DNA of 63,929 bases, counting the filler. It is 9 parts of 9 records of this genome, joined end to end, with 100 filler letters (N's around TTAATTAATTAA, not from the genome) between each part and the next. Parts side by side here need not be neighbours in the genome. Positions count along the whole stretch, not along the records: positions 58,784 to 63,929 come from SRR31156797_33379; 8 more parts are not named here. One strand, given 5' to 3'. Below are positions 1-63,929 of the stretch, one piece after another; within the stretch, counting starts at the first letter, position 1; each line of letters starts with the position of its first letter. A program made the position numbers and the translations under genes. The notes below the pieces were generated by a model. The model did not search any database, was not told the origin of the DNA, and worked only from the letters and a program-made list of their open reading frames with translations.

Positions 1-138
1 GATTCCTCCGGAAGCGCCTTCCAGAGAGATCTGACGCTGATGGGAAGCGCCATCATCGGTACGGCGGTCTTCACGGTCTTCTTCGATTACTACCTGGAGC
101 AGCATCGAAAAAAAAAAAGAGCTACTTCAGAAGAATAA
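1..138 (+). CDS. 3' end of a membrane protein (partial, starts before window)
   Basis: Frame 1 open from base 1 to TAA 136-138: DSSGSAFQRDLTLMGSAIIGTAVFTVFFDYYLEQHRKKKRATSEE; one hydrophobic helix then a basic tail. Confidence 0.55.
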   Translation, partial: DSSGSAFQRDLTLMGSAIIGTAVFTVFFDYYLEQHRKKKRATSEE

Positions 139-1390
139 ACTCCACCCTTCTGTTCATCCATCGGGCCTCTTCATCTCCGAACGAGACAAGGGGATAGGCG
201 CCTCCCATTCCGGCTACATCGACCCTTCCGTAGGAGATGCCCTCCCTCGCAAGTATGCGGCGAACCTCGGCGGCGCGCCCCCGGGAGAGGGGGATCAGTT
301 CATTCTGCTGCTCCTCCGCCCCTCTGTCCGGCCCGTCCAAGGTCATCAGATTGCCATGCCCCTCGATCCTGACCCTGTACTCGGGGAATTTCTTAAGCGT
401 TTCCGCCACCCTGGCGATGACCTCCCCGTTCCTCCGCTGCTCCTCTTCGGAGAGAAGGGTAAAGTCGGTTGAGTTGGGAGGAAAGATGATGCCGGGCACC
501 CGGATCTTCAGCCGTCCCCGCTCTTCGTAGACGAAGATATCCGTGACAAAGGATACCCGGCGCTCCAATGGATTTCCCATAAGGTCACGGGCCTGTGCGA
601 CGACCTCGTAGTCCTCTGCGGAGGAGACGAGGATCCCTCCGTCCCCGTACCCATCCCATTCGAAATGACCGGGGACCGCACCGGAGCCGCCTCTCTCCCA
701 GAGCACATTCCCCCGGGCCGTCTGAATGCGCAGACGCCAGTCCTTGAAGGACCGGGGATGAATCGAATCGATACGGATCTTTAACACATCATCCCGTCCG
801 TCCCCGTCCGGAGAGAAGGGCGAGGGCGTCGCCGTCAAAAGAAGATCAGCGGGAGGCAGATCCACCAGCAGGGGGAGGCTGTGTTTGACTCCCAGGCCGA
901 TGGTGAAGACCGGTTTCAGGTCCCCCCGGGCGGGAAGAATGGCCTCCGCCGTCAGTTGCATATAGTGCCGTTGCCTGAGCCTGAGATCCGTAGCAAGCCC
1001 GCAGCGGAGGGCCGGGCTGAAGGAGAAGCGCCCCTCCCGGGCAGGGCCGCTCAACTGGACGCCCAATCGGGGCCAGAAGCTGAAAGGTCCCCTTGTCGTC
1101 AGCCTGAATCCGCCCAGAACAGACATGGAGGGGATGTGTACGACCTCCCCGGCGGGATGGGTGAAGCCATAGCCGCCGGTCAGGGAAAAGCGGATATCCG
1201 GGACCAGATCCTTGACGGAGAGCGCGCCCTCCAGAAGGCCGCCCCAGGCATCGTCTCCGGGAGAACTCAACAGGGAGGCGGAGAATCCGGGCTCCAGTGA
1301 GAAGCTCTTCCAGGGATAGACCTCGGCCGCGGCCGGCGCGGACGGAAGAAGCCCCATCAGGACGACGGCGGCGATCCGGAGCCTCGTCAA
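122..1390 (-). CDS. OmpA-family protein with FlgD-like Ig domain
   Basis: Signal peptide; PFSPDGDGRDD...WDG Ig motif; C-terminal OmpA domain (IEGH...LSRGRA...NRRVEF). Confidence 0.85.
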   Translation of the reverse strand: MTRLRIAAVVLMGLLPSAPAAAEVYPWKSFSLEPGFSASLLSSPGDDAWGGLLEGALSVKDLVPDIRFSLTGGYGFTHPAGEVVHIPSMSVLGGFRLTTRGPFSFWPRLGVQLSGPAREGRFSFSPALRCGLATDLRLRQRHYMQLTAEAILPARGDLKPVFTIGLGVKHSLPLLVDLPPADLLLTATPSPFSPDGDGRDDVLKIRIDSIHPRSFKDWRLRIQTARGNVLWERGGSGAVPGHFEWDGYGDGGILVSSAEDYEVVAQARDLMGNPLERRVSFVTDIFVYEERGRLKIRVPGIIFPPNSTDFTLLSEEEQRRNGEVIARVAETLKKFPEYRVRIEGHGNLMTLDGPDRGAEEQQNELIPLSRGRAAEVRRILAREGISYGRVDVAGMGGAYPLVSFGDEEARWMNRRVEFILLK

Positions 1391-2502
1391 AACCTGACCC
1401 CCAGAGACAATCCGGAGGCTACCCCTCTGTAGGGTCTGTAGAGGATGGGAATATTGATGAACATCTTACTGATATCGAATTGCAAATCGCCAAAGAAATA
1501 GGCCGACAGCCATTCAGGCGAAGAGCCGCTGACCTCTCCCGATACGGCCACGGTTCCGCTGTCCTCTGTATAGTCCGCCAGATAGCCGCCCAGTTCGATA
1601 TCGTCGCTTCCGGACACGCCGATAACGGTCCGCCCCCGGGCGACATGGCAGCCCGCACCCGCCGTAAGATGCAGTCCGCCGAAAAGCCGCAGCCCCGTGG
1701 CGGCGCTGAAGCTGAGTGTCGCAACCCAGGTTTCCAGGGACACCTCGACCTCCGGTTCCACCGAAAGGGTGACGGTCTCATCCCCCAGAGGGCCCGGGCC
1801 GTCGGGATCCACAGTCAGCGTTTCGCTCACCCTGTCCAACTCGAAGAGGCCACTCAGCTTCTGTGATCCATAGGACGTCCCAGACTGTAGCTGCAGAGGC
1901 GTCCAGGAGAGAAGGGCGCTCCTGTTCTCCCTGTCCGAAAAGGGTACGAAGGAGAGGGCACCCTGTATATAGAGATTCTCAAGGGTGTAATCGTCCCGTG
2001 AATACTGCCCTCCTCCCAGGGAAACCAGTACTGTCAGATCCGGATGCAGAGCCTTCAGGGGGAAGGTGAGGCCGCCGTTTACAACCCGCACGCCCCCTCC
2101 GACCTCCAGATCGTCCTCCCTGTCCAGGGAAGAGATGGAATCGTAAAGCTCGCCGGCCTCCAGAGTGTAGGCGTAAAACGAGGCGTAGCCTCCCAGAAAG
2201 AAGGAATAGGAAGAGCGCTGGGGGAGGGTCTGAAGAAGGGGTATGACGGCGGTGTCGGTTGCGGCCGTGCTGACGGCCGATGTCACAAGGGCTTTGTCCG
2301 GAAACTCGTTGGAGAGGATGTCCACCTCATCGCTGATGCTGTCCACAGAACTCTCCAGCTCGGCTTCGAGGAAATCAAAGGCCGGTACCAGATCGGGATA
2401 CTCAATATCGATCTGAAGCTCGGCAGGCAGAAATCCCGCCGGAAACAGTAAGAGGCATAGCGTATAGCAGCGGAAGGCGGAATTCATATCTGAGATGATC
2501 AT
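1387..2502 (-). CDS. Putative spirochaete outer-membrane/surface protein
   Basis: 371 aa, signal-like N-terminus, alternating beta-strand pattern, C-terminal Phe (SLGVRF); stop overlaps the OmpA start (TTGA). Confidence 0.6.
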   Translation of the reverse strand: MIISDMNSAFRCYTLCLLLFPAGFLPAELQIDIEYPDLVPAFDFLEAELESSVDSISDEVDILSNEFPDKALVTSAVSTAATDTAVIPLLQTLPQRSSYSFFLGGYASFYAYTLEAGELYDSISSLDREDDLEVGGGVRVVNGGLTFPLKALHPDLTVLVSLGGGQYSRDDYTLENLYIQGALSFVPFSDRENRSALLSWTPLQLQSGTSYGSQKLSGLFELDRVSETLTVDPDGPGPLGDETVTLSVEPEVEVSLETWVATLSFSAATGLRLFGGLHLTAGAGCHVARGRTVIGVSGSDDIELGGYLADYTEDSGTVAVSGEVSGSSPEWLSAYFFGDLQFDISKMFINIPILYRPYRGVASGLSLGVRF

Positions 2503-2707
2503 ATCATTTAAAACATGGAAAAGCCACTTTTAAAATGGATGATCCGTTTTGCTCCGGTGAAGGGATTCCCTTCGCGGGATGATTCTCAAGATCAGACAGG
2601 AATGTCTCTGATACCCTAAACAGTTAATTCACCCTAACATCATTATTGACAACTATTATGTTTTATGATTCTGTAACAGAAGACAAAACTACAGGATGGA
2701 TCCATTA

Positions 2708-3658
2708 ATGAAAAGACTAACGACTCTCCTTTTACTGCTTGTTACCGCTTCCCTCTTTGCCGCCGGTTCCAGAGACAGAACCGCGGACTTGAAAGAGCTG
2801 AACATATCCTACGTGAAATCGCCCTTCAATCTGCAGATTATGGTTATGAGGGAAAAAGGTCTTCTGGAAAAAGAATTTTCCGGCGACGGGATTGAGATAA
2901 GATGGCACGAGATCACATCCGGAGCCAAACAGGCCGAGGCCATGGCGGCCGGTTCCCTCGACATCGCCTCAGTCATGAACAGCGCCTCGGTGATCATCAC
3001 CAATGCGGCAGGAAATCCCGTGGATATAATAGACATGGTCAGCCGGCCTGAGCAGACCTTTGCCGTCATGGTAAGGGAAGACGGTCCCCGGACCGTCGCG
3101 GACCTTGAGGCTGCGACGGTGGCCGGTCCCAAGGGGACGGTCCTCCATCAGATGCTCGAGGCGGTCGAGAAGCGGGAAGGTTTGAAATCGGTGAAGCTGA
3201 TTTCCATGGGACTGCCCCAGTCCCAGTCGGCCCTGCTCGCAGGAGACGTGGACGCCGCCCTGCTGGCAGGCGCCCTGATCATCAAAACCAGGGAAGCGGG
3301 GGGACGGGTTCTGACCACATCCGAAGGCTACGCCACTCCCCGTCTGGTCTCCGCCTGCCCCAGAGGCTTCCGGGAAACACATCCTGACATCATCGCCCGC
3401 TACAGGAAGGTCCAGAAAGAGGCATACGACTACATCTTAAAGCACAGAGACGAGGCCCTGGCCATCGGCGCCTCCCAGCAGGGCCTGAGCGAAGATGACG
3501 CGCTGGATCTGTTTCTGCGCTCGGGCATCAGCTGCGAGTTTTTCAAAGCCGATCTTGCCGGACTGGAAGAGGACGTGGAATTCCTGTACGGCCTCGACAT
3601 GATCGAGAGCAGAATCGATCCTGCCGACCTGATTCCGGAAGAGCTCTATGCTGACTGA
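2708..3658 (+). CDS. ABC transporter substrate-binding protein, SsuA/NrtA/TauA family
   Basis: Spirochaete-type signal (ASLFAAG); YVKSPFN, SGAKQAEAMAAGSLD and GPKGTVLHQ motifs; start chosen at ATG 2708. Confidence 0.85.
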   Translation: MKRLTTLLLLLVTASLFAAGSRDRTADLKELNISYVKSPFNLQIMVMREKGLLEKEFSGDGIEIRWHEITSGAKQAEAMAAGSLDIASVMNSASVIITNAAGNPVDIIDMVSRPEQTFAVMVREDGPRTVADLEAATVAGPKGTVLHQMLEAVEKREGLKSVKLISMGLPQSQSALLAGDVDAALLAGALIIKTREAGGRVLTTSEGYATPRLVSACPRGFRETHPDIIARYRKVQKEAYDYILKHRDEALAIGASQQGLSEDDALDLFLRSGISCEFFKADLAGLEEDVEFLYGLDMIESRIDPADLIPEELYAD

Positions 3659-4256
3659 CCCTCCCGCCAGGCCCTTGAACCTGCGGGACGGCAGAGAGGC
3701 GGTTTCTCTGAACTGGGATATGCTCTACGCCTACTGCGGCCCCTCACAGATCATAGCCACGGCTCTCTGCTACCGTTTGTTCGAGCAGGCCTTCCGGGAG
3801 CTCTCCCCCGCTGCGGCTCCCGCCAGGGAGGATCTGTCCCTGCTGACAGCCTTTCCCGGACGGGGCGTGCTGGAATGTGTTGAATTGATCACCCGCATCC
3901 CCAGCCTCAGGTCCGGACGCCTGGAGCTGGATACCCGGACCCTCCGTCCGGGCGCGGCCCCCTCCCTGGAGGGCTGTTTCTATTTCGAGGTCCAGAACGC
4001 GTCCAAGCGCCGCTCCTATACGGCCGCTCCCGAATACTTCGATAAGGAGTTCCTTCATATGGTGGGGATGTGGCAGAATAGGGAGATGAACCGGCAGGAA
4101 TACGAGCGATACATGGCCTATAAGACAGCCAAAGGGGAGGCCCTTCTGAAGCATAAGGGAGACCTTTTCCGCTCTGCTGAGATTCCCGCCCGGAAATACG
4201 AGCCAGCTCAGGAGAGATGCGAATGGTACGGCCTTTCGGCTTACGGAAAGCAGTAG
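3648..4256 (+). CDS. FmdE-like hypothetical protein
   Basis: Overlaps both neighbours; YCGPSQIIATALCYR...FPGRGVLECVELITR resembles the FmdE/FwdE N-terminal pattern. Confidence 0.5.
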   Translation: MLTDPPARPLNLRDGREAVSLNWDMLYAYCGPSQIIATALCYRLFEQAFRELSPAAAPAREDLSLLTAFPGRGVLECVELITRIPSLRSGRLELDTRTLRPGAAPSLEGCFYFEVQNASKRRSYTAAPEYFDKEFLHMVGMWQNREMNRQEYERYMAYKTAKGEALLKHKGDLFRSAEIPARKYEPAQERCEWYGLSAYGKQ

Positions 4257-5050
4257 ATTCCCAGGATTCAGAAAATCCCCGGAGGAAGAAACAGAGGGGG
4301 CTCGGCTGGATTCCGCCTCTGGTCCTGCTCCTCCTCTGGTCGGCGGCGTCATATTACAGATGGGTCAATCCCTACCTCTTGCCCTCGCCGCTGCGCATTC
4401 TGAATGCTGCCGGCAGGCTTGCCGCGTCCGGGGATCTTCTCCGGCACCTGGGAGTCAGCTTTCTGAGGGTGATGACAGGCTTTCTCGTTACCCTGGGGAT
4501 AGCCGTCCCCCTGGCCCTGCTGATGCACGCCCTGCCGATTCTGAAAAAACTTTTGAAGGGCAGCCTTGAGTTTTTAAGATCCGTTCCCCCCATAGCGGCC
4601 ATTCCTCTGCTTATCCTCTGGTTCGGAATCGGCGAGGCCTCCAAAACCGCCGTGATCGTCATGGCATCCTTTTTCCCTGTCTTCCTCAATCTCCTGAGCG
4701 GACTCAACAACATCGACGAGCGCTGGCGGGAACTGGCCCGCTCCCTGAGGCTGAACAGAAGGGAGTTCGTCCGTTTCATACTGTTCCCGGCCGCCTTTCC
4801 CTCCTTCCTGACGGGGATCCAGCTGGGCCTCAGCTACTGCTGGCGAGCTTTGATGGGAGCGGAGATGATCGCGGCGGCTTCCGGACTGGGCTACCTGATC
4901 CTCGACTCTCAGGAGATGGGCCGGGTGGACCGGGTCTTCGTCGGCCTCATAACCCTGGGAATCTGCGGCGTCCTTCTGGATAAGCTCCTGATCAGGGTTT
5001 TCAACATCTTCGTCCCCTGGAAGGACCTTGAGGAGGAGCAGGAGTGGTAG
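4217..5050 (+). CDS. ABC transporter permease, SsuC family
   Basis: LLPSP, RSVPPIAAIPLLILWFGIGE and AEMIAAASGLGYLI motifs; exact start uncertain. Confidence 0.9.
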   Translation: MRMVRPFGLRKAVDSQDSENPRRKKQRGLGWIPPLVLLLLWSAASYYRWVNPYLLPSPLRILNAAGRLAASGDLLRHLGVSFLRVMTGFLVTLGIAVPLALLMHALPILKKLLKGSLEFLRSVPPIAAIPLLILWFGIGEASKTAVIVMASFFPVFLNLLSGLNNIDERWRELARSLRLNRREFVRFILFPAAFPSFLTGIQLGLSYCWRALMGAEMIAAASGLGYLILDSQEMGRVDRVFVGLITLGICGVLLDKLLIRVFNIFVPWKDLEEEQEW

Positions 5051-5633
5051 GACTGAGACTCAAAGCCCTGAACAAAAGCTACTACCGGGACGGCAGGCCC
5101 GTACGCGCGGTTCGGGATCTCAACCTGGAACTCGATCCCGGCAGCTTTACCGCCCTTGTGGGCTACAGCGGCTGCGGAAAGACGACCCTGCTGAGAACCA
5201 TCGCGGGGCTGGAGCAGCCGGACGGCGGCAGCGTAACAATGAGTCCGGCCACAGCCTGGCCGGCGGTGGTGTTCCAGGATCCCCGCCTCCTGCCATGGAT
5301 GACCGTCCGCAGGAATCTGTTACTCGCCCTGAGACAGCGCGGCAGGGACTCCCGGGATAAAAGGGAAGACAGGAAAAGAGTGGATGACGCCCTGAAGCTG
5401 GTGGGCCTTGAGGACTGCCGGGACTCCTACCCCCATGAGCTCTCAGGCGGCATGGCTCAGCGGGCGGCCCTGGCCAGGGCCCTCTGCCAAGAGTCGAATC
5501 TCGTACTGATGGACGAACCCTTCTCGGCTCTGGACGCCCTGACCCGCGGCAGCCTGCAGAGGGAGCTGCTCGGCCTCTGGCGGAAAAGACGAAACACCAT
5601 CCTCTTCATCACCCACGATATAGGCGAAGCCCT
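5044..5633 (+). CDS. ABC transporter ATP-binding protein, SsuB family (3' truncated at contig end)
   Basis: GYSGCGKT, LSGGMAQR, LMDEPF, ITHD. Confidence 0.92.
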
Positions 5634-5733
5634 NNNNNNNNNNNNNNNNNNNNNNNNNNNNNNNNNNNNNNNNNNNNTTAATTAATTAANNNNNNNNNNN
5701 NNNNNNNNNNNNNNNNNNNNNNNNNNNNNNNNN
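5634..5733. other. Artificial contig linker
   Basis: N-run with central TTAATTAATTAA (stops in all six frames), 100 nt. Confidence 0.99.
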
Positions 5734-5737
5734 AGGT

Positions 5738-6010
5738 ATGAAAGCATTTCTACTGGCTGCCGGCCTTGGTACAAGGCTGAGACCGTTGACGAATGATATC
5801 CCAAAATGTCTCCTGCCGATCAATGGCAAACCGCTGCTTCAACTTTGGCTTGAACTTCCGGGGAAGCATGGAATTCAGGAAGTGCTGCTCAACACGCATT
5901 GGCATGCGGATAAAGTGGCAGGCTTTGTTAAAGAAGCTGAGAAGGTAAAAGAATCAGGGGATATGACCGGTGAGCAGTGGCTCGAAGTTCACCTGTTTCA
6001 TGAGGCGGCG
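5738..6010 (+). pseudogene. Truncated sugar-phosphate nucleotidyltransferase (NTP_transferase N-terminus)
   Basis: MKAFLLAAGLGTRLRPLT...PKCLLPINGKPLL; similarity ends near residue 90, where the frame runs into the antisense of vapC. Confidence 0.7.
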
Positions 6011-6400
6011 TTAGAAGTTTGTATGGACCAGTCCGTCAACTTTGTTGAAATGCCGGTCGGATGTTATGAGTTCGGCCCCGTACTCCATGGTTTGTGCCGC
6101 AATCCATATATCGTTGCTGGGTATGGGGGTTCCCTTGCGTTTCAACTGGGCGGCGATTCTGGAATAACGGTCTGAGGTTATTTTCCCAATCTGAGCGACT
6201 TCCACCACCTCATGCCGGAGAAACGCATTGAGATCCCTCATGTTTTCCTCAAAATTGGTGCCGTTCCGAAACCCGAACATCAGTTCTCCCAAAACCACGG
6301 GAGAAAACAGTATCCATTGGGCGTCCACGATAATCTCGACCAGATTGGGAATATTCCGCTTAAATCCCACATAGGCATTTGTATCCAGCAGGAGCTTCAT
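6011..6400 (-). CDS. vapC: PIN-domain toxin, VapC family
   Basis: LLDTNAY, VVLGEL, PIPSNDIWIAA and TSDRHF PIN motifs; ATG at 6400 overlaps the antitoxin stop (ATGA). Confidence 0.92.
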   Translation of the reverse strand: MKLLLDTNAYVGFKRNIPNLVEIIVDAQWILFSPVVLGELMFGFRNGTNFEENMRDLNAFLRHEVVEVAQIGKITSDRYSRIAAQLKRKGTPIPSNDIWIAAQTMEYGAELITSDRHFNKVDGLVHTNF

Positions 6401-6654
6401 CTCCACATCTCCTCATCAATCTGTTCAGATGACTTTATGGACTCCAAAAACTCCGACGCATCTTTTTCGCTCCAACCGCCAGCAAGAGCCCTCAATGAAT
6501 CTGCGGGCGAGATTTTCCCGTTTTTCCTGTACCTTGTGTTTTCGCAAATCATATCCAGAATAACACGGCTAAGTGATTTTCCGCTTTTGCGGGCCGTCTT
6601 CCGGATATCCCGTTCCATTTCAGGATCCATTCCACGTAATGTGATTTGTGCCAT
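6397..6654 (-). CDS. Ribbon-helix-helix antitoxin (FitA/VapB-like)
   Basis: MAQITLRGMD...ARKSGKSLSRVI RHH pattern, acidic C-terminus, GGAGG RBS, directly upstream of vapC. Confidence 0.85.
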   Translation of the reverse strand: MAQITLRGMDPEMERDIRKTARKSGKSLSRVILDMICENTRYRKNGKISPADSLRALAGGWSEKDASEFLESIKSSEQIDEEMWR

Positions 6655-6858
6655 GACTCACCTCCTGACTCATATTGACTTATTGTTTGCTTCAAACGCA
6701 TCTTTGTCAAGCATAAACCGGTGGCATGTATGGGACGTCGGGTAAAAGTTCTAAGAAGAACTTCAAAATGGGCTTTCTAAAGGACAGGCAGGCTGGAGGA
6801 TTTTTTTTGGCCGAGGCACAAAATCACGGCTGTTGGAGGGAATCCAAGGAGATCAACC

Positions 6859-7053
6859 ATGAAAAAGAACGCAAGATTTTTTCTTAAGATCAGCGGCATA
6901 ATTCTTACTTTCCTGGGAATGTTCATATTCTTGCCGCTTGTTCTTTTAATGGCGGCAGAGGGATCCCAAACCCACTCGGTTCCAATGTGGCCAATCATAA
7001 TAGGTATGGTCACTTTCATCCTGGGCCTCATATGTGTAAAAGCATCCGTCTGA
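6859..7053 (+). CDS. Small two-TM membrane protein
   Basis: AAGGAG RBS; 64 aa with two hydrophobic segments. Confidence 0.6.
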   Translation: MKKNARFFLKISGIILTFLGMFIFLPLVLLMAAEGSQTHSVPMWPIIIGMVTFILGLICVKASV

Positions 7054-7121
7054 TGTCAAGATGGAAAAAAGAGGTGTTTTACGAAAATCTGTAATCGACA
7101 AAAACAAGGAATTTCTTAACA

Positions 7122-8642
7122 ATGGCAAAGATTCTGATCGCGGATGATGAATGGACCACAAGACTGGAGCTCCGTGAAATGTTGAGTGCGGCCGGTTACC
7201 ATGTGGCGGGAGAGGCGGAGACCGGACGGCAGGTAATTGAAATGGCGGGGGAACTGGAACCTGATCTGATTCTCATGGATATCGTCATGCCGGGTGGCAT
7301 GGACGGTATTTCCGCTGCCGAAAAGATCAAGGAGACGTCCCATATCCCCATTATCTTCATCAGCGGATACGGCGACCCGGAGTATATCGAAAGAGCGAAA
7401 CGGTTGGAACCGTTCGGGTATTTGATAAAGCCGTTTGATGAAACTGAAGTCAAAGCCTTTGTGGAGATCGCTCTTCACAAAAGCAAAATAGAAAGAGAAC
7501 TGGAAAAGGTCCATGAAGAAAACAAAAGGCTCCGCAAAGAGTGGGAGGGAATTTTTCAGGCCATCGGTAATCCAACCATCCTTCTGGATGACCGCCGGCG
7601 GGTGATCCACGCAAACGCTGCCGCCGTAAAGGATACGGGCATGGCCGAAGAAAAGATCATCGGCAGGAAATGCTATGAACTCTTTCATCACAGCGCACAA
7701 CCCCCGAAAAACTGTCCCTATGAAAAGATCCTCACCACAGGCCGTTTTGAAACTGCCGAAATGGAAATTGAGATTTTAAACGGAACCTTCCTGGTTTCCT
7801 GTACCCCTCTGCCGGATCATGAAGGCCGGCTTGAAAAAGTGATTCACATGGTCACGGACATCAGTGAACTCAAGCGGGAACAGGCGGAAAGGGAGAGACT
7901 GGAAATCCAACTCCGCCAGGCCCAGAAGATGGAGTTGATGGGAACACTGACGGCGGGCATCGCCCATGATTATAATAATCTGCTCTCCATAATCATGGCA
8001 AACATCTACCTGGCTAAAAAAGACGTGGCATTCGACACGACGGTTTTAAAATTCCTGGACAGGGCGGAAAAAGCATCATTGAAGACCGGAGACTTGACCC
8101 ACCGGTTGATGGCCCTGTCGGACGGGGATACCCCCATGTGCCGATCGGGTTCCATAGAGTGCCTGCTTCGAGAGGTTTCCGGAGAGATACGGAATCATGA
8201 AGGCTTTGAATGTGCGCTTGAAATACCCTGTGCGCTCTGGCCGGTGGACTACGACCCAACCCAGTTGCGTTACGTTATCAGGAATCTGCTCACAAATGCC
8301 ATGGAAGCCATGCCCCAAGGCGGGGCTATCCATATCCGGGTGGAAAATTCCGATATTCAGGAGCAGACGCAGGATTCAGCCCTCCCCTTAGGGCGGGGGA
8401 AATACGTGCATATCGCCATCAGGGATAACGGCACGGGCATTTCAAAAAAAGACCTGAACAGGATCTTTGATCCTTATTATTCCACCAAGGAGAGGGGCAA
8501 TCAGAAGGGCATGGGGCTGGGTCTGACCACTGCCTATGCGATTGTTCGGAACCACGAAGGGTATATTAGCGTGCAGTCCGCCCCCGGTGAGGGCGCCACT
8601 GTTTCCATATTCTTGCCGGCGGCGGAAAGTCCGGCTTTTTAA
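7122..8642 (+). CDS. Hybrid sensor kinase: REC-PAS-HisKA-HATPase
   Basis: N-terminal receiver (ILIADDE, LMDIVMP, KPF); H-box GIAHDYNNLL; NLLTNA, DNGTGI, GMGLGL. Confidence 0.92.
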   Translation: MAKILIADDEWTTRLELREMLSAAGYHVAGEAETGRQVIEMAGELEPDLILMDIVMPGGMDGISAAEKIKETSHIPIIFISGYGDPEYIERAKRLEPFGYLIKPFDETEVKAFVEIALHKSKIERELEKVHEENKRLRKEWEGIFQAIGNPTILLDDRRRVIHANAAAVKDTGMAEEKIIGRKCYELFHHSAQPPKNCPYEKILTTGRFETAEMEIEILNGTFLVSCTPLPDHEGRLEKVIHMVTDISELKREQAERERLEIQLRQAQKMELMGTLTAGIAHDYNNLLSIIMANIYLAKKDVAFDTTVLKFLDRAEKASLKTGDLTHRLMALSDGDTPMCRSGSIECLLREVSGEIRNHEGFECALEIPCALWPVDYDPTQLRYVIRNLLTNAMEAMPQGGAIHIRVENSDIQEQTQDSALPLGRGKYVHIAIRDNGTGISKKDLNRIFDPYYSTKERGNQKGMGLGLTTAYAIVRNHEGYISVQSAPGEGATVSIFLPAAESPAF

Positions 8643-8652
8643 GGAACGAAAA

Positions 8653-9129
8653 ATGGATAAGGGGATTAACATTCTGGTGGTTGACAACAATCGCCGACTG
8701 ACGGATACCATTGTTGAAATGTTGGCCCGGTGCGGTTATTCGGCCTCGGGGGCCTACGGCGGATTGGAAGGGATCAGACATTTTCAGGCGGGGGATTTTC
8801 AACTGGTGGTAACCGATCTCAAGATGCCCGAAGTGGACGGAATGGACCTTCTGAAGACCGTGAAAGGGATGGACGGAAGGGTGCCGGTGGTCATCATTAC
8901 GGGTTACGGCACCATTAAAAAAGCGGTGGAAGCCATCAAGCGCGGCGCTTATGATTTTATTGAAAAGCCCGTTGAACGGGAAAAGCTGGAGATTGTCGTT
9001 GAAAGGGCTCTGGAAAGGCATTCCCTGTTCCGGCAGCTGGGCGTTTTTCGCGGCCTGACCCTGGCCCTGACCATCTCCATACCTTTCTGGCTGATCCTGG
9101 GCATCATTCTGGCACGGGTCTGGAAATAA
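8653..9129 (+). CDS. Receiver-domain protein with C-terminal transmembrane helix
   Basis: AAGGA RBS; ILVVDNN, TDLKMP, ITGY, EKP; hydrophobic tail LTLALTISIPFWLILGIILA. Confidence 0.85.
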   Translation: MDKGINILVVDNNRRLTDTIVEMLARCGYSASGAYGGLEGIRHFQAGDFQLVVTDLKMPEVDGMDLLKTVKGMDGRVPVVIITGYGTIKKAVEAIKRGAYDFIEKPVEREKLEIVVERALERHSLFRQLGVFRGLTLALTISIPFWLILGIILARVWK

Positions 9130-9199
9130 GATAAAGGATGAACTTCGAATGGGGAAATGAATAAATTGTAATTGCCGGCCGACTGTAGCTCGTATATTT

Positions 9200-9242
9200 A
9201 AAAAGCCCTCATCGGGATATTTTCCGGATGGGGGCTTTTTTC
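9200..9242. terminator. Bidirectional intrinsic terminator
   Basis: AAAAAGCCCTCATCGGGA...TCCGGATGGGGGCTTTTTT between convergent genes. Confidence 0.8.
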
Positions 9243-9266
9243 GTCCCATTCCTGATCTTTACCTTT

Positions 9267-9653
9267 TCAGCCGTTAAAACGACGCTCCCAATTATAGTCA
9301 CGGGAGGTCACCGTGTCTTCCATTCGCCGGATGCGTTGCTCAATATTATCGTACCTGCGTTTGAGCCGGTCCACGGCACGGGGTCTGGAATGGACGTAAC
9401 TGTCGTAAAAATCATGGGCGTCATCACTGTCGATACGAAGGACGGGGGCCGGTTTCATGAGCAGCGCCGCCAGGAAATAGAGTCCTGTGATGGGCCAAAA
9501 GCCGCTTACCAGCAATAGAATTACGGCGATGGTCCTCGCCCAGAAGACGGAAAAATCAAAATATTCCGATATTCCGCGAATCACCCCCAGAATCACCCCG
9601 TTTCGTGACCGATATAGCCCCCCGCGAAAACCCCGCTTCATCCATTTTTTCAT
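9267..9653 (-). CDS. pspC: Phage shock protein C
   Basis: LYRSRNGVILGVIRGISEYF PspC domain; IRRMEDTVTSRDY tail. Confidence 0.9.
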   Translation of the reverse strand: MKKWMKRGFRGGLYRSRNGVILGVIRGISEYFDFSVFWARTIAVILLLVSGFWPITGLYFLAALLMKPAPVLRIDSDDAHDFYDSYVHSRPRAVDRLKRRYDNIEQRIRRMEDTVTSRDYNWERRFNG

Positions 9654-9898
9654 CGCTCATCATCCTTTCCCCGGCCCTTTAAAATAATGGTTTCAAGGGC
9701 TTCAATCCGCTTTTCCATGCGTTCGAGCCCTTGGTAAATCTCCTGGATCATTCGCGTATCCTCCATCTGGGACCGCTGATCCTTGCGAGAAAGGCCGCCT
9801 TTTTTAATTTTAATACCCATGAGAATCGTGCCGCCGATAATGGCCAGACACAATATCAATCCGCCGAATATGATTGCCACGATCAGTGCGCCATGCAT
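9650..9898 (-). CDS. pspB: Phage shock protein B-like
   Basis: N-terminal TM and RMEKRIEALETII; lies between pspA and pspC. Confidence 0.8.
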   Translation of the reverse strand: MHGALIVAIIFGGLILCLAIIGGTILMGIKIKKGGLSRKDQRSQMEDTRMIQEIYQGLERMEKRIEALETIILKGRGKDDER

Positions 9899-10578
9899 TA
9901 CGGTGAAACCCTTTCTTCCGAACGGTTCAAGGTCGATTTGAGGCGCTGAAGGTCACTTTCGATCTCATCATCCATCATCAACCCTTCGAATTCAGCCTCA
10001 AGGGTGGGTTTTTTTCCGAAATTCACCAGATCCGCTTCCGCCTCCATGCGCTCGATGCGGTTTTCCAGGGCCTCAAATTTCATCACCGCATCCGTGCTTT
10101 CAATTCGGCGAATATCCTCCTGGGCACGTCGCTTTCGAACGGCATGGATGTGGCGCTGAACCAGAATCCGCTGCTTTTCCCGGGCTTTTTGCAGTTTTTC
10201 CTCCAATTGATGGATATCCTCATGGTAATGCCCCACCAGAGCATCCAATTGGGAAAGCTCCTTTTCAAGATCCTGGGTCCGGCCGGCGTATTTCCGCTTT
10301 TCCATGAGGGCTTCCCGTGCCAGATCATCGCGACTTTTGTTGACCGCCAACTGGGCCCTCCCCTCCCATACTTTGACGCGATCGTTCACTTCCTCCATTC
10401 GACGCCGGGTCTTTGCGGCCCTGGCGATCACACCGGCGCAGGACGCCTTCAGTTCCACCAGGGTGTCTTCCATTTCGCGGATCATCAGTTTAATCAGCTT
10501 TTCCGGATCTTCCGCTCCCTCCAGCATAACATTGATGTTTGAGCTGACGATATCCCGAAAGCGCGTAAAAATTCCCAT
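9898..10578 (-). CDS. pspA: Phage shock protein A
   Basis: MGIFTRFRDIVSSNIN...EDPEKLIKLMIREMEDTLVE; GGAGG RBS (alternative ATG at 10584). Confidence 0.95.
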   Translation of the reverse strand: MGIFTRFRDIVSSNINVMLEGAEDPEKLIKLMIREMEDTLVELKASCAGVIARAAKTRRRMEEVNDRVKVWEGRAQLAVNKSRDDLAREALMEKRKYAGRTQDLEKELSQLDALVGHYHEDIHQLEEKLQKAREKQRILVQRHIHAVRKRRAQEDIRRIESTDAVMKFEALENRIERMEAEADLVNFGKKPTLEAEFEGLMMDDEIESDLQRLKSTLNRSEERVSP

Positions 10579-10634
10579 ATTCATCCTCCACTTAGAAAAG
10601 TATCTTGATTTTGCAACTACTGTCGAATTTGTTT

Positions 10635-10650
10635 AGCAGAAATCGTGCCG
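10635..10650 (-). promoter_or_regulatory. Sigma-54 promoter of pspA
   Basis: Minus strand CGGCACGATTTCTGCT: GG-N10-GC (-24/-12), with divergent pspF. Confidence 0.8.
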
Positions 10651-10769
10651 GATCTCATTTTGTTCCGATTTCAAAAGGATTCAGCTATTTAGTAGATTGA
10701 CAAATCAACAAGTGATGGCGATAATAACCGACATGTTGCATTTTCAGCTTATTTATAGGATTTTTTACC

Positions 10770-11060
10770 ATGGACCGAGAACAAAGACCCCCGCGAACAT
10801 CGGTTTCCCCTGAGTCCGTTTCCAGAACCCATGATGCTCTGGGGCAATCGGAACCTTTTTTGGACCTGCAGGAACAGCTCTCCAGGGTGGCCCCCATCGA
10901 CAGGCCGGTGCTGCTTCTGGGGGAGAGGGGAACGGGCAAGGAGTTGGCTGCCGCCCGCATCCACTTTCTTTCCGAACGCTGGAAAGGCCCTCTGGTCGCT
11001 TTGAATTGCTCGGCCCTGGCCCCGTCCCTCATCGAATCCGAGCTTTTCGGATATGAAAAA
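10770..11060 (+). CDS. pspF: Phage shock operon activator PspF (3' truncated)
   Basis: PVLLLGERGTGKELAAARIHFLS and LNCSAL...LIESELFGYEK; divergent from pspA. Confidence 0.88.
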
Positions 11061-11160
11061 NNNNNNNNNNNNNNNNNNNNNNNNNNNNNNNNNNNNNNNN
11101 NNNNTTAATTAATTAANNNNNNNNNNNNNNNNNNNNNNNNNNNNNNNNNNNNNNNNNNNN
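11061..11160. other. Artificial contig linker
   Basis: N-run with TTAATTAATTAA. Confidence 0.99.
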
Positions 11161-11694
11161 GTGGCTTAATTCATCTACTTCTTCTTTTACCTTGTCCCAC
11201 ACTTGCTCTTTATATTCCCAATCGAAACCTACACCCCGGGCTTTTTCCTGAACACGATTGGCTTTTACAAGGGCAGGCATTGCTGCAGGAACTCCTTCCA
11301 AAACGCGCTTATTTCCACCCTTTTCCTTAAGCTTTAATGCTTCCCAGTTTTCGGCAACTTTATCAGCCGAACCATCCACCTCAACATCTCCAAAAATATG
11401 AGGATGCCTGTATATAAGCTTTTCGTTAATTCCTTCCAGAACATCGCCAATATCAAAGGCCCGCTTTTCTGCACCTATTTTCGCGTAAAAAGCAATATGA
11501 AGCATTAAATCGCCCAACTCCTTTTTAATTTCCAGCAAATCGTTTTTCAAAATGGCATCGCCCAACTCGTAAGTCTCCTCAATGGTCAGCTTTCTTAACG
11601 ACTCCAGGGTTTGTTTTTTATCCCATGGACACTTCTCACGAAGTTCATCCATGATATCGAGCAAGCGTTTAAACTCTTCTACTTTTCTTTCCAT
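11161..11694 (-). CDS. mazG: Nucleoside triphosphate pyrophosphohydrolase MazG (3' truncated)
   Basis: LREKCPWDKKQT, EETYEL, KELGDL, KLIYRHPHIFG, GFDW. Confidence 0.95.
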
Positions 11695-11726
11695 GTATTG
11701 TTGACTTAAAAAAATTCTAATAAAAC

Positions 11727-11751
11727 TGAACCTTTTGCTTTTGGCGTGTAT
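11727..11751 (+). promoter_or_regulatory. Putative ECF-sigma promoter (copy 1)
   Basis: TGAACCTTTT-N7-GCGTGTAT upstream of the DUF3098-sigma operon; identical motif at 15993-16017. Confidence 0.7.
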
Positions 11752-11783
11752 ATAACCAATAACACAAACAAAAATGACGAATA

Positions 11784-11993
11784 ATGACGAAAGTATTTAG
11801 CCAAAGGAAATATTATTTATTGACTTTAAGCCTCATCTTATTAACATTGGGGTTTGGGTTAATGGCGGGTCCGATAAAGGTGGATGGTGAGTTTAACGAA
11901 ACAATTTTTAGTTTCAGAAGGATTACCTTTGCACCGGTTCTGGTATTAGGGGCCTATGTTTTACTGGTTTTTACTATTTTTAGCAAGAAGTGA
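11784..11993 (+). CDS. DUF3098-family small membrane protein
   Basis: GFGLMAG...FNETIFSFRRITFAPVLVLGAY. Confidence 0.8.
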   Translation: MTKVFSQRKYYLLTLSLILLTLGFGLMAGPIKVDGEFNETIFSFRRITFAPVLVLGAYVLLVFTIFSKK

Positions 11994-12565
11994 TTTTCAG
12001 GAAAAAAAATATTGCAAAACTAAGCAACGAAGACTTAATGCTTGCCATAACAAATGGTAACCAGCAGGCTTTTTCAGAATTATACGAACGTTTTAACGAG
12101 CGTCTGTTTTACTTTTTCTACAGAATGCTTGGTGGCGACCGGGAACAGGCAAACGATTTCCTTCAGGATATTTTTTTGAAAATTATACATAAACCTGAGT
12201 TGTTTAAACCGGAACATAAATTTTCGAGCTGGATTTTTTCGGTTGCACACAACATGTGTAAAAACGAATACCGAAAGCGTGATGTTCGAAAAGTGATCCA
12301 AAATGAAGAGAATCCGGATTTGATTTGTAATGAAGTTGCAGATGAATGCTCAGAAGAAAGAGAAAATTTAATAACTGAAGTTTTTAATGAACTTGAGACT
12401 TTGGAAGAAAGCCAACGTTCTATTTTGATATTAAAGTACAAAGAGAATTTCAGTTTAAAAGAAATATCGGAGATCCTCGACTTACCAGTGGGCACCATTA
12501 AATCGAGATTACACTACGCCCGTGTTGAATTATCGAAACGTATAGCAAAAAAAGAATTATTGTAA
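11990..12565 (+). CDS. ECF RNA polymerase sigma factor
   Basis: AFSELYERF, DFLQDIFLKI, FSSWIFSVAHN, EISEILDLPVGTIKSRLHYAR. Confidence 0.95.
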   Translation: MIFRKKNIAKLSNEDLMLAITNGNQQAFSELYERFNERLFYFFYRMLGGDREQANDFLQDIFLKIIHKPELFKPEHKFSSWIFSVAHNMCKNEYRKRDVRKVIQNEENPDLICNEVADECSEERENLITEVFNELETLEESQRSILILKYKENFSLKEISEILDLPVGTIKSRLHYARVELSKRIAKKELL

Positions 12566-12575
12566 AGATGAAGTC

Positions 12576-13148
12576 ATGAAAGAAGATTTAATTAACGATA
12601 AAGATTTAAACCGTTTATTTGAGCAAGACGCAGCAGGGATTTCTCCTGATCCTGGTGTTCGGGAACGATTGGATTATACATTTATGCTAAAAAGCAGCAA
12701 CTCTAAAGTAAACCAAAATTCATTTATTGGAATGTTTGGCTGGCTTTTCTCCTGGACGCATATGCCAGTAAAAATGGCTATCGTTTCTATTGTATTGTTC
12801 GTTTCATTTCTAAAAATACCTTCTGTTGAAACTCAGTTCTTTCTCCCGGGACAAGACACTACTTTTAACGCTATACCTTTACAAATGGACTCTTCAGAAA
12901 CTTCGCCATTTTTTGCGGATACCTGTTTTACCTCTAAAGCAATACATCAGAAAACCAGTTATTTTCAAAACCAAAAGAAAGGTTTAAATCAACCCGGTTT
13001 AGCTTTTAACTTTTTATCAACGAATTATAGTACCTCGCAAATTCATTTTCGAGGTTCTTCATTTTTTCTTCGTTCAGGAAATTGGAAGAAACACGAATCA
13101 GTTGATTTAAAAACATCAGTTCCCTCTGAATCTCATCTTTTAGTGTAA
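12576..13148 (+). CDS. Putative single-TM anti-sigma factor
   Basis: Directly follows the ECF gene; one TM (MAIVSIVLFVSFL); 3' end overlaps the DUF2723 gene by 143 nt. Confidence 0.6.
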   Translation: MKEDLINDKDLNRLFEQDAAGISPDPGVRERLDYTFMLKSSNSKVNQNSFIGMFGWLFSWTHMPVKMAIVSIVLFVSFLKIPSVETQFFLPGQDTTFNAIPLQMDSSETSPFFADTCFTSKAIHQKTSYFQNQKKGLNQPGLAFNFLSTNYSTSQIHFRGSSFFLRSGNWKKHESVDLKTSVPSESHLLV

Positions 13149-15978
13149 GTTGTTGCTTTTTATTCAGCATTTGATAAAAATACAACGATTCAGTAATGTT
13201 CTTTTCCAATCCTTCAAACCAAAGTTCAGCCTCTTCTTTCATTCCGGCTTTAAACATCGTTTCTGCCTGACGGATGCAATAAATATCGTGAGGTATTTTT
13301 GAGACCGGAAACCGCTCTACGCATAAGTTTAATAAGGCTTTTGCCTTTTCACTTTTTCCATCATTCAGTAATAAACCCGCTACTTCGGTGTATACATTTC
13401 GAGCCTGGAAAACATTAAAATTTGTAATGGTATTCCAACACACATAAACTCCCATATCTGAGATATTTCCCCAATTATATTCCTGCGTAAGTTTTTCATA
13501 AAGTTCTTCTGCATTACATTTTCCCAATGAAAAACCATTGGTATTGCTTTGTTCTGGAATCAAACGGTATACAAATCCTTCGCATTCCAGGTAGCTGCCT
13601 AAACCATGTTTTTGCGCTTCATACTTTGAAGAAAAACAAACCGGTCGCTCGCCAATGTTTGAACTAATGATATCCCAGAAAACCAGTTGGTGTTTATACA
13701 GTATCTTATCATCCAGATTTATTGGAACAGAGCCTGATTTATTGTTTACTTTAACCTGTAAAAAGACTTTGTCGACAGGTAAGAAATTTACTTTTTCTCC
13801 GGAGTTCAACCTTACTTTTGCGCTATCATCGTTCAGTTGCAAAAACTTAAGCACTTCGCTCCACGAAGATTTACGTTTTAATTTATTAAGTACTGGAATG
13901 TAATCCAGCTGGCCGTAGTCATATTTAAGTTGAGGGATGGTCATTTTTAAGCCGGAATCATTGTATTTGGGCTGGCGCAATCCATCAATAAACCAGTTTG
14001 CCGAGAGAAAAGGCATTACTACAACCCGAACATCGGTGCGAATTCCTTCCACTTCCTGGCAATAAAGCAATGGGTAGGTGTCGTTATCGGCACTGGTAAA
14101 AAGAATAGCATTTTCTGGACATGATTTTAAAATATTTACGGCAAAATCGCGGGCTGCATATTTTCCTGAACGGTTATGGTCATCATAATTCTGAAAACCC
14201 ATTAATCCGGGAGCTGCCAAGAAGAATAGCACAAATACCGGGATTACCAACTTTCTGTTTTTGAGAAATTGATCAACAATGGCCAAAAAGCTATATCCAA
14301 TCCAAATAGAAAAAGCCATAAAAGCCCCCACAAATACATAGTCACGTTCGCGTGGTGTAATCGGAATCTCATTAATGTAAACAGTTAATCCAAGGCCCCC
14401 CATTATAAAAAGAGCCAACACAACAAAAAATAATTTGCGTTGCCTTTTATTTTGCAAAAAAGCACCAAAAAGCCCCAATAAAAGTGGAAGAAAAAAGTAA
14501 GTATTCCTTGCTTTGTTCAACCTCAACCATTCCGGCAAATCACCTTGCGCACCAAGCCGGGCTGTATCGATAAAATCAATTCCCGAAATCCAGTTCCCAT
14601 TTATTACATCTCCCCTTCCCTGGCGATCATTCTGGCGGCCAACAAAATTCCACATAAAATAACGCCCAAACATATACCCAAACTGATACTTTAAAAAGTA
14701 AGCAACATGATCGCTTAAACGCGGAACAACAAGAGTTTTTCGCTCGCCCTGTGCATTTTTAACAGAAACACGCTTGCCCTGAATATCAACCCAGCTGTTA
14801 TAGGCTTGAATGTGCCTTTCTTCGCGGCTGTACATACGCGGGAAAAAAGTGGTAGTTTTGGAATCAAACTCATACGAAGCAGGTAGCTGTGTTGTACGGT
14901 ATTTTCCCTCAATCACATCTTTGGTATATCTTTCGTTAACCTTCGTTATTGGCGAATTGTAATTCTGACCATGAAATAAAGGGCGTTTCGGATATTGTTC
15001 GCGATTCAGGTAATTTATAAGGGAATACATATTATTTGGGCCTCCAAAATTAATGGGAGGATTTGCTGAGGAACGGATTATATTTACTGAATAAACCGAA
15101 AAACCAATTAGTATCAGTAAGGTTGATAAAGCAGTGATTTCTGCCACACTTTTTCCATTTTTTCGGAAATAGAAGATCGCAAATCCAAACAAAGAAAGAA
15201 TTATAACAACCCCCAGAATAGCTCCGAAATGAACCTGTAAACTCAACTTATTCACACCTGCATAATCGAACCACGCCAGGGTTTTCATAACAATTGGGGT
15301 TAAAACATATAAAACACCCAAAAGCAGCACTAATCCAACCACAAAAAACAAGAACAGATTTTTAATGGAATAGCCATATTTTCGGAATCCCAATACCATT
15401 ACAACGGTAGGAAGAACCAACAAATTTAACAGGTGTACACCTAGTCCCAAACCGGTTATCAGGGCCAAAAAATAAATCCACTTTTCATTCCCTTTTTGCT
15501 CAAATTCTTCGTCCCATTTAAGTGCTGCCCAAAATGAAAGCACAAGAAAAAACATAGAAAGGGAATAAACTTCTCCTTCAACGGCCGAAAACCAAAACGA
15601 ATCGGAAACCGCAAAACTTAATGCGCCTAATAGTGCACTGCCAATAATCAGAAACTGATTTTCAGTTTCTTTTCGAATTAATTTTACAATTATATGAAAA
15701 AGGAAGAACACGGTTAATGCACTAAAAAAGCCCGACATAAAATTGACGGACCAGGCGACTTTTTCAGGATTTCCAAAAGATAAAAAGGAAAACAATCTTC
15801 CGAGCAACATAAACAATGGAGCGCCTGCCGGATGATTAACCTCAAGTTTTGCAGCAGAAAGGATAAATTCGCTGCAATCCCAAAAACTGGTTGTTGGCTC
15901 AAGTGTAAAAGTGTATAAACATAAAGAAACAATAAATACTATCAGACCTGATAATTTGGTTACTCTGTTGTTGCGCAT
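13006..15978 (-). CDS. DUF2723 / TMEM260-like GT-C membrane glycosyltransferase
   Basis: TLEPTTSFWDCSEFI, HPAGAPLF, FWFSAVEGEVY, GVHLLNLL, PRERDYVF, DNDTYPL. Confidence 0.9.
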   Translation of the reverse strand: MRNNRVTKLSGLIVFIVSLCLYTFTLEPTTSFWDCSEFILSAAKLEVNHPAGAPLFMLLGRLFSFLSFGNPEKVAWSVNFMSGFFSALTVFFLFHIIVKLIRKETENQFLIIGSALLGALSFAVSDSFWFSAVEGEVYSLSMFFLVLSFWAALKWDEEFEQKGNEKWIYFLALITGLGLGVHLLNLLVLPTVVMVLGFRKYGYSIKNLFLFFVVGLVLLLGVLYVLTPIVMKTLAWFDYAGVNKLSLQVHFGAILGVVIILSLFGFAIFYFRKNGKSVAEITALSTLLILIGFSVYSVNIIRSSANPPINFGGPNNMYSLINYLNREQYPKRPLFHGQNYNSPITKVNERYTKDVIEGKYRTTQLPASYEFDSKTTTFFPRMYSREERHIQAYNSWVDIQGKRVSVKNAQGERKTLVVPRLSDHVAYFLKYQFGYMFGRYFMWNFVGRQNDRQGRGDVINGNWISGIDFIDTARLGAQGDLPEWLRLNKARNTYFFLPLLLGLFGAFLQNKRQRKLFFVVLALFIMGGLGLTVYINEIPITPRERDYVFVGAFMAFSIWIGYSFLAIVDQFLKNRKLVIPVFVLFFLAAPGLMGFQNYDDHNRSGKYAARDFAVNILKSCPENAILFTSADNDTYPLLYCQEVEGIRTDVRVVVMPFLSANWFIDGLRQPKYNDSGLKMTIPQLKYDYGQLDYIPVLNKLKRKSSWSEVLKFLQLNDDSAKVRLNSGEKVNFLPVDKVFLQVKVNNKSGSVPINLDDKILYKHQLVFWDIISSNIGERPVCFSSKYEAQKHGLGSYLECEGFVYRLIPEQSNTNGFSLGKCNAEELYEKLTQEYNWGNISDMGVYVCWNTITNFNVFQARNVYTEVAGLLLNDGKSEKAKALLNLCVERFPVSKIPHDIYCIRQAETMFKAGMKEEAELWFEGLEKNITESLYFYQMLNKKQQLTLKDEIQRELMFLNQLIRVSSNFLNEEKMKNLENEFARYYNSLIKS

Positions 15979-15992
15979 ATTTTTTCGTTCTA

Positions 15993-16017
15993 ATACACGC
16001 GTATCTAAAAAGGTTCA
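15993..16017 (-). promoter_or_regulatory. Putative ECF-sigma promoter (copy 2)
   Basis: Minus strand TGAACCTTTT-N7-GCGTGTAT ending 14 nt before the DUF2723 ATG. Confidence 0.7.
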
Positions 16018-16375
16018 AACAACATATAATACAGTTTTTCTTATTGTAACTTAAACAATGTTGAAGCAAAATAGTACATTTAGCCACCCATTACATAATG
16101 GAGAATAAATATTAACTCAAAAAACTTTGTAAAATGATTTTAGGTGTATCTGAATGGCTAAGTGGTAAATTAGGTTGGAGTGTATTAACAATCCGAATTG
16201 CATTTGTTGTTGGGGTTTTAATTTTTGGTGTTGGATTAGGACTCTATCTTATTCTCTGGCTTGTTAAAATGTTTTCGAAATAGGGTACAACAAAAACTCT
16301 TTTATTTGAATTAATCCCCAATCTTATTTTCACTGTCAAAACCTTTAGACATTCGATAGTGGTGATTTATTTTCG

Positions 16376-16383
16376 TAAATTTG
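16376..16383 (+). promoter_or_regulatory. Bacteroidota -7 promoter element for phoH
   Basis: TAAATTTG matches TAnnTTTG, 25 nt before the TTG start. Confidence 0.55.
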
Positions 16384-16408
16384 CGCTGCTCATTTTTAAA
16401 TATTTGCA

Positions 16409-17395
16409 TTGGATAAACAAATTTTACTGGAAGGAATTGATCTCCTTGAATTTTTCGGAGTAAACAATTCAAAAATTGAACTAATAAAAAGGCTTTTCCC
16501 AAAGATTAAAATTACTGCGCGTGGTCATGCGCTCTTTATTCAGGGTGATCCCAATGAAATAAAAGCTTTTGAAAAGAAATTTTCGTTAATACTGGAGCAT
16601 TATTATCAATTCAACGTGCTAACTGAAGACATTATTCATGAATTAATGAATTCGGGTATTTCATCAATGGAAGAGAATAGCACCACCGATAAAGATATTA
16701 TCGTGTTTGGCAATAATGGGAAACCGGTTCGGGCACGAACTCCCAATCAGAAAAAGTTATATGAAAAAAGTGCCAAGAGCGATTTGATTTTTGCCATTGG
16801 CCCAGCTGGTACCGGAAAAACGTATACCGCCATTGCCCTGGCTGTAAAGGCCTTAAAAAATAAGGAAATTAAAAAAATTATTTTGAGCCGCCCGGCAGTT
16901 GAAGCTGGTGAAAACCTGGGTTTTCTACCTGGTGATTTAAAGGATAAAATAGATCCGTACCTACAGCCACTTTACGATGCTTTACAAGATATGATTCCGC
17001 CTAAAAAACTGGAAGAGTTTATGAAAGATGGAGTCATTCAAATTGCACCGCTGGCATTTATGCGAGGTCGAACCTTAAGCAACGCTTATGTTATTCTGGA
17101 TGAAGCCCAAAACACCACAATTAACCAACTTAAAATGTTCCTTACCCGAATGGGGTTAAATGCCAAATTTATTATTACCGGCGATGTAACACAGATCGAC
17201 CTTCCACGTAAAAGCAGTTCAGGTTTGGTGCAGGCATTAAAAATTTTAAAAGGAATAAAAAATATTTCCACCATAAAGTTCGACAAAAAGGACATTGTTC
17301 GTCATAAACTTGTTCGCGACATAGTTGACGCCTATGATAAACATTCGGAAGAAACCGAACAGAAAAAATTAAACGATAAGGAGAATCGTTCCTAA
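16409..17395 (+). CDS. phoH: PhoH-family ATPase
   Basis: GPAGTGKT, RPAVEAGENLGFLPGD, APLAFMRGRTL, DEAQN, GDVTQIDL. Confidence 0.95.
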   Translation: MDKQILLEGIDLLEFFGVNNSKIELIKRLFPKIKITARGHALFIQGDPNEIKAFEKKFSLILEHYYQFNVLTEDIIHELMNSGISSMEENSTTDKDIIVFGNNGKPVRARTPNQKKLYEKSAKSDLIFAIGPAGTGKTYTAIALAVKALKNKEIKKIILSRPAVEAGENLGFLPGDLKDKIDPYLQPLYDALQDMIPPKKLEEFMKDGVIQIAPLAFMRGRTLSNAYVILDEAQNTTINQLKMFLTRMGLNAKFIITGDVTQIDLPRKSSSGLVQALKILKGIKNISTIKFDKKDIVRHKLVRDIVDAYDKHSEETEQKKLNDKENRS

Positions 17396-17465
17396 CCAAT
17401 TTTATTGTTTAAGAATATTGAGAGGAAAAAAACAATCAATAATAATTCATAAATAATCATTAAAC

Positions 17466-18419
17466 ATGGGTAACGCATTAACAAAAACAGATTTCAATTT
17501 CCCGGGACAAAAGAATTTGTACAAGGGAAAAGTACGCGATGTATACAACATTAACGACGAATTTTTGGTGATGGTCGTTTCCGACCGAATTTCTGCCTTT
17601 GATGTTGTATTGCCAAAAGGTATTCCTTTTAAAGGCCAGGTATTAAACCAGATTGCCGAAAAATTCCTGGATGCAACAGCCGATATTGTTCCTAACTGGA
17701 AAATAGCAACTCCCGATCCCAATGTAACAGTCGGTCATTTTTGCGAAACTTTTCCAGTAGAAATGATCGTTCGGGGTTACTTAACAGGTAGCTCGTGGCG
17801 TTTATATAAAAACGGTGGTCGCGAAATTTGTGGCGTTCCTCTTCCTGAAGGTTTAAAAGAACACCAGGCTTTTCCTGAACCACTTTTAACACCAACTACC
17901 AAAGCCGAACAAGGTGCACACGATGAGAATATTTCACGCGACGAGATCATTAAACAAGGTTTGGTTTCGGAAGAAGACTATCTAGAGCTGGAACGTATTT
18001 CAATGGAATTGTTCAAGAGAGGTAGTGAAATTGCCAAAGAGATGGGATTAATTTTGGTGGATACCAAGTATGAATTTGGTAAAAAAGATGGCCAGATTTA
18101 TTTAATTGATGAAATTCACACACCAGACTCTTCGCGTTATTTCTATGCCGATGGTTACCAGGAGCGTTTTGATAAAGGTGAAAACCAAAAGCAGTTATCG
18201 AAAGAATTTGTTCGCGAATGGTTAATGGAAAATAATTTCCAGGGACGCGAAAACGATGTGCTCCCTGAAATTCCGGATGAATTTGTAACCCAGGTATCCG
18301 AACGTTACATTGAACTATACGAAAGTATAACTGGCGATACATTTGAGAAATCAGATGTTACAGCCATTCCATCAAGAATAGAAAAAGCTGTAACGGAATT
18401 CCTGAATAAGCAGGCTTAG
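17466..18419 (+). CDS. purC: SAICAR synthase
   Basis: [45 protein letters not shown]. Confidence 0.97.
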
Positions 18420-18440
18420 ATTAATTACATATAGCTTTAT

Positions 18441-18477
18441 AACACCCGTTTATTTATTTAGACGGGTGTTTTATTTT
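18441..18477 (+). terminator. Intrinsic terminator after purC
   Basis: AACACCCGTT...GACGGGTGTT followed by TTATTTT. Confidence 0.75.
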
Positions 18478-18529
18478 GTATTTATTGTTAACTTTCACCA
18501 ATTAGAAATAACAATAAACCAGATATTAC

Positions 18530-20002
18530 ATGTTAAGGCCTCTTATTCTACTTATCATATTCAATTTTTATTTCCCTCCAGTTCACGCGCAGAAAAAGTA
18601 CATTAACCGTAAAATAGCTCAAAAGAATTACGACGGTTATATGCTAATGACCGAAAAGAAGTACAACGAAGCTCTGATTATTTTTAACGAAGCTCTGAAA
18701 GAAGATACAGAGGCGTTTTTTATTTACCAAAACCGGGCACTGTGTAAGTTGCAATTAAAAGACACCTTGGGGGCCATTGAAGATTTTCAAACAAATATCG
18801 AAATGGAACCTGCCAATTCAGAATCAAAATATGCCTTGGGTAATATATACAAAACCCGCAAGGATTCGGCAAATGCTATTAAATACTTCGTACCGGCCAT
18901 TGCACAAGCCGATGAAGAATTCAGCCAAAAGAAACTCTTGTATATGAGCAACTTTTCAGGACATTATTTTCGTCTTCACGAGGACTACGATTCGGCTTTG
19001 GTATTCTATAATAAGGTAAAACGGTTTACGCCTAACAATCCTTCAGTATACATTAATTCAGCAGTTTGTAATTATTATATTGACAGTATAGCTAATTTTT
19101 GCAGTGACCTGGAAAAAGCATTTGTATTAGGTGGAAATGTCAATTGTATTGCTCTTAAAAATTTGTGTAATGGATGTACTCACTTGCTTTCTGAAAGGGG
19201 AAATACCGATACCTTATCAACCTTACTGGACACGCGTCTTGCGAATATTATTCCGGATACCATTTATTATCACTCTTTTCAGAAAAAAAGCGGCAATATA
19301 GTGCGCGTTGAAGATGACCGTAAAGTTAAAGTCTATTTCAATAAACTCTGGCAACTGTGCCTTCCTGAAGAAGCTAGCTTTTACCGCGAAGCTTTTTGGT
19401 CTCCTTATAAAAATTATTTTGGAGGAGCATTCACTGATTATTATGTTGGAGGGAAAATATATGCCGAGGGAAGAATTCATTCCACCAATGTTACAGGTCT
19501 TTATAAATCATATTACCCCAATGGGAACCTGAAACTAAAAGCTCATTTTACAAAATCGATACCATCGGGAGTTTGGACTTATTACCTTGAAGACGGCACT
19601 CCCGATACGGAAGTAACTTTTCGCCAAAATGATTTCGAAATAAGGATATTAAATGACAAGAATCCGAACTTGCCTATTAACTCCGGAAGCGGCAAATTTA
19701 ATGTATTACTGGATAAATGGGACGATTTGGAATTTGTGATAAGTGGTGAATTTGAAAACAAAAAGAGAGCTGGTCAATGGGCCTACATTCAGGATGGAGA
19801 AAAATTAATTGTTGAAAAATATAAAAAAGGGAAGTTCAGAAATGGCCACATTTTAACTAATATTGGCACACGTTCAACCTCCGAAAGCGTGATAAATACT
19901 CAAATTTTTATTCCTCCTCAGATCACTCAGGTAAGAAACCTTAACTTTTATTCTAATGAAGCTATAAACTATTATTCATTTATAAGAAAATTTGGCCGTT
20001 AA
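18530..20002 (+). CDS. Secreted TPR-repeat plus MORN-variant (YwqK-like) repeat protein
   Basis: Signal peptide; TPR-like helices; repeats GLYKSYYPNGNLK, GVWTYYLEDG, GQWAY. Confidence 0.7.
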   Translation: MLRPLILLIIFNFYFPPVHAQKKYINRKIAQKNYDGYMLMTEKKYNEALIIFNEALKEDTEAFFIYQNRALCKLQLKDTLGAIEDFQTNIEMEPANSESKYALGNIYKTRKDSANAIKYFVPAIAQADEEFSQKKLLYMSNFSGHYFRLHEDYDSALVFYNKVKRFTPNNPSVYINSAVCNYYIDSIANFCSDLEKAFVLGGNVNCIALKNLCNGCTHLLSERGNTDTLSTLLDTRLANIIPDTIYYHSFQKKSGNIVRVEDDRKVKVYFNKLWQLCLPEEASFYREAFWSPYKNYFGGAFTDYYVGGKIYAEGRIHSTNVTGLYKSYYPNGNLKLKAHFTKSIPSGVWTYYLEDGTPDTEVTFRQNDFEIRILNDKNPNLPINSGSGKFNVLLDKWDDLEFVISGEFENKKRAGQWAYIQDGEKLIVEKYKKGKFRNGHILTNIGTRSTSESVINTQIFIPPQITQVRNLNFYSNEAINYYSFIRKFGR

Positions 20003-20076
20003 TAACAAATCTGCTTTCTTCGTGACACGTTCTTTCCCAAACAATAAATAATATTAATATTTGAAAAAACTGCAAC

Positions 20077-20583
20077 ATGAAAAAACTGTCTGTCATTTTA
20101 TTTATTGTATTCTTTAGTTTGAGCACTTTTGCCCAGGATGAATTTACCCATGTAAAAGTTGGCGACAAGGCTCCGGATTTCTCCATAACACTGGAAGATG
20201 GCTCGGTTAAAAAACTTTCAGACCTAAAAGGGAAAGTGGTATGGATTAACTTTTTTGCCACCTGGTGTCCTCCGTGTCGAAAAGAATTGCCACATCTTGA
20301 AAAAGAAGTTTATAAAAAATTTCTCGGCAATAAAAAGTTTGAGGTTCTGGTTATTGGTCGTGAACATGATTGGGCTGCGCTGAATAAATTTAAACACGAT
20401 AATAATTTTGTACTTCCGTTTTACCCTGATCCGGAAAGGAAAATATTTTCAAAATACGCTAAACAAAATATTCCCCGAAATTTTGTGATCGATGCTAATG
20501 GGGAGATTGCTGTTTCGTCAATTGGTTTTAAAGAGTCGGAATTCAAAGAAATAATTGCAAAGGTTGAAGCATTACTGAAATAG
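20077..20583 (+). CDS. TlpA-family thiol-disulfide oxidoreductase
   Basis: Signal peptide; GDKAPDF, NFFATWCPPCRKELP, IPRNFVID. Confidence 0.92.
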   Translation: MKKLSVILFIVFFSLSTFAQDEFTHVKVGDKAPDFSITLEDGSVKKLSDLKGKVVWINFFATWCPPCRKELPHLEKEVYKKFLGNKKFEVLVIGREHDWAALNKFKHDNNFVLPFYPDPERKIFSKYAKQNIPRNFVIDANGEIAVSSIGFKESEFKEIIAKVEALLK

Positions 20584-20603
20584 CAAATATCACTGATATT
20601 GAG

Positions 20604-20635
20604 AAAGCTGATTGAAGAAACAATCAGCTTTTTTT
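20604..20635 (+). terminator. Intrinsic terminator
   Basis: AAAGCTGATTG-AAGAAA-CAATCAGCTTTTTTT. Confidence 0.8.
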
Positions 20636-20692
20636 ATGACTTTTTACCCATCATCACACAATTTTAATTAGTCAAACCTTAAAAACACAATA

Positions 20693-20964
20693 GGCTCTTG
20701 ATAATCAATTTATAACAAATCTTATTTCGTTTCTAAAAATGCTAGCAATTAAGTTTTTTGGTTAAAAAGCTTGTAGATATGGTTGGAAAACAAAGCACCA
20801 CAGTTGAGTATTTTTACACGCCTTTGAGGAGGTTCATCAATTTAAAGCATGAACTGTGTATTTTATCTGAACAAATAGACTGGCATTCAATTGAGAAAGA
20901 ATTTTCTGTTTACCATTCAGAAACAATTAGCAATTCAGTGGCTTTTTCCTTTGTTCGTGTATAA
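20693..20964 (+). mobile_element. IS5-family remnant (transposase N-terminal fragment)
   Basis: PLRRFINLKHELCILSEQIDWHSIEKEFS resembles IS5 transposase N-termini; GGCTCTTG at 20693 resembles an IS5 end; no DDE part. Confidence 0.55.
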
Positions 20965-21073
20965 ATTAAACATTGGTAACCGGCTTTGTACAAATGGTTT
21001 ACCATCGATTTTCCCATCACACCGGTTCCAATCCATCCTATTTTTATTGTTTTTTGCATAGTAATATTAAAAA

Positions 21074-21239
21074 ATGAAAGCCAAAGCTACCCAATCAACT
21101 GAAGTAGTACAAGTCTCTAACGATTTTTGTTTTTTACAGGAATCCTTGCCAGGCGTACCTTTCCATCTTCTACCTCAATCCATGTTAAACGATGCCAAAG
21201 TTTTTCAAGCGGACCTTGTTTGTATTTTCGTACCCACCA
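21074..21239 (+). CDS. Hypothetical protein (3' truncated)
   Basis: ATG after an A-rich Bacteroidota-type leader; open to contig end. Confidence 0.4.
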
Positions 21240-21339
21240 NNNNNNNNNNNNNNNNNNNNNNNNNNNNNNNNNNNNNNNNNNNNTTAATTAATTAANNNNN
21301 NNNNNNNNNNNNNNNNNNNNNNNNNNNNNNNNNNNNNNN
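21240..21339. other. Artificial contig linker
   Basis: N-run with TTAATTAATTAA. Confidence 0.99.
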
Positions 21340-23911
21340 CCACGACAAAATCAATTTCTTCTACAATAGCTTTAGCCTGTTCCTCTGAATAGCAAGCATT
21401 AAGAACCACACCTCGAATATTATCCTTCAACACTTTGAATAAATCAGCAAGTGCTTCAGAGGACACAAGTTTTTCTTGATTCTGTGCATCGGAATGGAGC
21501 ACTATACCGATCGGACCTCCCCCATGTCCAGAAAAATGAACGATGGTTGGCTCCACTTCAAGTAGCGCCTGATGAAGATCCCCTGGACGAAGTGCCCATT
21601 TGCTTTCAAACTCAACTTTGTCGCGTAGTCTTGCTGAGCGTACTTTTTCTTCGATTGCTCGAACCTCCTCATCAATTGCCAACCTTGCAGACCCCACTGG
21701 ATTTGCAGCAAAAAATAAAATTTTCACCATATCTTTGCGCCTTCTTACAATCCGATTTTGAACTGTTGCCGCCTGCACTTCCACTCCTAAAGGGGGATTC
21801 GACCAAAATCTCTCCCATCCACTCAACAAATCTCTCGCATACCATGCAACAGCGTTAAGTTCGGTTTTCCACGACCACCTAAAACGTTTAGCTGCGAATT
21901 TCCATTTTCGATAAAGAAGCAGATGCCCAAATTTTTCGTCGTGCCCCTCCTTCCACGAAAACCCTTCAGCAATAAGCAAGTCAACGACCTCATTCTCAGA
22001 TACTTCTGGAAACATTGTTACAAACTCAATAACGTTCTCTATTGATCCTCCCACGAGAACACTTCGTGCATTGGCTAAAATTCTCTTAACAATCCCCCCA
22101 ACGGGTTTCGATAACTTCTCACCAGCCATAAAAGAATCCAGCCATTCTGTGGCTGCGGCAGAGAGCAAGGACTCTCTACATTCATCTTGCAATGCACTCA
22201 AAAGAGCTTTTTGTTTAGAGTAACTTAAAACAGCTTTAGCCGCACGGTTACCAACATAAGATAAAATATGTTGACACGCTTCGTCTCCCTCAATACAACC
22301 ATCAAACAAGTGATGTACAAAACTAACGTCACATTTTTGGGATGGAAGCCCCCCCCCCGCATTGATGTGTGATGAAAGTAAAAGAGTTGCCCCACAAGCA
22401 TAAAAATCAACGTTGGTAAGCAACTTGATATCAGCAGTTGTTCTATTTACAGCTTGCGCAATTAATGGTTGCCATTTACTATCGATTGCTGCATCAACAA
22501 TCTCTCCAGATTTTCTTTCTTGAAGAAGTATGTCCAATCCGAGTTCTGGCTCTGCCACCTTTTTTCGTAGCACCCTCACGGCCTCTGTTAACGATTCAAC
22601 GTTATATAGAATACCCGCAAGAAGTCTGGGCCATTGTTTCTTAGCACTCAGTTCTATCGTACAAGTGTTTAATTTGGTTGGCAAATGCTTAGGTAAATAT
22701 TTAAGGAGGGAAGCCTCGGTACTGATATCAGCAGTAAAAAAACTTTGAGTCCATTCCACAGCATCTACGTTCAAAGACCACCAGCGCCAAACTGCTGATG
22801 CCCAATCAGTGTTCATACTTTTAAAAGCTTCATACAAACCGTTCCGAATCGCTCTCTGCCACCAAGCAGCATGATCGTTCGAAGCTTGATGCTCAAGTAT
22901 CCACAATGCATTTTCATCTAATTCGTTTTGAAGATTCTTCTGAATCCACCGAGCTGTAGCGAGTTCCAAATCCTTCAAAGCCTTTCCAGCGATAGAGAAT
23001 TTGGTTAGAGAAGCTCCCCGGATGTCTATAATCGTAAAATCACGCGTTGCGGATATTTCATTTATCAATAAATTAAGATCTTCAGACGGCAGAACAAAGC
23101 TTTCATCGAATGCCTCTATAGATCTGACAGCCACAAGGATATCGGAAAAGCTACCACGCCCTTCCCGGATAATTCTAAAAGTAGAAGCGATACGTTCTAT
23201 ACGTTTGAGAACAGTAAAGTCTCCTGGAAGTCGTTTCCAGTTTACGCAAAGCAGCCTCTCCAATTCAGGTACAGTTTTGCCTGAAAAATATGAGACTCCA
23301 TCTGTAATAGGCCATGGATTCTTACGATCTATCACTACTTGAGATTGCCAACGCGGCTTTAATTCTCTTGGAATGATAATTATATCGGGAACAAATCCAT
23401 TTTCCAGCGTTTCATTCCCAAAATACGTTCTAAGAGAAAATTTTTTTCGTGCAGCTGGCCAAAGCTTGGGCCAGAGAGAAAGAAGGAGTTTGGGTGCTAT
23501 TGAAATATCTGGCACAATCACAGGCCTAATGCCATTAACAAGAAGATCGACAACTAAGCCTGTCGGAGACTCACCACTTTCTAAAATTTCAAACGGAAAT
23601 AACTGAAGGATATTTTGGAAATTTTCAATGGAATCAATAGTCTCTATGGGGGTTAATAGAACATGAGTTTTGACCATATTTTTACGGGGAGCCTTATGAT
23701 CCTCTTCCCCACACCAAATAGCCCACCAGTTCCGCAGTTTTCCACAGCCCCAATAAGGAGTCCAAACGACCTCAGTGCCAATATGACCTGCCGGGCGATC
23801 AACCAAGAATCGAAGCTCTTCGAGCATAGATTCCTCTCCGATTAGACTAGTTTCAAGAAGTTGGTGACTACCAGCCCGATTTCCAAAAGTGGCACGTTCA
23901 AAAGATATCAT
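21340..23911 (-). CDS. GAP1-N1-type GTPase-associated protein fused to a C-terminal CHAT (caspase-like) protease (3' truncated)
   Basis: Start MISFERATFGNRAGSHQLLETSL with GAGG RBS; APRKNMVKTHVLL and LWPKLWPAARKKFSLRT; C-terminal KILFFAANP...HFSGHG...VVLNACYS with His/Cys dyad. Confidence 0.8.
22349..22358 (-). repeat. G10 homopolymer inside the GAP1-CHAT gene
   Basis: C10 on the + strand; codons GCG GGG GGG GGG (AGGG). Confidence 0.9.
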
Positions 23912-23915
23912 GGCT

Positions 23916-24764
23916 TCAAACCTCAAGCAACCATGCGACAGGAGCGGTAAGATCTTTTTTTTGATCTGTTGAACCCGGAGGGATAACGTATCCAAAATTC
24001 TCAGGGCCTCGCCTTGCGAACTCATCATCACGAGAATCCGCTTCTAAAGCTCGCCCCAACGATGAAAGAGCCCAAACAGACCAAGAATTCTCAGCCCATA
24101 CACTTCGAATAAAAGCATATAACAAAGGCAAACGCTTCTGGAAAACCTGTTCAGGAGTTCCTTCCTCATTAAGTTCATCCCAACACGAAAGAAGCACCGC
24201 AAGTCGAGGTCGTGAAATCTGCTCGAAAGTCGATTTGCCAGCAATAAAGAGTAACATTTGCAACAGCTCTACATATTGAGCTCTATCATCCCAACCAGAG
24301 CCTTCGGTTTTACATCCATTCGTATTAGTACGTTCCAGAGGTAGGCCTGTCGGTCGACTAAAAAGATCCTCATACAATTTAAGAGTCGAAGGACGAATAA
24401 CAAGCAACCATGCACGAGCTGCCGATATTGACTTTCGCCACTCTGAGGGAAGAACACGCCTTTCAACAATAGAGGAAAGACGTTCTCCAGCATAATCTGG
24501 CCACTCTAAAATTACATTCTCCCCGCTACGCGTCTCGAGTTCACACTTCATGCCTACCCACGTACTCGCTGATGTATGACCTGCAGTTCGACCTTCCTCA
24601 AGACATCCAAGGACTTCTTCAAATTTAGTGAGGTTATCAGTTCCCCCGGGCTTAAGCCTCAAAGCGCCTTGCCGATTATATCTTAGACGTCCTATCAATT
24701 GACCTGCATAGTGTGTCTTTCCAGCTGCAGGCCCACCAAGAACAAGGATATCACTTGCAGCCAT
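23916..24764 (-). CDS. TRAFAC-clade GTPase (second of a double-GTPase pair)
   Basis: G1 GGPAAGKT, G2 GHT, G3 DYAGE, variant G4 SCWD, G5-like SSLG; start MAASDIL at 24764. Confidence 0.85.
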   Translation of the reverse strand: MAASDILVLGGPAAGKTHYAGQLIGRLRYNRQGALRLKPGGTDNLTKFEEVLGCLEEGRTAGHTSASTWVGMKCELETRSGENVILEWPDYAGERLSSIVERRVLPSEWRKSISAARAWLLVIRPSTLKLYEDLFSRPTGLPLERTNTNGCKTEGSGWDDRAQYVELLQMLLFIAGKSTFEQISRPRLAVLLSCWDELNEEGTPEQVFQKRLPLLYAFIRSVWAENSWSVWALSSLGRALEADSRDDEFARRGPENFGYVIPPGSTDQKKDLTAPVAWLLEV

Positions 24765-25695
24765 AAGCCCCCCTGAATGCCCAAAAAGGTTCATTTTTCA
24801 CGAGAGGTTCGCAGAACCTCTCTTTACCTTGCTGTTTTTCACCAAGATCGATTGCTAAAGAAAACATTTTAATAATGGTATCAGGCTGCTCAATAGTTGT
24901 CTTCCATACTTCACTATAGGGAACAAACTGTAATCTGGACTGCTCAAGTGTTTCTCGATGTTCCGGGAGCAATTTAATATCTGCTTTGGTCCACGTAAAA
25001 CCAAGAGGGACATGTGATGCGACGGCACCCACTCGTTCTATCAAATTCCTTGTATTCCTACGAGCTTGAGGTAAAGTCTCATCATCCGACAGCGCAGCCT
25101 GATCTGCAAGCAACAACAATACATCTGATTTTTTAATGACCCAACGCGCACCATCAACGCTTTTATCGTTAGGTGATTTCGCCCACTGGGTAAACCATTC
25201 TCCTGGCGAATCTGCAAATAGAATATCTCGAAAAAAGCCCTTCTTGTTTCGCAAAGACAAATGGAGTAACCCTGGTACTCTTCCACTACTTGATGTATGA
25301 GGTGGAAACGACGGAGGCAGATCTCCAGACCATCTGCAACGCTGGACTATAGATTCCCATCCACCAAGAGTCCAAGAGCCACAGAAACTCCACTCAAAAA
25401 TCTCTCCATATTCAAGAAGCCACATGTACAAAAATGCTAGAAGCGAAGTTTTCCCTGATCCGGGAGCCCCCATTAGCCCCACAACAATTGGCCGACCTCT
25501 ACCCGCCAAAATAGAGAGATCTTTGGTACCCAAAGAATAGCTGTTCCAAGGGATATCACTCATGTCAGAATGAACTTCTATTTCAGAAGTCTTTTCTTTC
25601 TCAACAACCCAGTGCTCGCATTTCGTTCGGTCAACATGTCCCAGTGCACAAGTTGTATCTGAATAGCACCCCTTCTGCTTACAATGCCCTGTCAT
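24751..25695 (-). CDS. TRAFAC-clade GTPase (first of pair) with N-terminal Cys/His motif
   Basis: G1 GAPGSGKT, G2 PPHT, G3 DSPGE, G4 TKAD; N-terminal C-x4-C-x5-C-x2-GH-x5-C-x-HW. Confidence 0.85.
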   Translation of the reverse strand: MTGHCKQKGCYSDTTCALGHVDRTKCEHWVVEKEKTSEIEVHSDMSDIPWNSYSLGTKDLSILAGRGRPIVVGLMGAPGSGKTSLLAFLYMWLLEYGEIFEWSFCGSWTLGGWESIVQRCRWSGDLPPSFPPHTSSSGRVPGLLHLSLRNKKGFFRDILFADSPGEWFTQWAKSPNDKSVDGARWVIKKSDVLLLLADQAALSDDETLPQARRNTRNLIERVGAVASHVPLGFTWTKADIKLLPEHRETLEQSRLQFVPYSEVWKTTIEQPDTIIKMFSLAIDLGEKQQGKERFCEPLVKNEPFWAFRGAYGCK

Positions 25696-27001
25696 TTGAT
25701 CCCCTTATAAGCCTTTGAGCTTGCAAATCACGAAAAATCCACATAGCAAAGTCAGGTAATGAGAGTTCCATATTCGGATTAAGCCCTGCTCTCTCCTGCA
25801 CTTTTTCAGAACTAATTGAGACCTCACTAATGGCTTCCGCGATCAATCCCAATAGAGGTTGACGCATGCTGTTGTTCAACGCTTTAGGGACGGCCACTTG
25901 TGAAGCAAGATCGTTCTCATAAAGCTCGTCCAAATATTTCGTTATGAGCTGTGGTGTCGGTGTTTTATCTTTCGAAAAGAGTGCAGCAACTGTTTCACCA
26001 AGAACGTAAGTAACGCTTGCAGGTGCAAGGGGAGGAACTATTTTGGTTAAATCGACCGCCATGGCCAAAGCAGCGGTTGGCGCAGGTAGATTCCGATATC
26101 CGATCTTGAGGGCTGGAGAATACTTGGCTTTAGACCACCATAGAACATCCAATCGCATTCGAGCAAATTGTTGAGATTTAAACATCTCAGAGCGAATCAT
26201 CTCAATAGACTCAAAGTGATCTGCCATTTTTTCTTCTAAAATACCCATAGATTGCTGAAGATCTGCAAAAAACTTTTCTGAAACACGATTCATCCCAAGA
26301 TTGACCGCCTTCACCATAGCCGCAGTCATTCGTGGGGCAAATTCATATGCCCATTCAGTATGTGCATTGGGCCAATGCGGATTTGGGTCTTCGGGAGAGT
26401 TTCCGTCTCGATTATTCGGTCCGGCAGAACCAACGACATCCATAATAAGTTCACCGTCTTCGATTTCGGAGTCTGATTCCAAATTAAATAAATTTTCAAG
26501 ATCAATCTGTTTACTCTTCAGTTTTTTAGCATCTGACGGTACAAGACTTGTACAGGCTGCCGCCTCATTTTCTGCAGCCCCCCCGAACCCCTGTACAAGT
26601 TTATTTATAAGGTCTCCTTCCTTCCCAAACTTAGCTTGACCATGATTTAGCGGACTAATGGCGGTTTGATAGATGGCAGATGCTTTTTCTGGACTTCCCT
26701 CCGTCACCAAGACAAGGGCATTAATAATGATCGCTCGAAGGAGTTCACGAGGCCGATTTACATGCGTATTACGCATCGTTTTCCATTGTTCGATCACCAA
26801 ATCCTCAACCACATCAAAAAAAGGTTCGGTTTCTCCAATATCACTGTCGATCGAGACCAATGTCGCAGGAATTATAAGGTCCGGTTCACTCTCAAATCTG
26901 TCGACCAAAGCTGCACTTGCTGTTTCCATCTTAGAGAATCGGGCATCATCTGATCCAATATCCATAAGACCGAGGTTGAGTAGTTCTTGTAGAATTCTCA
27001 T
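25679..27001 (-). CDS. GASH (GTPase-associated system all-helical) protein
   Basis: GGGAGG RBS; LQELLNLGLMDIGSDDARF, WKTMRNTH..RPRELLRAII, RLDVLWW, WIFRDLQA; first gene of the GTPase operon. Confidence 0.75.
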   Translation of the reverse strand: MRILQELLNLGLMDIGSDDARFSKMETASAALVDRFESEPDLIIPATLVSIDSDIGETEPFFDVVEDLVIEQWKTMRNTHVNRPRELLRAIIINALVLVTEGSPEKASAIYQTAISPLNHGQAKFGKEGDLINKLVQGFGGAAENEAAACTSLVPSDAKKLKSKQIDLENLFNLESDSEIEDGELIMDVVGSAGPNNRDGNSPEDPNPHWPNAHTEWAYEFAPRMTAAMVKAVNLGMNRVSEKFFADLQQSMGILEEKMADHFESIEMIRSEMFKSQQFARMRLDVLWWSKAKYSPALKIGYRNLPAPTAALAMAVDLTKIVPPLAPASVTYVLGETVAALFSKDKTPTPQLITKYLDELYENDLASQVAVPKALNNSMRQPLLGLIAEAISEVSISSEKVQERAGLNPNMELSLPDFAMWIFRDLQAQRLIRGSNDRAL

Positions 27002-27073
27002 TGTAATAGCCCTCCCAAATCAATACAGGCTGTATTCTTTATCGAAATTTTAAGTAAGATTCATTTTTTTGCA

Positions 27074-27173
27074 NNNNNNNNNNNNNNNNNNNNNNNNNNN
27101 NNNNNNNNNNNNNNNNNTTAATTAATTAANNNNNNNNNNNNNNNNNNNNNNNNNNNNNNNNNNNNNNNNNNNN
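27074..27173. other. Artificial contig linker
   Basis: N-run with TTAATTAATTAA. Confidence 0.99.
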
Positions 27174-27620
27174 CAGGGTTATTGGAATTCGCTCCAAAAA
27201 ACCCTGAAAGACGCGAGTATTAATAGCCATGTCGAATTTCTGGGCCACGTTTCACCCGAGAATTTGGTGGATCTTTACCGCCGTTGTGGGGTGTTCGTAT
27301 TTCCTTCTTTGGTCGAAACTTTTGGAATCCCCTTGCTCGAGGCAATGGCATGCGGCGCCCCGATTGCCAGTTCCGACTCCGCTGCAATGCCGGAGGTTAT
27401 CGACGAATCAGGAGTTCTGTTCGAGCCCACGGATGTCGACGGCATTGCCGTTGCCGTCAACAAATTGATCAGGCATCCCGAACTCTGTCGAACGCTATCC
27501 GAAAAAGCGGTTGCGCGGGCAAGCAAATTCACCTGGAAGACAACCGCCGAGAAAACTATCGCGGTGATTAAGGAAGCCGCGGCCGAAGGCCGGAAACGAC
27601 GAGGGAAACCGGCCGAATAA
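27174..27620 (+). CDS. Glycosyltransferase family 4 (5' truncated)
   Basis: VEFLGHV...FVFPSLVETFGIPLLEAMACGAP...FTW. Confidence 0.9.
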   Translation, partial: QGYWNSLQKTLKDASINSHVEFLGHVSPENLVDLYRRCGVFVFPSLVETFGIPLLEAMACGAPIASSDSAAMPEVIDESGVLFEPTDVDGIAVAVNKLIRHPELCRTLSEKAVARASKFTWKTTAEKTIAVIKEAAAEGRKRRGKPAE

Positions 27621-27624
27621 ACCC

Positions 27625-28461
27625 CTAACCTTCAGTCAAAATCTCCATTTGTTCAGGATGTGACACTTCGATCATCGGCCCGTTCCATTTTTTGATCCAA
27701 CCGCGAATGCGGGTTCTTTTTCCCTCCAAATCCATTGGATCCAAACCTGCCGAAAGAAACATCGGCAGATCCCGGGTGCGCACAACAACGGTGAAATCGG
27801 TCCGCCAGTCGGCCGTGAAATTCAGATAGATTCGGCTGCGCACCCGTGCCGCCCCGAACACCCTGCCTTCAACGACCTGAAATGTCCCTGTGTCGTCGAC
27901 TGCCAAGTCCGTGTTTCGAATGGCGTAAAAGGAATCGGACCAGATACCCGCAAGGAGGGATCGGGCTTTGCGTTCGAGGGCGTACATTTCCGCCGCCAGT
28001 TTGCGGTTGTCGGCAAATGTATAAACGCGTGCCATGCCGATGCTTAGCAGGCGGCCCTGGACCCACCCTCCGTCATCCCGGAACAGATGTGCCAAAACCC
28101 GGCGGTGGCGGTCGATTCTGCGCCCCCCATAGCGCAGTTCGACCCGTTTTCCTAGGATCAGCTTTTCCAGTTCGCTTTTAGCCTCGCCGGCGAGAGGCCA
28201 GGCTTTGAAGCCCTCCCGGCCCAACGGCAATTTCGGCGCCTGAATACCGACCAGACGTACCTGACGACCGTCGTCCAGGACCACCGTATCGCCGTCGACA
28301 ACCCCGGAAACCAGGGCTGTCCCGCCGGGGGCCAAGGCATCCCGGGGTTCGCCGGCGACACCGGCCGCAAACGCCACCGCGGTCAGCGCCAGTACGAAAA
28401 CCCATGCAATTACCCGCACCCGGAAAGCAAGGCGGTTCTCAACCGGTTGGAACAAAAGCAC
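27625..28461 (-). CDS. Thermonuclease (SNase) family protein with C-terminal OB-like domain
   Basis: VVDGDTV, VRLVGIQAP, DRHRRVLAH, GMARVY, GIW; start uncertain. Confidence 0.9.
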   Translation of the reverse strand: MLLFQPVENRLAFRVRVIAWVFVLALTAVAFAAGVAGEPRDALAPGGTALVSGVVDGDTVVLDDGRQVRLVGIQAPKLPLGREGFKAWPLAGEAKSELEKLILGKRVELRYGGRRIDRHRRVLAHLFRDDGGWVQGRLLSIGMARVYTFADNRKLAAEMYALERKARSLLAGIWSDSFYAIRNTDLAVDDTGTFQVVEGRVFGAARVRSRIYLNFTADWRTDFTVVVRTRDLPMFLSAGLDPMDLEGKRTRIRGWIKKWNGPMIEVSHPEQMEILTEG

Positions 28462-28503
28462 CGCCGTCTCCGATCAGCGTGAATGCCAGGGGGAAACGCA
28501 TCA

Positions 28504-30468
28504 TCATTTCTCCTTCATGATGATGGTGACACCCGTTTCACCCGCCGCCAACCGGCGGGCATGCAGGGCGGTTAGCTTATCATCCGGGCATTTTTGCGAT
28601 AGGGCTTCGAGCGAAATCGTCGCGCTTGCTTCGCCGGCGGCCATTTCGTCAAAAGCCGCGTCGTAGGCGTCAAGGTCAACAGTTTCTTCAAGCGCCGGAT
28701 AGACCGGCTCGTAGACATCGATACCGGCCTGTTTGCCTTTGAGAACCAGGGCGCCGACCGGCCGGAACCGAACATCATCGCCGCATCGGTCCGCCGTCGC
28801 CGCCGAAACACAGATCAGCGTACCCAGATGTTTGTTGACGCTTTCCAACCGGGCCGCCGTGTTTATGGCGTCGCCATGGGCCGTATAGTCGAAAAACACA
28901 TCGCCGCCGAAGTTGCCGACGACCACTTCGCCCGTGTTGACGCCAATCCGAGTGACGCCGAACTCGAAACCCTTCAGGCGCTGCTCTTCGACGAAATCGC
29001 GGGCGAACCCATCCATGGCAAGCGCGCATTTAACGGCGCGCACCGGATGATCCGATTGATCGACCGGCGCATTGAACATCACATGCAATGCATCGCCGAC
29101 GATCTTATCGATGGTGCCGCCATGTTCGAACGCGATCTGGCACATACCATCCAGATAGGCATTGAGAAACGGCAGAACGACCGCCGGCTCCGCCTTTTCG
29201 ATCATCGAGGTAAACCCGGCCAGGTCGGTGAACAGGCAAGTAACCTCACGGCGCTCGCCATTTACTTTCAGGCGTGTCGGGTTGGCCAACAGCTGATCGA
29301 CGACCTGCGGCGACGTGAAACGGGAAAACGCGTCGCGGATGAATTTCTTGCGCTCCCTCTCCCTGCGTCCGAAATAGGCGCTGGCCGTACCGATGCCTAC
29401 CCCCCCGGCAACGCTGGGCGCGACCAGTGGCAACAGGATGCCTCCGTCGGCGTAAAGGGCAAAGCCGCCAATCCACAAGGCGGCAAGCACCGCCACGCTG
29501 CCTATTGCCTTTAACCAATTCCCTACATCCGCCACCGCCAGGAAACATCCGATCGCAGCCACCAAAAGGACGATGCCGGCCTGCCGGAAAAAACCGACCT
29601 TAGCCGCCACCGGTGTGTCCAGTAACTGGGCCAGGGAATGGGCATGGATGAAAAGGCCTGAGAGTATCCCGCCATCGCTTGGGCCCGCCGCCATCGACGT
29701 ACGGTGCCGGTCGCCGTGCGGAAGTTCGGCACCAATCAGTACTATCTTTTCGTGGAACCACGCCTTCGGCAGGTGCCTGAACACATGGGCTGGAAACACC
29801 CGGAAAGGTGGCCCGCCGTCACCGGTTTGCGGCCGCAGTACAAGCTCCACGGCGGAAGTGGGGCCGACCACCCCCAACTCCTTTGCGATCGCCGCGGCAA
29901 ATCCGGGAATGCCCCCCGACGACGTATCTTTTCCCGGATACACCCAGCGGACCACCCCGTCGGCCCCGTCCTTCAGCAGATTGACGCCCCCTTTCGATTG
30001 GGAACCGACAAAATCCCGCAGGAATTCGGTTTGACGTTGGGTCAGCCCTTCGTCGCCATCGGCCCAGGCCAGCACGAGCGGGACCGACAGATTTGCCAAT
30101 GCCGTGCGCAGGACGGCGTCTTTGGCCGGTTCGGTCGGCTGATCGAAAAGGATATCCAGGCCGATAGCCTTTGGCCCGGCCGCATCGATCGTCGTGATGA
30201 TCTCGGCCAGAAATGACCGATCGATCGGCGAACGGTAGGCAAGCCCGGCCAGCGTGTCTTCGGTGATGGCGACGATCACGATATCCGGGTGTGCCGGTTG
30301 CGGCGGCGTCAACGTCGCTATCCGCAAATCATAGACCCAGTTTTCCGCCGCTCGCAGAAACGGGATCGACCCAAACACGGTCATCGCGACGACAGTGGCA
30401 GCCACCGCAATCGCTAGAATTACCGGGAAGGTCTGTCGGTATGCGGCGGATATCATCGGCCCATTCAC
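28504..30468 (-). CDS. CHASE2-domain class III adenylate cyclase
   Basis: CHASE2 (IVIVAITEDTL..RSPIDR, GLDILFDQP), three TMs, FTDLAGFT, IDKIVGDA, GDAINTAARLE; start at GTG 30468 or ATG 30456. Confidence 0.9.
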   Translation of the reverse strand: MNGPMISAAYRQTFPVILAIAVAATVVAMTVFGSIPFLRAAENWVYDLRIATLTPPQPAHPDIVIVAITEDTLAGLAYRSPIDRSFLAEIITTIDAAGPKAIGLDILFDQPTEPAKDAVLRTALANLSVPLVLAWADGDEGLTQRQTEFLRDFVGSQSKGGVNLLKDGADGVVRWVYPGKDTSSGGIPGFAAAIAKELGVVGPTSAVELVLRPQTGDGGPPFRVFPAHVFRHLPKAWFHEKIVLIGAELPHGDRHRTSMAAGPSDGGILSGLFIHAHSLAQLLDTPVAAKVGFFRQAGIVLLVAAIGCFLAVADVGNWLKAIGSVAVLAALWIGGFALYADGGILLPLVAPSVAGGVGIGTASAYFGRRERERKKFIRDAFSRFTSPQVVDQLLANPTRLKVNGERREVTCLFTDLAGFTSMIEKAEPAVVLPFLNAYLDGMCQIAFEHGGTIDKIVGDALHVMFNAPVDQSDHPVRAVKCALAMDGFARDFVEEQRLKGFEFGVTRIGVNTGEVVVGNFGGDVFFDYTAHGDAINTAARLESVNKHLGTLICVSAATADRCGDDVRFRPVGALVLKGKQAGIDVYEPVYPALEETVDLDAYDAAFDEMAAGEASATISLEALSQKCPDDKLTALHARRLAAGETGVTIIMKEK

Positions 30469-30523
30469 GCCCCCTTGCCGCGGCCCTGTCCGGACGCGAA
30501 TCCCATGGCCGGTGTTCAGGCGA

Positions 30524-30628
30524 TTATCTGTGCTCGCCCTTGTCGGCGTCCAGTTCCATCCACATGGCATTGAGGATGGCCAGTGCGACGATGAAACCCA
30601 GACCCAGAACCCAAGCGAAATACCACAT
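30524..30628 (-). CDS. cydX: Cytochrome bd oxidase small subunit CydX (missing from ORF track)
   Basis: MWYFAWVLGLGFIVALAILNAMWMELDADKGEHR, 34 aa, GAGGAGG RBS, directly after cydB. Confidence 0.93.
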   Translation of the reverse strand: MWYFAWVLGLGFIVALAILNAMWMELDADKGEHR

Positions 30629-30640
30629 TGCCGGCCCTCC

Positions 30641-31786
30641 TCAATAGGTTGCGTCGGGGTTGTTCTCGACGTAACCAGCGGTCACCTTGCCACGCAACAC
30701 CCGGAACACCCAAGCCGTATAAATCAATACGATCGGCATCAACACAGCCGTCGCGACCAGCATGATGAACAATGTCAAATGGCTGGAAGACGAATCCCAT
30801 ACGGTCAGGCTGCTGCCCGGATCGGTGCTGGACGGAAGCAGGAACGGGAACATGCTGACACCGACCGTCGAGACGATGCCGAAGACTCCAAGACCTGTAG
30901 CCAGAAAACCAATCCCGGAACGACCGGCGCGCAACAACAACGCCGCCGATGACGCACCGATCAGCCCCAACGTCGGAGCGCCAATCATCCAGGGCCAGAC
31001 CGAATAATTCGCCAACCATGCGCCTGGTTCCTGCAGCACGACTTTACCCAACGGATTGGACGGTCCGTCGTGAACGGCCCCGGCGGCCAGAACGAATCCG
31101 TCAACACCGTTGGCGATCCAAATCCCGCCGCCGGCGAAAAGCAGAACGGTCAATACCGCCGCCACCGATCCGGCGCGGGCGCCCCGGCTTGAAAGCGGCG
31201 CTTCGGTCTTAAGCGCGATAAAGGCGCTGCCATGCATGATCAGCATGGTCAGGCTCAGAACCCCGCACAATAGCGCGAACGGATTGAACAGGTCCAAAAG
31301 CCCACCGGTGTAGGTAACGCGAAGACTGTCATCGAAGAAGAAAGGCACGCCTTGAAGCACGTTTCCGACGGCAACGCCAAAAACCAACGCCGGTACCGCA
31401 CCGCCAAGAAAAAGGGCGCCATCCCAGAAGTTTCGCCATACGGGATTGGCCAGTTTACCGCGGAACTTGAATCCGACGGGCCGTAAGATGAGCGCCGCCA
31501 GGACCAGGAACATGGCCAGGTAGAACCCGGAAAAACTGACCGCATAAAGCGGCGGCCAAGCCGCGAAAATGGCGCCGCCACCGAGAATGAACCAAACCTG
31601 GTTGCCTTCCCAAACCGGGCCGATCGTATTGATCATTATGCGGCGTTCGGTGTCGGTCCGGCCGATGATCGGCAACAGGGCCGCCACCCCCAGATCGAAA
31701 CCGTCCATGATCGCGAAGCCGATCAAAAGGATGCCGAGCAAGGCCCACCAGATGATGCGCAGGATTTCGTAATCCAGGAAAACCAT
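30641..31786 (-). CDS. cydB: Cytochrome bd ubiquinol oxidase subunit II
   Basis: [33 protein letters not shown]. Confidence 0.96.
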
Positions 31787-31795
31787 GGCCGCCCC

Positions 31796-33352
31796 CTATT
31801 CCGCCGGTGCCGGCCGGTCGGCCGGTGTTGGATGTCTGCCGTAAGGTCCGATTCGAATGTATTTGACCATCAGGAAAACATCGACGATGGCCAAAGCCGA
31901 ATAGAACAGGACAAACCCGATCAGGCTGAGCACCACGTTTTCGGCAGAGACGCTCGACGCCGCCAGGAAGGTCGGCAAGACACCTTCGATAGCCCAGGGC
32001 TGGCGCCCATATTCGGCAACGAACCACCCCAGTTCGCAGGAAATCCACGGCAACGGCAGGCTCAGCAATGCCGCCCACAAAAACCACCGGTACGTCTCGA
32101 AACGGCGCCGTGCCGACAGATAGAAGGCGAAGGCAAAAAAGGCGATAAAATAGAAACCGAGACCGACCATCACCCTGAACGACCAGAACAGAGGCGCCAC
32201 ACGCGGCACCGTATCCCAGGCCGCCGACACGATCTGCTCGTCGGTGGCATCGACGACGGCATCCGTGTACTTCTTGAGAAGCAGGCCGTAACCAAGGGTA
32301 TCGACGGTTGCCTCCAGTGCCGTCCGCGATGCCTTATCATCGGGATTGGCCCGCAAATTGACCAGCGCCTCGTAGGCAACCATACCGGTGCGGATCTTGC
32401 GTTCCGCCGCCTCGACCAGGTTTTTGATGCCGGGAACCTCGGTATCGATGGACCGCGTCGCAATCAAACCCAAGGCCCAAGGCACCGCGATCTCGTAATC
32501 GGTTTTCCGCGCTTCCTGGTTCGGCAACCCGAAGATCGTGAACGACGCCGGCGGCTCTTCGGTTTCCCACATGGACTCTATGGCGGCGATCTTCATCTTC
32601 TGGTGCGCCGTCGCCGTATAGCCGCTTTCATCGCCGAGCACGACGACGGACAGTGCCGATGCCAAGCCGAAACTGGCCGCCACCGTCATCGAACGTTTGG
32701 CGAATGCATGGTCGCGTCCGACTAAAAGATAAAGGGCGCTGATCGCCATCACGAAAATGGCACCGGTGACATATCCGGCGCCGACCGTGTGCACGAATTT
32801 GGACTGCGCCACCGGATTGAAGAAAACATCGTAGAAGTTGGTCAGTTCCATGCGCATGGTTTCGTAATTGAACGCCGCGCCCACGGGGTTCTGCATCCAG
32901 GCGTTGGCGATCAGTATCCACAGCGCCGACAGGTTCGAGCCGATGGCGACCAGCCAGGTCACCAAAAGATGTCCCAGTTTGGTCAGTCGGTCCCAGCCGA
33001 AGAAGAACAGCCCGATGAAGGTGGCCTCCAGGAAAAAGGCCATCAATCCCTCGACAGCCAGCGGCACGCCGAAGATGTCGCCGACATACTGGGCGTAGTA
33101 GGCCCAGTTGGTTCCGAACTGGAACTCCATGGTGATGCCGGTGGCCACTCCCATGGCGAAGTTGATGCCGAACAGCAACCCCCAGAATTTCGTCATGTCA
33201 CGCCAGATCATGCGGCCGGTCATGACATAGACGCTTTCCATGATGGCGATCAGCAGGCTCAGGCCCAGCGTCAGCGGCACGAACAGAAAGTGGTACATGG
33301 CGGTCAACGCGAACTGCAGCCGGGAAAGCTGCACCACGTCGAATTCAAACAT
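31796..33352 (-). CDS. cydA: Cytochrome bd ubiquinol oxidase subunit I
   Basis: LSRLQFALTAMYHFLFVPLT, MEFQFGTNW, QKMKIAAIE, EYGRQPW. Confidence 0.97.
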   Translation of the reverse strand: MFEFDVVQLSRLQFALTAMYHFLFVPLTLGLSLLIAIMESVYVMTGRMIWRDMTKFWGLLFGINFAMGVATGITMEFQFGTNWAYYAQYVGDIFGVPLAVEGLMAFFLEATFIGLFFFGWDRLTKLGHLLVTWLVAIGSNLSALWILIANAWMQNPVGAAFNYETMRMELTNFYDVFFNPVAQSKFVHTVGAGYVTGAIFVMAISALYLLVGRDHAFAKRSMTVAASFGLASALSVVVLGDESGYTATAHQKMKIAAIESMWETEEPPASFTIFGLPNQEARKTDYEIAVPWALGLIATRSIDTEVPGIKNLVEAAERKIRTGMVAYEALVNLRANPDDKASRTALEATVDTLGYGLLLKKYTDAVVDATDEQIVSAAWDTVPRVAPLFWSFRVMVGLGFYFIAFFAFAFYLSARRRFETYRWFLWAALLSLPLPWISCELGWFVAEYGRQPWAIEGVLPTFLAASSVSAENVVLSLIGFVLFYSALAIVDVFLMVKYIRIGPYGRHPTPADRPAPAE

Positions 33353-33563
33353 CGGAATCGCTCCTTGTCTGGGTCACCGACGGTGGGCCGAAAAGCGCCG
33401 CGCCAACCTCATCGGGCGTCGGGTTCAACCGGTTGTCGGGTCCGAAGAATAAAAACCAGAGCGCACCCAGGGCCAGCACCTTGAGCAGAAGAACGGCGGC
33501 GATTTCGCGCGCCAACGGATGCCACCTTCGAATACGGCGTGCAGTCACGGTTGTTTCCCCCAC
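33345..33563 (-). CDS. CydP-like small membrane protein upstream of cydA
   Basis: REIAAVLLLKVLALGALWFLFF; overlaps the cydA start. Confidence 0.7.
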   Translation of the reverse strand: MGETTVTARRIRRWHPLAREIAAVLLLKVLALGALWFLFFGPDNRLNPTPDEVGAALFGPPSVTQTRSDSDV

Positions 33564-33789
33564 GGCCCGAACGGACGTCTTCCGGTCCGTCCCGATATGG
33601 ACACGGTTGTGTCAGCTTAAACCAAAAGGCCTACAAACCGCAGCTTTCAATCCACTTCGAGCGATGCTTTTTTTTCGCGTTCGGGGCGGAATCCTTCACT
33701 GCCGCCCGTGGCCCGCAAGGTCACCGCGTGATATGCTGCGCAGCAACCGGGACGACCAACCCGGCAAAGGCGAACAGGGAATCCGCGCC

Positions 33790-34239
33790 ATGAAAATGCC
33801 CGAACCGGACCAAAGCGTTCTCGGCCGCCGAAACGAAATCATCGCCGCCATGCGCGCCATCGTGCCCGGCGACGGTGTCATCGTCGACGAAGACGAATTG
33901 CGCGTCTACGAATGCGACGGTCTGTCGGCCTATCGCCAGCTGCCGCTGATTGTCGTGCTGCCGGAGACGGTCGAGCAGGTCTCGGCGGTCCTCAAATACT
34001 GCCACGAAGCGAACGTCAAGATCGTTCCGCGCGGCGCTGGAACCTCGCTTTCCGGCGGTGCCTTGCCGGTCGCGGACGGCATCACCTTGGCCATGGGCAA
34101 ATTCAACAAGGTCCTGGAAATCGACTGGGAAAACCGCTGCGTCGTCACCCAGCCCGGCGTCACCAACCTGGCTTTGACCGAAGCCGTGCAGCACCGGGGT
34201 TTCTATTACGCGCCCGATCCGTCGAGCCAGATCGCGTGT
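33790..34239 (+). CDS. glcD: FAD-linked oxidase, glycolate oxidase subunit GlcD (3' truncated)
   Basis: YECDGLSAYRQLP, VPRGAGTSLSGGA, YAPDPSSQIAC. Confidence 0.88.
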
Positions 34240-34339
34240 NNNNNNNNNNNNNNNNNNNNNNNNNNNNNNNNNNNNNNNNNNNNTTAATTAATTAANNNNN
34301 NNNNNNNNNNNNNNNNNNNNNNNNNNNNNNNNNNNNNNN
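34240..34339. other. Artificial contig linker
   Basis: N-run with TTAATTAATTAA. Confidence 0.99.
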
Positions 34340-35011
34340 CAGCAGCAGCGGGTCGCCATCGGAAGAGCCATGATCGTGGAACCGGCTGTCATGCTCTTTG
34401 ATGAACCTCTGAGCAATCTGGATGAGAACCTGAGACAGAGCATGAGGCTGGATATCAGAAAGATCCTCCGGTCGGGAAACAGAACGAGCCTCTACGTCAC
34501 CCATGATCAGGAGGAGGCCATGGCCATGGCCGACAGGATCGTCGTCATGAACGGGGGGGTGATCGAGCAGATCGCTTCTCCCGGGGAACTCTACTGCAGG
34601 CCTGAAAACGAATATGTGGCCCGCTTTCTGGGCTTCCGTAATATCATTGATGCGGAGAAAGAGAGAGAGCGTATCAAAGTCCTGGGCCGCAGTATCGGGA
34701 TACCCTCCTCACTCCGGTCCGGGGGAAAGGGGGCGCTGCGTGTCCTTATCCGTTCTGAGGATATCGAAATGGCCAGGAAGGGGGCTCTCTCCGGGACGCG
34801 TCCGGAAGACTCTATTCTCCTCCGGGGGGTAGTGGAGGAGACGGAGTTGGGAATCAGTATCCGCTCCTTTCTGGTGGCCACGGAATACGGAACGCTTCAT
34901 GTCTCCGATCTGAACAGGAGCCGGGTGACATCCCCCGAACCGGGGGAAGAGCTTAGCCTTAGCATAGCCGTCGATGCTTTACACTTTCTGAAGGAGCCTT
35001 CCCCATTATGA
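34340..35011 (+). CDS. ABC ATP-binding protein, PotA/FbpC type (5' truncated)
   Basis: [34 protein letters not shown]-like tail. Confidence 0.9.
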
Positions 35012-35640
35012 TCATCGATCTTCACTTCCATACGGATAAATTCTCATCCTGCAGCCGGATTCCCCTGGACCGGGGGATTGAGAGGGCAAAAGAGCGGGGA
35101 CTGGACGGTATCTGCATCACGGAGCACGATGTACTGCATAAGGGAAGCGATCTCGGCGGACTGGAGAGACGTTACGGTATAAAGATTTTTGTGGGTACCG
35201 AGATCCTGAGCCGGGAGGGGGATATCCTCTGTTTCGGCCTGAACGCTGTTCCCGGAAACAGTATCTCCGCCTCCGATCTTACGGCGTATGTGGAGACTCT
35301 CGGAGGGGCTACCATCGCGGCCCACCCATTCCGGGCGAACGACAGGGGGGTAAAAGAGCTCTTTCCCCGGCTGAAAGGTCTGAGCGCTGCGGAGGCGTTC
35401 AACGGAAACACATCGGAGGAGAACAACCGCAGGGCGCTGGTATTGGCACGGTCGGAGGGAATTCCCGTCGTCGGAGCCAGCGATTCCCACTGTCTGGAGA
35501 GGGTCGGCTGTTTCGCCACCGAGTTTGCCGGCTCCGTCGATTCGGAGGCCGGTCTCTGCAAGGCCCTTCGGGCCGGGGACTATGTTCCCGTGAGGCATAC
35601 GCGGAGAGGATATGAAGTAATCGATACGGAGGGATGCTGA
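35008..35640 (+). CDS. PHP-domain phosphoesterase
   Basis: IDLHFHT, ITEHD, AAHPFR, GASDSH. Confidence 0.9.
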
Positions 35641-35643
35641 GCC

Positions 35644-36879
35644 GTGAGTCGCCGCAGACTCTTTAAGACAGCGCATTTCTCCATCCTCTTCTTTTCGGCC
35701 GTGCTTGTCCGGGGAGAGGACTATCTCCTTGTCATCAATGGCTCGGGGCATCCCGAAGAGGCACCCCGTTACATCGGCTCCTTTGAGCACCTCCCCTTTG
35801 AGAGATCGGCAGCTTCGGAGGGAATGGATAATCCTGTCGAGGATACCAGCCGCACCGGTTTCCGGCCAGAAAAATCTCTGACCTGGAGGGATGAGCGCCA
35901 TCTCTTCCTGGTAGAGGAAGAGGAGGGGATATATGAGATAGAGGGGCGTCTCGTCTACGGAGGCGAGGAGAGCCGCTGCCTCATCTATGCCGAGTCGGGA
36001 AGCAAGTATGAAAGGCAGTTCGACTGGTCCAGGGTAGGGCGCTTCTTCGATAGAAAGGTCTACCCCGTCTTAAGCCGCAGCTTCGGCAGGCCCGGGGATA
36101 TAGACGGGAACGGCAAGATCGTGATCTTCTACTACTCCTTCCTCGACGATACCATGCTCGGCTATTTCAGCGGGGGCGACCTGTTCAGCCGTCGGGAGAT
36201 CGAAAGCTCCAACGAGATGGAGATCCTCTATATGAACTGTGACTACGGCAGCCCTCTCTCCCGGGATATGATGGAAACCCTTCCCCATGAGTTCATGCAC
36301 CTGATCAACTACTCCGCCCGGCAGCGGCGCGGGTTTATGGAGATGGACCTGTGGATGGACGAAGGGCTGGCCGAATGCGCTACCGAGCTTGTTATGAGGA
36401 AGGTCCTCTCCTCTAATATGGAGGTCTTCAGGGATCCCGCCTATTCTACCTGGAGGGGAAGCGCTCTCTGCGCCTGGGGAGAGGGGGACGAGGACTACGC
36501 CCTGAGCTATCTCTTTATGGAGTATCTCAAGGTTCAGGCCGGTACGACGGAAATCTTCAGAAAGATGATCCGCCATCCCATGGGCTCGGCCTTCAGCCTT
36601 CCGGAGATCATGAGGGAGCACGTCCCCGAGTTCGACAGCTTTCCGGCCATCCTGAGAAGCTTCTACCTCGCCCTCCTCCTCGGCGAGGATGAAGGGCTCT
36701 ACGGATTCAGGGGGATGAACGGTTCGTATCAGGTTGTGCCGCGGCCCGCGGGTGACTCCTTTGAGGGTTATCTCTTTCCGGGCGGGGCCGTCTATCTCCC
36801 CCTTCCCGACGGGGAGCCGGTGATGACGGAGGAGCCGTCCAAGCATATTATGGTGATCGATACCCGGGATTACAGGTGA
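35644..36879 (+). CDS. Secreted zincin metallopeptidase (M30-like)
   Basis: DIDGNGKI, GYF, ETLPHEFMHLINY (HExxH), WMDEGLAE. Confidence 0.75.
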   Translation: MSRRRLFKTAHFSILFFSAVLVRGEDYLLVINGSGHPEEAPRYIGSFEHLPFERSAASEGMDNPVEDTSRTGFRPEKSLTWRDERHLFLVEEEEGIYEIEGRLVYGGEESRCLIYAESGSKYERQFDWSRVGRFFDRKVYPVLSRSFGRPGDIDGNGKIVIFYYSFLDDTMLGYFSGGDLFSRREIESSNEMEILYMNCDYGSPLSRDMMETLPHEFMHLINYSARQRRGFMEMDLWMDEGLAECATELVMRKVLSSNMEVFRDPAYSTWRGSALCAWGEGDEDYALSYLFMEYLKVQAGTTEIFRKMIRHPMGSAFSLPEIMREHVPEFDSFPAILRSFYLALLLGEDEGLYGFRGMNGSYQVVPRPAGDSFEGYLFPGGAVYLPLPDGEPVMTEEPSKHIMVIDTRDYR

Positions 36880-36882
36880 GGG

Positions 36883-37542
36883 TCAGGGGCGAGCGAAACG
36901 AAGCCTCCTTTTGGCCGCCAGCCTTTCTGCAAAGCCCTTGAACAGCCTGACCAGGGAGCCCACCAGGACGGCGGCGGCAACGGTTCCCTCTCCTATGCCC
37001 TTTACTTTCCCGATCAGAAGAAGAGAGCTCAGGGCGGCGAAGATGACGATGAAACAGTCGAATCCCACCTTCACCCGCCCGAACTCCTTTCCGCAGCACT
37101 GGGCGATGGCCGCCACCAGTCCCTCTCCGGGAAGATAGGTCAGCTCAGACCTCAGCTCCAGAAAGACGCCGAAGCCGATAACGGCGCAGCTGAGCAGACA
37201 GAGGGTCAGCCTGCCCCCGTATCCCGATACGCTCAGGCCCGCGATCAGGAAGCGCGAGAGGTCGATAAAGTAACCGAAGGCGATGGCCGCGGGCAGCTGG
37301 ACCAGCTGGAGGGGGCGGTAGTTTCTCCTCAGGATCAGGATCTGAAGGGCGACGAAGAGAACCATCATCGCGATGGCCGCCTCCCCCATGCTCAGCGGCA
37401 AGGCCAGGCTGTAGATATAGGGAACGCATGAGATGGGAGCCAGACCGAGATCCGCTTTGACAGAGACGGCGATCCCCAGGGACATGACAAACAGCCCCGC
37501 CGTTAGTGTTAACAGTTTTCGCAGCATCCTTCTTGCTTTCAT
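36883..37542 (-). CDS. YczE/YyaS/YitT family membrane protein
   Basis: ADLGLAPISCVPY, PGEGL, KVGFD, GIGEGT. Confidence 0.88.
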   Translation of the reverse strand: MKARRMLRKLLTLTAGLFVMSLGIAVSVKADLGLAPISCVPYIYSLALPLSMGEAAIAMMVLFVALQILILRRNYRPLQLVQLPAAIAFGYFIDLSRFLIAGLSVSGYGGRLTLCLLSCAVIGFGVFLELRSELTYLPGEGLVAAIAQCCGKEFGRVKVGFDCFIVIFAALSSLLLIGKVKGIGEGTVAAAVLVGSLVRLFKGFAERLAAKRRLRFARP

Positions 37543-37554
37543 CGGGCCGGTCCT

Positions 37555-39354
37555 TCAGTTGAGAATGAAAACCTTGTAGTTATCCCTGAAACCGGCCTGT
37601 TTCAAGAGCTCAGTGTAGGGGCTCTCCGAGACGGGCCGGCCGTTGATCTTTTCCACCCTGATCGATTTGAGGGGATCGAACTCCCGGCCCAGCAGCTTCC
37701 GGAAGAATCCAAGGGCCTCCAGGATGTCGGGCTCCCCCGTGTCCGGCGGTATATCCAGCTCCTTTCCGTTCCGCCTGGAGAAGAGGACGGGACGTTCTCC
37801 CCGGAAGACCATATGGCTGCTCTTCAGACGGCTGGGATACCGTCCCTTCAGGGCATCCAGCTTCACCCCCGCCAGGGAGGCCGGGTCGCTGCAGTTCATC
37901 CAGTACAGGGCGTTGTCATCCATGGGCTCCGAGAGCTCCCGCAGGGCCTCCCATCCGGCGAATTGGATCCCCCGTATATCCTCGAAGAAGTAACCCGAGA
38001 CGCACTCCCCCGAAAGCTCCATCAGCCGCAGTGTCCGGAACAGATCGTTCCAGTTCTGCCCCTCCGGCTCCCGCTCCAGCAGCTGGCGGAAGAGGACGCC
38101 GTAACGGAGGAAGAGCTGCCGTATGACATTCCTCTGCCTCTCATCCTTTTCGATCAGATCCTCGTCTTTCGGGACGGATTCGGTGAGGAACCAGCGGCCC
38201 TCTGCGGGGCGGGAGTTCTTCCATCTGCTGTATCCGCCCCTGCTGATCCTCCGGCCTCCGTTCTTCCTCTCCATCTCCCGGAATGAGTCGGTCTTGAACT
38301 TGTTGAGGATCCCGCTGCGGACCGCGGCGTAACGATCGTTGCTGAGCCTCCCCCGCCAGCACTCCTTCCAGAGCAGGGCCGCCAGTTGGGAGCTGCTCTT
38401 GTCGCTGTGCTCTTTCAGGTCCCAGAAGCCGAAGCTTCCCCTTCTGTCCGGGAAGAGCCCAGCCAGTTCGTCCTCCGCCTCCCCTCCGGGGGCGGCGTGT
38501 ATGAACAGGGACTGCTCCTCTTCGAAGCAGAAGGCCAGCGTCTCCTTCCCGCAGCCGTACCAGAGGAGGGGGCTCTCCTGGAAGAGGCCGTCCAGCCAGG
38601 ACTTGTAGTAGGGCTCCAGCCTGGCCGGAAAGATATCGCTCTCCCAGAGAGCGGGGGGCGCCCCGTAGGCTATCAGCTTTTCAAAGGCCTCCTGGAGATC
38701 GTCCCTGCCCGAGCCGGCGCTTGTCAGCAGCTGATGGCGGGCCAGGAAGGGCTGGAGCTTCTCGATGGGCAGGGCCTTGAAAGCGCTCCGTCCCTTCCTC
38801 CTTTTCAGACGGAACAGGAGCTCCAGGTTCTCCGCCGTGCAGGCCTGATTCCCGGCCGCCTCCTCGGTCAGCCGGTCGATGATCAGGTCCTCCGACTCCC
38901 TCAAAGCCTCCAGGCAGTCCAGGATCGCCTGGGGCCCGGCGGGATAGATCCGGGTAATCCCGTCCACGGCCAGGGGGCCCGAGTAGCTGAGCCAGAGGGG
39001 CAGGAGGCGATCCATCTCCTCTGTAAATCGGGCCTCTCCGTAGGTCTCCCTGTAGAGGCGGGAGATGACCAGGGGCTCCGCGCTCAGCTCGGTCTCCCAG
39101 AGGATCAGCTTTTTCTCCGTCTCCCTCAGGATCTCTTCCTGCCTGTCCGGCAGATCCCGCACCAGGGCCGCCTTCATCTCCTCCCACTGGCTCCGGGGAA
39201 TGAAGATCCGCTCCTCCACCCAGTCGTAGAGATCCTCGGCCCTGCGGGGGCAGTACTCGGGCCAGGTCCTCTGGAGCTTCCGCCTGAACTCCTCTGCCAA
39301 CGGTTCGGGCAGCATGGGCCTGAGCCCCGATTCGTGGACGATCCCCTTGATCAG
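37555..39354 (-). CDS. Lhr-family helicase, C-terminal part (5' truncated)
   Basis: WESDIFPARL..Y...WLD, GRW, LFLRYGVLFR, LRLMELSGE...GYF...GIQFA, DPASL. Confidence 0.8.
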   Translation of the reverse strand: MIKGIVHESGLRPMLPEPLAEEFRRKLQRTWPEYCPRRAEDLYDWVEERIFIPRSQWEEMKAALVRDLPDRQEEILRETEKKLILWETELSAEPLVISRLYRETYGEARFTEEMDRLLPLWLSYSGPLAVDGITRIYPAGPQAILDCLEALRESEDLIIDRLTEEAAGNQACTAENLELLFRLKRRKGRSAFKALPIEKLQPFLARHQLLTSAGSGRDDLQEAFEKLIAYGAPPALWESDIFPARLEPYYKSWLDGLFQESPLLWYGCGKETLAFCFEEEQSLFIHAAPGGEAEDELAGLFPDRRGSFGFWDLKEHSDKSSSQLAALLWKECWRGRLSNDRYAAVRSGILNKFKTDSFREMERKNGGRRISRGGYSRWKNSRPAEGRWFLTESVPKDEDLIEKDERQRNVIRQLFLRYGVLFRQLLEREPEGQNWNDLFRTLRLMELSGECVSGYFFEDIRGIQFAGWEALRELSEPMDDNALYWMNCSDPASLAGVKLDALKGRYPSRLKSSHMVFRGERPVLFSRRNGKELDIPPDTGEPDILEALGFFRKLLGREFDPLKSIRVEKINGRPVSESPYTELLKQAGFRDNYKVFILN

Positions 39355-39454
39355 NNNNNNNNNNNNNNNNNNNNNNNNNNNNNNNNNNNNNNNNNNNNTT
39401 AATTAATTAANNNNNNNNNNNNNNNNNNNNNNNNNNNNNNNNNNNNNNNNNNNN
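39355..39454. other. Artificial contig linker
   Basis: N-run with TTAATTAATTAA. Confidence 0.99.
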
Positions 39455-39938
39455 CGGCGAGACCCAGGTTTCTTATCTTCTCGATGAGTTCCCTTCGGAA
39501 ATCGTCACCGCCCGAGAGATCGCGCGACGTTGTCGGCTTCGGGATATAGTCGGCGGCACCGGCGTTCAGGGCGCGGATGCTGATTTCGGCGTTCCGCAAG
39601 GTCAGGGTCGACGCCATGATCACCTTGACGCCGGGATCGGTCTCGATCAGCTTCGGCAACGCCGTCAATCCATCCATGACCGGCATTTCGATGTCCAGGA
39701 CGATGACGTCGACGGGCGTTTTTGCCAGGGTCGACACGGCGATCTGGCCGTTGCCGACGGAAGCCGCCACGACAATGTCCTTCTCGGCCTCGAGCATGCG
39801 GGTTATCAGGCCGCGGACGACGGCCGAATCATCGACAATCATGACGCGAAACGGCTCTGAAGCCGGCGTGCCCTTGGTCGACGCCGAAGCGTTGGCACCG
39901 ATGTTCATCTGACCCGTCAAAGGTGTCTCCGTACCCAC
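39455..39938 (-). CDS. cheB: Chemotaxis methylesterase CheB, receiver part (3' truncated)
   Basis: VMIVDDSAVVRG, LDIEMPVMDGLTALP, MASTLTLRNAEIS; start uncertain. Confidence 0.88.
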
Positions 39939-40304
39939 TTAAAGCAGCCCGACTTGAGCGAATTTCGCCTGAATGATTTCGCTATCGAACGGCTTCATCA
40001 CGTATTCGTTGGCGCCCGCTTCGATGGCTTCCTGGATGTTGCTGATATCGTTTTCCGTCGTGCAGAAAACAACGATCGGCGTGACACCGTTCGGGATCGC
40101 GCGCAGGGCCCGGAGAAAATCGATGCCGTTCATGACCGGCATGTACCAGTCCAGCAGGATGGCATCGAACACCCGTTTCTCACATGTCGCCAACGCGACC
40201 TCGCCGTTCTCGGCCTCTTCGGTTTCGAAGCCAAGATCTTCGAGAATGTTTCGGGCCACCTTACGGATAACCCTTGAATCATCAACAATGAGGCAGCTTT
40301 TCAT
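39939..40304 (-). CDS. cheY: CheY-like response regulator
   Basis: MKSCLIVDDSRVIRKVAR, LDWYMP, FCTTEND, EYVMKPFD. Confidence 0.88.
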   Translation of the reverse strand: MKSCLIVDDSRVIRKVARNILEDLGFETEEAENGEVALATCEKRVFDAILLDWYMPVMNGIDFLRALRAIPNGVTPIVVFCTTENDISNIQEAIEAGANEYVMKPFDSEIIQAKFAQVGLL

Positions 40305-40680
40305 CAATCTTCCCCGGCCAAACGGCGGTGCCTTCCTCTGTGATCGGTTCGAAACGGCATCGACAAACCACGAATTGCGCCAAATAGTCACCCGACGCCA
40401 TGTCCGGTCATCCGGCACGGCGCCGTATCGCTTTCAATCATCCCCACAGAACGCCCGTCGTCAACCATGAATCCTGTAACAAGATGTCACAGCCTGACTA
40501 CAAATCGTTACCGTTCCATGGGCGATCCGTCATCATCGGGACACACCGGAAGCCCAAAATCCCAGGGTTGATTGTTTTCGCCGATGCGACGGCCGGACGA
40601 TATGACCACGCCGACGGTTTCGGTTTCCGGACACGTCAAGCCGACCGGCCGGCATCGAGAATAAAAAATTAGGAAATCCC

Positions 40681-41733
40681 ATGGATACGGTCTTGGACGA
40701 GCGAGCCTCCAACATAATTTCCGACATTGATCGTGATTCCCTTCACGTTCTTCCGTTGTCGATTTTACCGATCGAGACACCGGCCTTGCGGCGGGCGCGT
40801 TTGATCAAGAACGTCCGCCTGTGCAGCGTTCTCGAACTTTTCGAGGAAAAGCAGACCGGTAGCGGGCAGATGGAAATTGCGGACATCGGCAAGGAATTCG
40901 GCTGGCCGTCGGACCGCCCGAACAAGGATCGGGATTTGGTGACGAAGCTGGCCTATCTGCACAGCTACGACGTTTATAGCCTGCGGGTTTCCCTGCGCGA
41001 GCAGGAGATCGAGGTCAACAACGTCCAGTCGCTGAAACTATCGGCCAGCAAAAGCGCCGAATTGACCGACTATATGAAGGATTTCACGCGGCCCCTGATC
41101 CTGCAGATCTACGGCGGCGGCGATATGGAAATTCAGGATTTCTCGGACGTCATCGGGTTGTTCCGCGATCCCGACGTCAAGAAGGCGCGCGAGAAACTGG
41201 AACTGATGGCCAAGAAGCTGGAAATCAAGCTCTCCGAGGTTCCGCAGTTTCTCGAAGACTACGGCGACATCTTCCTGTCTCTTTCCTACTACCGCCAGTG
41301 CCTGGACGTACTCGAACCGGTCATCAGCCAGTTCCTCGAAGGCATGGAGGATTTGCGCAACAACTGGCAACTGCGACACGACCGCAACCTGATGAACAGC
41401 TGCGACGAGATCGAAAACGTCGTCAACGAACTGATGGCGGCGATCACCGGGCGGTTCGAAAACTTCGACCGCTCGACCAAAACCATGTGGGACAACCTGA
41501 CCGCCGAACGTTTCCGCAAGGTCAAGGAACTGATCGAAAGCTATCACACCACCATCGGCGGCGTGCTGTGCTCGCTCAACGTCAAGATGGATGCCTGGGC
41601 GCGGCTGTTCCCGCGACCGGATGCCGGCGGTCCGGTCCGCCGCGGCGAATTCATCATGAGCGAAATCAAGCAGGGCATCGAAAACATCCAGAAAATCGAA
41701 GACTCGGCCCCGATGCTGTCGATGCTCGGCTGA
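40681..41733 (+). CDS. Conserved hypothetical protein (helical, 350 aa)
   Basis: AGGA RBS, strong GC3 codon bias, no recognisable catalytic motif. Confidence 0.8.
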   Translation: MDTVLDERASNIISDIDRDSLHVLPLSILPIETPALRRARLIKNVRLCSVLELFEEKQTGSGQMEIADIGKEFGWPSDRPNKDRDLVTKLAYLHSYDVYSLRVSLREQEIEVNNVQSLKLSASKSAELTDYMKDFTRPLILQIYGGGDMEIQDFSDVIGLFRDPDVKKAREKLELMAKKLEIKLSEVPQFLEDYGDIFLSLSYYRQCLDVLEPVISQFLEGMEDLRNNWQLRHDRNLMNSCDEIENVVNELMAAITGRFENFDRSTKTMWDNLTAERFRKVKELIESYHTTIGGVLCSLNVKMDAWARLFPRPDAGGPVRRGEFIMSEIKQGIENIQKIEDSAPMLSMLG

Positions 41734-41757
41734 CCCTCATTGCACGACAGGCCGGAC

Positions 41758-44649
41758 ATGACTTTCCGCGATATTCCGATTCGAACAAAAAACCTGCTGA
41801 TAATCGGCGTTGCCGCCGTCGGAATTGCCGTACTTGCGACGGTCGGGCTGGCCGACCTGCGCGAGGACCATCTCAACGAGCGCCGCGAACGGCTCCAGAA
41901 CCTGGTCGAATCCGCGCATGGACTATTGGAAGTGTTCGCGGCTTCGGAAGCATCGGGTGCGCTATCCGCGGATGAGGCGCAGCAACGCGCCGGCATGGCC
42001 TTGCGCGGCCTGCGCTATTCCCAGGGCGGGTATTTTTGGGCGCAAACCCGAAAAACGGTCATCGTCCATCCTTTCCTGCCCGAACTCGAAGGAAAGGACG
42101 AAGCCGAAATTATCGACGCCACCGGCCGGCCGATACTGGGCGATCTCGCCGATGCCGGGGAAAATCCCGAAGGCGGATATGTCTCCTACGTCTGGCTCAA
42201 ACCGGGTTCGAACGAAGCGGTGTCCAAGCTTTCCTACGTAAAACGATTCCAGCCATGGGGCTGGATGATCGGGACCGGCGTCTACATCGATGACTTGGAC
42301 GCGGCATTCTGGGACCGCGCCCGGGTCAAAGGCGGCATCGTATTCGGCACGCTGTTACTGCTGTTTGGCATCTCCGTCCTGTTGTCGAGAGGAATCTCCG
42401 GGCCGTTATCCTCGCTGACGAATAAAATACACGATCTTGCGGAAGGCCGTTTCCCCAGCCCGGCAAACGACGATCAACGACGCGACGAAATCGGCGATCT
42501 GGCGCGCGCCTTCAATATTTTCCGAAAGAACCAGATTGAACTCGATCGCCTTCGAATTGAACAGGAAGTGATCAGGGACCGGGAACGTCAACTGATGCAC
42601 GACAGCGAATTCCGCTTCCGATCGCTGGTCGATCAATCGCCCGATGCCATCGTCGTTCACCAGGACCGGCACATTACTTATGCCAACGAGATCGCGGCCG
42701 AAATGTTTGGCGCCGTCGACGCCGCCTCCCTTATTGGCCGCGAGTTCACGTCGTTGTTCGCAGATCATGAACTGACGCGGGTCGAAGAGAGTTTCCAGAA
42801 CGTTACCCACGACGGCGAACAGGAACTCCTGGTCGACTATACCTGCCGCCAGCTTGACGGAACCCATTTTGAAGTCGAAACATCCGGGACGCGGTTTGCT
42901 TTTCGAAACGCCTATTCCGTTCAATGCGTATTCCGGGACGTGACGAAAAGACGAAAACGACAGGAAACATTCCGACAACTGTCCCGGGTCGTCGAGCAAA
43001 GCCCGTCCATCGTCGTGATTACCGATGCCACCGGTGCGATCGAATACGTCAATCCGAAATTCGAACAGGTATCCGGCTACACCCTATCCGAGGTTATCGG
43101 GCAATCCCCCAACATCCTCAAATCCGGCCACACCCCCGAAAAGATCTACGAGGAAATGTGGCGAACGCTCGAACAGGGTCAGGATTGGGAAGGGGAATTC
43201 TGCAATCTCCATAAGGACGGCACCCGTTTCTGGGAACATGCGCGGATTTCGCCGATCAAGGACGATGCCGGAACAATCACCCATTTTGTCGCCGTCAAGG
43301 AAGACATAACAGCCCGCAAGTCCTACGAGGAACAACTGTTCCATCAAACCCAATTCGATTCACTGACCGATCTTCCCAATCGCGCGCTCTGCCTCGACCG
43401 ACTCGGCCAAGCTGTCGCCAACGCCGAACGAAACGGCCGCCAAGTCGCCGTCATGTGCGTCGATATCGACGATTTCAAAAAGATCAACGACACATTCGGA
43501 CATGCAACCGGTGACGATCTGTTGATTGAAGCGTCGCATCGGCTGAAGGGCTGTGTCGGCTCCGATGGAATCGCCGGACGCCTGGACGGCGACGTATTCC
43601 TTGTCATCCTTCCGGACCTCGCGGCCGGGATTCACTCGGAACTGATAACCCGGAAGATCTTCGAAGCCTTCAATACCGGCTTCCATATCGAAGGACAGGA
43701 AATCCTTCTATCCGTCAGCATCGGCCAGACGCTGTTTCCGACCGATGGCGGCAATCCGCAGACTTTGATCCGCAATGCCCAATCCGCCCTCTACCGCGCC
43801 AAGGAAGCGGGTCGCAATACCTGCCGGTATTTCACGCCGGAAATGAACCGGGACGCACGGCGGCGGGTCAACATGCAGACCCTGCTCAGCCGGGCCGTCG
43901 AAAACGGCGAACTTACGGTCAATTACCAACCGATCGTCGATGCCAAGACGTCCGAATGGATCGCGGCGGAAGCCTTGGCAAGATGGAACAGCCCCGAACT
44001 GGGAAACGTGCCTCCGGACGAGTTCATTCCCCTGGCCGAGGAAAGCGATCTGATCGTTGGGCTTGGAACGTGGGTTCTGCGGGAATCCTGCACTCAGGCG
44101 GTCAAATGGCAGGCCTGCACGGAAAAACCCATCGCCGTCGCCGTCAATGTTTCGTCACGCCAATTGCAGGACATTTCATTCGCCGAGAGCGTCTCGGCAA
44201 TTCTTGCGGAAACCGGCCTGCAGCCGTCTCTCCTCGAGCTTGAAATCACCGAGCGCGTGCTGCTTGCCGAAGACAACGAGACCCGCCGCATCATCGACGC
44301 ACTCACTTCGACCGGCATCAAGCTTTCGATCGACGATTTCGGCACCGGATATTCGGCGCTGACCTACCTGCGGCACCTGCCGACCGAATTCCTGAAAATC
44401 GATCGCGCATTTGTCACAAACATCGACAGCAATTCGAAAGATGCGGCATTGGTCAGCGCCATCATCGCGATGGCCCATTGTCTGGGAATCAAAACGGTCG
44501 CCGAAGGCATCGAAACCCATCAGCACGCCGCGGCCTTGCGCGCCGGTCGATGCGAACGTCTCCAGGGCTACCACTTCGCCAAGCCGATGCCGGGCGAGGA
44601 ATTCCTGTCCCGTCTTATTGAAAAACCGATGTCCGCGGTCGGCGAGTAA
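41758..44649 (+). CDS. sCache_2-HAMP-PAS-PAS-GGDEF(degenerate)-EAL c-di-GMP phosphodiesterase
   Basis: KLSYVKRFQPWGWMIGTGVY, DEIGDLARAF, two PAS domains, RLDGDVF, EALARW, ELEITE, DDFGTGYS, KIDR, QGY. Confidence 0.92.
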   Translation: MTFRDIPIRTKNLLIIGVAAVGIAVLATVGLADLREDHLNERRERLQNLVESAHGLLEVFAASEASGALSADEAQQRAGMALRGLRYSQGGYFWAQTRKTVIVHPFLPELEGKDEAEIIDATGRPILGDLADAGENPEGGYVSYVWLKPGSNEAVSKLSYVKRFQPWGWMIGTGVYIDDLDAAFWDRARVKGGIVFGTLLLLFGISVLLSRGISGPLSSLTNKIHDLAEGRFPSPANDDQRRDEIGDLARAFNIFRKNQIELDRLRIEQEVIRDRERQLMHDSEFRFRSLVDQSPDAIVVHQDRHITYANEIAAEMFGAVDAASLIGREFTSLFADHELTRVEESFQNVTHDGEQELLVDYTCRQLDGTHFEVETSGTRFAFRNAYSVQCVFRDVTKRRKRQETFRQLSRVVEQSPSIVVITDATGAIEYVNPKFEQVSGYTLSEVIGQSPNILKSGHTPEKIYEEMWRTLEQGQDWEGEFCNLHKDGTRFWEHARISPIKDDAGTITHFVAVKEDITARKSYEEQLFHQTQFDSLTDLPNRALCLDRLGQAVANAERNGRQVAVMCVDIDDFKKINDTFGHATGDDLLIEASHRLKGCVGSDGIAGRLDGDVFLVILPDLAAGIHSELITRKIFEAFNTGFHIEGQEILLSVSIGQTLFPTDGGNPQTLIRNAQSALYRAKEAGRNTCRYFTPEMNRDARRRVNMQTLLSRAVENGELTVNYQPIVDAKTSEWIAAEALARWNSPELGNVPPDEFIPLAEESDLIVGLGTWVLRESCTQAVKWQACTEKPIAVAVNVSSRQLQDISFAESVSAILAETGLQPSLLELEITERVLLAEDNETRRIIDALTSTGIKLSIDDFGTGYSALTYLRHLPTEFLKIDRAFVTNIDSNSKDAALVSAIIAMAHCLGIKTVAEGIETHQHAAALRAGRCERLQGYHFAKPMPGEEFLSRLIEKPMSAVGE

Positions 44650-44819
44650 GGGCTCCGGCAAGGAAATCCCCCGTCACCACGCGAACGTCACCGGGCTTAT
44701 GCCGCTTGATCGCGGTTTTAAACGCCCGGCTGGGATTGTGGGTAACTCCGGTCTCGGTTCGGCGGCGTCATGATCGACGCCGGCGCTCGACGGACACCGT
44801 CTCCGGAAGCGCCGCCCGA

Positions 44820-45482
44820 TCAGTCGAAGTCGGCCAAAAGACGGTCGATCTCGTCCTGGGATATGCCTTCGCCGGCCTTTTGCGGCCCCTGCAGCAGATC
44901 CTCGTCGGTGGGCGGTTCTGCGTCTTCCGGTTTCGTGGCCTCTTTTGCCTTGGCCTTTTCCTTCAGCTCGTCGATCTCGCTGCCGAACGCCTTGACCAAG
45001 GCATCGACCTTCACTTCGATCTCGTTCAGCGTGTTGACGACCTTGTTGATGCGTTGGCCGGTGATGTCCTGGAAACCGCAGGCTTCGTAGATCTTCGTCG
45101 TCGCATCGAGAAGCAAGTCCTGCTTTTCCTGGTCGAGGCCGTCGGCCACGGTTTCGACGGCTTCGGTCGCATCCATGATCGCATTCGTCGCTTCCGCCGT
45201 CGCATCGACGATCGCATCCAGTTCCGTCGCCGCGGCGGGCAGGAATTCGTCTTTGACCTCGTCGGGCCGCAACGCCGCGATCTCGGTCTTGGCGGTCTGG
45301 ATGTAGGTGTTGAGCGCCTCAAGCTCGGCGTAGATCTTGCGGCTCAACCCGCGCATGTCGCCGGTTCCCGACGACATCAAGGCGCCAACGACCTTGGCCA
45401 CCTCTTCGACCTGGACGGTGTCGCCGTACTTGGCCCTCAGCTCCTCGAGGAGCCGGGCCACATCAATCGATTTTTTCGGCAT
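44820..45482 (-). CDS. cheZ: Alphaproteobacterial CheZ phosphatase
   Basis: ELDAIVDATAEAT, IYEACGFQDITGQRI, LLQGPQ, SQDEIDRL. Confidence 0.9.
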   Translation of the reverse strand: MPKKSIDVARLLEELRAKYGDTVQVEEVAKVVGALMSSGTGDMRGLSRKIYAELEALNTYIQTAKTEIAALRPDEVKDEFLPAAATELDAIVDATAEATNAIMDATEAVETVADGLDQEKQDLLLDATTKIYEACGFQDITGQRINKVVNTLNEIEVKVDALVKAFGSEIDELKEKAKAKEATKPEDAEPPTDEDLLQGPQKAGEGISQDEIDRLLADFD

Positions 45483-45490
45483 AACGGCAC

Positions 45491-45877
45491 CTAAAAGTCA
45501 CCCAGAACACTTGCCATTTTCATTTTCAGGGTCTCGGCGTTGAAAGGTTTGACGATGTAGTTGGAAACGCCAGCCTGTTTCGCCGCGACAACGTTCTCGG
45601 GTTTGCTTTCGGCCGTCACCATGATGAACGGGATGCCCTTCATTTTTTCGTCTGCGCGAACATGCCGCAGCAGCTGAATCCCCGTCATCGGTTCCATATT
45701 CCAATCTGAGATCACTAGGCCGTAACCGCCTTCCTTCAGCTTGGCAAGCGCCATCGTGCCGTCAGTGGCTTCTTCAACATTCCTGAAGTCCAACTGGCGA
45801 AGAAGGTTCCGCAGTATCCTCAGCATCGTCCGGTAATCGTCGACGATAAGGACTTTCATGTTTTTGTCGACTGGCAT
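45491..45877 (-). CDS. cheY: Chemotaxis response regulator CheY
   Basis: VLIVDDYRTMLRI, SDWNMEPMTG, MVTAES, YIVKPF. Confidence 0.92.
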   Translation of the reverse strand: MPVDKNMKVLIVDDYRTMLRILRNLLRQLDFRNVEEATDGTMALAKLKEGGYGLVISDWNMEPMTGIQLLRHVRADEKMKGIPFIMVTAESKPENVVAAKQAGVSNYIVKPFNAETLKMKMASVLGDF

Positions 45878-46105
45878 GTTTCACTCCATTTCTTGGGCCG
45901 TCGAAATCAAAACTATCGTACCTCCCCACGTCCATTCGGAATCGAAGAAAACAAAATTCCGAAGACGCGCCAGTCCGCCTAAACATATTAACAGTTGCGG
46001 CCGGTCCGCAACCGAATTTCTTAACAATCGGAAAAAAGGATATTTCCGCCAACAGCGAAAAGGTCGAATTCAGGCTGCCGATAACCCTGCTTTATTAGCG
46101 TTGTT

Positions 46106-46825
46106 TTATTGGACCGCAACCTCCGGCGTAAAAATATACCCGGCGCCGCGAACGGTTTTGATCAGCATCGGGTTGCCTCGATCGATCTCTATCTTTCCGC
46201 GCAATCTCATGACCAGAACGTCAATGCTTCTTTCGAAGGGGAACATTTCACGGCCGTAGACCAGATCGAGAAGCCGATCCCGGCTGAGAACCTTGTCGGG
46301 ATTGTTGACGAAGGCAACCAGAAGATCGAACTCGGCCGAGGTCAATCGCACTTCCGCGCCGTCGGCACCGGTAAGACGGCGCCGTCCCAGGTCCAGGTTC
46401 CATCCCGCGAACTCGGCCTTGTTCTGGCGGGGCTTGGCTTCGTCCTTAACGGCGACGGTTTTTTGCGATCGCCGAAGCACCGATCGGATGCGGGCCAGCA
46501 ATTCGCGCGCTTCAAAAGGCTTCGGAATATAGTCGTCAGCGCCCATTTCCAGGCCGACGACACGGTCGACGGTATCGCTGCGCCCGGTAACCATGACGAT
46601 CGGCACGTCGGACTGGGACCGGATTTCACGTGCCAGTTCAAGTCCGTCCTCACCGGGCAGCATAAGGTCGAGGATAACGAGATCGACCTCCTGCTTGGAG
46701 AGAACATGACGCATGCCGGTACCGTCCTTGGCCGTCGACATCTGATAGCCCTGGCTACCGAGGTATTCCTCGATAAAACTGCTGACGGTCGGGTCGTCTT
46801 CAACAACGAGTATTTTTTCGGGCAT
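46106..46825 (-). CDS. OmpR-family response regulator
   Basis: ILVVEDD, LDLMLPGEDG, GADDYIPKPF, winged helix RSIDVLVMRLR..KTVRGAGY. Confidence 0.93.
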   Translation of the reverse strand: MPEKILVVEDDPTVSSFIEEYLGSQGYQMSTAKDGTGMRHVLSKQEVDLVILDLMLPGEDGLELAREIRSQSDVPIVMVTGRSDTVDRVVGLEMGADDYIPKPFEARELLARIRSVLRRSQKTVAVKDEAKPRQNKAEFAGWNLDLGRRRLTGADGAEVRLTSAEFDLLVAFVNNPDKVLSRDRLLDLVYGREMFPFERSIDVLVMRLRGKIEIDRGNPMLIKTVRGAGYIFTPEVAVQ

Positions 46826-47397
46826 CCTCTAGCGTTCCTGATGCATGTCCATTTTTTACCGTTCTTATACGTGCGCGCTAAAAGGCCGCATAGGTCATAG
46901 AACCATAACAAATAAAATTTGCTTTTCAAATCATGCTGCATTGTCCTCCGAATCGACGTCGATGACAGTACCGATTTTGCCGCCACCGAATACCCGCTTT
47001 TCCGCCTGTCTCTTCCGTTGGCCGCGGACGATGCCGCTGCGCTTCCGCCTTCGGCGGGTTGACCGCGCCGGACCCGGAATGGGCCGCGCAACCGGCCGCC
47101 ACGAACGCGCCTATTTTTATTTCAATTTGTAATATTCCAGCGACAAACCGTTACCAAAAACGGCGCGGTCCGACATTTATGCGCAACAGGCGGCGCTTAA
47201 TCTGCGCAATGAATTATCCGGCCAGCCGGGTCTCCAGATCGGGAACCAGCCCTCCGGAACAAACCGGCAAACAAACAACGGGATTTAAAAACCAAGCGAA
47301 TCCTCAGAGGCAACAACGAGATCTGTCTTTCACGACCAAGGTTGGAAAAAGACCAATTACGGGAAACGCCTGGAAGCCCTGGAAAGAGGAAAGCAAG

Positions 47398-48231
47398 ATG
47401 TTCTTGGATAAACTGAAAATCGGCCCCCGCCTGATGCTGATCGTCGCCAGTACGATCGTCGGCATTTTGGCGCTGGGATCCTACTCCCTCATGGAAATCC
47501 GCCAAAACCTGATGGAAGACCGCAAGGTCAAAACCGAGCATGTGGTCGATGTCGTCGAAACCCTGGTCGCCCACTATCAGGCCCTGGAAGCGTCCGGCGA
47601 ACTGACACGCGAACAGGCGCAGCAGGCAGCCCTCCATGCGGTCGACAAGGTGCGCTACGACGAGCAGGAGTATTTCTGGCTGCAGTCCTACGAAAACGTC
47701 ATGATCATGCATCCGCTCAAGCCGGCCTTGAACGGCAAGAAAATGGACGGCACGGCCGACAAGAACGGCGTCAAGCTGTTCGACGAAATGGTTTCCGTCG
47801 TCAAGAAGGACGGCAAGGGTTTCGTCGAATATGTCTGGCCGAAACCCGGGTTCGAAGCGCCGGTGCAAAAGATTTCCTACGTCAAGGGATTCGCCCCCTG
47901 GGGTTGGATTGTCGGTTCCGGCATCTATGTCGATGATGTCGACGCGATCTTCTTCGAGGTTCTCACGATCATCGGCATCGTCGGCGCCGTCATTCTGGTT
48001 CTGGTTGTCGGCGGGTCGCTGATCATCAGCCGCGGTATCACCAAGCCTCTTTCCTATATTTCCGAAAACATGCAGCGCCTGGCCGAAGGCGACAAGGAAA
48101 TCGAGGTCAAGTTCACCGACCAGAACAACGAGATCGGTGATCTGTCCAGGGCCATGGATGTCTTCCTGGAAAAAACCATCGAGATGGACCGCATGCGCGA
48201 GGAGCAGGAAGAGGCCGAGCGCCGTGCCGAG
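47398..48231 (+). CDS. sCache_2-HAMP sensor, probable methyl-accepting chemotaxis protein (3' truncated)
   Basis: GAGG RBS; TM-Cache (RYD..YFW..MHP..KISYVKGFAPWGW)-TM-HAMP. Confidence 0.82.
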
Positions 48232-48331
48232 NNNNNNNNNNNNNNNNNNNNNNNNNNNNNNNNNNNNNNNNNNNNTTAATTAATTAANNNNNNNNNNNNN
48301 NNNNNNNNNNNNNNNNNNNNNNNNNNNNNNN
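48232..48331. other. Artificial contig linker
   Basis: N-run with TTAATTAATTAA. Confidence 0.99.
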
Positions 48332-49766
48332 CTTCGGTGGTACTGCTAAATGGCGTACCTGCTACACTTCTGACGGAACCGGACACGCGGTCATGTGTAC
48401 CATGGATAACCGTTGTGCCGAACTCGGAATCAATGTCTTTGATCGTAAAGAAGCCATCTCCCTCATCCATGACGGAGACAAATGCACAGGTGCCGTTGTT
48501 CGCTGCCTGCGCACTGGCGAACTGGAAGTGTACCTTTCCAAGGCCACATCCATTTGTACCGGCGGTTTCGGACGTATCTATAAAGCAACCACCAACGCGG
48601 TTATCTGTGACGGCGGCGGGCACATTATTGCCCACGATACCGGCGTAGTACCCATTGGTAACCCGGAAGCCATTCAGTTCCATCCCACCGGAATCGTACC
48701 TACCGATATCTTGGTAACCGAAGGTTGCCGCGGTGACGGCGGAACCCTGCTCGACGTTAACGAAGAGCGATTCATGAACATTTACGAACCGGAAAAGGCC
48801 GAACTGGCCTCCCGTGACGTTGTTTCCCGCTGGATGACCCATCACATGCGTGAGGGTAAGGGTGTTAAATCCGCTTATGGTGAGCATCTCTGGTTGGATA
48901 TTCGTCATCTCGGTGACAAGCACATTTCAACCAAACTGCGTGAAGTTGATGAAATCTGTCACCACTTCCTTAATGTAGATCCCCGCACACAGCTCATCCC
49001 GGTCCGTCCGACCCAGCACTATACCATGGCTGGTGTACGTACCAATAAAGATGGTGCTGTTTACGGTCTTAAAGGATTGTTCTCTGCTGGTGAGGCTGCT
49101 TGCTGGGATATGCATGGCTTTAACCGTCTCGGCGGGAACTCCCTGGCAGAAACAGTTGTTGCCGGCGGTATTATCGGTACCAAGATTGTTGAATTCCTTA
49201 AGGGTTATGAGACTGACTTCAAAACCTCTTTGGTTGCAGACGCTGTCCGCAAGCAGCAGGATCGTATCGAGAACCTGCGCAGCGGTGTTAATGGTAAGGA
49301 GAATGTCTACAAGGTCCGCGAAGAAATGCAGGATGCCCTTATGGAAGGCTGCTTTGTATTCAGAAATGATGCCGGACTTAATAAATGCATTGAAACCCTT
49401 CAGGGAACTCTTGATAAAGCCCGCAAGGTCGGTCTTGTTTCCGACGGTCTGGGTGCAAACCATGAATTGGCTGCGGCCCTTAAAATCGAAGGTCAGGTCA
49501 AACTGGGCCTGTGTATTGCCAAGGCTGCTCTTGAACGTACTGAAAGCCGTGGTTCCCACAACCGTGAGGATTATACCGCACGTGATGACAAGAATTGGCT
49601 GAACAGGACTCTGGCTTATTGGCGTGAAGGCGCTGACATGCCCGAACTCCAGTACGAAGAAGCTACCCCCGGATACGAAATTCCTCCGGGAGACCGTGGT
49701 TACGGTGGCGGTTCCATCATCGAGGCCGACAAGGCTGAGATTGAAGCCAAAATGTTCAAGAAATAA
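48332..49766 (+). CDS. frdA: Fumarate reductase flavoprotein subunit (5' truncated)
   Basis: QFHPT, TEGCRGDGG, ELASRDVVSR, QHYTMAG, HGFNRLGGNSL, RTESRGSH. Confidence 0.95.
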
Positions 49767-49786
49767 CCCCTGACAAGGATATAAAG

Positions 49787-50524
49787 ATGAGCAGACAACT
49801 CGAATTTGATATATTCCGTTACAATCCACAGGATAAGGGGTCGGTTCCGCACATGCAGACTTTTGTGCTGGATGAAACCGAGAACATGACCCTGTTCATC
49901 GCGCTGAACCGTTTGCGTGAGGAGCAGGACCCCGGCCTGATCTTTGACTTCTGCTGCCGCGCGGGCATCTGCGGCGCGTGCGCTATGGTAGTTAACGGTA
50001 AGCCCCGTCTGGCCTGCCAGACCAAGACTGTGGACCTGCCCGAACAGATTACCCTGCTGCCCCTGCCTGTATATCAGCTGATCGGTGACCTTTCAGTTGA
50101 TACCGGTTCATGGTTCAGGGAAATGTATCAGACTACTGAATCATGGATTCACACCAATAAAACCTTTGATCCCAATGCCCTTGAAGAGCGTATGGAGAAC
50201 GAGGTTGCTGAACAGATTTACGAACTGGAGCGCTGCATCGAATGTGGCTGCTGTGTTGCCGCCTGCGGTACCGCTCGCCTTCGTGATGATTTCCTCGGTG
50301 CTGCATCTTTGAACCGTGTGGCTCGTTTCGTAGTCGATCCTCGCGACCAGCGTACTGACCGCGATTACTTTGAAATTATCGGTAATGATGAAGGTATCTT
50401 CGGCTGCATGGGCTTGCTCGGCTGCGAAGATGTCTGCCCCAAAAATCTGCCGCTGCAGAACCAGCTCGGTTTCCTGCGCCGCAAGATGGGGATCACCGCA
50501 ATCAAAGAAATATTCAGGAAGTAA
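49787..50524 (+). CDS. frdB: Fumarate reductase iron-sulfur subunit
   Basis: CCRAGICGAC, CIECGCCVAAC, CMGLLGCEDVCP. Confidence 0.95.
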   Translation: MSRQLEFDIFRYNPQDKGSVPHMQTFVLDETENMTLFIALNRLREEQDPGLIFDFCCRAGICGACAMVVNGKPRLACQTKTVDLPEQITLLPLPVYQLIGDLSVDTGSWFREMYQTTESWIHTNKTFDPNALEERMENEVAEQIYELERCIECGCCVAACGTARLRDDFLGAASLNRVARFVVDPRDQRTDRDYFEIIGNDEGIFGCMGLLGCEDVCPKNLPLQNQLGFLRRKMGITAIKEIFRK

Positions 50525-50527
50525 GCA

Positions 50528-51367
50528 ATGCGTACCATTAAAGCTGAACAGGTTATCGATGCTGTGGCGAAAATGTGCGTAAGCGCAAATCGCTACCTGC
50601 CTGCCGATGTCCGCAAGCGTTTTGAAGAATGTGCCGCTGCCGAGGATTCCCCGGCCGCAAAGGAAGTCTTCAGGCAGATCAAGGAAAATTGGGAATTGGC
50701 TGAAGAATCCGGTCTGCCGCTCTGTCAGGATACCGGATTGGCCGTGTATATAGTTGAAATGGGCGAAGATGTGCGTGTCGAAGGCATGAACATTCGCGAA
50801 GCCATCAACGAGGGAACCCGCAAGGGTTACGAAGAAGGGTTCCTGCGCAAGTCCGCTTGTGATCCTCTGACTCGTGCCAATACTAAAGACAACACTCCGG
50901 CCATTATTCATTTTGATATAGTCCCCGGTGACAAGATCAAAATCACTTTCATGGCCAAGGGTGGCGGTTCCGAGAATATGAGCCGGGTGACCATGCTCGC
51001 TCCGGCTCAGGGCTGGGAAGGTATCAAGAAATTCGTCATCGAGCGGGTTGCTGAAGCAGGTCCCAACCCCTGCCCCCCGACTATGGTCGGTATCGGGGTG
51101 GGCGGAACCTTTGAATATTCCGCACTGCTGGCTAAAAAGTCACTGATGCGCAAAGTGGGCGAACCTCATCCTGACCCGGAAATGGCTAAGCTTGAAGCTG
51201 AACTCATGGAAGAGATTAATAAGCTCGGCATCGGTCCCATGGGACTGGGTGGCAAGACTACCGTTTTTGACGTGAAGATCGAAATGCGCCCCTGCCACAT
51301 CGCGTCCCTGCCGCTGGCAGTGAACATCCAGTGTCATTCTTCCAGACACGAGGAGGTGGAACTCTAA
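50528..51367 (+). CDS. Fe-S fumarate hydratase, alpha subunit
   Basis: PLCQDTG, KGGGSEN, GPNPCPP, GIGPMGLGG, CHIASLP, QCHSSRH. Confidence 0.93.
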   Translation: MRTIKAEQVIDAVAKMCVSANRYLPADVRKRFEECAAAEDSPAAKEVFRQIKENWELAEESGLPLCQDTGLAVYIVEMGEDVRVEGMNIREAINEGTRKGYEEGFLRKSACDPLTRANTKDNTPAIIHFDIVPGDKIKITFMAKGGGSENMSRVTMLAPAQGWEGIKKFVIERVAEAGPNPCPPTMVGIGVGGTFEYSALLAKKSLMRKVGEPHPDPEMAKLEAELMEEINKLGIGPMGLGGKTTVFDVKIEMRPCHIASLPLAVNIQCHSSRHEEVEL

Positions 51368-51924
51368 TGGCTGAATACAAACTTACCACCCCGCTTACTG
51401 ATGAAGATATGGTCCAGCTTAAGGCCGGTGATGTGGTCAAATTGACCGGAACCATCTACACCGCTCGCGATGCTGCCCACAAAAGACTTTGTGACCTGCT
51501 TGATGCCGGTAAAGAACTTCCTTTCGAATTGAAAGGTTCGGTGGTCTACTACGTCGGTCCCAGCCCGGCGCCTCTGGGCAGGCCCATCGGTTCCGCAGGA
51601 CCGACCACCAGTTACCGCATGGACACTTACGCACCCCGGCTGCACAGCCTCGGCCAGAAGGCCAGCATCGGCAAGGGTAAGCGTAATGATGAGGTCAAGC
51701 AGGCCTTGAAGGATAATAAAGCTGTTTATTTTGGAGCGACCGGAGGTGCCGGTGCTCTGCTTTCCATGTGTATCAAGGATGCGAAAGTTATCGCTTTTGA
51801 TGAACTTGGTCCCGAAGCTATCCGTGAATTGACAGTTGAGGATTTTCCTCTGCTGGTCATCAATGATTCCCACGGTGGCGAATTGTATGCCGTCCCTGAC
51901 CGTAAGGCGGCAGGTGTTGAGTAA
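51367..51924 (+). CDS. Fe-S fumarate hydratase, beta subunit
   Basis: TARDAAHKR, GPTTSYRMD, IGKG, GGAGAL; TAATG overlap with alpha. Confidence 0.93.
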   Translation: MAEYKLTTPLTDEDMVQLKAGDVVKLTGTIYTARDAAHKRLCDLLDAGKELPFELKGSVVYYVGPSPAPLGRPIGSAGPTTSYRMDTYAPRLHSLGQKASIGKGKRNDEVKQALKDNKAVYFGATGGAGALLSMCIKDAKVIAFDELGPEAIRELTVEDFPLLVINDSHGGELYAVPDRKAAGVE

Positions 51925-51965
51925 CAAGTCGGCTGATTTATAGCTGACAATCAAGGAGAATATTT

Positions 51966-53285
51966 ATGGCTCTTTTCACAAAACAGGAAGCTCTTGATTA
52001 CCATTCCAAAGGTAGAAAGGGTAAAGTTGAAGTCGTTCCCGTAAAACCTTGTGATACCCAGAAACATCTTTCCATGGCTTACAGCCCCGGTGTTGCTGAA
52101 TCATGTAAGGAAATTGCTGAAGATAAAGAAAAATCCTATCTCTACACCGCTCGTGGAAACCTTGTTGCTGTTGTTTCCAACGGTACCGCTGTTCTGGGTC
52201 TTGGTAATATCGGTCCTGAAGCGGGTAAGCCGGTTATGGAAGGTAAAGGCGTTCTCTTTAAAGTCTTCGCCGACATTGATGTTTTCGATATCAACCTTGA
52301 TGTCACCGACCCTGATGAACTTTGCAAAATCGTAAAAGCTATGGAACCCACCTTCGGCGGTATCAACCTCGAAGATATCAAGGCTCCTGAATGCTTCTAC
52401 ATTGAAGAGAAGCTCAAAAAAGAAATGGATATTCCGGTTTTCCACGATGACCAGCACGGTACTGCCATCATCTCCGGTGCAGGACTGATCAACGCTGCTG
52501 AAATTACCGGTAAGAAAATTGAAGATATGCGTCTGGTTGTTTCCGGCGCTGGTGCTTCCGCTGTTGCTTGCACCACCTTCTATAAATCTTTGGGTATCAA
52601 GCCTGAGAACATTGCTATGTTCGACTCCCGCGGCCACATCAACAACAGCCGTGAAGGTCTTAACGCGCAGAAGCAGTCTTTTGCCACTGATAAGGAATAC
52701 AAAGATCTCGCCGATGCCATGAATGGTGCCGACGTATTCCTCGGTCTGTCCGTAAAAGGCATGGTCACCAAAGATATGGTTAAATCCATGGCTGACTCCC
52801 CCATCATCTTTGCCATGGCTAACCCTGATCCTGAAATTTCTTACACCGATGCCAAGGAAGCCCGCCCCGATGCCATCATGGGTACCGGACGTTCCGATTA
52901 TCCGAACCAGATCAATAACGTTCTGGGCTTTCCCTTCATCTTCCGTGGAGCGCTGGATGTAAACGCCACATCCATCAATGAGGAAATGAAGATTGCTGCA
53001 GCCAAGTCTTTGGCCGCTCTGGCTAAAGAACCGGCACCAGATTACGTTTGTGAAGCTTACGGTGTGGATAAACTTGAATTCGGCATCGATTACATCATTC
53101 CCAAGCCGCTTGACCTGCGCCTGATCGAATTCGAATCAGCAGCAGTTGCACAGGCCGCTATGGATACCGGTGTAGCCCGTAAGAAGATCGACATTGAAGA
53201 ATACAAGAAGGAACTGCGCGAACGTCTGGCTGCTTCCAGAGAACGTGTGGGTGATTTCATCAAGTCCTACAATCTCGATTTCTAA
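51966..53285 (+). CDS. Malic enzyme (NAD(P)-dependent, no PTA domain)
   Basis: [52 protein letters not shown]. Confidence 0.95.
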
Positions 53286-53313
53286 TTCTGTTTTAGTAAT
53301 TTATTTAAAATAA

Positions 53314-53343
53314 CCCCTCCCGGTCTTTCGGGGCCGGGAGGGT
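53314..53343 (+). other. GC-rich intercistronic hairpin (terminator or mRNA stabiliser)
   Basis: CCCTCCCGGTC...GGCCGGGAGGG with no clear U-tract. Confidence 0.55.
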
Positions 53344-53489
53344 ACAAATGGTGGTGAGGTCCTAGTATGTAAAGTATCGGCAGTCCTGACGGATCAGGCA
53401 GGTGTTTCCAAGTGCGTTGACAAACCGTTTTACGGGGCATGAGGAGTCATTTTTTCCGTGAGGGAGGCCACAAGCTCAAGTGAGGGACT

Positions 53490-55028
53490 ATGAGCGATCA
53501 ACAAGACAGTGGTAACGGACGTAGAATTGGCTTTTTTGTAGGGCCGATCGTTTTTCTAATCATGCTTCTTCTTCCGGCTCCTGAAGGAATGAATCCGGCA
53601 GCATGGAAGGTTGCGGCAGTAACGGTACTGATGGCTATCTGGTGGATTACCGAAGCCATTCCTATTCCTGCGACATCTCTTATGCCTATCGCACTCTTTC
53701 CGCTTCTGGGCGTTATGAAATCCAAAGCGGCGTGTGCTCCTTATGCAAACCATCTCATTTACCTGTTCATGGGTGGCTTCTTTCTGGCTGTAACCATGGA
53801 AAGGTGGAACCTGCACAGACGTATTGCACTGCATACCATTAAAACAGTGGGAACCAGCCCCGGGCGCATGATCCTCGGATTCATGATCGCTACCGGGTTT
53901 CTTTCCATGTGGGTTTCCAACACAGCAACAACCATGATGATGGTTCCTATCGGTCTGGCTGTTATCCAACAGGCCACCGGTTTTGATTCCAAAGATCTCA
54001 GAGCCTGCGCCAACACAGGCCCCGAATCCAACTTCGGTAAATGTCTCATGCTCGGTATCGCCTATGCTGCTTCCATGGGTGGTGTCGGTACCATTATCGG
54101 TACTCCTCCGAATACCGTAATGGTCGGTATGGTTGACAAAATGTATGGCGTGCAGATCGGCTTCGGTCAGTGGATGCTTTACGGTGTTCCCCTTGCCACA
54201 GTTATGATCGGCATTTCATGGTGGATTCTGACCAGAGTTCTGTTCCCGGCCAAGGGTCTGGAACTGGCTGGTGGTGAAGCTATCATTGATAAAGAAATCG
54301 CGGCTCTTGGACCTATGTCCAAAGAAGAAAAATATATCGTTGTTGTCGGTTGCTTTGTCGCCGCTTTCTGGCTGTCCCGCGGATTTCTTAAGAAAGCAGC
54401 TTTCATGGCTGACCTCTGGCCCAACTTTGGTTTCGTTCACGATGCAACTATTGGTATTCTTGGTTCTTTGATTCTTTTCGCTATTCCTACCGATTTCAAG
54501 AAAGGTAAATTCCTTCTGGATTGGAAAACCGCGGTAAAGATTCCCTGGGACGTAATCCTGCTCTTCGGTGGTGGTCTGGCAATAGCCAACGGTTTCTCCA
54601 AGACCGGACTGGCAACTTTCATCGCTTCAAGGCTGACCATGCTTGAAGGCATGACCATCCTGATGTTCGTTGCAGTTGTTGTTCTTATCACCATCTTCCT
54701 GACAGAAATCACTTCCAACACCGCCACCGCGACTTTGCTCGTACCCATCATGGGTAGTGCGGCAATCGCCATGGGTGTACACCCATTTGCCACCATCGTC
54801 GGTGCCTGTGTTGCGGCTTCTTTTGCCTTCATGCTTCCGGTTGCAACCCCGCCCAACGCTGTTGTGTTCGGTTCCGGCTGTGTGTCCATTAAACAGATGG
54901 CCTCGGCTGGTTTCTGGTTGAACATGATCGGTGCGGTTCTGATCACATTTTCCGTGGTCTATCTGCTACCGGTACTCTGGGGCATAGATTTAAGTGTCCT
55001 CCCAGACTGGGCTGTTATGCCTAAGTAA
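53490..55028 (+). CDS. DASS/SLC13 sodium:dicarboxylate symporter
   Basis: WITEAIPIPAT, LSMWVSNTAT, IGTPPN, TEITSNTAT, FMLPVATPPNA. Confidence 0.95.
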   Translation: MSDQQDSGNGRRIGFFVGPIVFLIMLLLPAPEGMNPAAWKVAAVTVLMAIWWITEAIPIPATSLMPIALFPLLGVMKSKAACAPYANHLIYLFMGGFFLAVTMERWNLHRRIALHTIKTVGTSPGRMILGFMIATGFLSMWVSNTATTMMMVPIGLAVIQQATGFDSKDLRACANTGPESNFGKCLMLGIAYAASMGGVGTIIGTPPNTVMVGMVDKMYGVQIGFGQWMLYGVPLATVMIGISWWILTRVLFPAKGLELAGGEAIIDKEIAALGPMSKEEKYIVVVGCFVAAFWLSRGFLKKAAFMADLWPNFGFVHDATIGILGSLILFAIPTDFKKGKFLLDWKTAVKIPWDVILLFGGGLAIANGFSKTGLATFIASRLTMLEGMTILMFVAVVVLITIFLTEITSNTATATLLVPIMGSAAIAMGVHPFATIVGACVAASFAFMLPVATPPNAVVFGSGCVSIKQMASAGFWLNMIGAVLITFSVVYLLPVLWGIDLSVLPDWAVMPK

Positions 55029-55038
55029 CACCCCCTAC

Positions 55039-55076
55039 GTTTCCGGGCGGATTGTTCCGTCCGGAAACCAATTTCT
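55039..55076 (+). terminator. Probable terminator after the DASS gene
   Basis: GTTTCCGGGCGGA-TTGT-TCCGTCCGGAAAC followed by a T-rich tail. Confidence 0.6.
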
Positions 55077-55398
55077 CTTGGTATTTAAAATTCTTCTTTG
55101 AAATTTTTCTGCAGCCATATGGTTGCGGATTCCATATCTGCGTCCGAAATTCGGACCGGGAGACACCGGATGTTCCGCAAGCATCCTCCGGCAGGGCCAC
55201 GACCTGTTTGCCTTTTTAGCGCTACAAAGGGTTGCAGCTTATATTCAAGGCAGCACGGCGGACCTCATCAGCACCTCCTGTGGCCTTTGCCGGGTGTCTC
55301 CAAATCAGACACTTTTTCCGTTAGCTCATAGACGTGATTAAAAATAAAAGATTTGGTATTAATGAATTCCCATGCAGTAACTGAATTCAGGAGAAAGA

Positions 55399-57528
55399 AT
55401 GTCAAAGAGCTTATACATTGCGGCAACAGAGGCCCGGAGCGGAAAATCTGCAATTGTTCTCGGGGTTATGCAGCTGCTTTTGACCCACCTGCGCAAGGTG
55501 GCGATTTTCAGGCCTATCATCCACGATAACTTCCATGAACGTGATCACGATATTGATCTCATCCTGCGCCATTTCAAGCTTCCACAAGATTACGATACTA
55601 CCTACGCTTACACCCAGAGTGAAGCGACCCGTCTGCTCAATGACGGCAAGCACTCTTTGCTCATGGAAAACGTTCTCGATCGCTTTAAAGAGCTGGAAGA
55701 AAATTATGATTTCGTACTTTGCGAGGGAACTGATTATCTTGGCGGTGAGGCTGCAGTTGAATTTGAGATTAATCTTGATGTAGCCAGCAATCTCGGCTGT
55801 CCGGTTTTGGCTGTGCTCAATGCCATGGACAGTTATGAAGATGAAATTTGCGATCTTGCCAATCGTACTGTGGCCATGTTTGAGGAAAAAGGGCTGGATG
55901 TTATTTCGGTCATGGTCAACCGGGCGGCTAAGGAATTTTCCCCTGATCTGGGAGAGCGGCTGCGCGGCTGCCTTAAGAGCGAAAGCAATCCCTTGGTCTA
56001 CGTGCTGCCCGATGACAAACGGCTGGGCAATCCGACAATGTCTGACGTGGTCAAATGGCTGGACTGTCGGGTACTTTACGGGCGTGACCGTCTTGATACA
56101 CCTATCGACAACTATGTGGTTGCGGCCATGCAGATTGAGAATTTTCTTAAATACGTTAATGATGGCAGTTTGATAATTACTCCCGGTGACCGTTCTGACA
56201 TTATCCTCGCCAGTCTTTCCTCGCGTCTTTCTGACGCTTATCCCAATGTCTCCGGCATTCTGCTCACAGGCGGAATTAAGCCGGCTATGACCGTCCATCA
56301 TTTAATAGAAGGGTGGAAGGGGGTGCCACTGCCCATTCTGGTAGCTCCGGGGCATACCCATAAGACCGCCCAGATTCTGCGTGGGTTGCACGGTAAGATT
56401 GATCCGGAAAACCAGGTTAAAGTACTTTCGGCCATGGGATTGTTTGAGACCTGTGTCGATTCCCATGAATTGCAGCAGAAGTTTGTTTCCAGCAGTTCCG
56501 CGCGAATCACTCCTTATATGTTTGAGCACACCCTTTTGCACAAGGCCCGTGAGGACAAGCAGCACATAGTTCTGCCCGAAGGCAAGGAAGAACGCATTCT
56601 GCGGGCTGCTGATATTCTGCGGCGCAGGGACGTTGTTGATTTGACTTTGCTAGGAAATGAGGAAGAGGTCCGGCAAGCGGCTTCGGATATCGGTATCAGC
56701 CTGAAGGGCATTGAAATTGTCGATCCGGTCAAATCTGAACACTTTGGTCGTTTTGTGGATGAGTATCTCGAGCTGCGCAAGCACAAGTGCATTGTTAAGG
56801 ATGATGCCCGTGATCGCATGAGCGATCCAACATATTTCGGGACCATGATGGTTTATACCGGAGTGGCTGACGGCATGGTTTCCGGTTCCATCACTACTAC
56901 CGCCCAGACCATCCGTCCGGCTTTTGAGTTCATTAAGACCAAACCCGGATTTTCCATTGTCTCCAGTGTTTTTCTCATGTGCCAGAATGACCGGGTCATG
57001 GCCTATGGTGATTGCGCTGTTAATCCCAACCCCAATGCACAGGAACTGGCTGAGATTGCCATCAGTTCCGCTCATACAGCAGGGATTTTTGGCATTGAAC
57101 CACGGGTGGCCATGCTTTCCTATTCCACCGGGGAGTCAGGCAAAGGGCAATCTGTGGATAAAGTTAAGGAAGCAACAGAGCTTGTTCGCAAGCATGCCCC
57201 GGAAATCGCGGTTGAAGGTCCGTTGCAATACGATGCCGCCGTGGACCCGGAAGTTGCTGCCGAGCTTATGCCGGAGAGCGAAGTTGCGGGACAGGCCACT
57301 GTTTTGATTTTTCCTGATCTCAACACCGGGAACAATACTTACAAGGCCGTGCAGCGGTCACAGCCGGAATCCGTTGCTATCGGGCCAGTTTTGCAGGGTT
57401 TGAAAAAACCGGTCAACGACCTGAGTCGCGGATGCACTGTGCGCGATGTTGTAAACACTGTGGCTATTACCGCCATTCAGGCTATTGCAGAGAAAGAGCG
57501 GCAGAAAAACCAAGCCGGGGAGGAATAA
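55399..57528 (+). CDS. pta: Phosphate acetyltransferase (long form with DRTGG domain)
   Basis: RSGKS, TPGDRSD, IVLPEG, GDCAVNPNP, GPLQYDAA, NNTYKAVQR, NDLSRG. Confidence 0.96.
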   Translation: MSKSLYIAATEARSGKSAIVLGVMQLLLTHLRKVAIFRPIIHDNFHERDHDIDLILRHFKLPQDYDTTYAYTQSEATRLLNDGKHSLLMENVLDRFKELEENYDFVLCEGTDYLGGEAAVEFEINLDVASNLGCPVLAVLNAMDSYEDEICDLANRTVAMFEEKGLDVISVMVNRAAKEFSPDLGERLRGCLKSESNPLVYVLPDDKRLGNPTMSDVVKWLDCRVLYGRDRLDTPIDNYVVAAMQIENFLKYVNDGSLIITPGDRSDIILASLSSRLSDAYPNVSGILLTGGIKPAMTVHHLIEGWKGVPLPILVAPGHTHKTAQILRGLHGKIDPENQVKVLSAMGLFETCVDSHELQQKFVSSSSARITPYMFEHTLLHKAREDKQHIVLPEGKEERILRAADILRRRDVVDLTLLGNEEEVRQAASDIGISLKGIEIVDPVKSEHFGRFVDEYLELRKHKCIVKDDARDRMSDPTYFGTMMVYTGVADGMVSGSITTTAQTIRPAFEFIKTKPGFSIVSSVFLMCQNDRVMAYGDCAVNPNPNAQELAEIAISSAHTAGIFGIEPRVAMLSYSTGESGKGQSVDKVKEATELVRKHAPEIAVEGPLQYDAAVDPEVAAELMPESEVAGQATVLIFPDLNTGNNTYKAVQRSQPESVAIGPVLQGLKKPVNDLSRGCTVRDVVNTVAITAIQAIAEKERQKNQAGEE

Positions 57529-57675
57529 CCTTTTAAAATATTTTTTGTGTGATTGAATGCACTTCCAAGTGGGATATCGCCTTTCGAGGCTTAATATGAA
57601 CCTTGGAAGTGCTGGTGTTTCAGGCATTTTGAACGGCTGACCAACTTTTTGCAATGTTCAGCCCGGAAGCTGTGA

Positions 57676-58683
<1,008 letters not shown>

Positions 58684-58783
58684 NNNNNNNNNNNNNNNNN
58701 NNNNNNNNNNNNNNNNNNNNNNNNNNNTTAATTAATTAANNNNNNNNNNNNNNNNNNNNNNNNNNNNNNNNNNNNNNNNNNNN
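58684..58783. other. Artificial contig linker
   Basis: N-run with TTAATTAATTAA. Confidence 0.99.
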
Positions 58784-59593
58784 TCCACCTAAGATAAAAG
58801 AAGCTACTTTTGCTTTATAGGCTTCCATAGAATTGACATCTATATCAAATGGACTCATAAAGTAGATATAAGATTGTTCTGTCTCTTTTTCTATCTCTTT
58901 ATATTGTACTTTGTCTGACATAGAAAACTTTTGAACTTGTGTTTTTCCAAGTGCTTGAAAGTTTTTCAAAATAGGTTGAATATTTTTAGAGATATTTTCA
59001 AGTTCAATATCTCCTCCCACTGCAATAATCAAATTATCAAGATTAAGGATAGTTTTTAGTTGTGCTTCGATATCGTTTAAAGTGATATCTTTTATACTCT
59101 CTTTGGTCCCAATGCTAGGAAGTTCAAGTGGAGTACTTTTAAAAGTAAGCTCTTTTAACTCTTTTGAAGCGATATAATCAAAGTCATTCTCTTTTTGCTC
59201 AATTCTACTAAGTGCTAATGTTTTGAGCTTTTCTAAAGTTTTTTCACTTAAATTTGGATCACTCAATAACTCATTTAAAAGATTAAGTGCAAGATCCATC
59301 TCACTTTTAAGACATGTTACTTCTATCACAAAAGTTTCAAATCCATTGGAAGTGTGGATTGAGATAGCATTGTTTTCTAGTTTTCGTGCAAAATTTACAC
59401 TGCCATCTTTTTGTGTTCCTTCATTAAGAAGTTGGGCACTAAGTGATGTGATCCCTGCATGTTTTCCATCATTGATATATCCACCATTAGTGAATATCAG
59501 TTGAAGATTGAAAATAGGTAAGGCATTGTATTTTTCAAAAATGGTTGCTATTTTTTTATTTTCAAAATGTATTTTTTCAAGTGTTGCTGACAT
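58784..59593 (-). CDS. M16-family peptidase-like protein (3' truncated)
   Basis: AAGGA RBS before MSATLE; LLNEGT, GTKESI, LIIAVGGD, FILGG; no HxxEH seen, so likely a non-catalytic subunit. Confidence 0.85.
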
Positions 59594-59649
59594 TAAAATT
59601 CCTTGTAAAAAAAAGAGTAGTAAAAATATAACTTTTAATTGTATCATTT

Positions 59650-60705
59650 TTAAAACCTTTGTAGTATAGTATATGCTGTATCCCGTTTTGCTGGGTTTTC
59701 CCCAAAGTCTTTGATAAGTTTTATCATCTCTTGCTGGTTCATCGAGTTTGTAGCTCCTGCGGCACTTACCACATTCTCTTCCATCATGGTACTTCCAAGA
59801 TCATTTGCTCCAAACTTTAAAGCCATTTGACCGATGTAACTCCCTTGTGTTACCCATGAACTTTGGATATTGGGAAAGTTATCAAGATAAAGTCTTGCAA
59901 CTGCTAAAAGCCTTAGGTATCTGTTTGAACTTTGAGGAGGGATATTTGGAAGCTCTTCAGCAAGTTTTGTATGGGCTGATTGAAAGCTCCACATAATAAA
60001 AGCTCTAAATCCAGCCGTTTCATCTTGTAAATCTCTTATCTTTTCCCAGTGATCAATGATCTGTTCATCACTTTCAACTGTTCCAAACATCATAGTAGCA
60101 GTTGATTTTACACCGATTTTATGAGCTTGTCGATGCACTTCAAGCCAGTCTTTTGTATCAAGTTTCTTAGGAGCAATGATATCTCTTACATCATCATTCA
60201 GTATCTCAGCTCCAGCCCCAGGAATCGAAGCTAAACCTTTGTCTTTTAGTCTTTGTAAGACCTCCTGATAAGAGATCTTTGAGATCTTTGAGATATAATC
60301 GATCTCAATAGCACTAAACCCGTGAATAGTGATCTGTGGATATTTTTTATGGATATGATCCACTAGCTCTTCATAAAAATCAATTTTAAGTTTTGGATGA
60401 ACTCCCCCTTGAAAAAGGATCTGGGTTCCACCTATCTCTAAAAGCTCATCTATCTTTTGATCAATCTCTTCATAGCTTAGTACATAAGCATCTTCATCTT
60501 TTTGATGGCGATAAAATGCACAAAACTTACAATCTACCCAGCAGATATTGGTATAGTTGATATTTCGATCCACTACAAAAGTTGTAACTTTTTTAGGGTG
60601 AAGCTGAAGCTTTCTTTCACTTGCCATTTGTGCAAGATCAAGCAATGAAGCATTTTGGATAAGATCTAAAGCTTCACTATTTGATATTCTTGTAAAATTA
60701 CTCAT
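59650..60705 (-). CDS. mqnC: Dehypoxanthine futalosine cyclase (radical SAM)
   Basis: DRNINYTNICWVDCKFCAF, QGGVHP, PGAGAEIL, STATMMFG, GSTMMEENVV. Confidence 0.93.
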   Translation of the reverse strand: MSNFTRISNSEALDLIQNASLLDLAQMASERKLQLHPKKVTTFVVDRNINYTNICWVDCKFCAFYRHQKDEDAYVLSYEEIDQKIDELLEIGGTQILFQGGVHPKLKIDFYEELVDHIHKKYPQITIHGFSAIEIDYISKISKISYQEVLQRLKDKGLASIPGAGAEILNDDVRDIIAPKKLDTKDWLEVHRQAHKIGVKSTATMMFGTVESDEQIIDHWEKIRDLQDETAGFRAFIMWSFQSAHTKLAEELPNIPPQSSNRYLRLLAVARLYLDNFPNIQSSWVTQGSYIGQMALKFGANDLGSTMMEENVVSAAGATNSMNQQEMIKLIKDFGENPAKRDTAYTILQRF

Positions 60706-60709
60706 AATA

Positions 60710-62929
60710 TTAGAACTGACCACCGAGATTAAATTCAAAACTAGATGTTTGCTCTCCCTCTTGGGCATCAAGTGCTTCAGCAAAGATAAACTGGATAGGT
60801 CCAACTGGTGATTGCCAAGAAAAAAGCACCCCAGCTCCTGATCTTTGATAATCTGTAAAGTTGTCTTCACCGATCATCCCATAATCATAAAATATTGCCC
60901 ATCTCATTTTTGCACTAGGAATTAAAGGAAAACCAAGTTCAATGGTATTTGAAAAATACCGTGTAAGAGGTCTTGTATCATCAATTGGCTGAAAGGCATA
61001 CGTCTCAAATCCTCTTAAACTTCTAGGACCCCCCATATAAAAGGTTTCACCATCTGGAATATTTCCAGTATCTTCTAAGAACTTTAGATTGTTTTTATAT
61101 CTAAAGATCACATCATAATCTAATATATCCTCAAGACCATAGAAGAATTTAAAGTATGTATTACTTAGCATATATCGTGCATCACCACCAATACCTGCAT
61201 ATTTTAAACTTGTCCCTGTACTAATCCCTTCTCTTGGAAGAAAATAGTCATCAGTATTATTATAGTTTATATACGGAGTAAATGCACTTGTTAAGAAGGC
61301 TGATTTAGGTGTTCCATCTTCATAAGTGATAGTTGAATCTGAAAGCTCATAGGTTGTACCAACACGTGTGTGTCTTCCAATAGATCGTCCAACTCCCACT
61401 AAGAATCCATACTCTTCAAGCTCTTTTTCATTATCTAAACTTCTATTGATGATCTCTGATTTTTCTCTATAGAGTTTTATTTGACCATCATATTTACTAT
61501 CGTAGATTGCTGGATTTTTTAATGATACTGAGAACTCTGTATTTACTTTAGAATAGTCTATAGAGAAACCTGCTCCTAAACCACTACCAAATACATTTTT
61601 ATCATTGATCGAACCATTGATCATCCATCCCTCATAACTTCCATATCCACCACCAATGACAATATTTCCAGTAGGTGCTTCGACCACAGTTACTTCAAGA
61701 TCAACCTTAGAAGCAGAAACTCTTTTTTGATTGAGTTCAACTTTTTCAAAATATCCAGTTCTTCTTAGCTTATTTCTAGAGTCTTTAAAATCAGTGAGAT
61801 TAAATAGATCACCTGGAGCTAGATACACATCTCTTCTAATAACTCTATCAAGTGTTCTTGTATTTCCTGAAATGATCACATCATTTATATATACTTTATC
61901 TCCAGGAACTACATTGTAGATAATATTTACTGTTTTTTTCTCTTTATCAGGGCTGATATTAAACTTCACATCAGCAAAGGCATACCCTTTGTCTGCAATT
62001 TGTGTTTTGATATATTCTTGATCTTTTCTTACTTGGTTGATATTAAAAATATCACCTTTTTCTAGTTTTAGTTCGTTTAAAAGATCTTCACTTTTTACGA
62101 TATTTTCATCTGTAAATAAGATGATCTCATTGACTGTATATTGTTCACCCTCTTCAATAGTGTATTCGATATTTGCACTATTAGAGTTAAAATCTATCTT
62201 TGAAAAAGGCTTACTGATTTTTGCATCTAAATACCCATTTTGTAAATAAAGATCTCGGATTCGAGCACTATCATATTCTAACTGCTCATAGCTCATCTCA
62301 CCATCATTCATCCCAAAAAACCATGTGAAACAACAATCTTCCTCTTTATTAGCAATAACAGTTTCAAAATCACTTGCTTCTAAGTTTTGGGCACCTTTAT
62401 AGTCGATCTTTTTAATAGTGATCTCATCCCCTTTGTTTACTTGAAAAACAACAGAAACACTATTTTCATTGATCTCATCAACAGATACTTCAACTACAGA
62501 GTTTACAAGACCTTCACGCTCCAATGCAGCCAAAAGAGCTTTTTTTGCATTTTGAACTCTTTGCTTTGTGTACATATTTCCTTTTTTAATATTCATTTGT
62601 GAATACAAAAGTTCCACTTCTTCTTCTCTGGTTTTATATCCAGTGATCTCAATATTTGAGATAAAAGGTTTCTCTTTAAAGTGGAAAGTTAAAACTTTAT
62701 TTTCATTAGTTACCCATATATCTCTAAAGTAGTCAAATCTATAAAACTCTTTAATAGCCTTATTGATCTCTTCCGCACTATAACTATTTTTTGATTTTAG
62801 ATTGATATTTTCTAATGCAACTCTTGTAGAGATTTGAGTAAGTCCCTCAAATTCTATTTTAGTAAATTCCTCATTTGCCATAAGAGCTACAGAAGAACAT
62901 AAAGATAAAAATAAAAGTTTTTTCAGCAA
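60710..62929 (-). CDS. bamA: Outer-membrane protein assembly factor BamA
   Basis: TTG start with AAGGA RBS; POTRA domains (GNTRTLDRVIRR); SLRGF; WQSPVGPIQF; terminal F. Confidence 0.95.
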   Translation of the reverse strand: MLKKLLFLSLCSSVALMANEEFTKIEFEGLTQISTRVALENINLKSKNSYSAEEINKAIKEFYRFDYFRDIWVTNENKVLTFHFKEKPFISNIEITGYKTREEEVELLYSQMNIKKGNMYTKQRVQNAKKALLAALEREGLVNSVVEVSVDEINENSVSVVFQVNKGDEITIKKIDYKGAQNLEASDFETVIANKEEDCCFTWFFGMNDGEMSYEQLEYDSARIRDLYLQNGYLDAKISKPFSKIDFNSNSANIEYTIEEGEQYTVNEIILFTDENIVKSEDLLNELKLEKGDIFNINQVRKDQEYIKTQIADKGYAFADVKFNISPDKEKKTVNIIYNVVPGDKVYINDVIISGNTRTLDRVIRRDVYLAPGDLFNLTDFKDSRNKLRRTGYFEKVELNQKRVSASKVDLEVTVVEAPTGNIVIGGGYGSYEGWMINGSINDKNVFGSGLGAGFSIDYSKVNTEFSVSLKNPAIYDSKYDGQIKLYREKSEIINRSLDNEKELEEYGFLVGVGRSIGRHTRVGTTYELSDSTITYEDGTPKSAFLTSAFTPYINYNNTDDYFLPREGISTGTSLKYAGIGGDARYMLSNTYFKFFYGLEDILDYDVIFRYKNNLKFLEDTGNIPDGETFYMGGPRSLRGFETYAFQPIDDTRPLTRYFSNTIELGFPLIPSAKMRWAIFYDYGMIGEDNFTDYQRSGAGVLFSWQSPVGPIQFIFAEALDAQEGEQTSSFEFNLGGQF

Positions 62930-63079
62930 AGCATTTCCTTTTATAAAATAAGTCAAAAAGTGTATCTAAAAGATGATTATAAATTAGTTAATTGAGTGAA
63001 GATATGTGGTTTTATTTAAAATTGGGTTTTAAATATTGTAATAATTATAGGAGAAGTGCCTCTACACGTCTTGTATGTA

Positions 63080-63108
63080 TTGACTTCTAATTTCTAATTT
63101 GATATAAT
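63080..63108 (+). promoter_or_regulatory. Consensus sigma-70 promoter
   Basis: TTGACT (63080-85), 17 nt, TATAAT (63103-08), with extended -10 TG; predicted TSS near 63115. Confidence 0.85.
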
Positions 63109-63114
63109 TTTCCC

Positions 63115-63204
63115 ACAATTTGAGATTCAAAGAGTTATCTTCTTGCAGTTTGACTAACTGCTAAAGTAACGTTGTAAAGGTGGGGTTTTACCTCACCTTT
63201 TTTT
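63115..63204 (+). ncRNA. Predicted ~90-nt small RNA or attenuated leader; candidate antitoxin RNA
   Basis: Bounded by the consensus promoter and an intrinsic terminator; 63117-63129 is the exact reverse complement of 63263-63275. Confidence 0.65.
63176..63204 (+). terminator. Intrinsic terminator of the small RNA
   Basis: AAAGGTGGGG-TTTTA-CCTCACC then T7. Confidence 0.8.
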
Positions 63205-63261
63205 ATGCGGGTAGTGTAGCAGTTATTTAAGGGTGGGAGCGTTACTTGAAAGGAAGTAACA

Positions 63262-63324
63262 ATGAATCTCAAATTAGTAGTGTTAATTTTAATAGTCCTT
63301 ATTTTCGCAATAAGAGCTTATTAA
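63262..63324 (+). CDS. Ibs-like type I toxin peptide, 20 aa (missing from ORF track)
   Basis: MNLKLVVLILIVLIFAIRAY; AAAGGA RBS inside hairpin GTTACTT-GAAAGG-AAGTAAC; same pattern as Ibs peptides (basic residue, aliphatic core, terminal AY). Confidence 0.75.
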   Translation: MNLKLVVLILIVLIFAIRAY

Positions 63325-63400
63325 TAAAAGGGGGAATTAGTCACTCCCCTGACACTACTTTTCATTGAATTTTAAAAATACTTCTTATTGTTTAAAATAT

Positions 63401-63419
63401 AGGGGGCAAACCCCTTTTT
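63401..63419. terminator. Short terminator between the toxin and the convergent YgiT gene
   Basis: AGGGGGCAAACCCCTTTTT. Confidence 0.6.
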
Positions 63420-63463
63420 ACATTTTTAAAAATTATCTAACTAAAATTGGAAACTCTTTTCTC

Positions 63464-63694
63464 TTAATCTGCTACTTGATACTTTCTAATATCAACTTCA
63501 ACACCATTTTTAGCAATATCCCTAGCACTTTCTAATAAATTTCGTGTGATTTTCTCATCAATATACTTTTCACCACAATTTTCACATATTAAAGCAGGTA
63601 CATCTTTAAAGACAATTGTTGAAGATCCTTTTTCTAAAGTAACTGTTGTGGTTCCTTGTTCTGTTTTTCCATGTTTACAAATCATACATTGCAT
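63464..63694 (-). CDS. YgiT-type zinc-finger protein (MqsA-like antitoxin family)
   Basis: MQCMICKHG...TTVTLE...VFKDVPALICENCGEKY; AAGGA RBS. Confidence 0.88.
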   Translation of the reverse strand: MQCMICKHGKTEQGTTTVTLEKGSSTIVFKDVPALICENCGEKYIDEKITRNLLESARDIAKNGVEVDIRKYQVAD

Positions 63695-63929
63695 TTTATA
63701 TCCTTGTCATGACTCCGATAAATAAAACTCACAATAAACTTTGTTATTTTTATATTTAGTTTATTATATCTTTTTTTGAACAATATTTGATAAAACTAAT
63801 TGTCAAGTTTTTTAATATAATTTGAAGCATACTATAAAATAGTTACTAAAATAAAATGTGACGTATTACTGTGACATTTTTTTGTATAATCTTTGTCATA
63901 AAAATTTTGAGAGAAAAAAGGGAGTAAAT

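Follow-up and report, generated by a model that had tools for sequence, protein, structure and literature searches.

A GAP1-N1-type double-GTPase operon with a caspase-like CHAT protease domain fused to GAP1

What kind of system is encoded by a compact operon in which two divergent P-loop GTPases stand between a helical protein and a large multidomain protein, and what might it do for the cell? The operon was found in a window of 63,929 nt (the whole stretch of DNA analysed), which consists of nine unrelated contigs with N-linkers between them and with GC contents from 0.32 to 0.60. The contig of interest, 21340-27073 (5,734 bp, GC 0.437), contains solely four genes and a 72-nt leader. Because the window was joined from unrelated contigs, its flanks give no native context for the operon.

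The reading frames confirmed the four co-oriented genes of the preliminary description, all on the minus strand (Table 1), with a 17-nt overlap between GASH and DO-GTPase2, a 14-nt overlap between DO-GTPase2 and DO-GTPase1, and a 4-nt gap between DO-GTPase1 and GAP1. A Shine-Dalgarno-like GGGAGGG was located in the leader at 27016..27010, 8 nt before the GASH ATG, and no promoter was assignable, with 7 promoter-like sites in the contig versus 8.5 +/- 2.6 in shuffles. The GAP1 gene starts with the ATG at 23911, 4 nt past the DO-GTPase1 TGA, and its frame is open to 21341. The span first assigned to the operon, 21340..27001, does hold the four genes, but position 21340 is the first base past the linker and not a gene end. 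Gene 4 (GAP1-CHAT) is incomplete because the contig ends at this linker; a second, identical linker lies at 27074-27173. The four frames are otherwise open and without frameshifts. Truncation by the contig end and the lack of native flanks preclude a judgement of the integrity and context of the window copy.

Table 1. Features of the operon contig and of the linker that ends it
Feature	Coordinates	Strand	Remarks
GASH (GTPase-associated system helical protein)	25679..27001	-	Pfam PF19994, E 3.2e-65
DO-GTPase2	24751..25695	-	Pfam PF19993, E 4.2e-49; 314 aa
DO-GTPase1	23916..24764	-	Pfam PF19975, E 5.2e-71; 282 aa
GAP1-N1 scaffold fused to CHAT protease	21341..23911	-	Pfam GAP1-N1 and CHAT; 857 codons present
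GAP1-N1 domain, residues 4-105	23597..23902	-	Pfam PF20012, E 7.8e-19
GAP1 helical body, residues 204-691	21839..23302	-	Confidently modelled
Disordered linker, GAP1 residues 705-728	21728-21799	-	Precedes CHAT
CHAT caspase-like protease domain, residues 729-857, truncated	21341..21727	-	Pfam PF12770
Assembly linker	21240..21339	.	44 N + TTAATTAATTAA + 44 N; ends contig
Leader upstream of GASH	27002..27073	-	72 nt, reaching contig end

The Pfam search matched every family that had been suggested for this locus (GASH, DO-GTPase2, GAP1-N1, and CHAT) and also DO-GTPase1, and the domain assignments, with E-values of 4e-7 to 5e-71, are not due to chance. Kaur et al. 2020 (eLife, PMC7159879) describe GAP1-N1-containing systems composed of GASH, two DO-GTPases, one of them with an N-terminal zinc ribbon, and GAP1, in which effectors can be direct GAP1 fusions, caspase-superfamily peptidases included. 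By this description, the operon is a GAP1-N1-type double-GTPase (DO-GTPase) system in which GAP1 carries a fused peptidase effector, and the published gene set and order bear out the previously suggested match to the double-GTPase systems of the Aravind group. The system class is thus known from computational prediction, and the locus is another copy of it, with a caspase-like effector. The operon has its two DO-GTPase paralogues, both assigned to the TRAFAC clade and each with the conserved Walker B Glu. The effector is coupled by fusion of CHAT, while relatives showed PNP fusions, EAD1 pairs, and a phosphoesterase-GAAD gene. Identity to the nearest database relatives was 62% for GAP1-CHAT, 66% for GTPase2, and 78% for GTPase1 (the last among the matches listed). 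Full-text literature searches found only Kaur et al. 2020 and passing mentions, and no experimental study of any class member, in agreement with the earlier statement that no mechanism was known from experiment. The comparison with PADLOC that had been proposed as a check gave no defence-model match for the core proteins: in PADLOC-DB v2.0.0, GASH and GTPase1 had 0 matches, GTPase2 had only a P-loop-length match to PifA (E 0.0023), and GAP1 matched only CHAT models. No NCBIfam model was matched by any core protein.

The sequences of the two GTPases were analyzed next to those of their homologues. The motifs quoted in the preliminary description were recovered in both genes, namely the P-loop GAPGSGKT (residues 76-83, 25447-25470), Walker B DSPGE, and G4 TKAD in DO-GTPase2, and the P-loop GGPAAGKT (residues 10-17, 24714-24737), Walker B DYAGE, and G4-like SCWD in DO-GTPase1. 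DO-GTPase2 aligned to positions 1-197 of 226 of its Pfam profile, and C5, C10, C16, C26, G76, G81, K82, T83, D162, G165, E166, K237, and D239 were invariant in 38 aligned homologues. The first four of these residues form a zinc-ribbon-like four-Cys motif at the N-terminus, where the Pfam search gave no zinc-ribbon match at E<=0.1; at the level of the motif, DO-GTPase2 is the one GTPase of the pair that carries a putative N-terminal zinc ribbon. DO-GTPase1 spanned its whole profile (positions 1-271 of 271). An alternative upstream ATG at 24794 would give a protein of 292 aa, but the start at 24764 is favoured because homologue lengths cluster at 282 aa (nearly all 281-283 aa and mostly 282 among the matches listed). 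DO-GTPase1 had 328 homologues at E<=1e-3, with 59-78% identity among the 120 matches listed, and G10, G11, G15, K16, Y91, G93, E94, C194, W195, D196, and E197 were invariant in 37 sequences. Both GTPases had an invariant Lys in Walker A and an invariant Glu in Walker B (38 DO-GTPase2 and 37 DO-GTPase1 sequences). Judged by conserved residues, both GTPases, together with CHAT, are predicted to be catalytically competent.

The GTPase1-GTPase2 complex was also predicted. The score was 0.86 in the best run, which was also the median of three, versus 0.01 for the best-scoring of 3 controls; at least 79% of the contacts were common to the runs, and partner pLDDT was at least 78. Among solved complexes in the calibration set, 51 of 78 attained this mark, as did 2 of 108 mismatched pairs. 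Since neither DO-GTPase1 nor DO-GTPase2 has a solved structural relative, the score is unlikely to reflect a structure already seen by the predictor. The complex prediction supports a GTPase1-GTPase2 heterodimer. The predicted interface excludes both P-loops, so that a coupling of dimerisation to nucleotide state does not follow from the modelled complex.

GASH is a protein of 440 aa that covered PF19994 in full (profile positions 1-398 of 398) and had 655 representative relatives at E<=1e-3. Its AlphaFold2 model (pLDDT 92.6, pTM 0.81) was all-alpha, one helix being 76 residues long (residues 217-292), and no solved structural relative was found. The model of GAP1-CHAT (pLDDT 83.3) showed a GAP1-N1 domain of the order strand-strand-helix-strand-strand-strand, a further alpha/beta domain, and a long helical body. 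RFLVDRPxG, PYWG, and R76-N78-M79-V80 were invariant in the GAP1-N1 domain of 20 sequences. At E<=1, the Pfam models of GAP1-M (PF20014) and GAP1-C (PF20052), domains expected to come after GAP1-N, were without a match in the 20 members of the subfamily that were searched, and the clusters nearest to residues 1-260 by language-model features carry GAP1-N2 and GAP1-M (scores 0.89-0.90).

The CHAT effector had appeared in the preliminary description only among the proposed checks and not in its title. PF12770 matched residues 745-843 (E 4.3e-7), and both residues of the dyad, His796 (21524-21526) and Cys840 (21392-21394), were retained; H796 in FSGHG and C840 in LNAC were invariant in 20 sequences. 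They aligned with the motifs of SAVED-CHAT (8tl0) that hold H375 and C422, named as catalytic in bioRxiv 10.1101/2023.06.23.546230; the 20-residue numbering offset applied here is our inference. The GAP1-CHAT protein had 55 homologues, and its full-length relatives are 916-931 aa long, so that the protease domain of the window copy, which ends at residue 857, is missing about 70 C-terminal residues. This shortfall is an assembly limit and is not shown to be biological. Identity to the relatives L001-L003 was 67-68% for CHAT, 58-63% for GTPase1, 50-54% for GTPase2, 42-45% for GASH, and 37-38% for the GAP1 body, and GAP1 residues 1-705 were the fastest-evolving part of the system.

The explanation that we consider best, and reasonably probable, is a GAP1-N1-type DO-GTPase conflict system whose effector is the CHAT cysteine protease on the GAP1 C-terminus. 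Gene order and effectors were examined in relatives. Each of the 6 loci examined in genomes had the order GASH-GTPase2-GTPase1-GAP1. Among 52 metagenome loci, 30 had it, and 49 agreed with it as far as they were visible. Among 25 complete metagenome GAP1 proteins, the C-terminal domain was CHAT in 6, PNP in 4, and EAD1 in 11, and none was found by Pfam in 4. Separate effector genes in relatives encoded PNP-EAD1, TIR-EAD1, SLATT, and phosphoesterase-GAAD proteins. The core is conserved and the effector is swappable between loci (CHAT, PNP, EAD1, phosphoesterase, TIR, SLATT).

The gene neighbourhood of the relatives is mobile and the system is patchily distributed. Among 401 genomes sampled from one phylum, DO-GTPase1 exceeded the Pfam cut-off in 4. 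The system of G048 directly follows Tn7-like TnsA, TnsB, TniB, and TniQ genes as their first cargo; transposase, resolvase, or integrase genes lie near the systems of G135, L115, L121, L123, L129, L138, and L145; and after that of L001 come genes for a zeta-toxin-like protein and an IS200 transposase. These observations, the rarity included, would also fit an addiction, exclusion, or inter-element competition device that serves its mobile element instead of host defence against phages, with the protease killing or arresting cells that lose the element or gain a rival. We regard this as unlikely. Defence systems are also typical cargo of such elements, so the mobile context does not separate the two readings. 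L003 and L102 lie in a chromosomal housekeeping setting where no mobile-element gene is visible, and no antitoxin-like small partner gene was conserved beside the operon in the loci examined.

Neighbours were also compared with PADLOC models (match at E<=1e-10). Matches were found at 9 of the 30 metagenome loci with flanking ORFs, a raw count with no matched background control: Druantia DruH and DruE (L110), a type III restriction enzyme and PDC-S05 (L115), a type IIG restriction-modification enzyme and an HKD-Snf2 protein (L117), Tmn (L129), SoFic (L128), MzaE/AbiU and a methylase (L138), PD-Lambda-3_A (L099), mad8 (L108), and PDC-M20B and PD-T4-6 (L127). Near-duplicate loci from different samples were L121/L122 and L118/L126. 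Two further matches were doubtful, a true UvrA at L131 and a weak PbeA match at L141. A recognised defence neighbour was absent in 21 of the 30 loci, and also in the CHAT-type loci L102, L002, and L003.

It is quite improbable that the GTPase pair and its regulator steer site-specific proteolysis in stress, development, or the envelope, outside any conflict, in the manner of small-GTPase modules like MglA/MglB. The high conservation of the GTPases would suit such a cellular switch, as would the lack of a defence-model match for the core proteins and the housekeeping genes that flank L102 and L003 and, on one side each, L099 and L001. However, the distribution is patchy, the neighbours are commonly mobile-element or defence genes, and a single cellular substrate is hard to reconcile with an effector that changes between close relatives from protease to nucleoside phosphorylase, TIR, SLATT, or phosphoesterase. 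That the window copy is a decayed, inactive remnant whose CHAT C-terminus was truly lost is highly improbable: the frame is unreadable from 21341 and the protein is short of its relatives, but the break falls exactly at the artificial N-linker, the frames are otherwise intact, GASH and GTPase1 cover their Pfam profiles end to end (GTPase2 in the part given above), and the catalytic residues are retained.

For the conflict system with a CHAT effector, the following course of events may be proposed. The overlapping genes and the conserved order suggest that the four genes would be translationally coupled and their products joined in one complex. DO-GTPase2, with its putative zinc ribbon, and DO-GTPase1 would form a heterodimeric nucleotide switch, as modelled; the docking site of this dimer would be the conserved alpha/beta module at the N-terminus of GAP1. 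Evolutionary rate points to the fast-evolving helical body of GAP1 and to GASH as the surfaces that may meet an invader cue or keep the system off. A change of GTP state might then reorganise or oligomerise GAP1 and render the flexibly tethered CHAT domain active, by analogy with oligomerised SAVED-CHAT. The protease would cleave cellular or invader proteins, and growth would stop before the invader could spread. The patchy distribution, mobile cargo, swapped effectors, and defence neighbours support the predicted GTP-gated anti-invader or cell-death role.

A more speculative and rather unlikely proposal concerns GAP1 itself. Its conserved N-terminal part, some 250 residues long, might correspond in bacteria to the DENN module of eukaryotes. 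The likeness would lie in the strand-strand-helix-strand-strand-strand domain with its longin-like topology, followed by a second alpha/beta domain and then by helices. If so, GAP1 would act on the DO-GTPase heterodimer as a platform for nucleotide exchange or GTPase regulation, the whole system would be a Rab-GEF-like switch licensing a tethered caspase-like protease, and GASH would be the invader-facing or inhibitory subunit.

The operon was finally compared with known systems. It shares with those of Kaur et al. 2020 (PMC7159879) the four components, their order, the GAP1-fused caspase-superfamily effector, and the Walker B Glu in both GTPases, and no architectural difference from the GAP1-N1 systems was apparent from the description in that paper, where the DO-GTPases are proposed as a switch that sets a threshold and links invader sensing to the effector. 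According to bioRxiv 10.1101/2023.06.23.546230, SAVED-CHAT (PDB 8TL0) is a protease that belongs to a hybrid of CBASS and type III-B CRISPR; its SAVED sensor is filament-forming and takes cA3 as ligand, and a further protease, PCaspase, serves as the substrate. In contrast, the upstream module of our operon consists of the GTPase pair, GAP1, and GASH, with no substrate gene visible, and the CHAT domains are only 26-30% identical. No Pfam match to a SAVED domain was found in the operon, and an identity as SAVED-CHAT was rejected: the PADLOC SAVED_CHAT match (E 5e-5) was confined to the CHAT part (profile positions 305-413 of 498). In one relative, L107, a Peptidase_C14 gene lies directly downstream, and, as part of the more speculative proposal above, CHAT may in such relatives start a two-protease cascade via Peptidase_C14, like that from SAVED-CHAT to PCaspase. 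The gate of TPR-CHAT / Csx29 of Craspase (type III-E CRISPR) is the RNA-guided gRAMP/Cas7-11, whereas GTPases take this place in the present operon, and the helical parts are without specific similarity. STAND/Avs NTPases and dynamin-like and GIMAP-type immune GTPases are NTPase-switched immune effectors. The likeness to them is one of principle, in that a P-loop NTPase would set the threshold and tie the detection of an invader to an effector that kills or inhibits. The DO-GTPases, in comparison, form a separate TRAFAC family without a solved relative, and the two paralogues of a pair are accompanied by a scaffold of their own (GAP1) and by GASH as helical partner.

The window contained eight identical linkers (44 N, TTAATTAATTAA, 44 N), which divide it into nine blocks. 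The contigs were 5.0-10.4 kb in size and their GC content ranged from 0.32 to 0.60; therefore, they probably come from different organisms, and gene-neighbourhood findings that span linker positions are unsafe. The operon takes up one entire block, nearly all of which is covered by its four minus-strand frames. The adjoining blocks (GC 0.364 and 0.596) carry ordinary housekeeping genes and are not genomic neighbours of the operon. One of these unrelated contigs has a CHASE2-adenylate/guanylate cyclase gene next to cytochrome bd oxidase genes and a staphylococcal-nuclease-like gene, all of them ordinary and without connection with the operon. A single-protein scan for a longer copy of the operon contig yielded no relative in genome contigs or metagenome contigs.

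Coordinates of the operon genes and of features in related loci (L numbers, loci with relatives; G numbers, genomes)
Sequence	Feature	Coordinates	Strand	Remarks
Window	Gene 1, GASH	27001..25679	-	440 aa
Window	Gene 2, DO-GTPase2	25695..24751	-	314 aa; 17-nt overlap with GASH
Window	Gene 3, DO-GTPase1	24764..23916	-	282 aa; 14-nt overlap with DO-GTPase2
Window	Gene 4, GAP1-CHAT	23911..21341	-	857 codons; start 4 nt past DO-GTPase1 stop; runs into linker
Window	Operon block	21340-27073		5,734 bp; GC 0.437
Window	Linkers	5634-5733, 11061-11160, 21240-21339, 27074-27173, 34240-34339, 39355-39454, 48232-48331, 58684-58783		
Window	CHASE2-cyclase gene	28504-30570	-	
Window	Staphylococcal-nuclease-like gene	27625-28461	-	
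L002	GAP1-CHAT	9998-12753		Two overlapping frames (580 aa, 506 aa)
L107	GAP1-CHAT	4632-7424		
L107	Peptidase_C14 (caspase) gene	7452-9281	+	609 aa
L117	PNP-EAD1 gene	6376-7722		
L121	PNP-EAD1 gene	633-1970		
L123	PNP-EAD1 gene	6407-7723		
L129	PNP-EAD1 gene	1875-3173		
L110	Druantia type III DruH and DruE	2-6871	+	
L108	mad8-matching protein	1741-7695	+	1,984 aa
L095 (G042)	Double UvrA-like ABC ATPase	7658-13465	-	1,935 aa
L097, L098 (G048)	Tn7-like genes and GAP1-N1 system	12825-17213 (L097), 408-3955 (L098)		

The preliminary description had placed four co-oriented genes, with two overlaps and a 4-nt gap, at 21340..27001. The reading frames bore out this gene set and arrangement, and every quoted GTPase motif (GGPAAGKT, DYAGE and SCWD in DO-GTPase1; GAPGSGKT, DSPGE and TKAD in DO-GTPase2) was found; the one thing to correct is the left coordinate, which marks the end of the contig and not of a gene. 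Judged by its sequence, the predicted four-gene unit is translationally coupled and order-conserved. DO-GTPase1 has a possible alternative start at the ATG at 24794, but among the matches listed nearly all homologues are 281-283 aa long, mostly 282. The sequence GGGAGGG is located 8 nt upstream of the GASH ATG. The contig held 7 promoter-like sites in comparison with 8.5 +/- 2.6 in shuffles, and 7 terminator-like sites in comparison with 5.0 +/- 2.4, with no excess of either.

The families named in the preliminary description (GASH, DO-GTPase, GAP1-N1 and CHAT) were all matched by Pfam. GASH (E 3.2e-65) and DO-GTPase1 (E 5.2e-71) matched the whole profile, DO-GTPase2 was matched with E 4.2e-49, and GAP1 matched GAP1-N1 at residues 4-105 (E 7.8e-19) and CHAT at its C-terminus, residues 745-843 (E 4.3e-7). 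NCBIfam gave zero matches for all four proteins. PADLOC recognised only the CHAT part of GAP1 ('chat', E 6.6e-14); beyond that, its models matched neither GASH nor the GTPases nor GAP1. In an alignment of 38 DO-GTPase2 homologues, C5, C10, C16, C26, the P-loop, DxPGE and K237/D239 were invariant, as were the P-loop, YAGE and CWDE in 37 DO-GTPase1 homologues and H796 (FSGHG) and C840 (LNAC) in 20 GAP1-CHAT homologues. The full-length relatives of GAP1-CHAT are 916-931 aa, so the copy in the window is short by about 70 residues.

Full-length GAP1-CHAT relatives in species-representative genomes were found at only three loci, L001 (an Ectothiorhodospiraceae bin), L002 (a Pirellulales bin) and L003 (a Marinobacter bin), which have the identical four-gene order in unrelated surroundings. 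The remaining 76 loci kept, mostly cyanobacterial, have the CHAT domain alone in common. The GAP1-CHAT gene of L002 is read as two overlapping frames, a frameshift that may be real but probably stems from a sequencing error, the bin being derived from long reads. In a matched comparison with these three loci, identity was 67-68% for CHAT, 58-63% for DO-GTPase1, 50-54% for DO-GTPase2, 42-45% for GASH and 37-38% for the GAP1 body; the low values of the last two indicate that the scaffold and GASH are the diversifying parts.

When 401 genomes from the phylum to which G001 belongs were scanned, the DO-GTPase1 family exceeded the cut-off in 4. Three of these were new, with differing effectors: the core is preceded by a calcineurin-like phosphoesterase-GAAD gene in G135 and G042, and followed by a PNP-EAD1 gene in G048. 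Scanning metagenomes with the GTPase1 alignment yielded 52 loci. As called with local HMMs and a simple greedy ORF caller, the complete set of four genes stands in the canonical order in 30 of them, and in 49 what can be seen of the locus agrees with that order. The seemingly odd orders of L101, L108 and L149 were dismissed as ORF-caller artefacts or local frameshifts, a GTPase1 tblastn match being present in each. Among 25 complete metagenome GAP1 proteins, the C-terminus carried EAD1 in 11, CHAT in 6 and PNP in 4, and had no Pfam domain in 4; separate PNP-EAD1, TIR-EAD1 and SLATT genes lie beside many of the loci. The data showed that the effector position is exchangeable and that the distribution is accessory and mobile. 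In many GAP1-N1 systems, PNP-EAD1 genes just upstream of GASH, examples of which are tabulated, match the PADLOC candidate model PDC-M60C (about 1e-40). Since the core matches no PADLOC model, this effector module is common to another candidate system. In L107, a caspase gene (Pfam E 7.7e-11) directly follows GAP1-CHAT on the same strand, which by analogy suggests a two-protease cascade as in SAVED-CHAT with PCaspase; no Peptidase_C14 gene follows GAP1-CHAT in L099, L001 or L003.

Structure models were obtained for GAP1 and GASH. In the GAP1 model (pLDDT 83.3), the N-terminal domain is built as strand-strand-helix-strand-strand-strand and is followed by a second alpha/beta domain; residues 204-691 form a helical body predicted with confidence, residues 705-728 are a disordered linker, and the truncated CHAT domain comes last. 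GASH was all-alpha with one 76-residue helix (pLDDT 92.6, pTM 0.81), and no structural relative above background was found in PDB, viral models or Atlas. The prediction of a GTPase1-GTPase2 complex scored 0.86, in both the best run and the median of three runs, whereas the highest-scoring of three controls reached 0.01; contact agreement was at least 79% and partner pLDDT at least 78. In calibration, 51 of 78 solved complexes attained this mark, as did 2 of 108 mismatched pairs. Neither GTPase has a solved structural relative, and therefore the score is unlikely to reflect memorised structures. The modelling thus supports a heterodimer of the two GTPases, and its predicted interface excludes both P-loops. 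We also considered the N-terminal ~250 residues of GAP1 as a bacterial counterpart of the eukaryotic DENN module. A wide VIA search and Pfam gave no confirmation, and Kaur, Burroughs, Iyer and Aravind (eLife 2020; PMC7159879) use none of the words longin, roadblock and DENN in their main text; we regard this reading as improbable.

The account we favour, at somewhat better than even chances, is a GTPase-switched conflict system with a CHAT output. The GTPase dimer would be seated on GAP1, at its conserved N-terminal module, and GASH together with the GAP1 body would sense an invader or restrain the system. The CHAT domains may be activated when GTP brings about a rearrangement or oligomerisation, comparable to filament formation in SAVED-CHAT, and proteolysis would lead to cell arrest. 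The rest of the probability is shared by three alternatives.

According to one alternative, the operon is a device that serves its own mobile element. Integrase, transposase or resolvase genes are present at L115, L121, L123, L129, L138 and L145, and in G048 the GAP1-N1 system is the first cargo directly after Tn7-like TnsA, TnsB, TniB and TniQ genes. Further along, G048 also has genes for a MobA/MobL relaxase, a serine recombinase, a WYL regulator and another TniQ. A defence-island association, which would favour the conflict reading, had also been raised, and 117 flanking ORFs of 30 metagenome loci were surveyed (duplicates L100 and L142 dropped; 20 loci without a flanking ORF of at least 100 aa). 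A strong PADLOC match (E<=1e-10) on a neighbour was present at 9 of the 30 loci, a count without a matched control and with some near-duplicate loci: L110 (Druantia DruH, DruE), L115 (type III restriction enzyme, PDC-S05), L117 (type IIG restriction-modification enzyme, HKD-Snf2 protein), L129 (Tmn), L128 (SoFic), L138 (MzaE/AbiU, methylase), L099 (PD-Lambda-3_A, adjoining a STAND-TPR protein), L108 (mad8) and L127 (PDC-M20B, PD-T4-6). The other 21 loci, including the CHAT-type L102, had no recognised defence neighbour, and the matches at L131 and L141 were doubtful. The association is thus suggestive, not proven, although it bears out the link to defence islands asked for in the preliminary description better than would be expected by chance. 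The second alternative is a cellular regulatory switch. The third, a decayed copy in the window, meets a truncated GAP1 on one side and, on the other, two GTPases with intact nucleotide motifs and a tethered putative protease with an intact dyad.

Several large proteins were seen in these surroundings. In the CHAT-type loci L110 and L108, the operon lies immediately downstream, on the same strand, of Druantia type III DruH and DruE (giant protein of 2,097 aa, PADLOC E 0) and of a protein with a C-terminal match to MADS mad8 (E 4.6e-45), respectively. In G042, a double UvrA-like ABC ATPase (PADLOC mad3, E 5.6e-160) adjoins the GAP1-N1 system and belongs to a series of large genes that gave no Pfam match. 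The mad3/mad8 labels on UvrA-domain proteins, this one and that of L131, are doubtful; the L131 protein resembles true UvrA and is matched by the same model.

Double-GTPase/GAP1 systems are widespread predicted prokaryotic conflict systems, known computationally since 2020 and represented by Pfam models, for which our searches brought up neither an experiment nor a structure nor an entry in a defence catalogue. A full-text literature search, most subscription journals lying outside it, gave no experiments on them, in line with the preliminary description, which knew of no experimental mechanism; beyond Kaur et al., the texts covered held passing mentions of DO-GTPases in two papers (one a 2026 preprint) and an unrelated listing of PF19975. 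The window copy is one more member, divergent, truncated and without context, which adds little alone and is not the copy to clone. The family as such is a sound candidate for experiment, and full-length relatives with complete operons are L001, L003, L099 and L110. The comparison also gave the GTPase heterodimer model, a ranking of the fastest-evolving parts (GAP1 body, GASH) and an association, measured without controls, with defence genes and mobile elements. Of all the forms, the CHAT-fused one lends itself best to study: its output is proteolysis by a His-Cys dyad, which can readily be assayed and abolished. It would reveal how bacteria use GTPases to gate a caspase-like protease, which is also a theme of eukaryotic immune signalling.

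The operon is, with near certainty, a member of the GAP1-N1-type double-GTPase family. Kaur et al. (2020) describe the GAP1-N1 subtype of 'GTPase-centric' systems as composed of GASH, two DO-GTPases, one with an N-terminal zinc ribbon, and GAP1, which is exactly the arrangement of the operon; in their account effectors, caspase-superfamily peptidases included, can be fused directly to GAP1, as the CHAT domain is here.

Follow-up and report, generated by a model that had tools for sequence, protein, structure and literature searches.

The locus at positions 63080 to 63361 of the window (the whole stretch of DNA analyzed here, 63,929 nucleotides with filler) raises the question of whether a small RNA made upstream of a peptide gene, on the same strand and from the same promoter, could serve as a type I antitoxin for that gene. 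The module consists, on the plus strand, of a promoter, a predicted RNA of ~90 nt, a terminator, a 57-nt leader, a 20-codon hydrophobic open reading frame (ORF), and a 3′ hairpin. We consider it likely that the locus encodes a type I toxin-antitoxin pair arranged in tandem behind one promoter, in a layout like that of ToxIN.

All parts of the module lie on the plus strand, and checking each coordinate of the first-pass annotation against the sequence confirmed the observation. The σ70-type promoter (63080 to 63108) has TTGACT at 63080-85, a 17-nt spacer, and TATAAT at 63103-08 with an extended −10 TG at 63100-01; it sits exactly where the first-pass annotation, made from the sequence alone, had placed a consensus promoter, scores 11/12, and outranks every other promoter-like site in 62900-63929. 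The predicted small RNA, our candidate antitoxin, spans 63115 to 63204, with its 5′ end estimated from the −10 box and its 3′ end set by a T-run. It begins with a 5′ seed, AATTTGAGATTCA (63117-29), the perfect complement of 63263-75, followed by a post-seed stretch (63134-44) that, by inspection, can pair with the SD region (63250-60). Next come stem-loop SL1 (63145-61; GCAGT/ACTGC), whose TTGACTA loop can base-pair with that of the 3′ hairpin, and a spacer, AAGTAACG (63164-71), that complements the SD hairpin in its 5′ arm. The RNA ends in an intrinsic terminator (63176-63204), with a core stem of GGTGGGG/CCTCACC extended by A-T pairs (63176-63200) and seven T's (63198-63204); the peptide ATG at 63262 follows 57 nt downstream, so the coordinates again agree with the U7 terminator proposed earlier.

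The leader of the peptide mRNA (63205-63261) has two conserved blocks, GCGGGTAGTGT (63207-17) and GGGTGGGAGCG (63231-41), and a hairpin formed by CGTTACTT (63240-47) and AAGTAAC (63254-60), which holds the SD at 63250-56. The 20-codon ORF, MNLKLVVLILIVLIFAIRAY, a candidate membrane toxin, runs from 63262 to 63324, stop codon included; its codons 5 to 8, AGTAGTGT (63276-83), pair with a 3′ tail, ACACTACT (63352-59). Between ORF and tail lies the 3′ hairpin (63330-49; GGGGGA/TCCCC), whose loop (63336-44) holds TTAGTCA, the partner of the SL1 loop. Conservation of the module stops a few bases beyond the tail. Farther on, outside the conserved module in flanks that differ between copies, a terminator-like hairpin (63401 to 63416, both strands) is possibly the 3′ end of the peptide mRNA at the window locus.

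Cassette DNA matched 35 of 184 Arcobacteraceae genomes (E ≤ 1e−6); there was no match outside those family genomes in an order-wide genome sample, nor any in phage records. An nhmmer search yielded 51 full-length matches, 49 of them unique, and nearly every match carries both halves of the module; dropping one degenerate copy left 48 usable copies. One full copy lies on megaplasmid pACIB of Aliarcobacter cibarius H743 (NZ_CP043858.1, 91358-91629), with no annotated feature beneath it.

The frame is 20 codons long and opens with ATG, TTG, or GTG in 46 of the 49 unique copies, although codons 2 to 4 vary, and 48 of the 49 have an SD-like motif. The hydrophobic core is retained together with the 20-codon ORF in 46 of 49 copies. 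The peptide, a putative toxin, matched no family in Pfam (E ≤ 1) or NCBIfam (E ≤ 10), searches in which profiles are weak on 20 residues.

Two RNAs are predicted to come from one promoter. A hairpin followed by T7 to T10 is found in all 48 usable copies, its stem sequences varying from copy to copy, and the predicted same-strand upstream RNA with its own promoter and canonical terminator is present in each of them; homologous RNAs are 77 to 100 nt long (48 copies). At the window locus, a terminator scan gave 7 terminator-like sites versus 0.2 ± 0.4 in shuffles. Promoter position is also kept: 29 promoter-like matches fall in the −170 to −130 bins across 28 aligned copies, while the interval between terminator and ORF (−120 to 0) holds only 2 σ70-like matches in the same 28. 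Read-through from the single promoter is thus the only evident source of peptide mRNA. A TTGACT in the SL1 loop, followed after 17 nt by TGTAAA, was considered as an ORF promoter inside the RNA, by inspection and by promoter scans of the copies, and set aside, since its second hexamer is missing required bases and other copies do not retain the motif. Scanning of the 28 copies found no conserved second promoter on either strand, in line with the earlier proposal that one promoter serves both RNAs.

The minus-strand scans also bear on a more conventional explanation, in which an antisense RNA transcribed over the ORF start is the real antitoxin and the plus-strand element merely tunes transcription. 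In nine of the 28 copies, the window's included, the minus strand carries a −10-like TAAAAT some 20 nt inside the ORF, and the upstream terminator is, by inspection, also a hairpin on that strand; however, the TAAAAT is absent from the other 19 copies, no minus-strand extended −10 was found within the module, and under the two-hexamer rule no minus-strand bin contains more than 4 matches across the 28 copies. Since conservation runs only from the −35 box to just past the 3′ tail, there is no conserved promoter outside the module either, and a minus-strand antitoxin would leave unexplained the four covarying plus-strand pairings described below. We therefore regard it as very improbable. A separate minus-strand promoter-like site at 63396-63369 (9/12) lies within the unconserved flank and was taken as chance.

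The complementarity itself begins with the seed. The 13-nt perfect inverted repeat (63117-29 versus 63263-75) is exact as first reported, covering codons 1 to 5 of the ORF; perfect inverted repeats of at least 13 nt arose in 2 of 500 dinucleotide shuffles of 63109-63372. We asked of the 48 copies whether each RNA segment pairs better with its own partner than with partners swapped among copies. For the seed and start region, the energy was −15.24 kcal/mol with own partners and −5.57 with swapped ones; the perfect 8-nt complement of the spacer and the SD hairpin arm (63164-71/63240-47), another pairing noted in the window at the outset, gave −10.89 versus −7.09 kcal/mol. Two contacts absent from the first-pass annotation behaved in the same way: a loop-loop kissing contact between SL1 and the 3′ hairpin, with Watson-Crick runs of 7.71 nt (own) versus 5.44 nt (swapped), and a helix between codons 5 to 9 and the 3′ tail, with runs of 7.23 versus 4.38 nt. 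For each of these four pairings the own value was reached in 0 of 10,000 permutations, counts that overstate independence because the copies are related to one another.

Other pairings fared unevenly. The post-seed stretch (63134-44) does pair over the SD region, at 10 of 11 positions by inspection, two of them G·U, and it covaries (own −8.6 versus swapped −4.9 kcal/mol; 0/10,000, in test windows that partly overlap those of the seed); the "one bulge" described for it is instead a mismatch. The suggested pairing of TAACTGCTA, on the 3′ side of SL1, with TAGCAGTTA in the leader was abandoned, since it shows no covariation (−8.45 versus −8.46); a 19-nt stretch, 63150-68, is 79% complementary to 63212-30. 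We also tried the 3′ tail against the conserved leader block GGGTAGTG and rejected it as weak (own −8.40 versus swapped −7.98; 403 of 10,000 permutations did as well as the own pairing).

Counting pairs column by column gave a similar picture. Among 47 sequences, 90.0% of cells were paired versus 78.8% in shuffles, with 0 of 500 shuffles reaching 90.0%, and sliding the partners by one to three columns left 37 to 62% paired. The loop-loop helix is 93.6% paired, with three covarying pairs (UA 30/CG 16; UA 36/GC 6/AU 4; AU 43/GC 4), and the codons/3′-tail helix is 94.4% paired, with compensating changes at 7 of 8 pairs. RNAalifold on a plain MAFFT alignment of the 47 RNAs predicted 0 pairs, which we attribute to misaligned hairpin arms of unequal length; copies were folded individually, and the named pairs were counted on the whole-module alignment. 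Seed-target complementarity is thus kept by compensating changes across relatives, the check that had been suggested for it, and this comparative evidence, the strongest support we have, argues strongly that the complementarity exceeds chance.

Might the complementary stretches instead be inverted repeats at the DNA level, belonging to a small mobile or repeated element, rather than RNA pairings? The module is multicopy, is found in unrelated genomic places, and sometimes adjoins an integrase or tRNA gene, as such an element would. The repeats, however, are internal and nested rather than terminal; the pairings coincide exactly with the SD region, the start codon, and the hairpin loops; and promoter, terminator, and ORF are all conserved. 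Moreover, plus-strand G·U is favored over A·C in two helices, in 32 versus 6 copies for the spacer and SD arm and 32 versus 2 for codons and tail, which argues for pairing in plus-strand RNA; in the seed the ratio was just 14:9, and the loop-loop contact gave 3:12. We find the DNA-repeat explanation the hardest to credit of all those considered.

Alone, the RNA is predicted to fold at −25.5 kcal/mol into a mostly open seed, a stem-loop, and the terminator, much as first envisaged, with a predicted unpaired probability of 0.70 in the seed versus 0.35 in the remainder. RNAcofold of 63115-63204 with 63205-63372 used the 13-bp seed duplex (net −19.9 kcal/mol), and start-codon accessibility drops from 0.40 to 0.13 in predicted folds. 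In 47 of 48 copies, the minimum-energy fold of the read-through transcript has the seed paired to the start region.

This last result raises the possibility that the RNA acts only as a cis-acting leader: a single mRNA of ~250 to 300 nt would carry an upstream attenuator and a translational lock, the terminated RNA would be a functionless by-product, and the peptide need not be a toxin. Every covarying contact can form within one read-through molecule, so the pairings are no proof of trans action; there is a single promoter and none for the ORF alone, nearly every match has both halves, and self-inhibiting 5′ untranslated regions (UTRs) are known for zorO and AapA1 (PMC5397157, PMC5416894). Against this, a folding element alone would not need a strong terminator, yet all 48 copies have the T7-to-T10 terminator without exception, and the terminated RNA has the build of a classic trans-acting antisense RNA, in which an open seed at the 5′ end is followed by a recognition loop and a terminator; Rfam recognized no ligand-binding or sensing fold.

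Copy behavior likewise speaks against a purely cis-acting leader and resembles that of toxin-antitoxin modules. Individual genomes carry two to four copies, and the seeds of copies within one genome do not cross-pair: cognate pairs give −15.4 kcal/mol versus −5.2 for noncognate pairs, only 1 of 38 of which is at or below −11 kcal/mol. Decayed copies retain promoter, RNA, and terminator after loss of the ORF or its start; in L074 and L069:1038-1262 these are intact while SD and start codon are gone, and copy L067:203-345 has lost the whole ORF. We consider the cis-only explanation unlikely, though it is the most serious of the alternatives. A point against the type I interpretation is the orphan RNA of genome G162: a search of that fragmentary assembly for a separate target gave a sole near match, which was rejected because it lies inside a protein-coding gene.

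Under the type I interpretation that we prefer, transcription would start at ~63115 and most polymerases would halt at the terminator (63176-63204), yielding a ~90-nt RNA that probably accumulates; a minority would read through to give the mRNA for the 20-residue hydrophobic peptide. Through its single-stranded 5′ end, the RNA would bind the mRNA from the SD region across the start codon to codons 2 to 5; its segment just ahead of the terminator would bind the SD hairpin at the 5′ arm, and the SL1 loop would contact the loop of the mRNA 3′ hairpin. With its start site clamped between helices, the message should not be translated, and the same contacts within a read-through transcript would keep that transcript silent when made. 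The released RNA probably acts in trans as well, silencing any message that lacks its 5′ part; because the sequence offers no route to a leaderless mRNA, one has to assume some processing that frees the mRNA from its own leader. As in other type I systems, toxin would appear only once fresh RNA is no longer supplied.

A fuller version of this scheme is, in our view, somewhat more likely than not. As in type III systems, the ratio of antitoxin to toxin would be fixed by the single promoter and single terminator, and the leader would silence read-through transcripts in cis and leaderless messages in trans, through three or four short, coevolving contacts, of which the loop-loop contact spans ~185 nt. 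Old messages could lose the exposed 5′ seed, through 5′-end decay for instance, and such loss could be the timer that arms them when fresh RNA ceases.

How does the module compare with known systems? Type I systems combine a small, usually hydrophobic protein that is toxic when overproduced with an RNA that pairs with the toxin mRNA and blocks its translation or stability; here, complementarity to the SD region and start codon, kept by compensating changes, is seen at the sequence level in 48 copies. All cases described in the reviews consulted, though this is no formal definition, have antitoxins expressed from their own promoters in opposite, divergent, or convergent orientation, whereas here the RNA is upstream on the same strand and there is one promoter. 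ToxIN and other type III systems likewise order promoter, antitoxin RNA, Rho-independent terminator, and toxin on one strand, and ~90% of toxIN transcripts are said to stop at the terminator, which sets the antitoxin excess (PMC4147584, PMC8167048). Type III antitoxins are tandem repeats that bind an endoRNase protein of ~170 amino acids (PMC4147584, PMC8167048), in contrast to a 20-amino-acid hydrophobic peptide here. The RNA described here also differs from type III antitoxins in being complementary to the mRNA, a type I mode of action. Tandem Repeats Finder gave only a 7-nt × 2.3 repeat in the promoter spacer; no direct repeats were found within the RNA.

In par of pAD1, the interaction begins at a hairpin loop. 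Its Fst RNA I and RNA II resemble our pair in using several short contact sites, including the translation start, rather than full overlap, but they are convergent, with a bidirectional terminator and separate promoters (PMC4147584, PMC8167048); our module has one direction and one promoter. In tisB/istR-1, zorO/orzO, shoB/ohsC, and dinQ/agrB, the antitoxin gene adjoins the toxin gene instead of lying opposite it, complementarity is limited, and the full-length 5′ UTR self-inhibits translation until processed, all of which recall the present module; their antitoxins, though, are transcribed divergently, each from its own promoter, with the 5′ UTR as binding site (PMC4147584, PMC5397157, PMC7708055), whereas the RNA here forms the 5′ portion of the toxin's own transcription unit and pairs across the start codon. 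In Clostridioides difficile, the RCd22 RNA of AbiF/RCd22 is described as neutralizing a large protein by direct binding, in a type III-like manner and with no mRNA pairing (PMC12373285). AapA1/IsoA1 of Helicobacter pylori, of the same phylum, has a small toxic peptide, an mRNA fold that blocks translation, and loop-loop recognition that makes each antitoxin specific to its own mRNA; IsoA1, by contrast, is an antisense RNA that overlaps on the opposite strand and is driven by its own promoter, and AapA1 is a 30-residue peptide (PMC5416894). The overlapping antisense that defines the AapA/IsoA family of Helicobacter and Campylobacter has no counterpart in our module, which has no conserved minus-strand promoter.

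Ibs peptides are ~19 to 20 residues long and consist almost entirely of hydrophobic residues; a basic residue sits close to the N terminus, and the C-terminal residue is aromatic. The window peptide is likewise very short and hydrophobic, with a basic residue near its N terminus; it had no Pfam or NCBIfam match, although an Ibs model may be missing from the profiles used. Sib RNAs are fully overlapping antisense RNAs, unlike the RNA described here. The ibs/sib family is mentioned in PMC2887945.

The layout seems, in the papers and databases searched, not to have been described for the type I class. As the first-pass annotation had supposed, we found no counterpart in Rfam, Pfam, NCBIfam, or the literature searched, although the supplementary tables of Fozo et al. 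2010 or T1TAdb could list Arcobacter candidate ORFs; the best Rfam match in 62900-63929 scored 24.8 bits against a gathering score of 77. If our interpretation is right, type I silencing logic is possible with an upstream, same-strand antitoxin that shares the toxin promoter, and search rules, which assume an antisense or divergent antitoxin gene, must be widened. Since complementarity here does not come free from overlapping transcription, the 48 copies reveal coevolution of RNA and target at several sites at once. The layout would link type I and type III systems and offer a simple test case for how a toxin message gets free of the antitoxin that it carries. Peptide and RNA would form a new family, unannotated in the one annotated record examined, in a host group that includes food-borne and animal-associated Aliarcobacter. 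In keeping with toxin-antitoxin-like behavior, genes adjoining the copies include those for Fic, YoeB, Mrr, CI repressor, and YokU/MqsA-like proteins.

The cassette at 63080 to 63361 (plus strand) is a genuine and conserved unit, undescribed until now. In the window it opens with the promoter proposed in the first-pass annotation, TTGACT and TATAAT separated by 17 nt (63080 to 63108) with a TG at 63100 to 63101, which scores 11 out of 12. The terminator of the predicted ~90-nt RNA is also where it had been placed, with a stem at 63176 to 63200 and seven T's at 63198 to 63204, 57 nt ahead of the ATG (63262) of a 20-codon hydrophobic open reading frame (ORF) whose product is MNLKLVVLILIVLIFAIRAY. 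The 5′ end of the RNA, here called the seed (63117 to 63129), is a perfect 13-nt complement of 63263 to 63275, as had been claimed; a perfect inverted repeat of at least 13 nt was found in only 2 of 500 dinucleotide shuffles of 63109 to 63372. The shorter complements described earlier are all present, except that pairing of 63134 to 63144 with the Shine-Dalgarno (SD) region has one mismatch and two G·U pairs instead of the single bulge reported. Folding predictions for the RNA alone reproduce the proposed open seed, single stem-loop (SL1), and terminator; when it is cofolded with the downstream RNA, the 13-bp duplex forms and the net energy is −19.9 kcal/mol.

A 371-bp region matched 2 of 5 near relatives (82 to 87% identity) and 35 of 184 family genomes (E ≤ 1e-6). 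In an even, order-wide sample of 401 genomes, 14 matched, all of them already among the family's matches; genomes first seen in that sample gave none, and a search of phage records found no match. Using a profile made from 28 aligned copies, we retrieved 51 full-length matches from the collected loci, 49 of them unique. A further full copy, L109, is carried by the mobilizable Aliarcobacter cibarius H743 plasmid pACIB (237 kb), at 91358 to 91629 of NZ_CP043858.1, with an integrase (tyrosine recombinase) gene on one side and a Fic gene on the other; the pACIB feature table has no annotated feature under it. All copies share one order of elements: −35 and −10 boxes, a variable 5′ stretch, SL1, a short spacer, a GC-rich hairpin with 7 to 10 T's, the conserved blocks GCGGGTAGTGT and GGGTGGGAG(C/T)G, an SD hairpin, the 20-codon ORF, TAATAAAA followed by a hairpin, and a short tail. 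Conservation starts at the −35 box and stops just past the tail. The leader blocks GCGGGTAGTGT (63207 to 63217) and GGGTGGGAGCG (63231 to 63241) rank with the best-conserved stretches of the cassette and covary with none of the partners tested; they might serve as a ribosome standby, processing, or protein-binding site.

The hairpin and its run of 7 to 10 T's occur in 48 of 48 copies, with stem sequences that vary and hairpin energies of −12 to −27 kcal/mol (flanking A-T pairs counted). The predicted small RNA is 77 to 100 nt long, and the T run ends 41 to 66 nt before the start codon. Promoter scans of 28 copies placed 29 sites in the bins where the upstream promoter lies; from −120 to the start codon they found only 2, and no minus-strand bin had more than 4. 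The ORF thus lacks an evident promoter of its own, and no antisense promoter is conserved. When only a −10 box was required, a TAAAAT on the minus strand, ~20 nt into the ORF, turned up in 9 of the 28 copies, within the stretch corresponding to 63287 to 63298. The codons of this stretch, TTA(A/C)TTTTAATA, are near-invariant in nucleotides across copies, though Leu and Ile codons could vary.

We asked of each copy how well its segments pair with their own partners versus the partners of every other copy (n = 48; the degenerate copy L069:1038-1262 was left out). The 5′ seed paired with ORF positions −3 to +21 at −15.24 kcal/mol (swapped, −5.57), the pre-terminator spacer with the 5′ arm of the SD hairpin at −10.89 (swapped, −7.09), and the post-seed stretch with the SD region at −8.64 (swapped, −4.89), the windows of this last test partly overlapping those of the seed test. 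Watson-Crick runs averaged 7.71 versus 5.44 nt between the SL1 loop and the 3′ hairpin loop, and 7.23 versus 4.38 nt between codons 5 to 9 and the 3′ tail. In all five tests, 0 of 10,000 permutations reached the own-partner value, counts that overstate independence because the copies are kin. In 35 of 48 copies, the seed paired with no other partner better than with its own. Among the first 28 copies there are 27 distinct seeds; their contiguous duplexes span 7 to 16 bp (median, 11.5; at least 9 bp in 26 of 28) and begin 3 to 14 nt past the −10 box.

A column-wise count over a whole-module alignment of 47 sequences (the degenerate copy and L072, a duplicate of L073, were dropped) found 90.0% of cells paired versus 78.8% in shuffles, none of 500 of which reached 90.0%; sliding the partners by one to three columns left 37 to 62% paired. 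In the loop-loop helix (93.6% paired), three positions changed on both sides (UA 30/CG 16; UA 36/GC 6/AU 4; AU 43/GC 4), and in the codon-tail helix (94.4% paired), 7 of 8 pairs covary. The column-wise count thus agrees with the partner swaps that the predicted pairings are maintained through compensating changes. The pairing proposed earlier between the 3′ side of SL1 and the leader showed no covariation. G·U outnumbers A·C for spacer/SD arm (32 versus 6 copies) and codons/tail (32 versus 2), which places these pairings in plus-strand RNA; the ratios are 14:9 for the seed and 3:12 for the loops.

On the best reading, which we consider probable, the cassette is a type I toxin-antitoxin module whose two parts lie in tandem behind a single promoter. 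A purely cis-acting leader would be an improbable alternative. Folded as read-through transcripts, 47 of 48 copies have the seed paired to the start region at minimum energy, and the unpaired probability of the start codon is 0.13, versus 0.40 in the mRNA alone; when the small RNA is folded by itself, the unpaired probability averages 0.70 over its first 18 nt and 0.35 over the rest. For a tandem toxin-antitoxin module, most transcripts would stop at the terminator, yielding a ~90-nt RNA that presumably accumulates; rare read-through would give the peptide mRNA, which its own leader would silence immediately. Some processing step would then free the message from this leader, and the free RNA, probably acting in trans, would silence any leaderless message. 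Speculatively, decay from the exposed 5′ end might strip the seed first, leaving old messages armed.

Passages of reviews describe type I antitoxins as overlapping, divergent, or convergent, and the phrase "same strand" is absent from the three texts examined for it (PMC4147584, PMC8167048, PMC8594479). Full-text literature searches turned up neither a type I system in Arcobacter nor one with this layout. The cassette does share its layout with type III ToxIN, whose order is antitoxin RNA, terminator (~90% termination), and toxin according to PMC4147584, but its RNA lacks repeats and is built for pairing with mRNA. Its multisite contacts resemble those of par RNA I/RNA II (PMC4147584, PMC8167048), and its loop-loop specificity resembles that of AapA1/IsoA1 (PMC5416894).

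From the aligned start codon, the ORF is exactly 20 codons in 46 of 49 unique copies; start codons are ATG (32), TTG (10), GTG (5), and ATA (2), and 48 of 49 copies have an SD-like motif. Residues 2 to 4 vary, the hydrophobic core is retained, and the last residue is Y except in four copies that have H or N there. Three copies depart from the 20-codon frame. In L091 the start lies one codon later. In L031:1502-1781 (minus strand), the copy most closely related to that of the window (87% identity), a single base inserted close to the ORF end abolishes the stop codon, and the peptide runs on to 40 residues. From L069:1038-1262 the SD region and first codons are gone. The peptide, a putative toxin, matched no Pfam or NCBIfam family; it may resemble Ibs peptides.

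In 12 genomes the cassette is present two to four times. Among copies of the same genome, seed-target energy is −15.4 kcal/mol for cognate versus −5.2 for noncognate pairs, only 1 of 38 of the latter falling at or below −11. Decayed copies tend to lose the toxin start and retain the RNA gene. In L074:1502-1715 (minus strand), a deletion fuses the leader block GGGTAGTG to a similar ORF stretch, TAGTAGT, removing the SD region and start codon and leaving promoter, small RNA, and terminator intact, and L069:1038-1262 resembles it; L067:203-345 (plus strand) is an orphan but complete promoter-RNA-terminator unit with no ORF, followed by an unrelated gene. Copies neighbor housekeeping genes (encoding aconitase, FolB, MnmA, a release factor, and a histidine kinase) as well as toxin-antitoxin, defense, or mobile functions (Fic, YoeB, Mrr, a CI repressor, and an RHH/NikA-like protein). 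Such copy number with specific seeds, decay pattern, and neighbors are typical of toxin-antitoxin loci.

GC content across the window swings from ~0.21 to ~0.61 and N runs split its pieces, marking a chain of unrelated contigs; the cassette's own contig is the last (about 58736 to 63929; only ~5.2 kb). Its BamA is 98% identical to that of one genome contig (L001) and 34 to 71% identical to the rest, which assigns the contig to Arcobacteraceae. It also carries M16-type peptidase and radical-SAM genes. The cassette occupies a 500-bp spacer between bamA (60710 to 62956, minus strand) and a 76-aa zinc-ribbon ORF (63464 to 63694, minus strand) that matches Pfam YokU, a putative antitoxin (34.1 bits; cutoff, 27), and, more weakly and below cutoff, MqsA_antitoxin (27.4 bits; cutoff, 30). 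No toxin partner for this ORF is visible up to the contig end. The ORF runs convergent to the cassette, with a promoter-like site at 63710 to 63681.

Several further arrangements were seen among the copies. The product of the gene after the L067 orphan unit starts MDKIIAVRFFKTELGNEPVKEW and presumably resembles a Gp49/HigB-type toxin; two more copies, one truncated, lie in tandem downstream. L069:600-1720 (plus strand) holds three tandem copies, the middle one degenerate, with unusual short-repeat DNA (CCTAACACCTAACACTTAGCACTGAAC-like) between them. A relic at L086:470-550 (plus strand), consisting only of the ORF 3′ half and the 3′ hairpin, directly follows what appears by eye to be the 3′ end of a tRNA gene, a possible island boundary.
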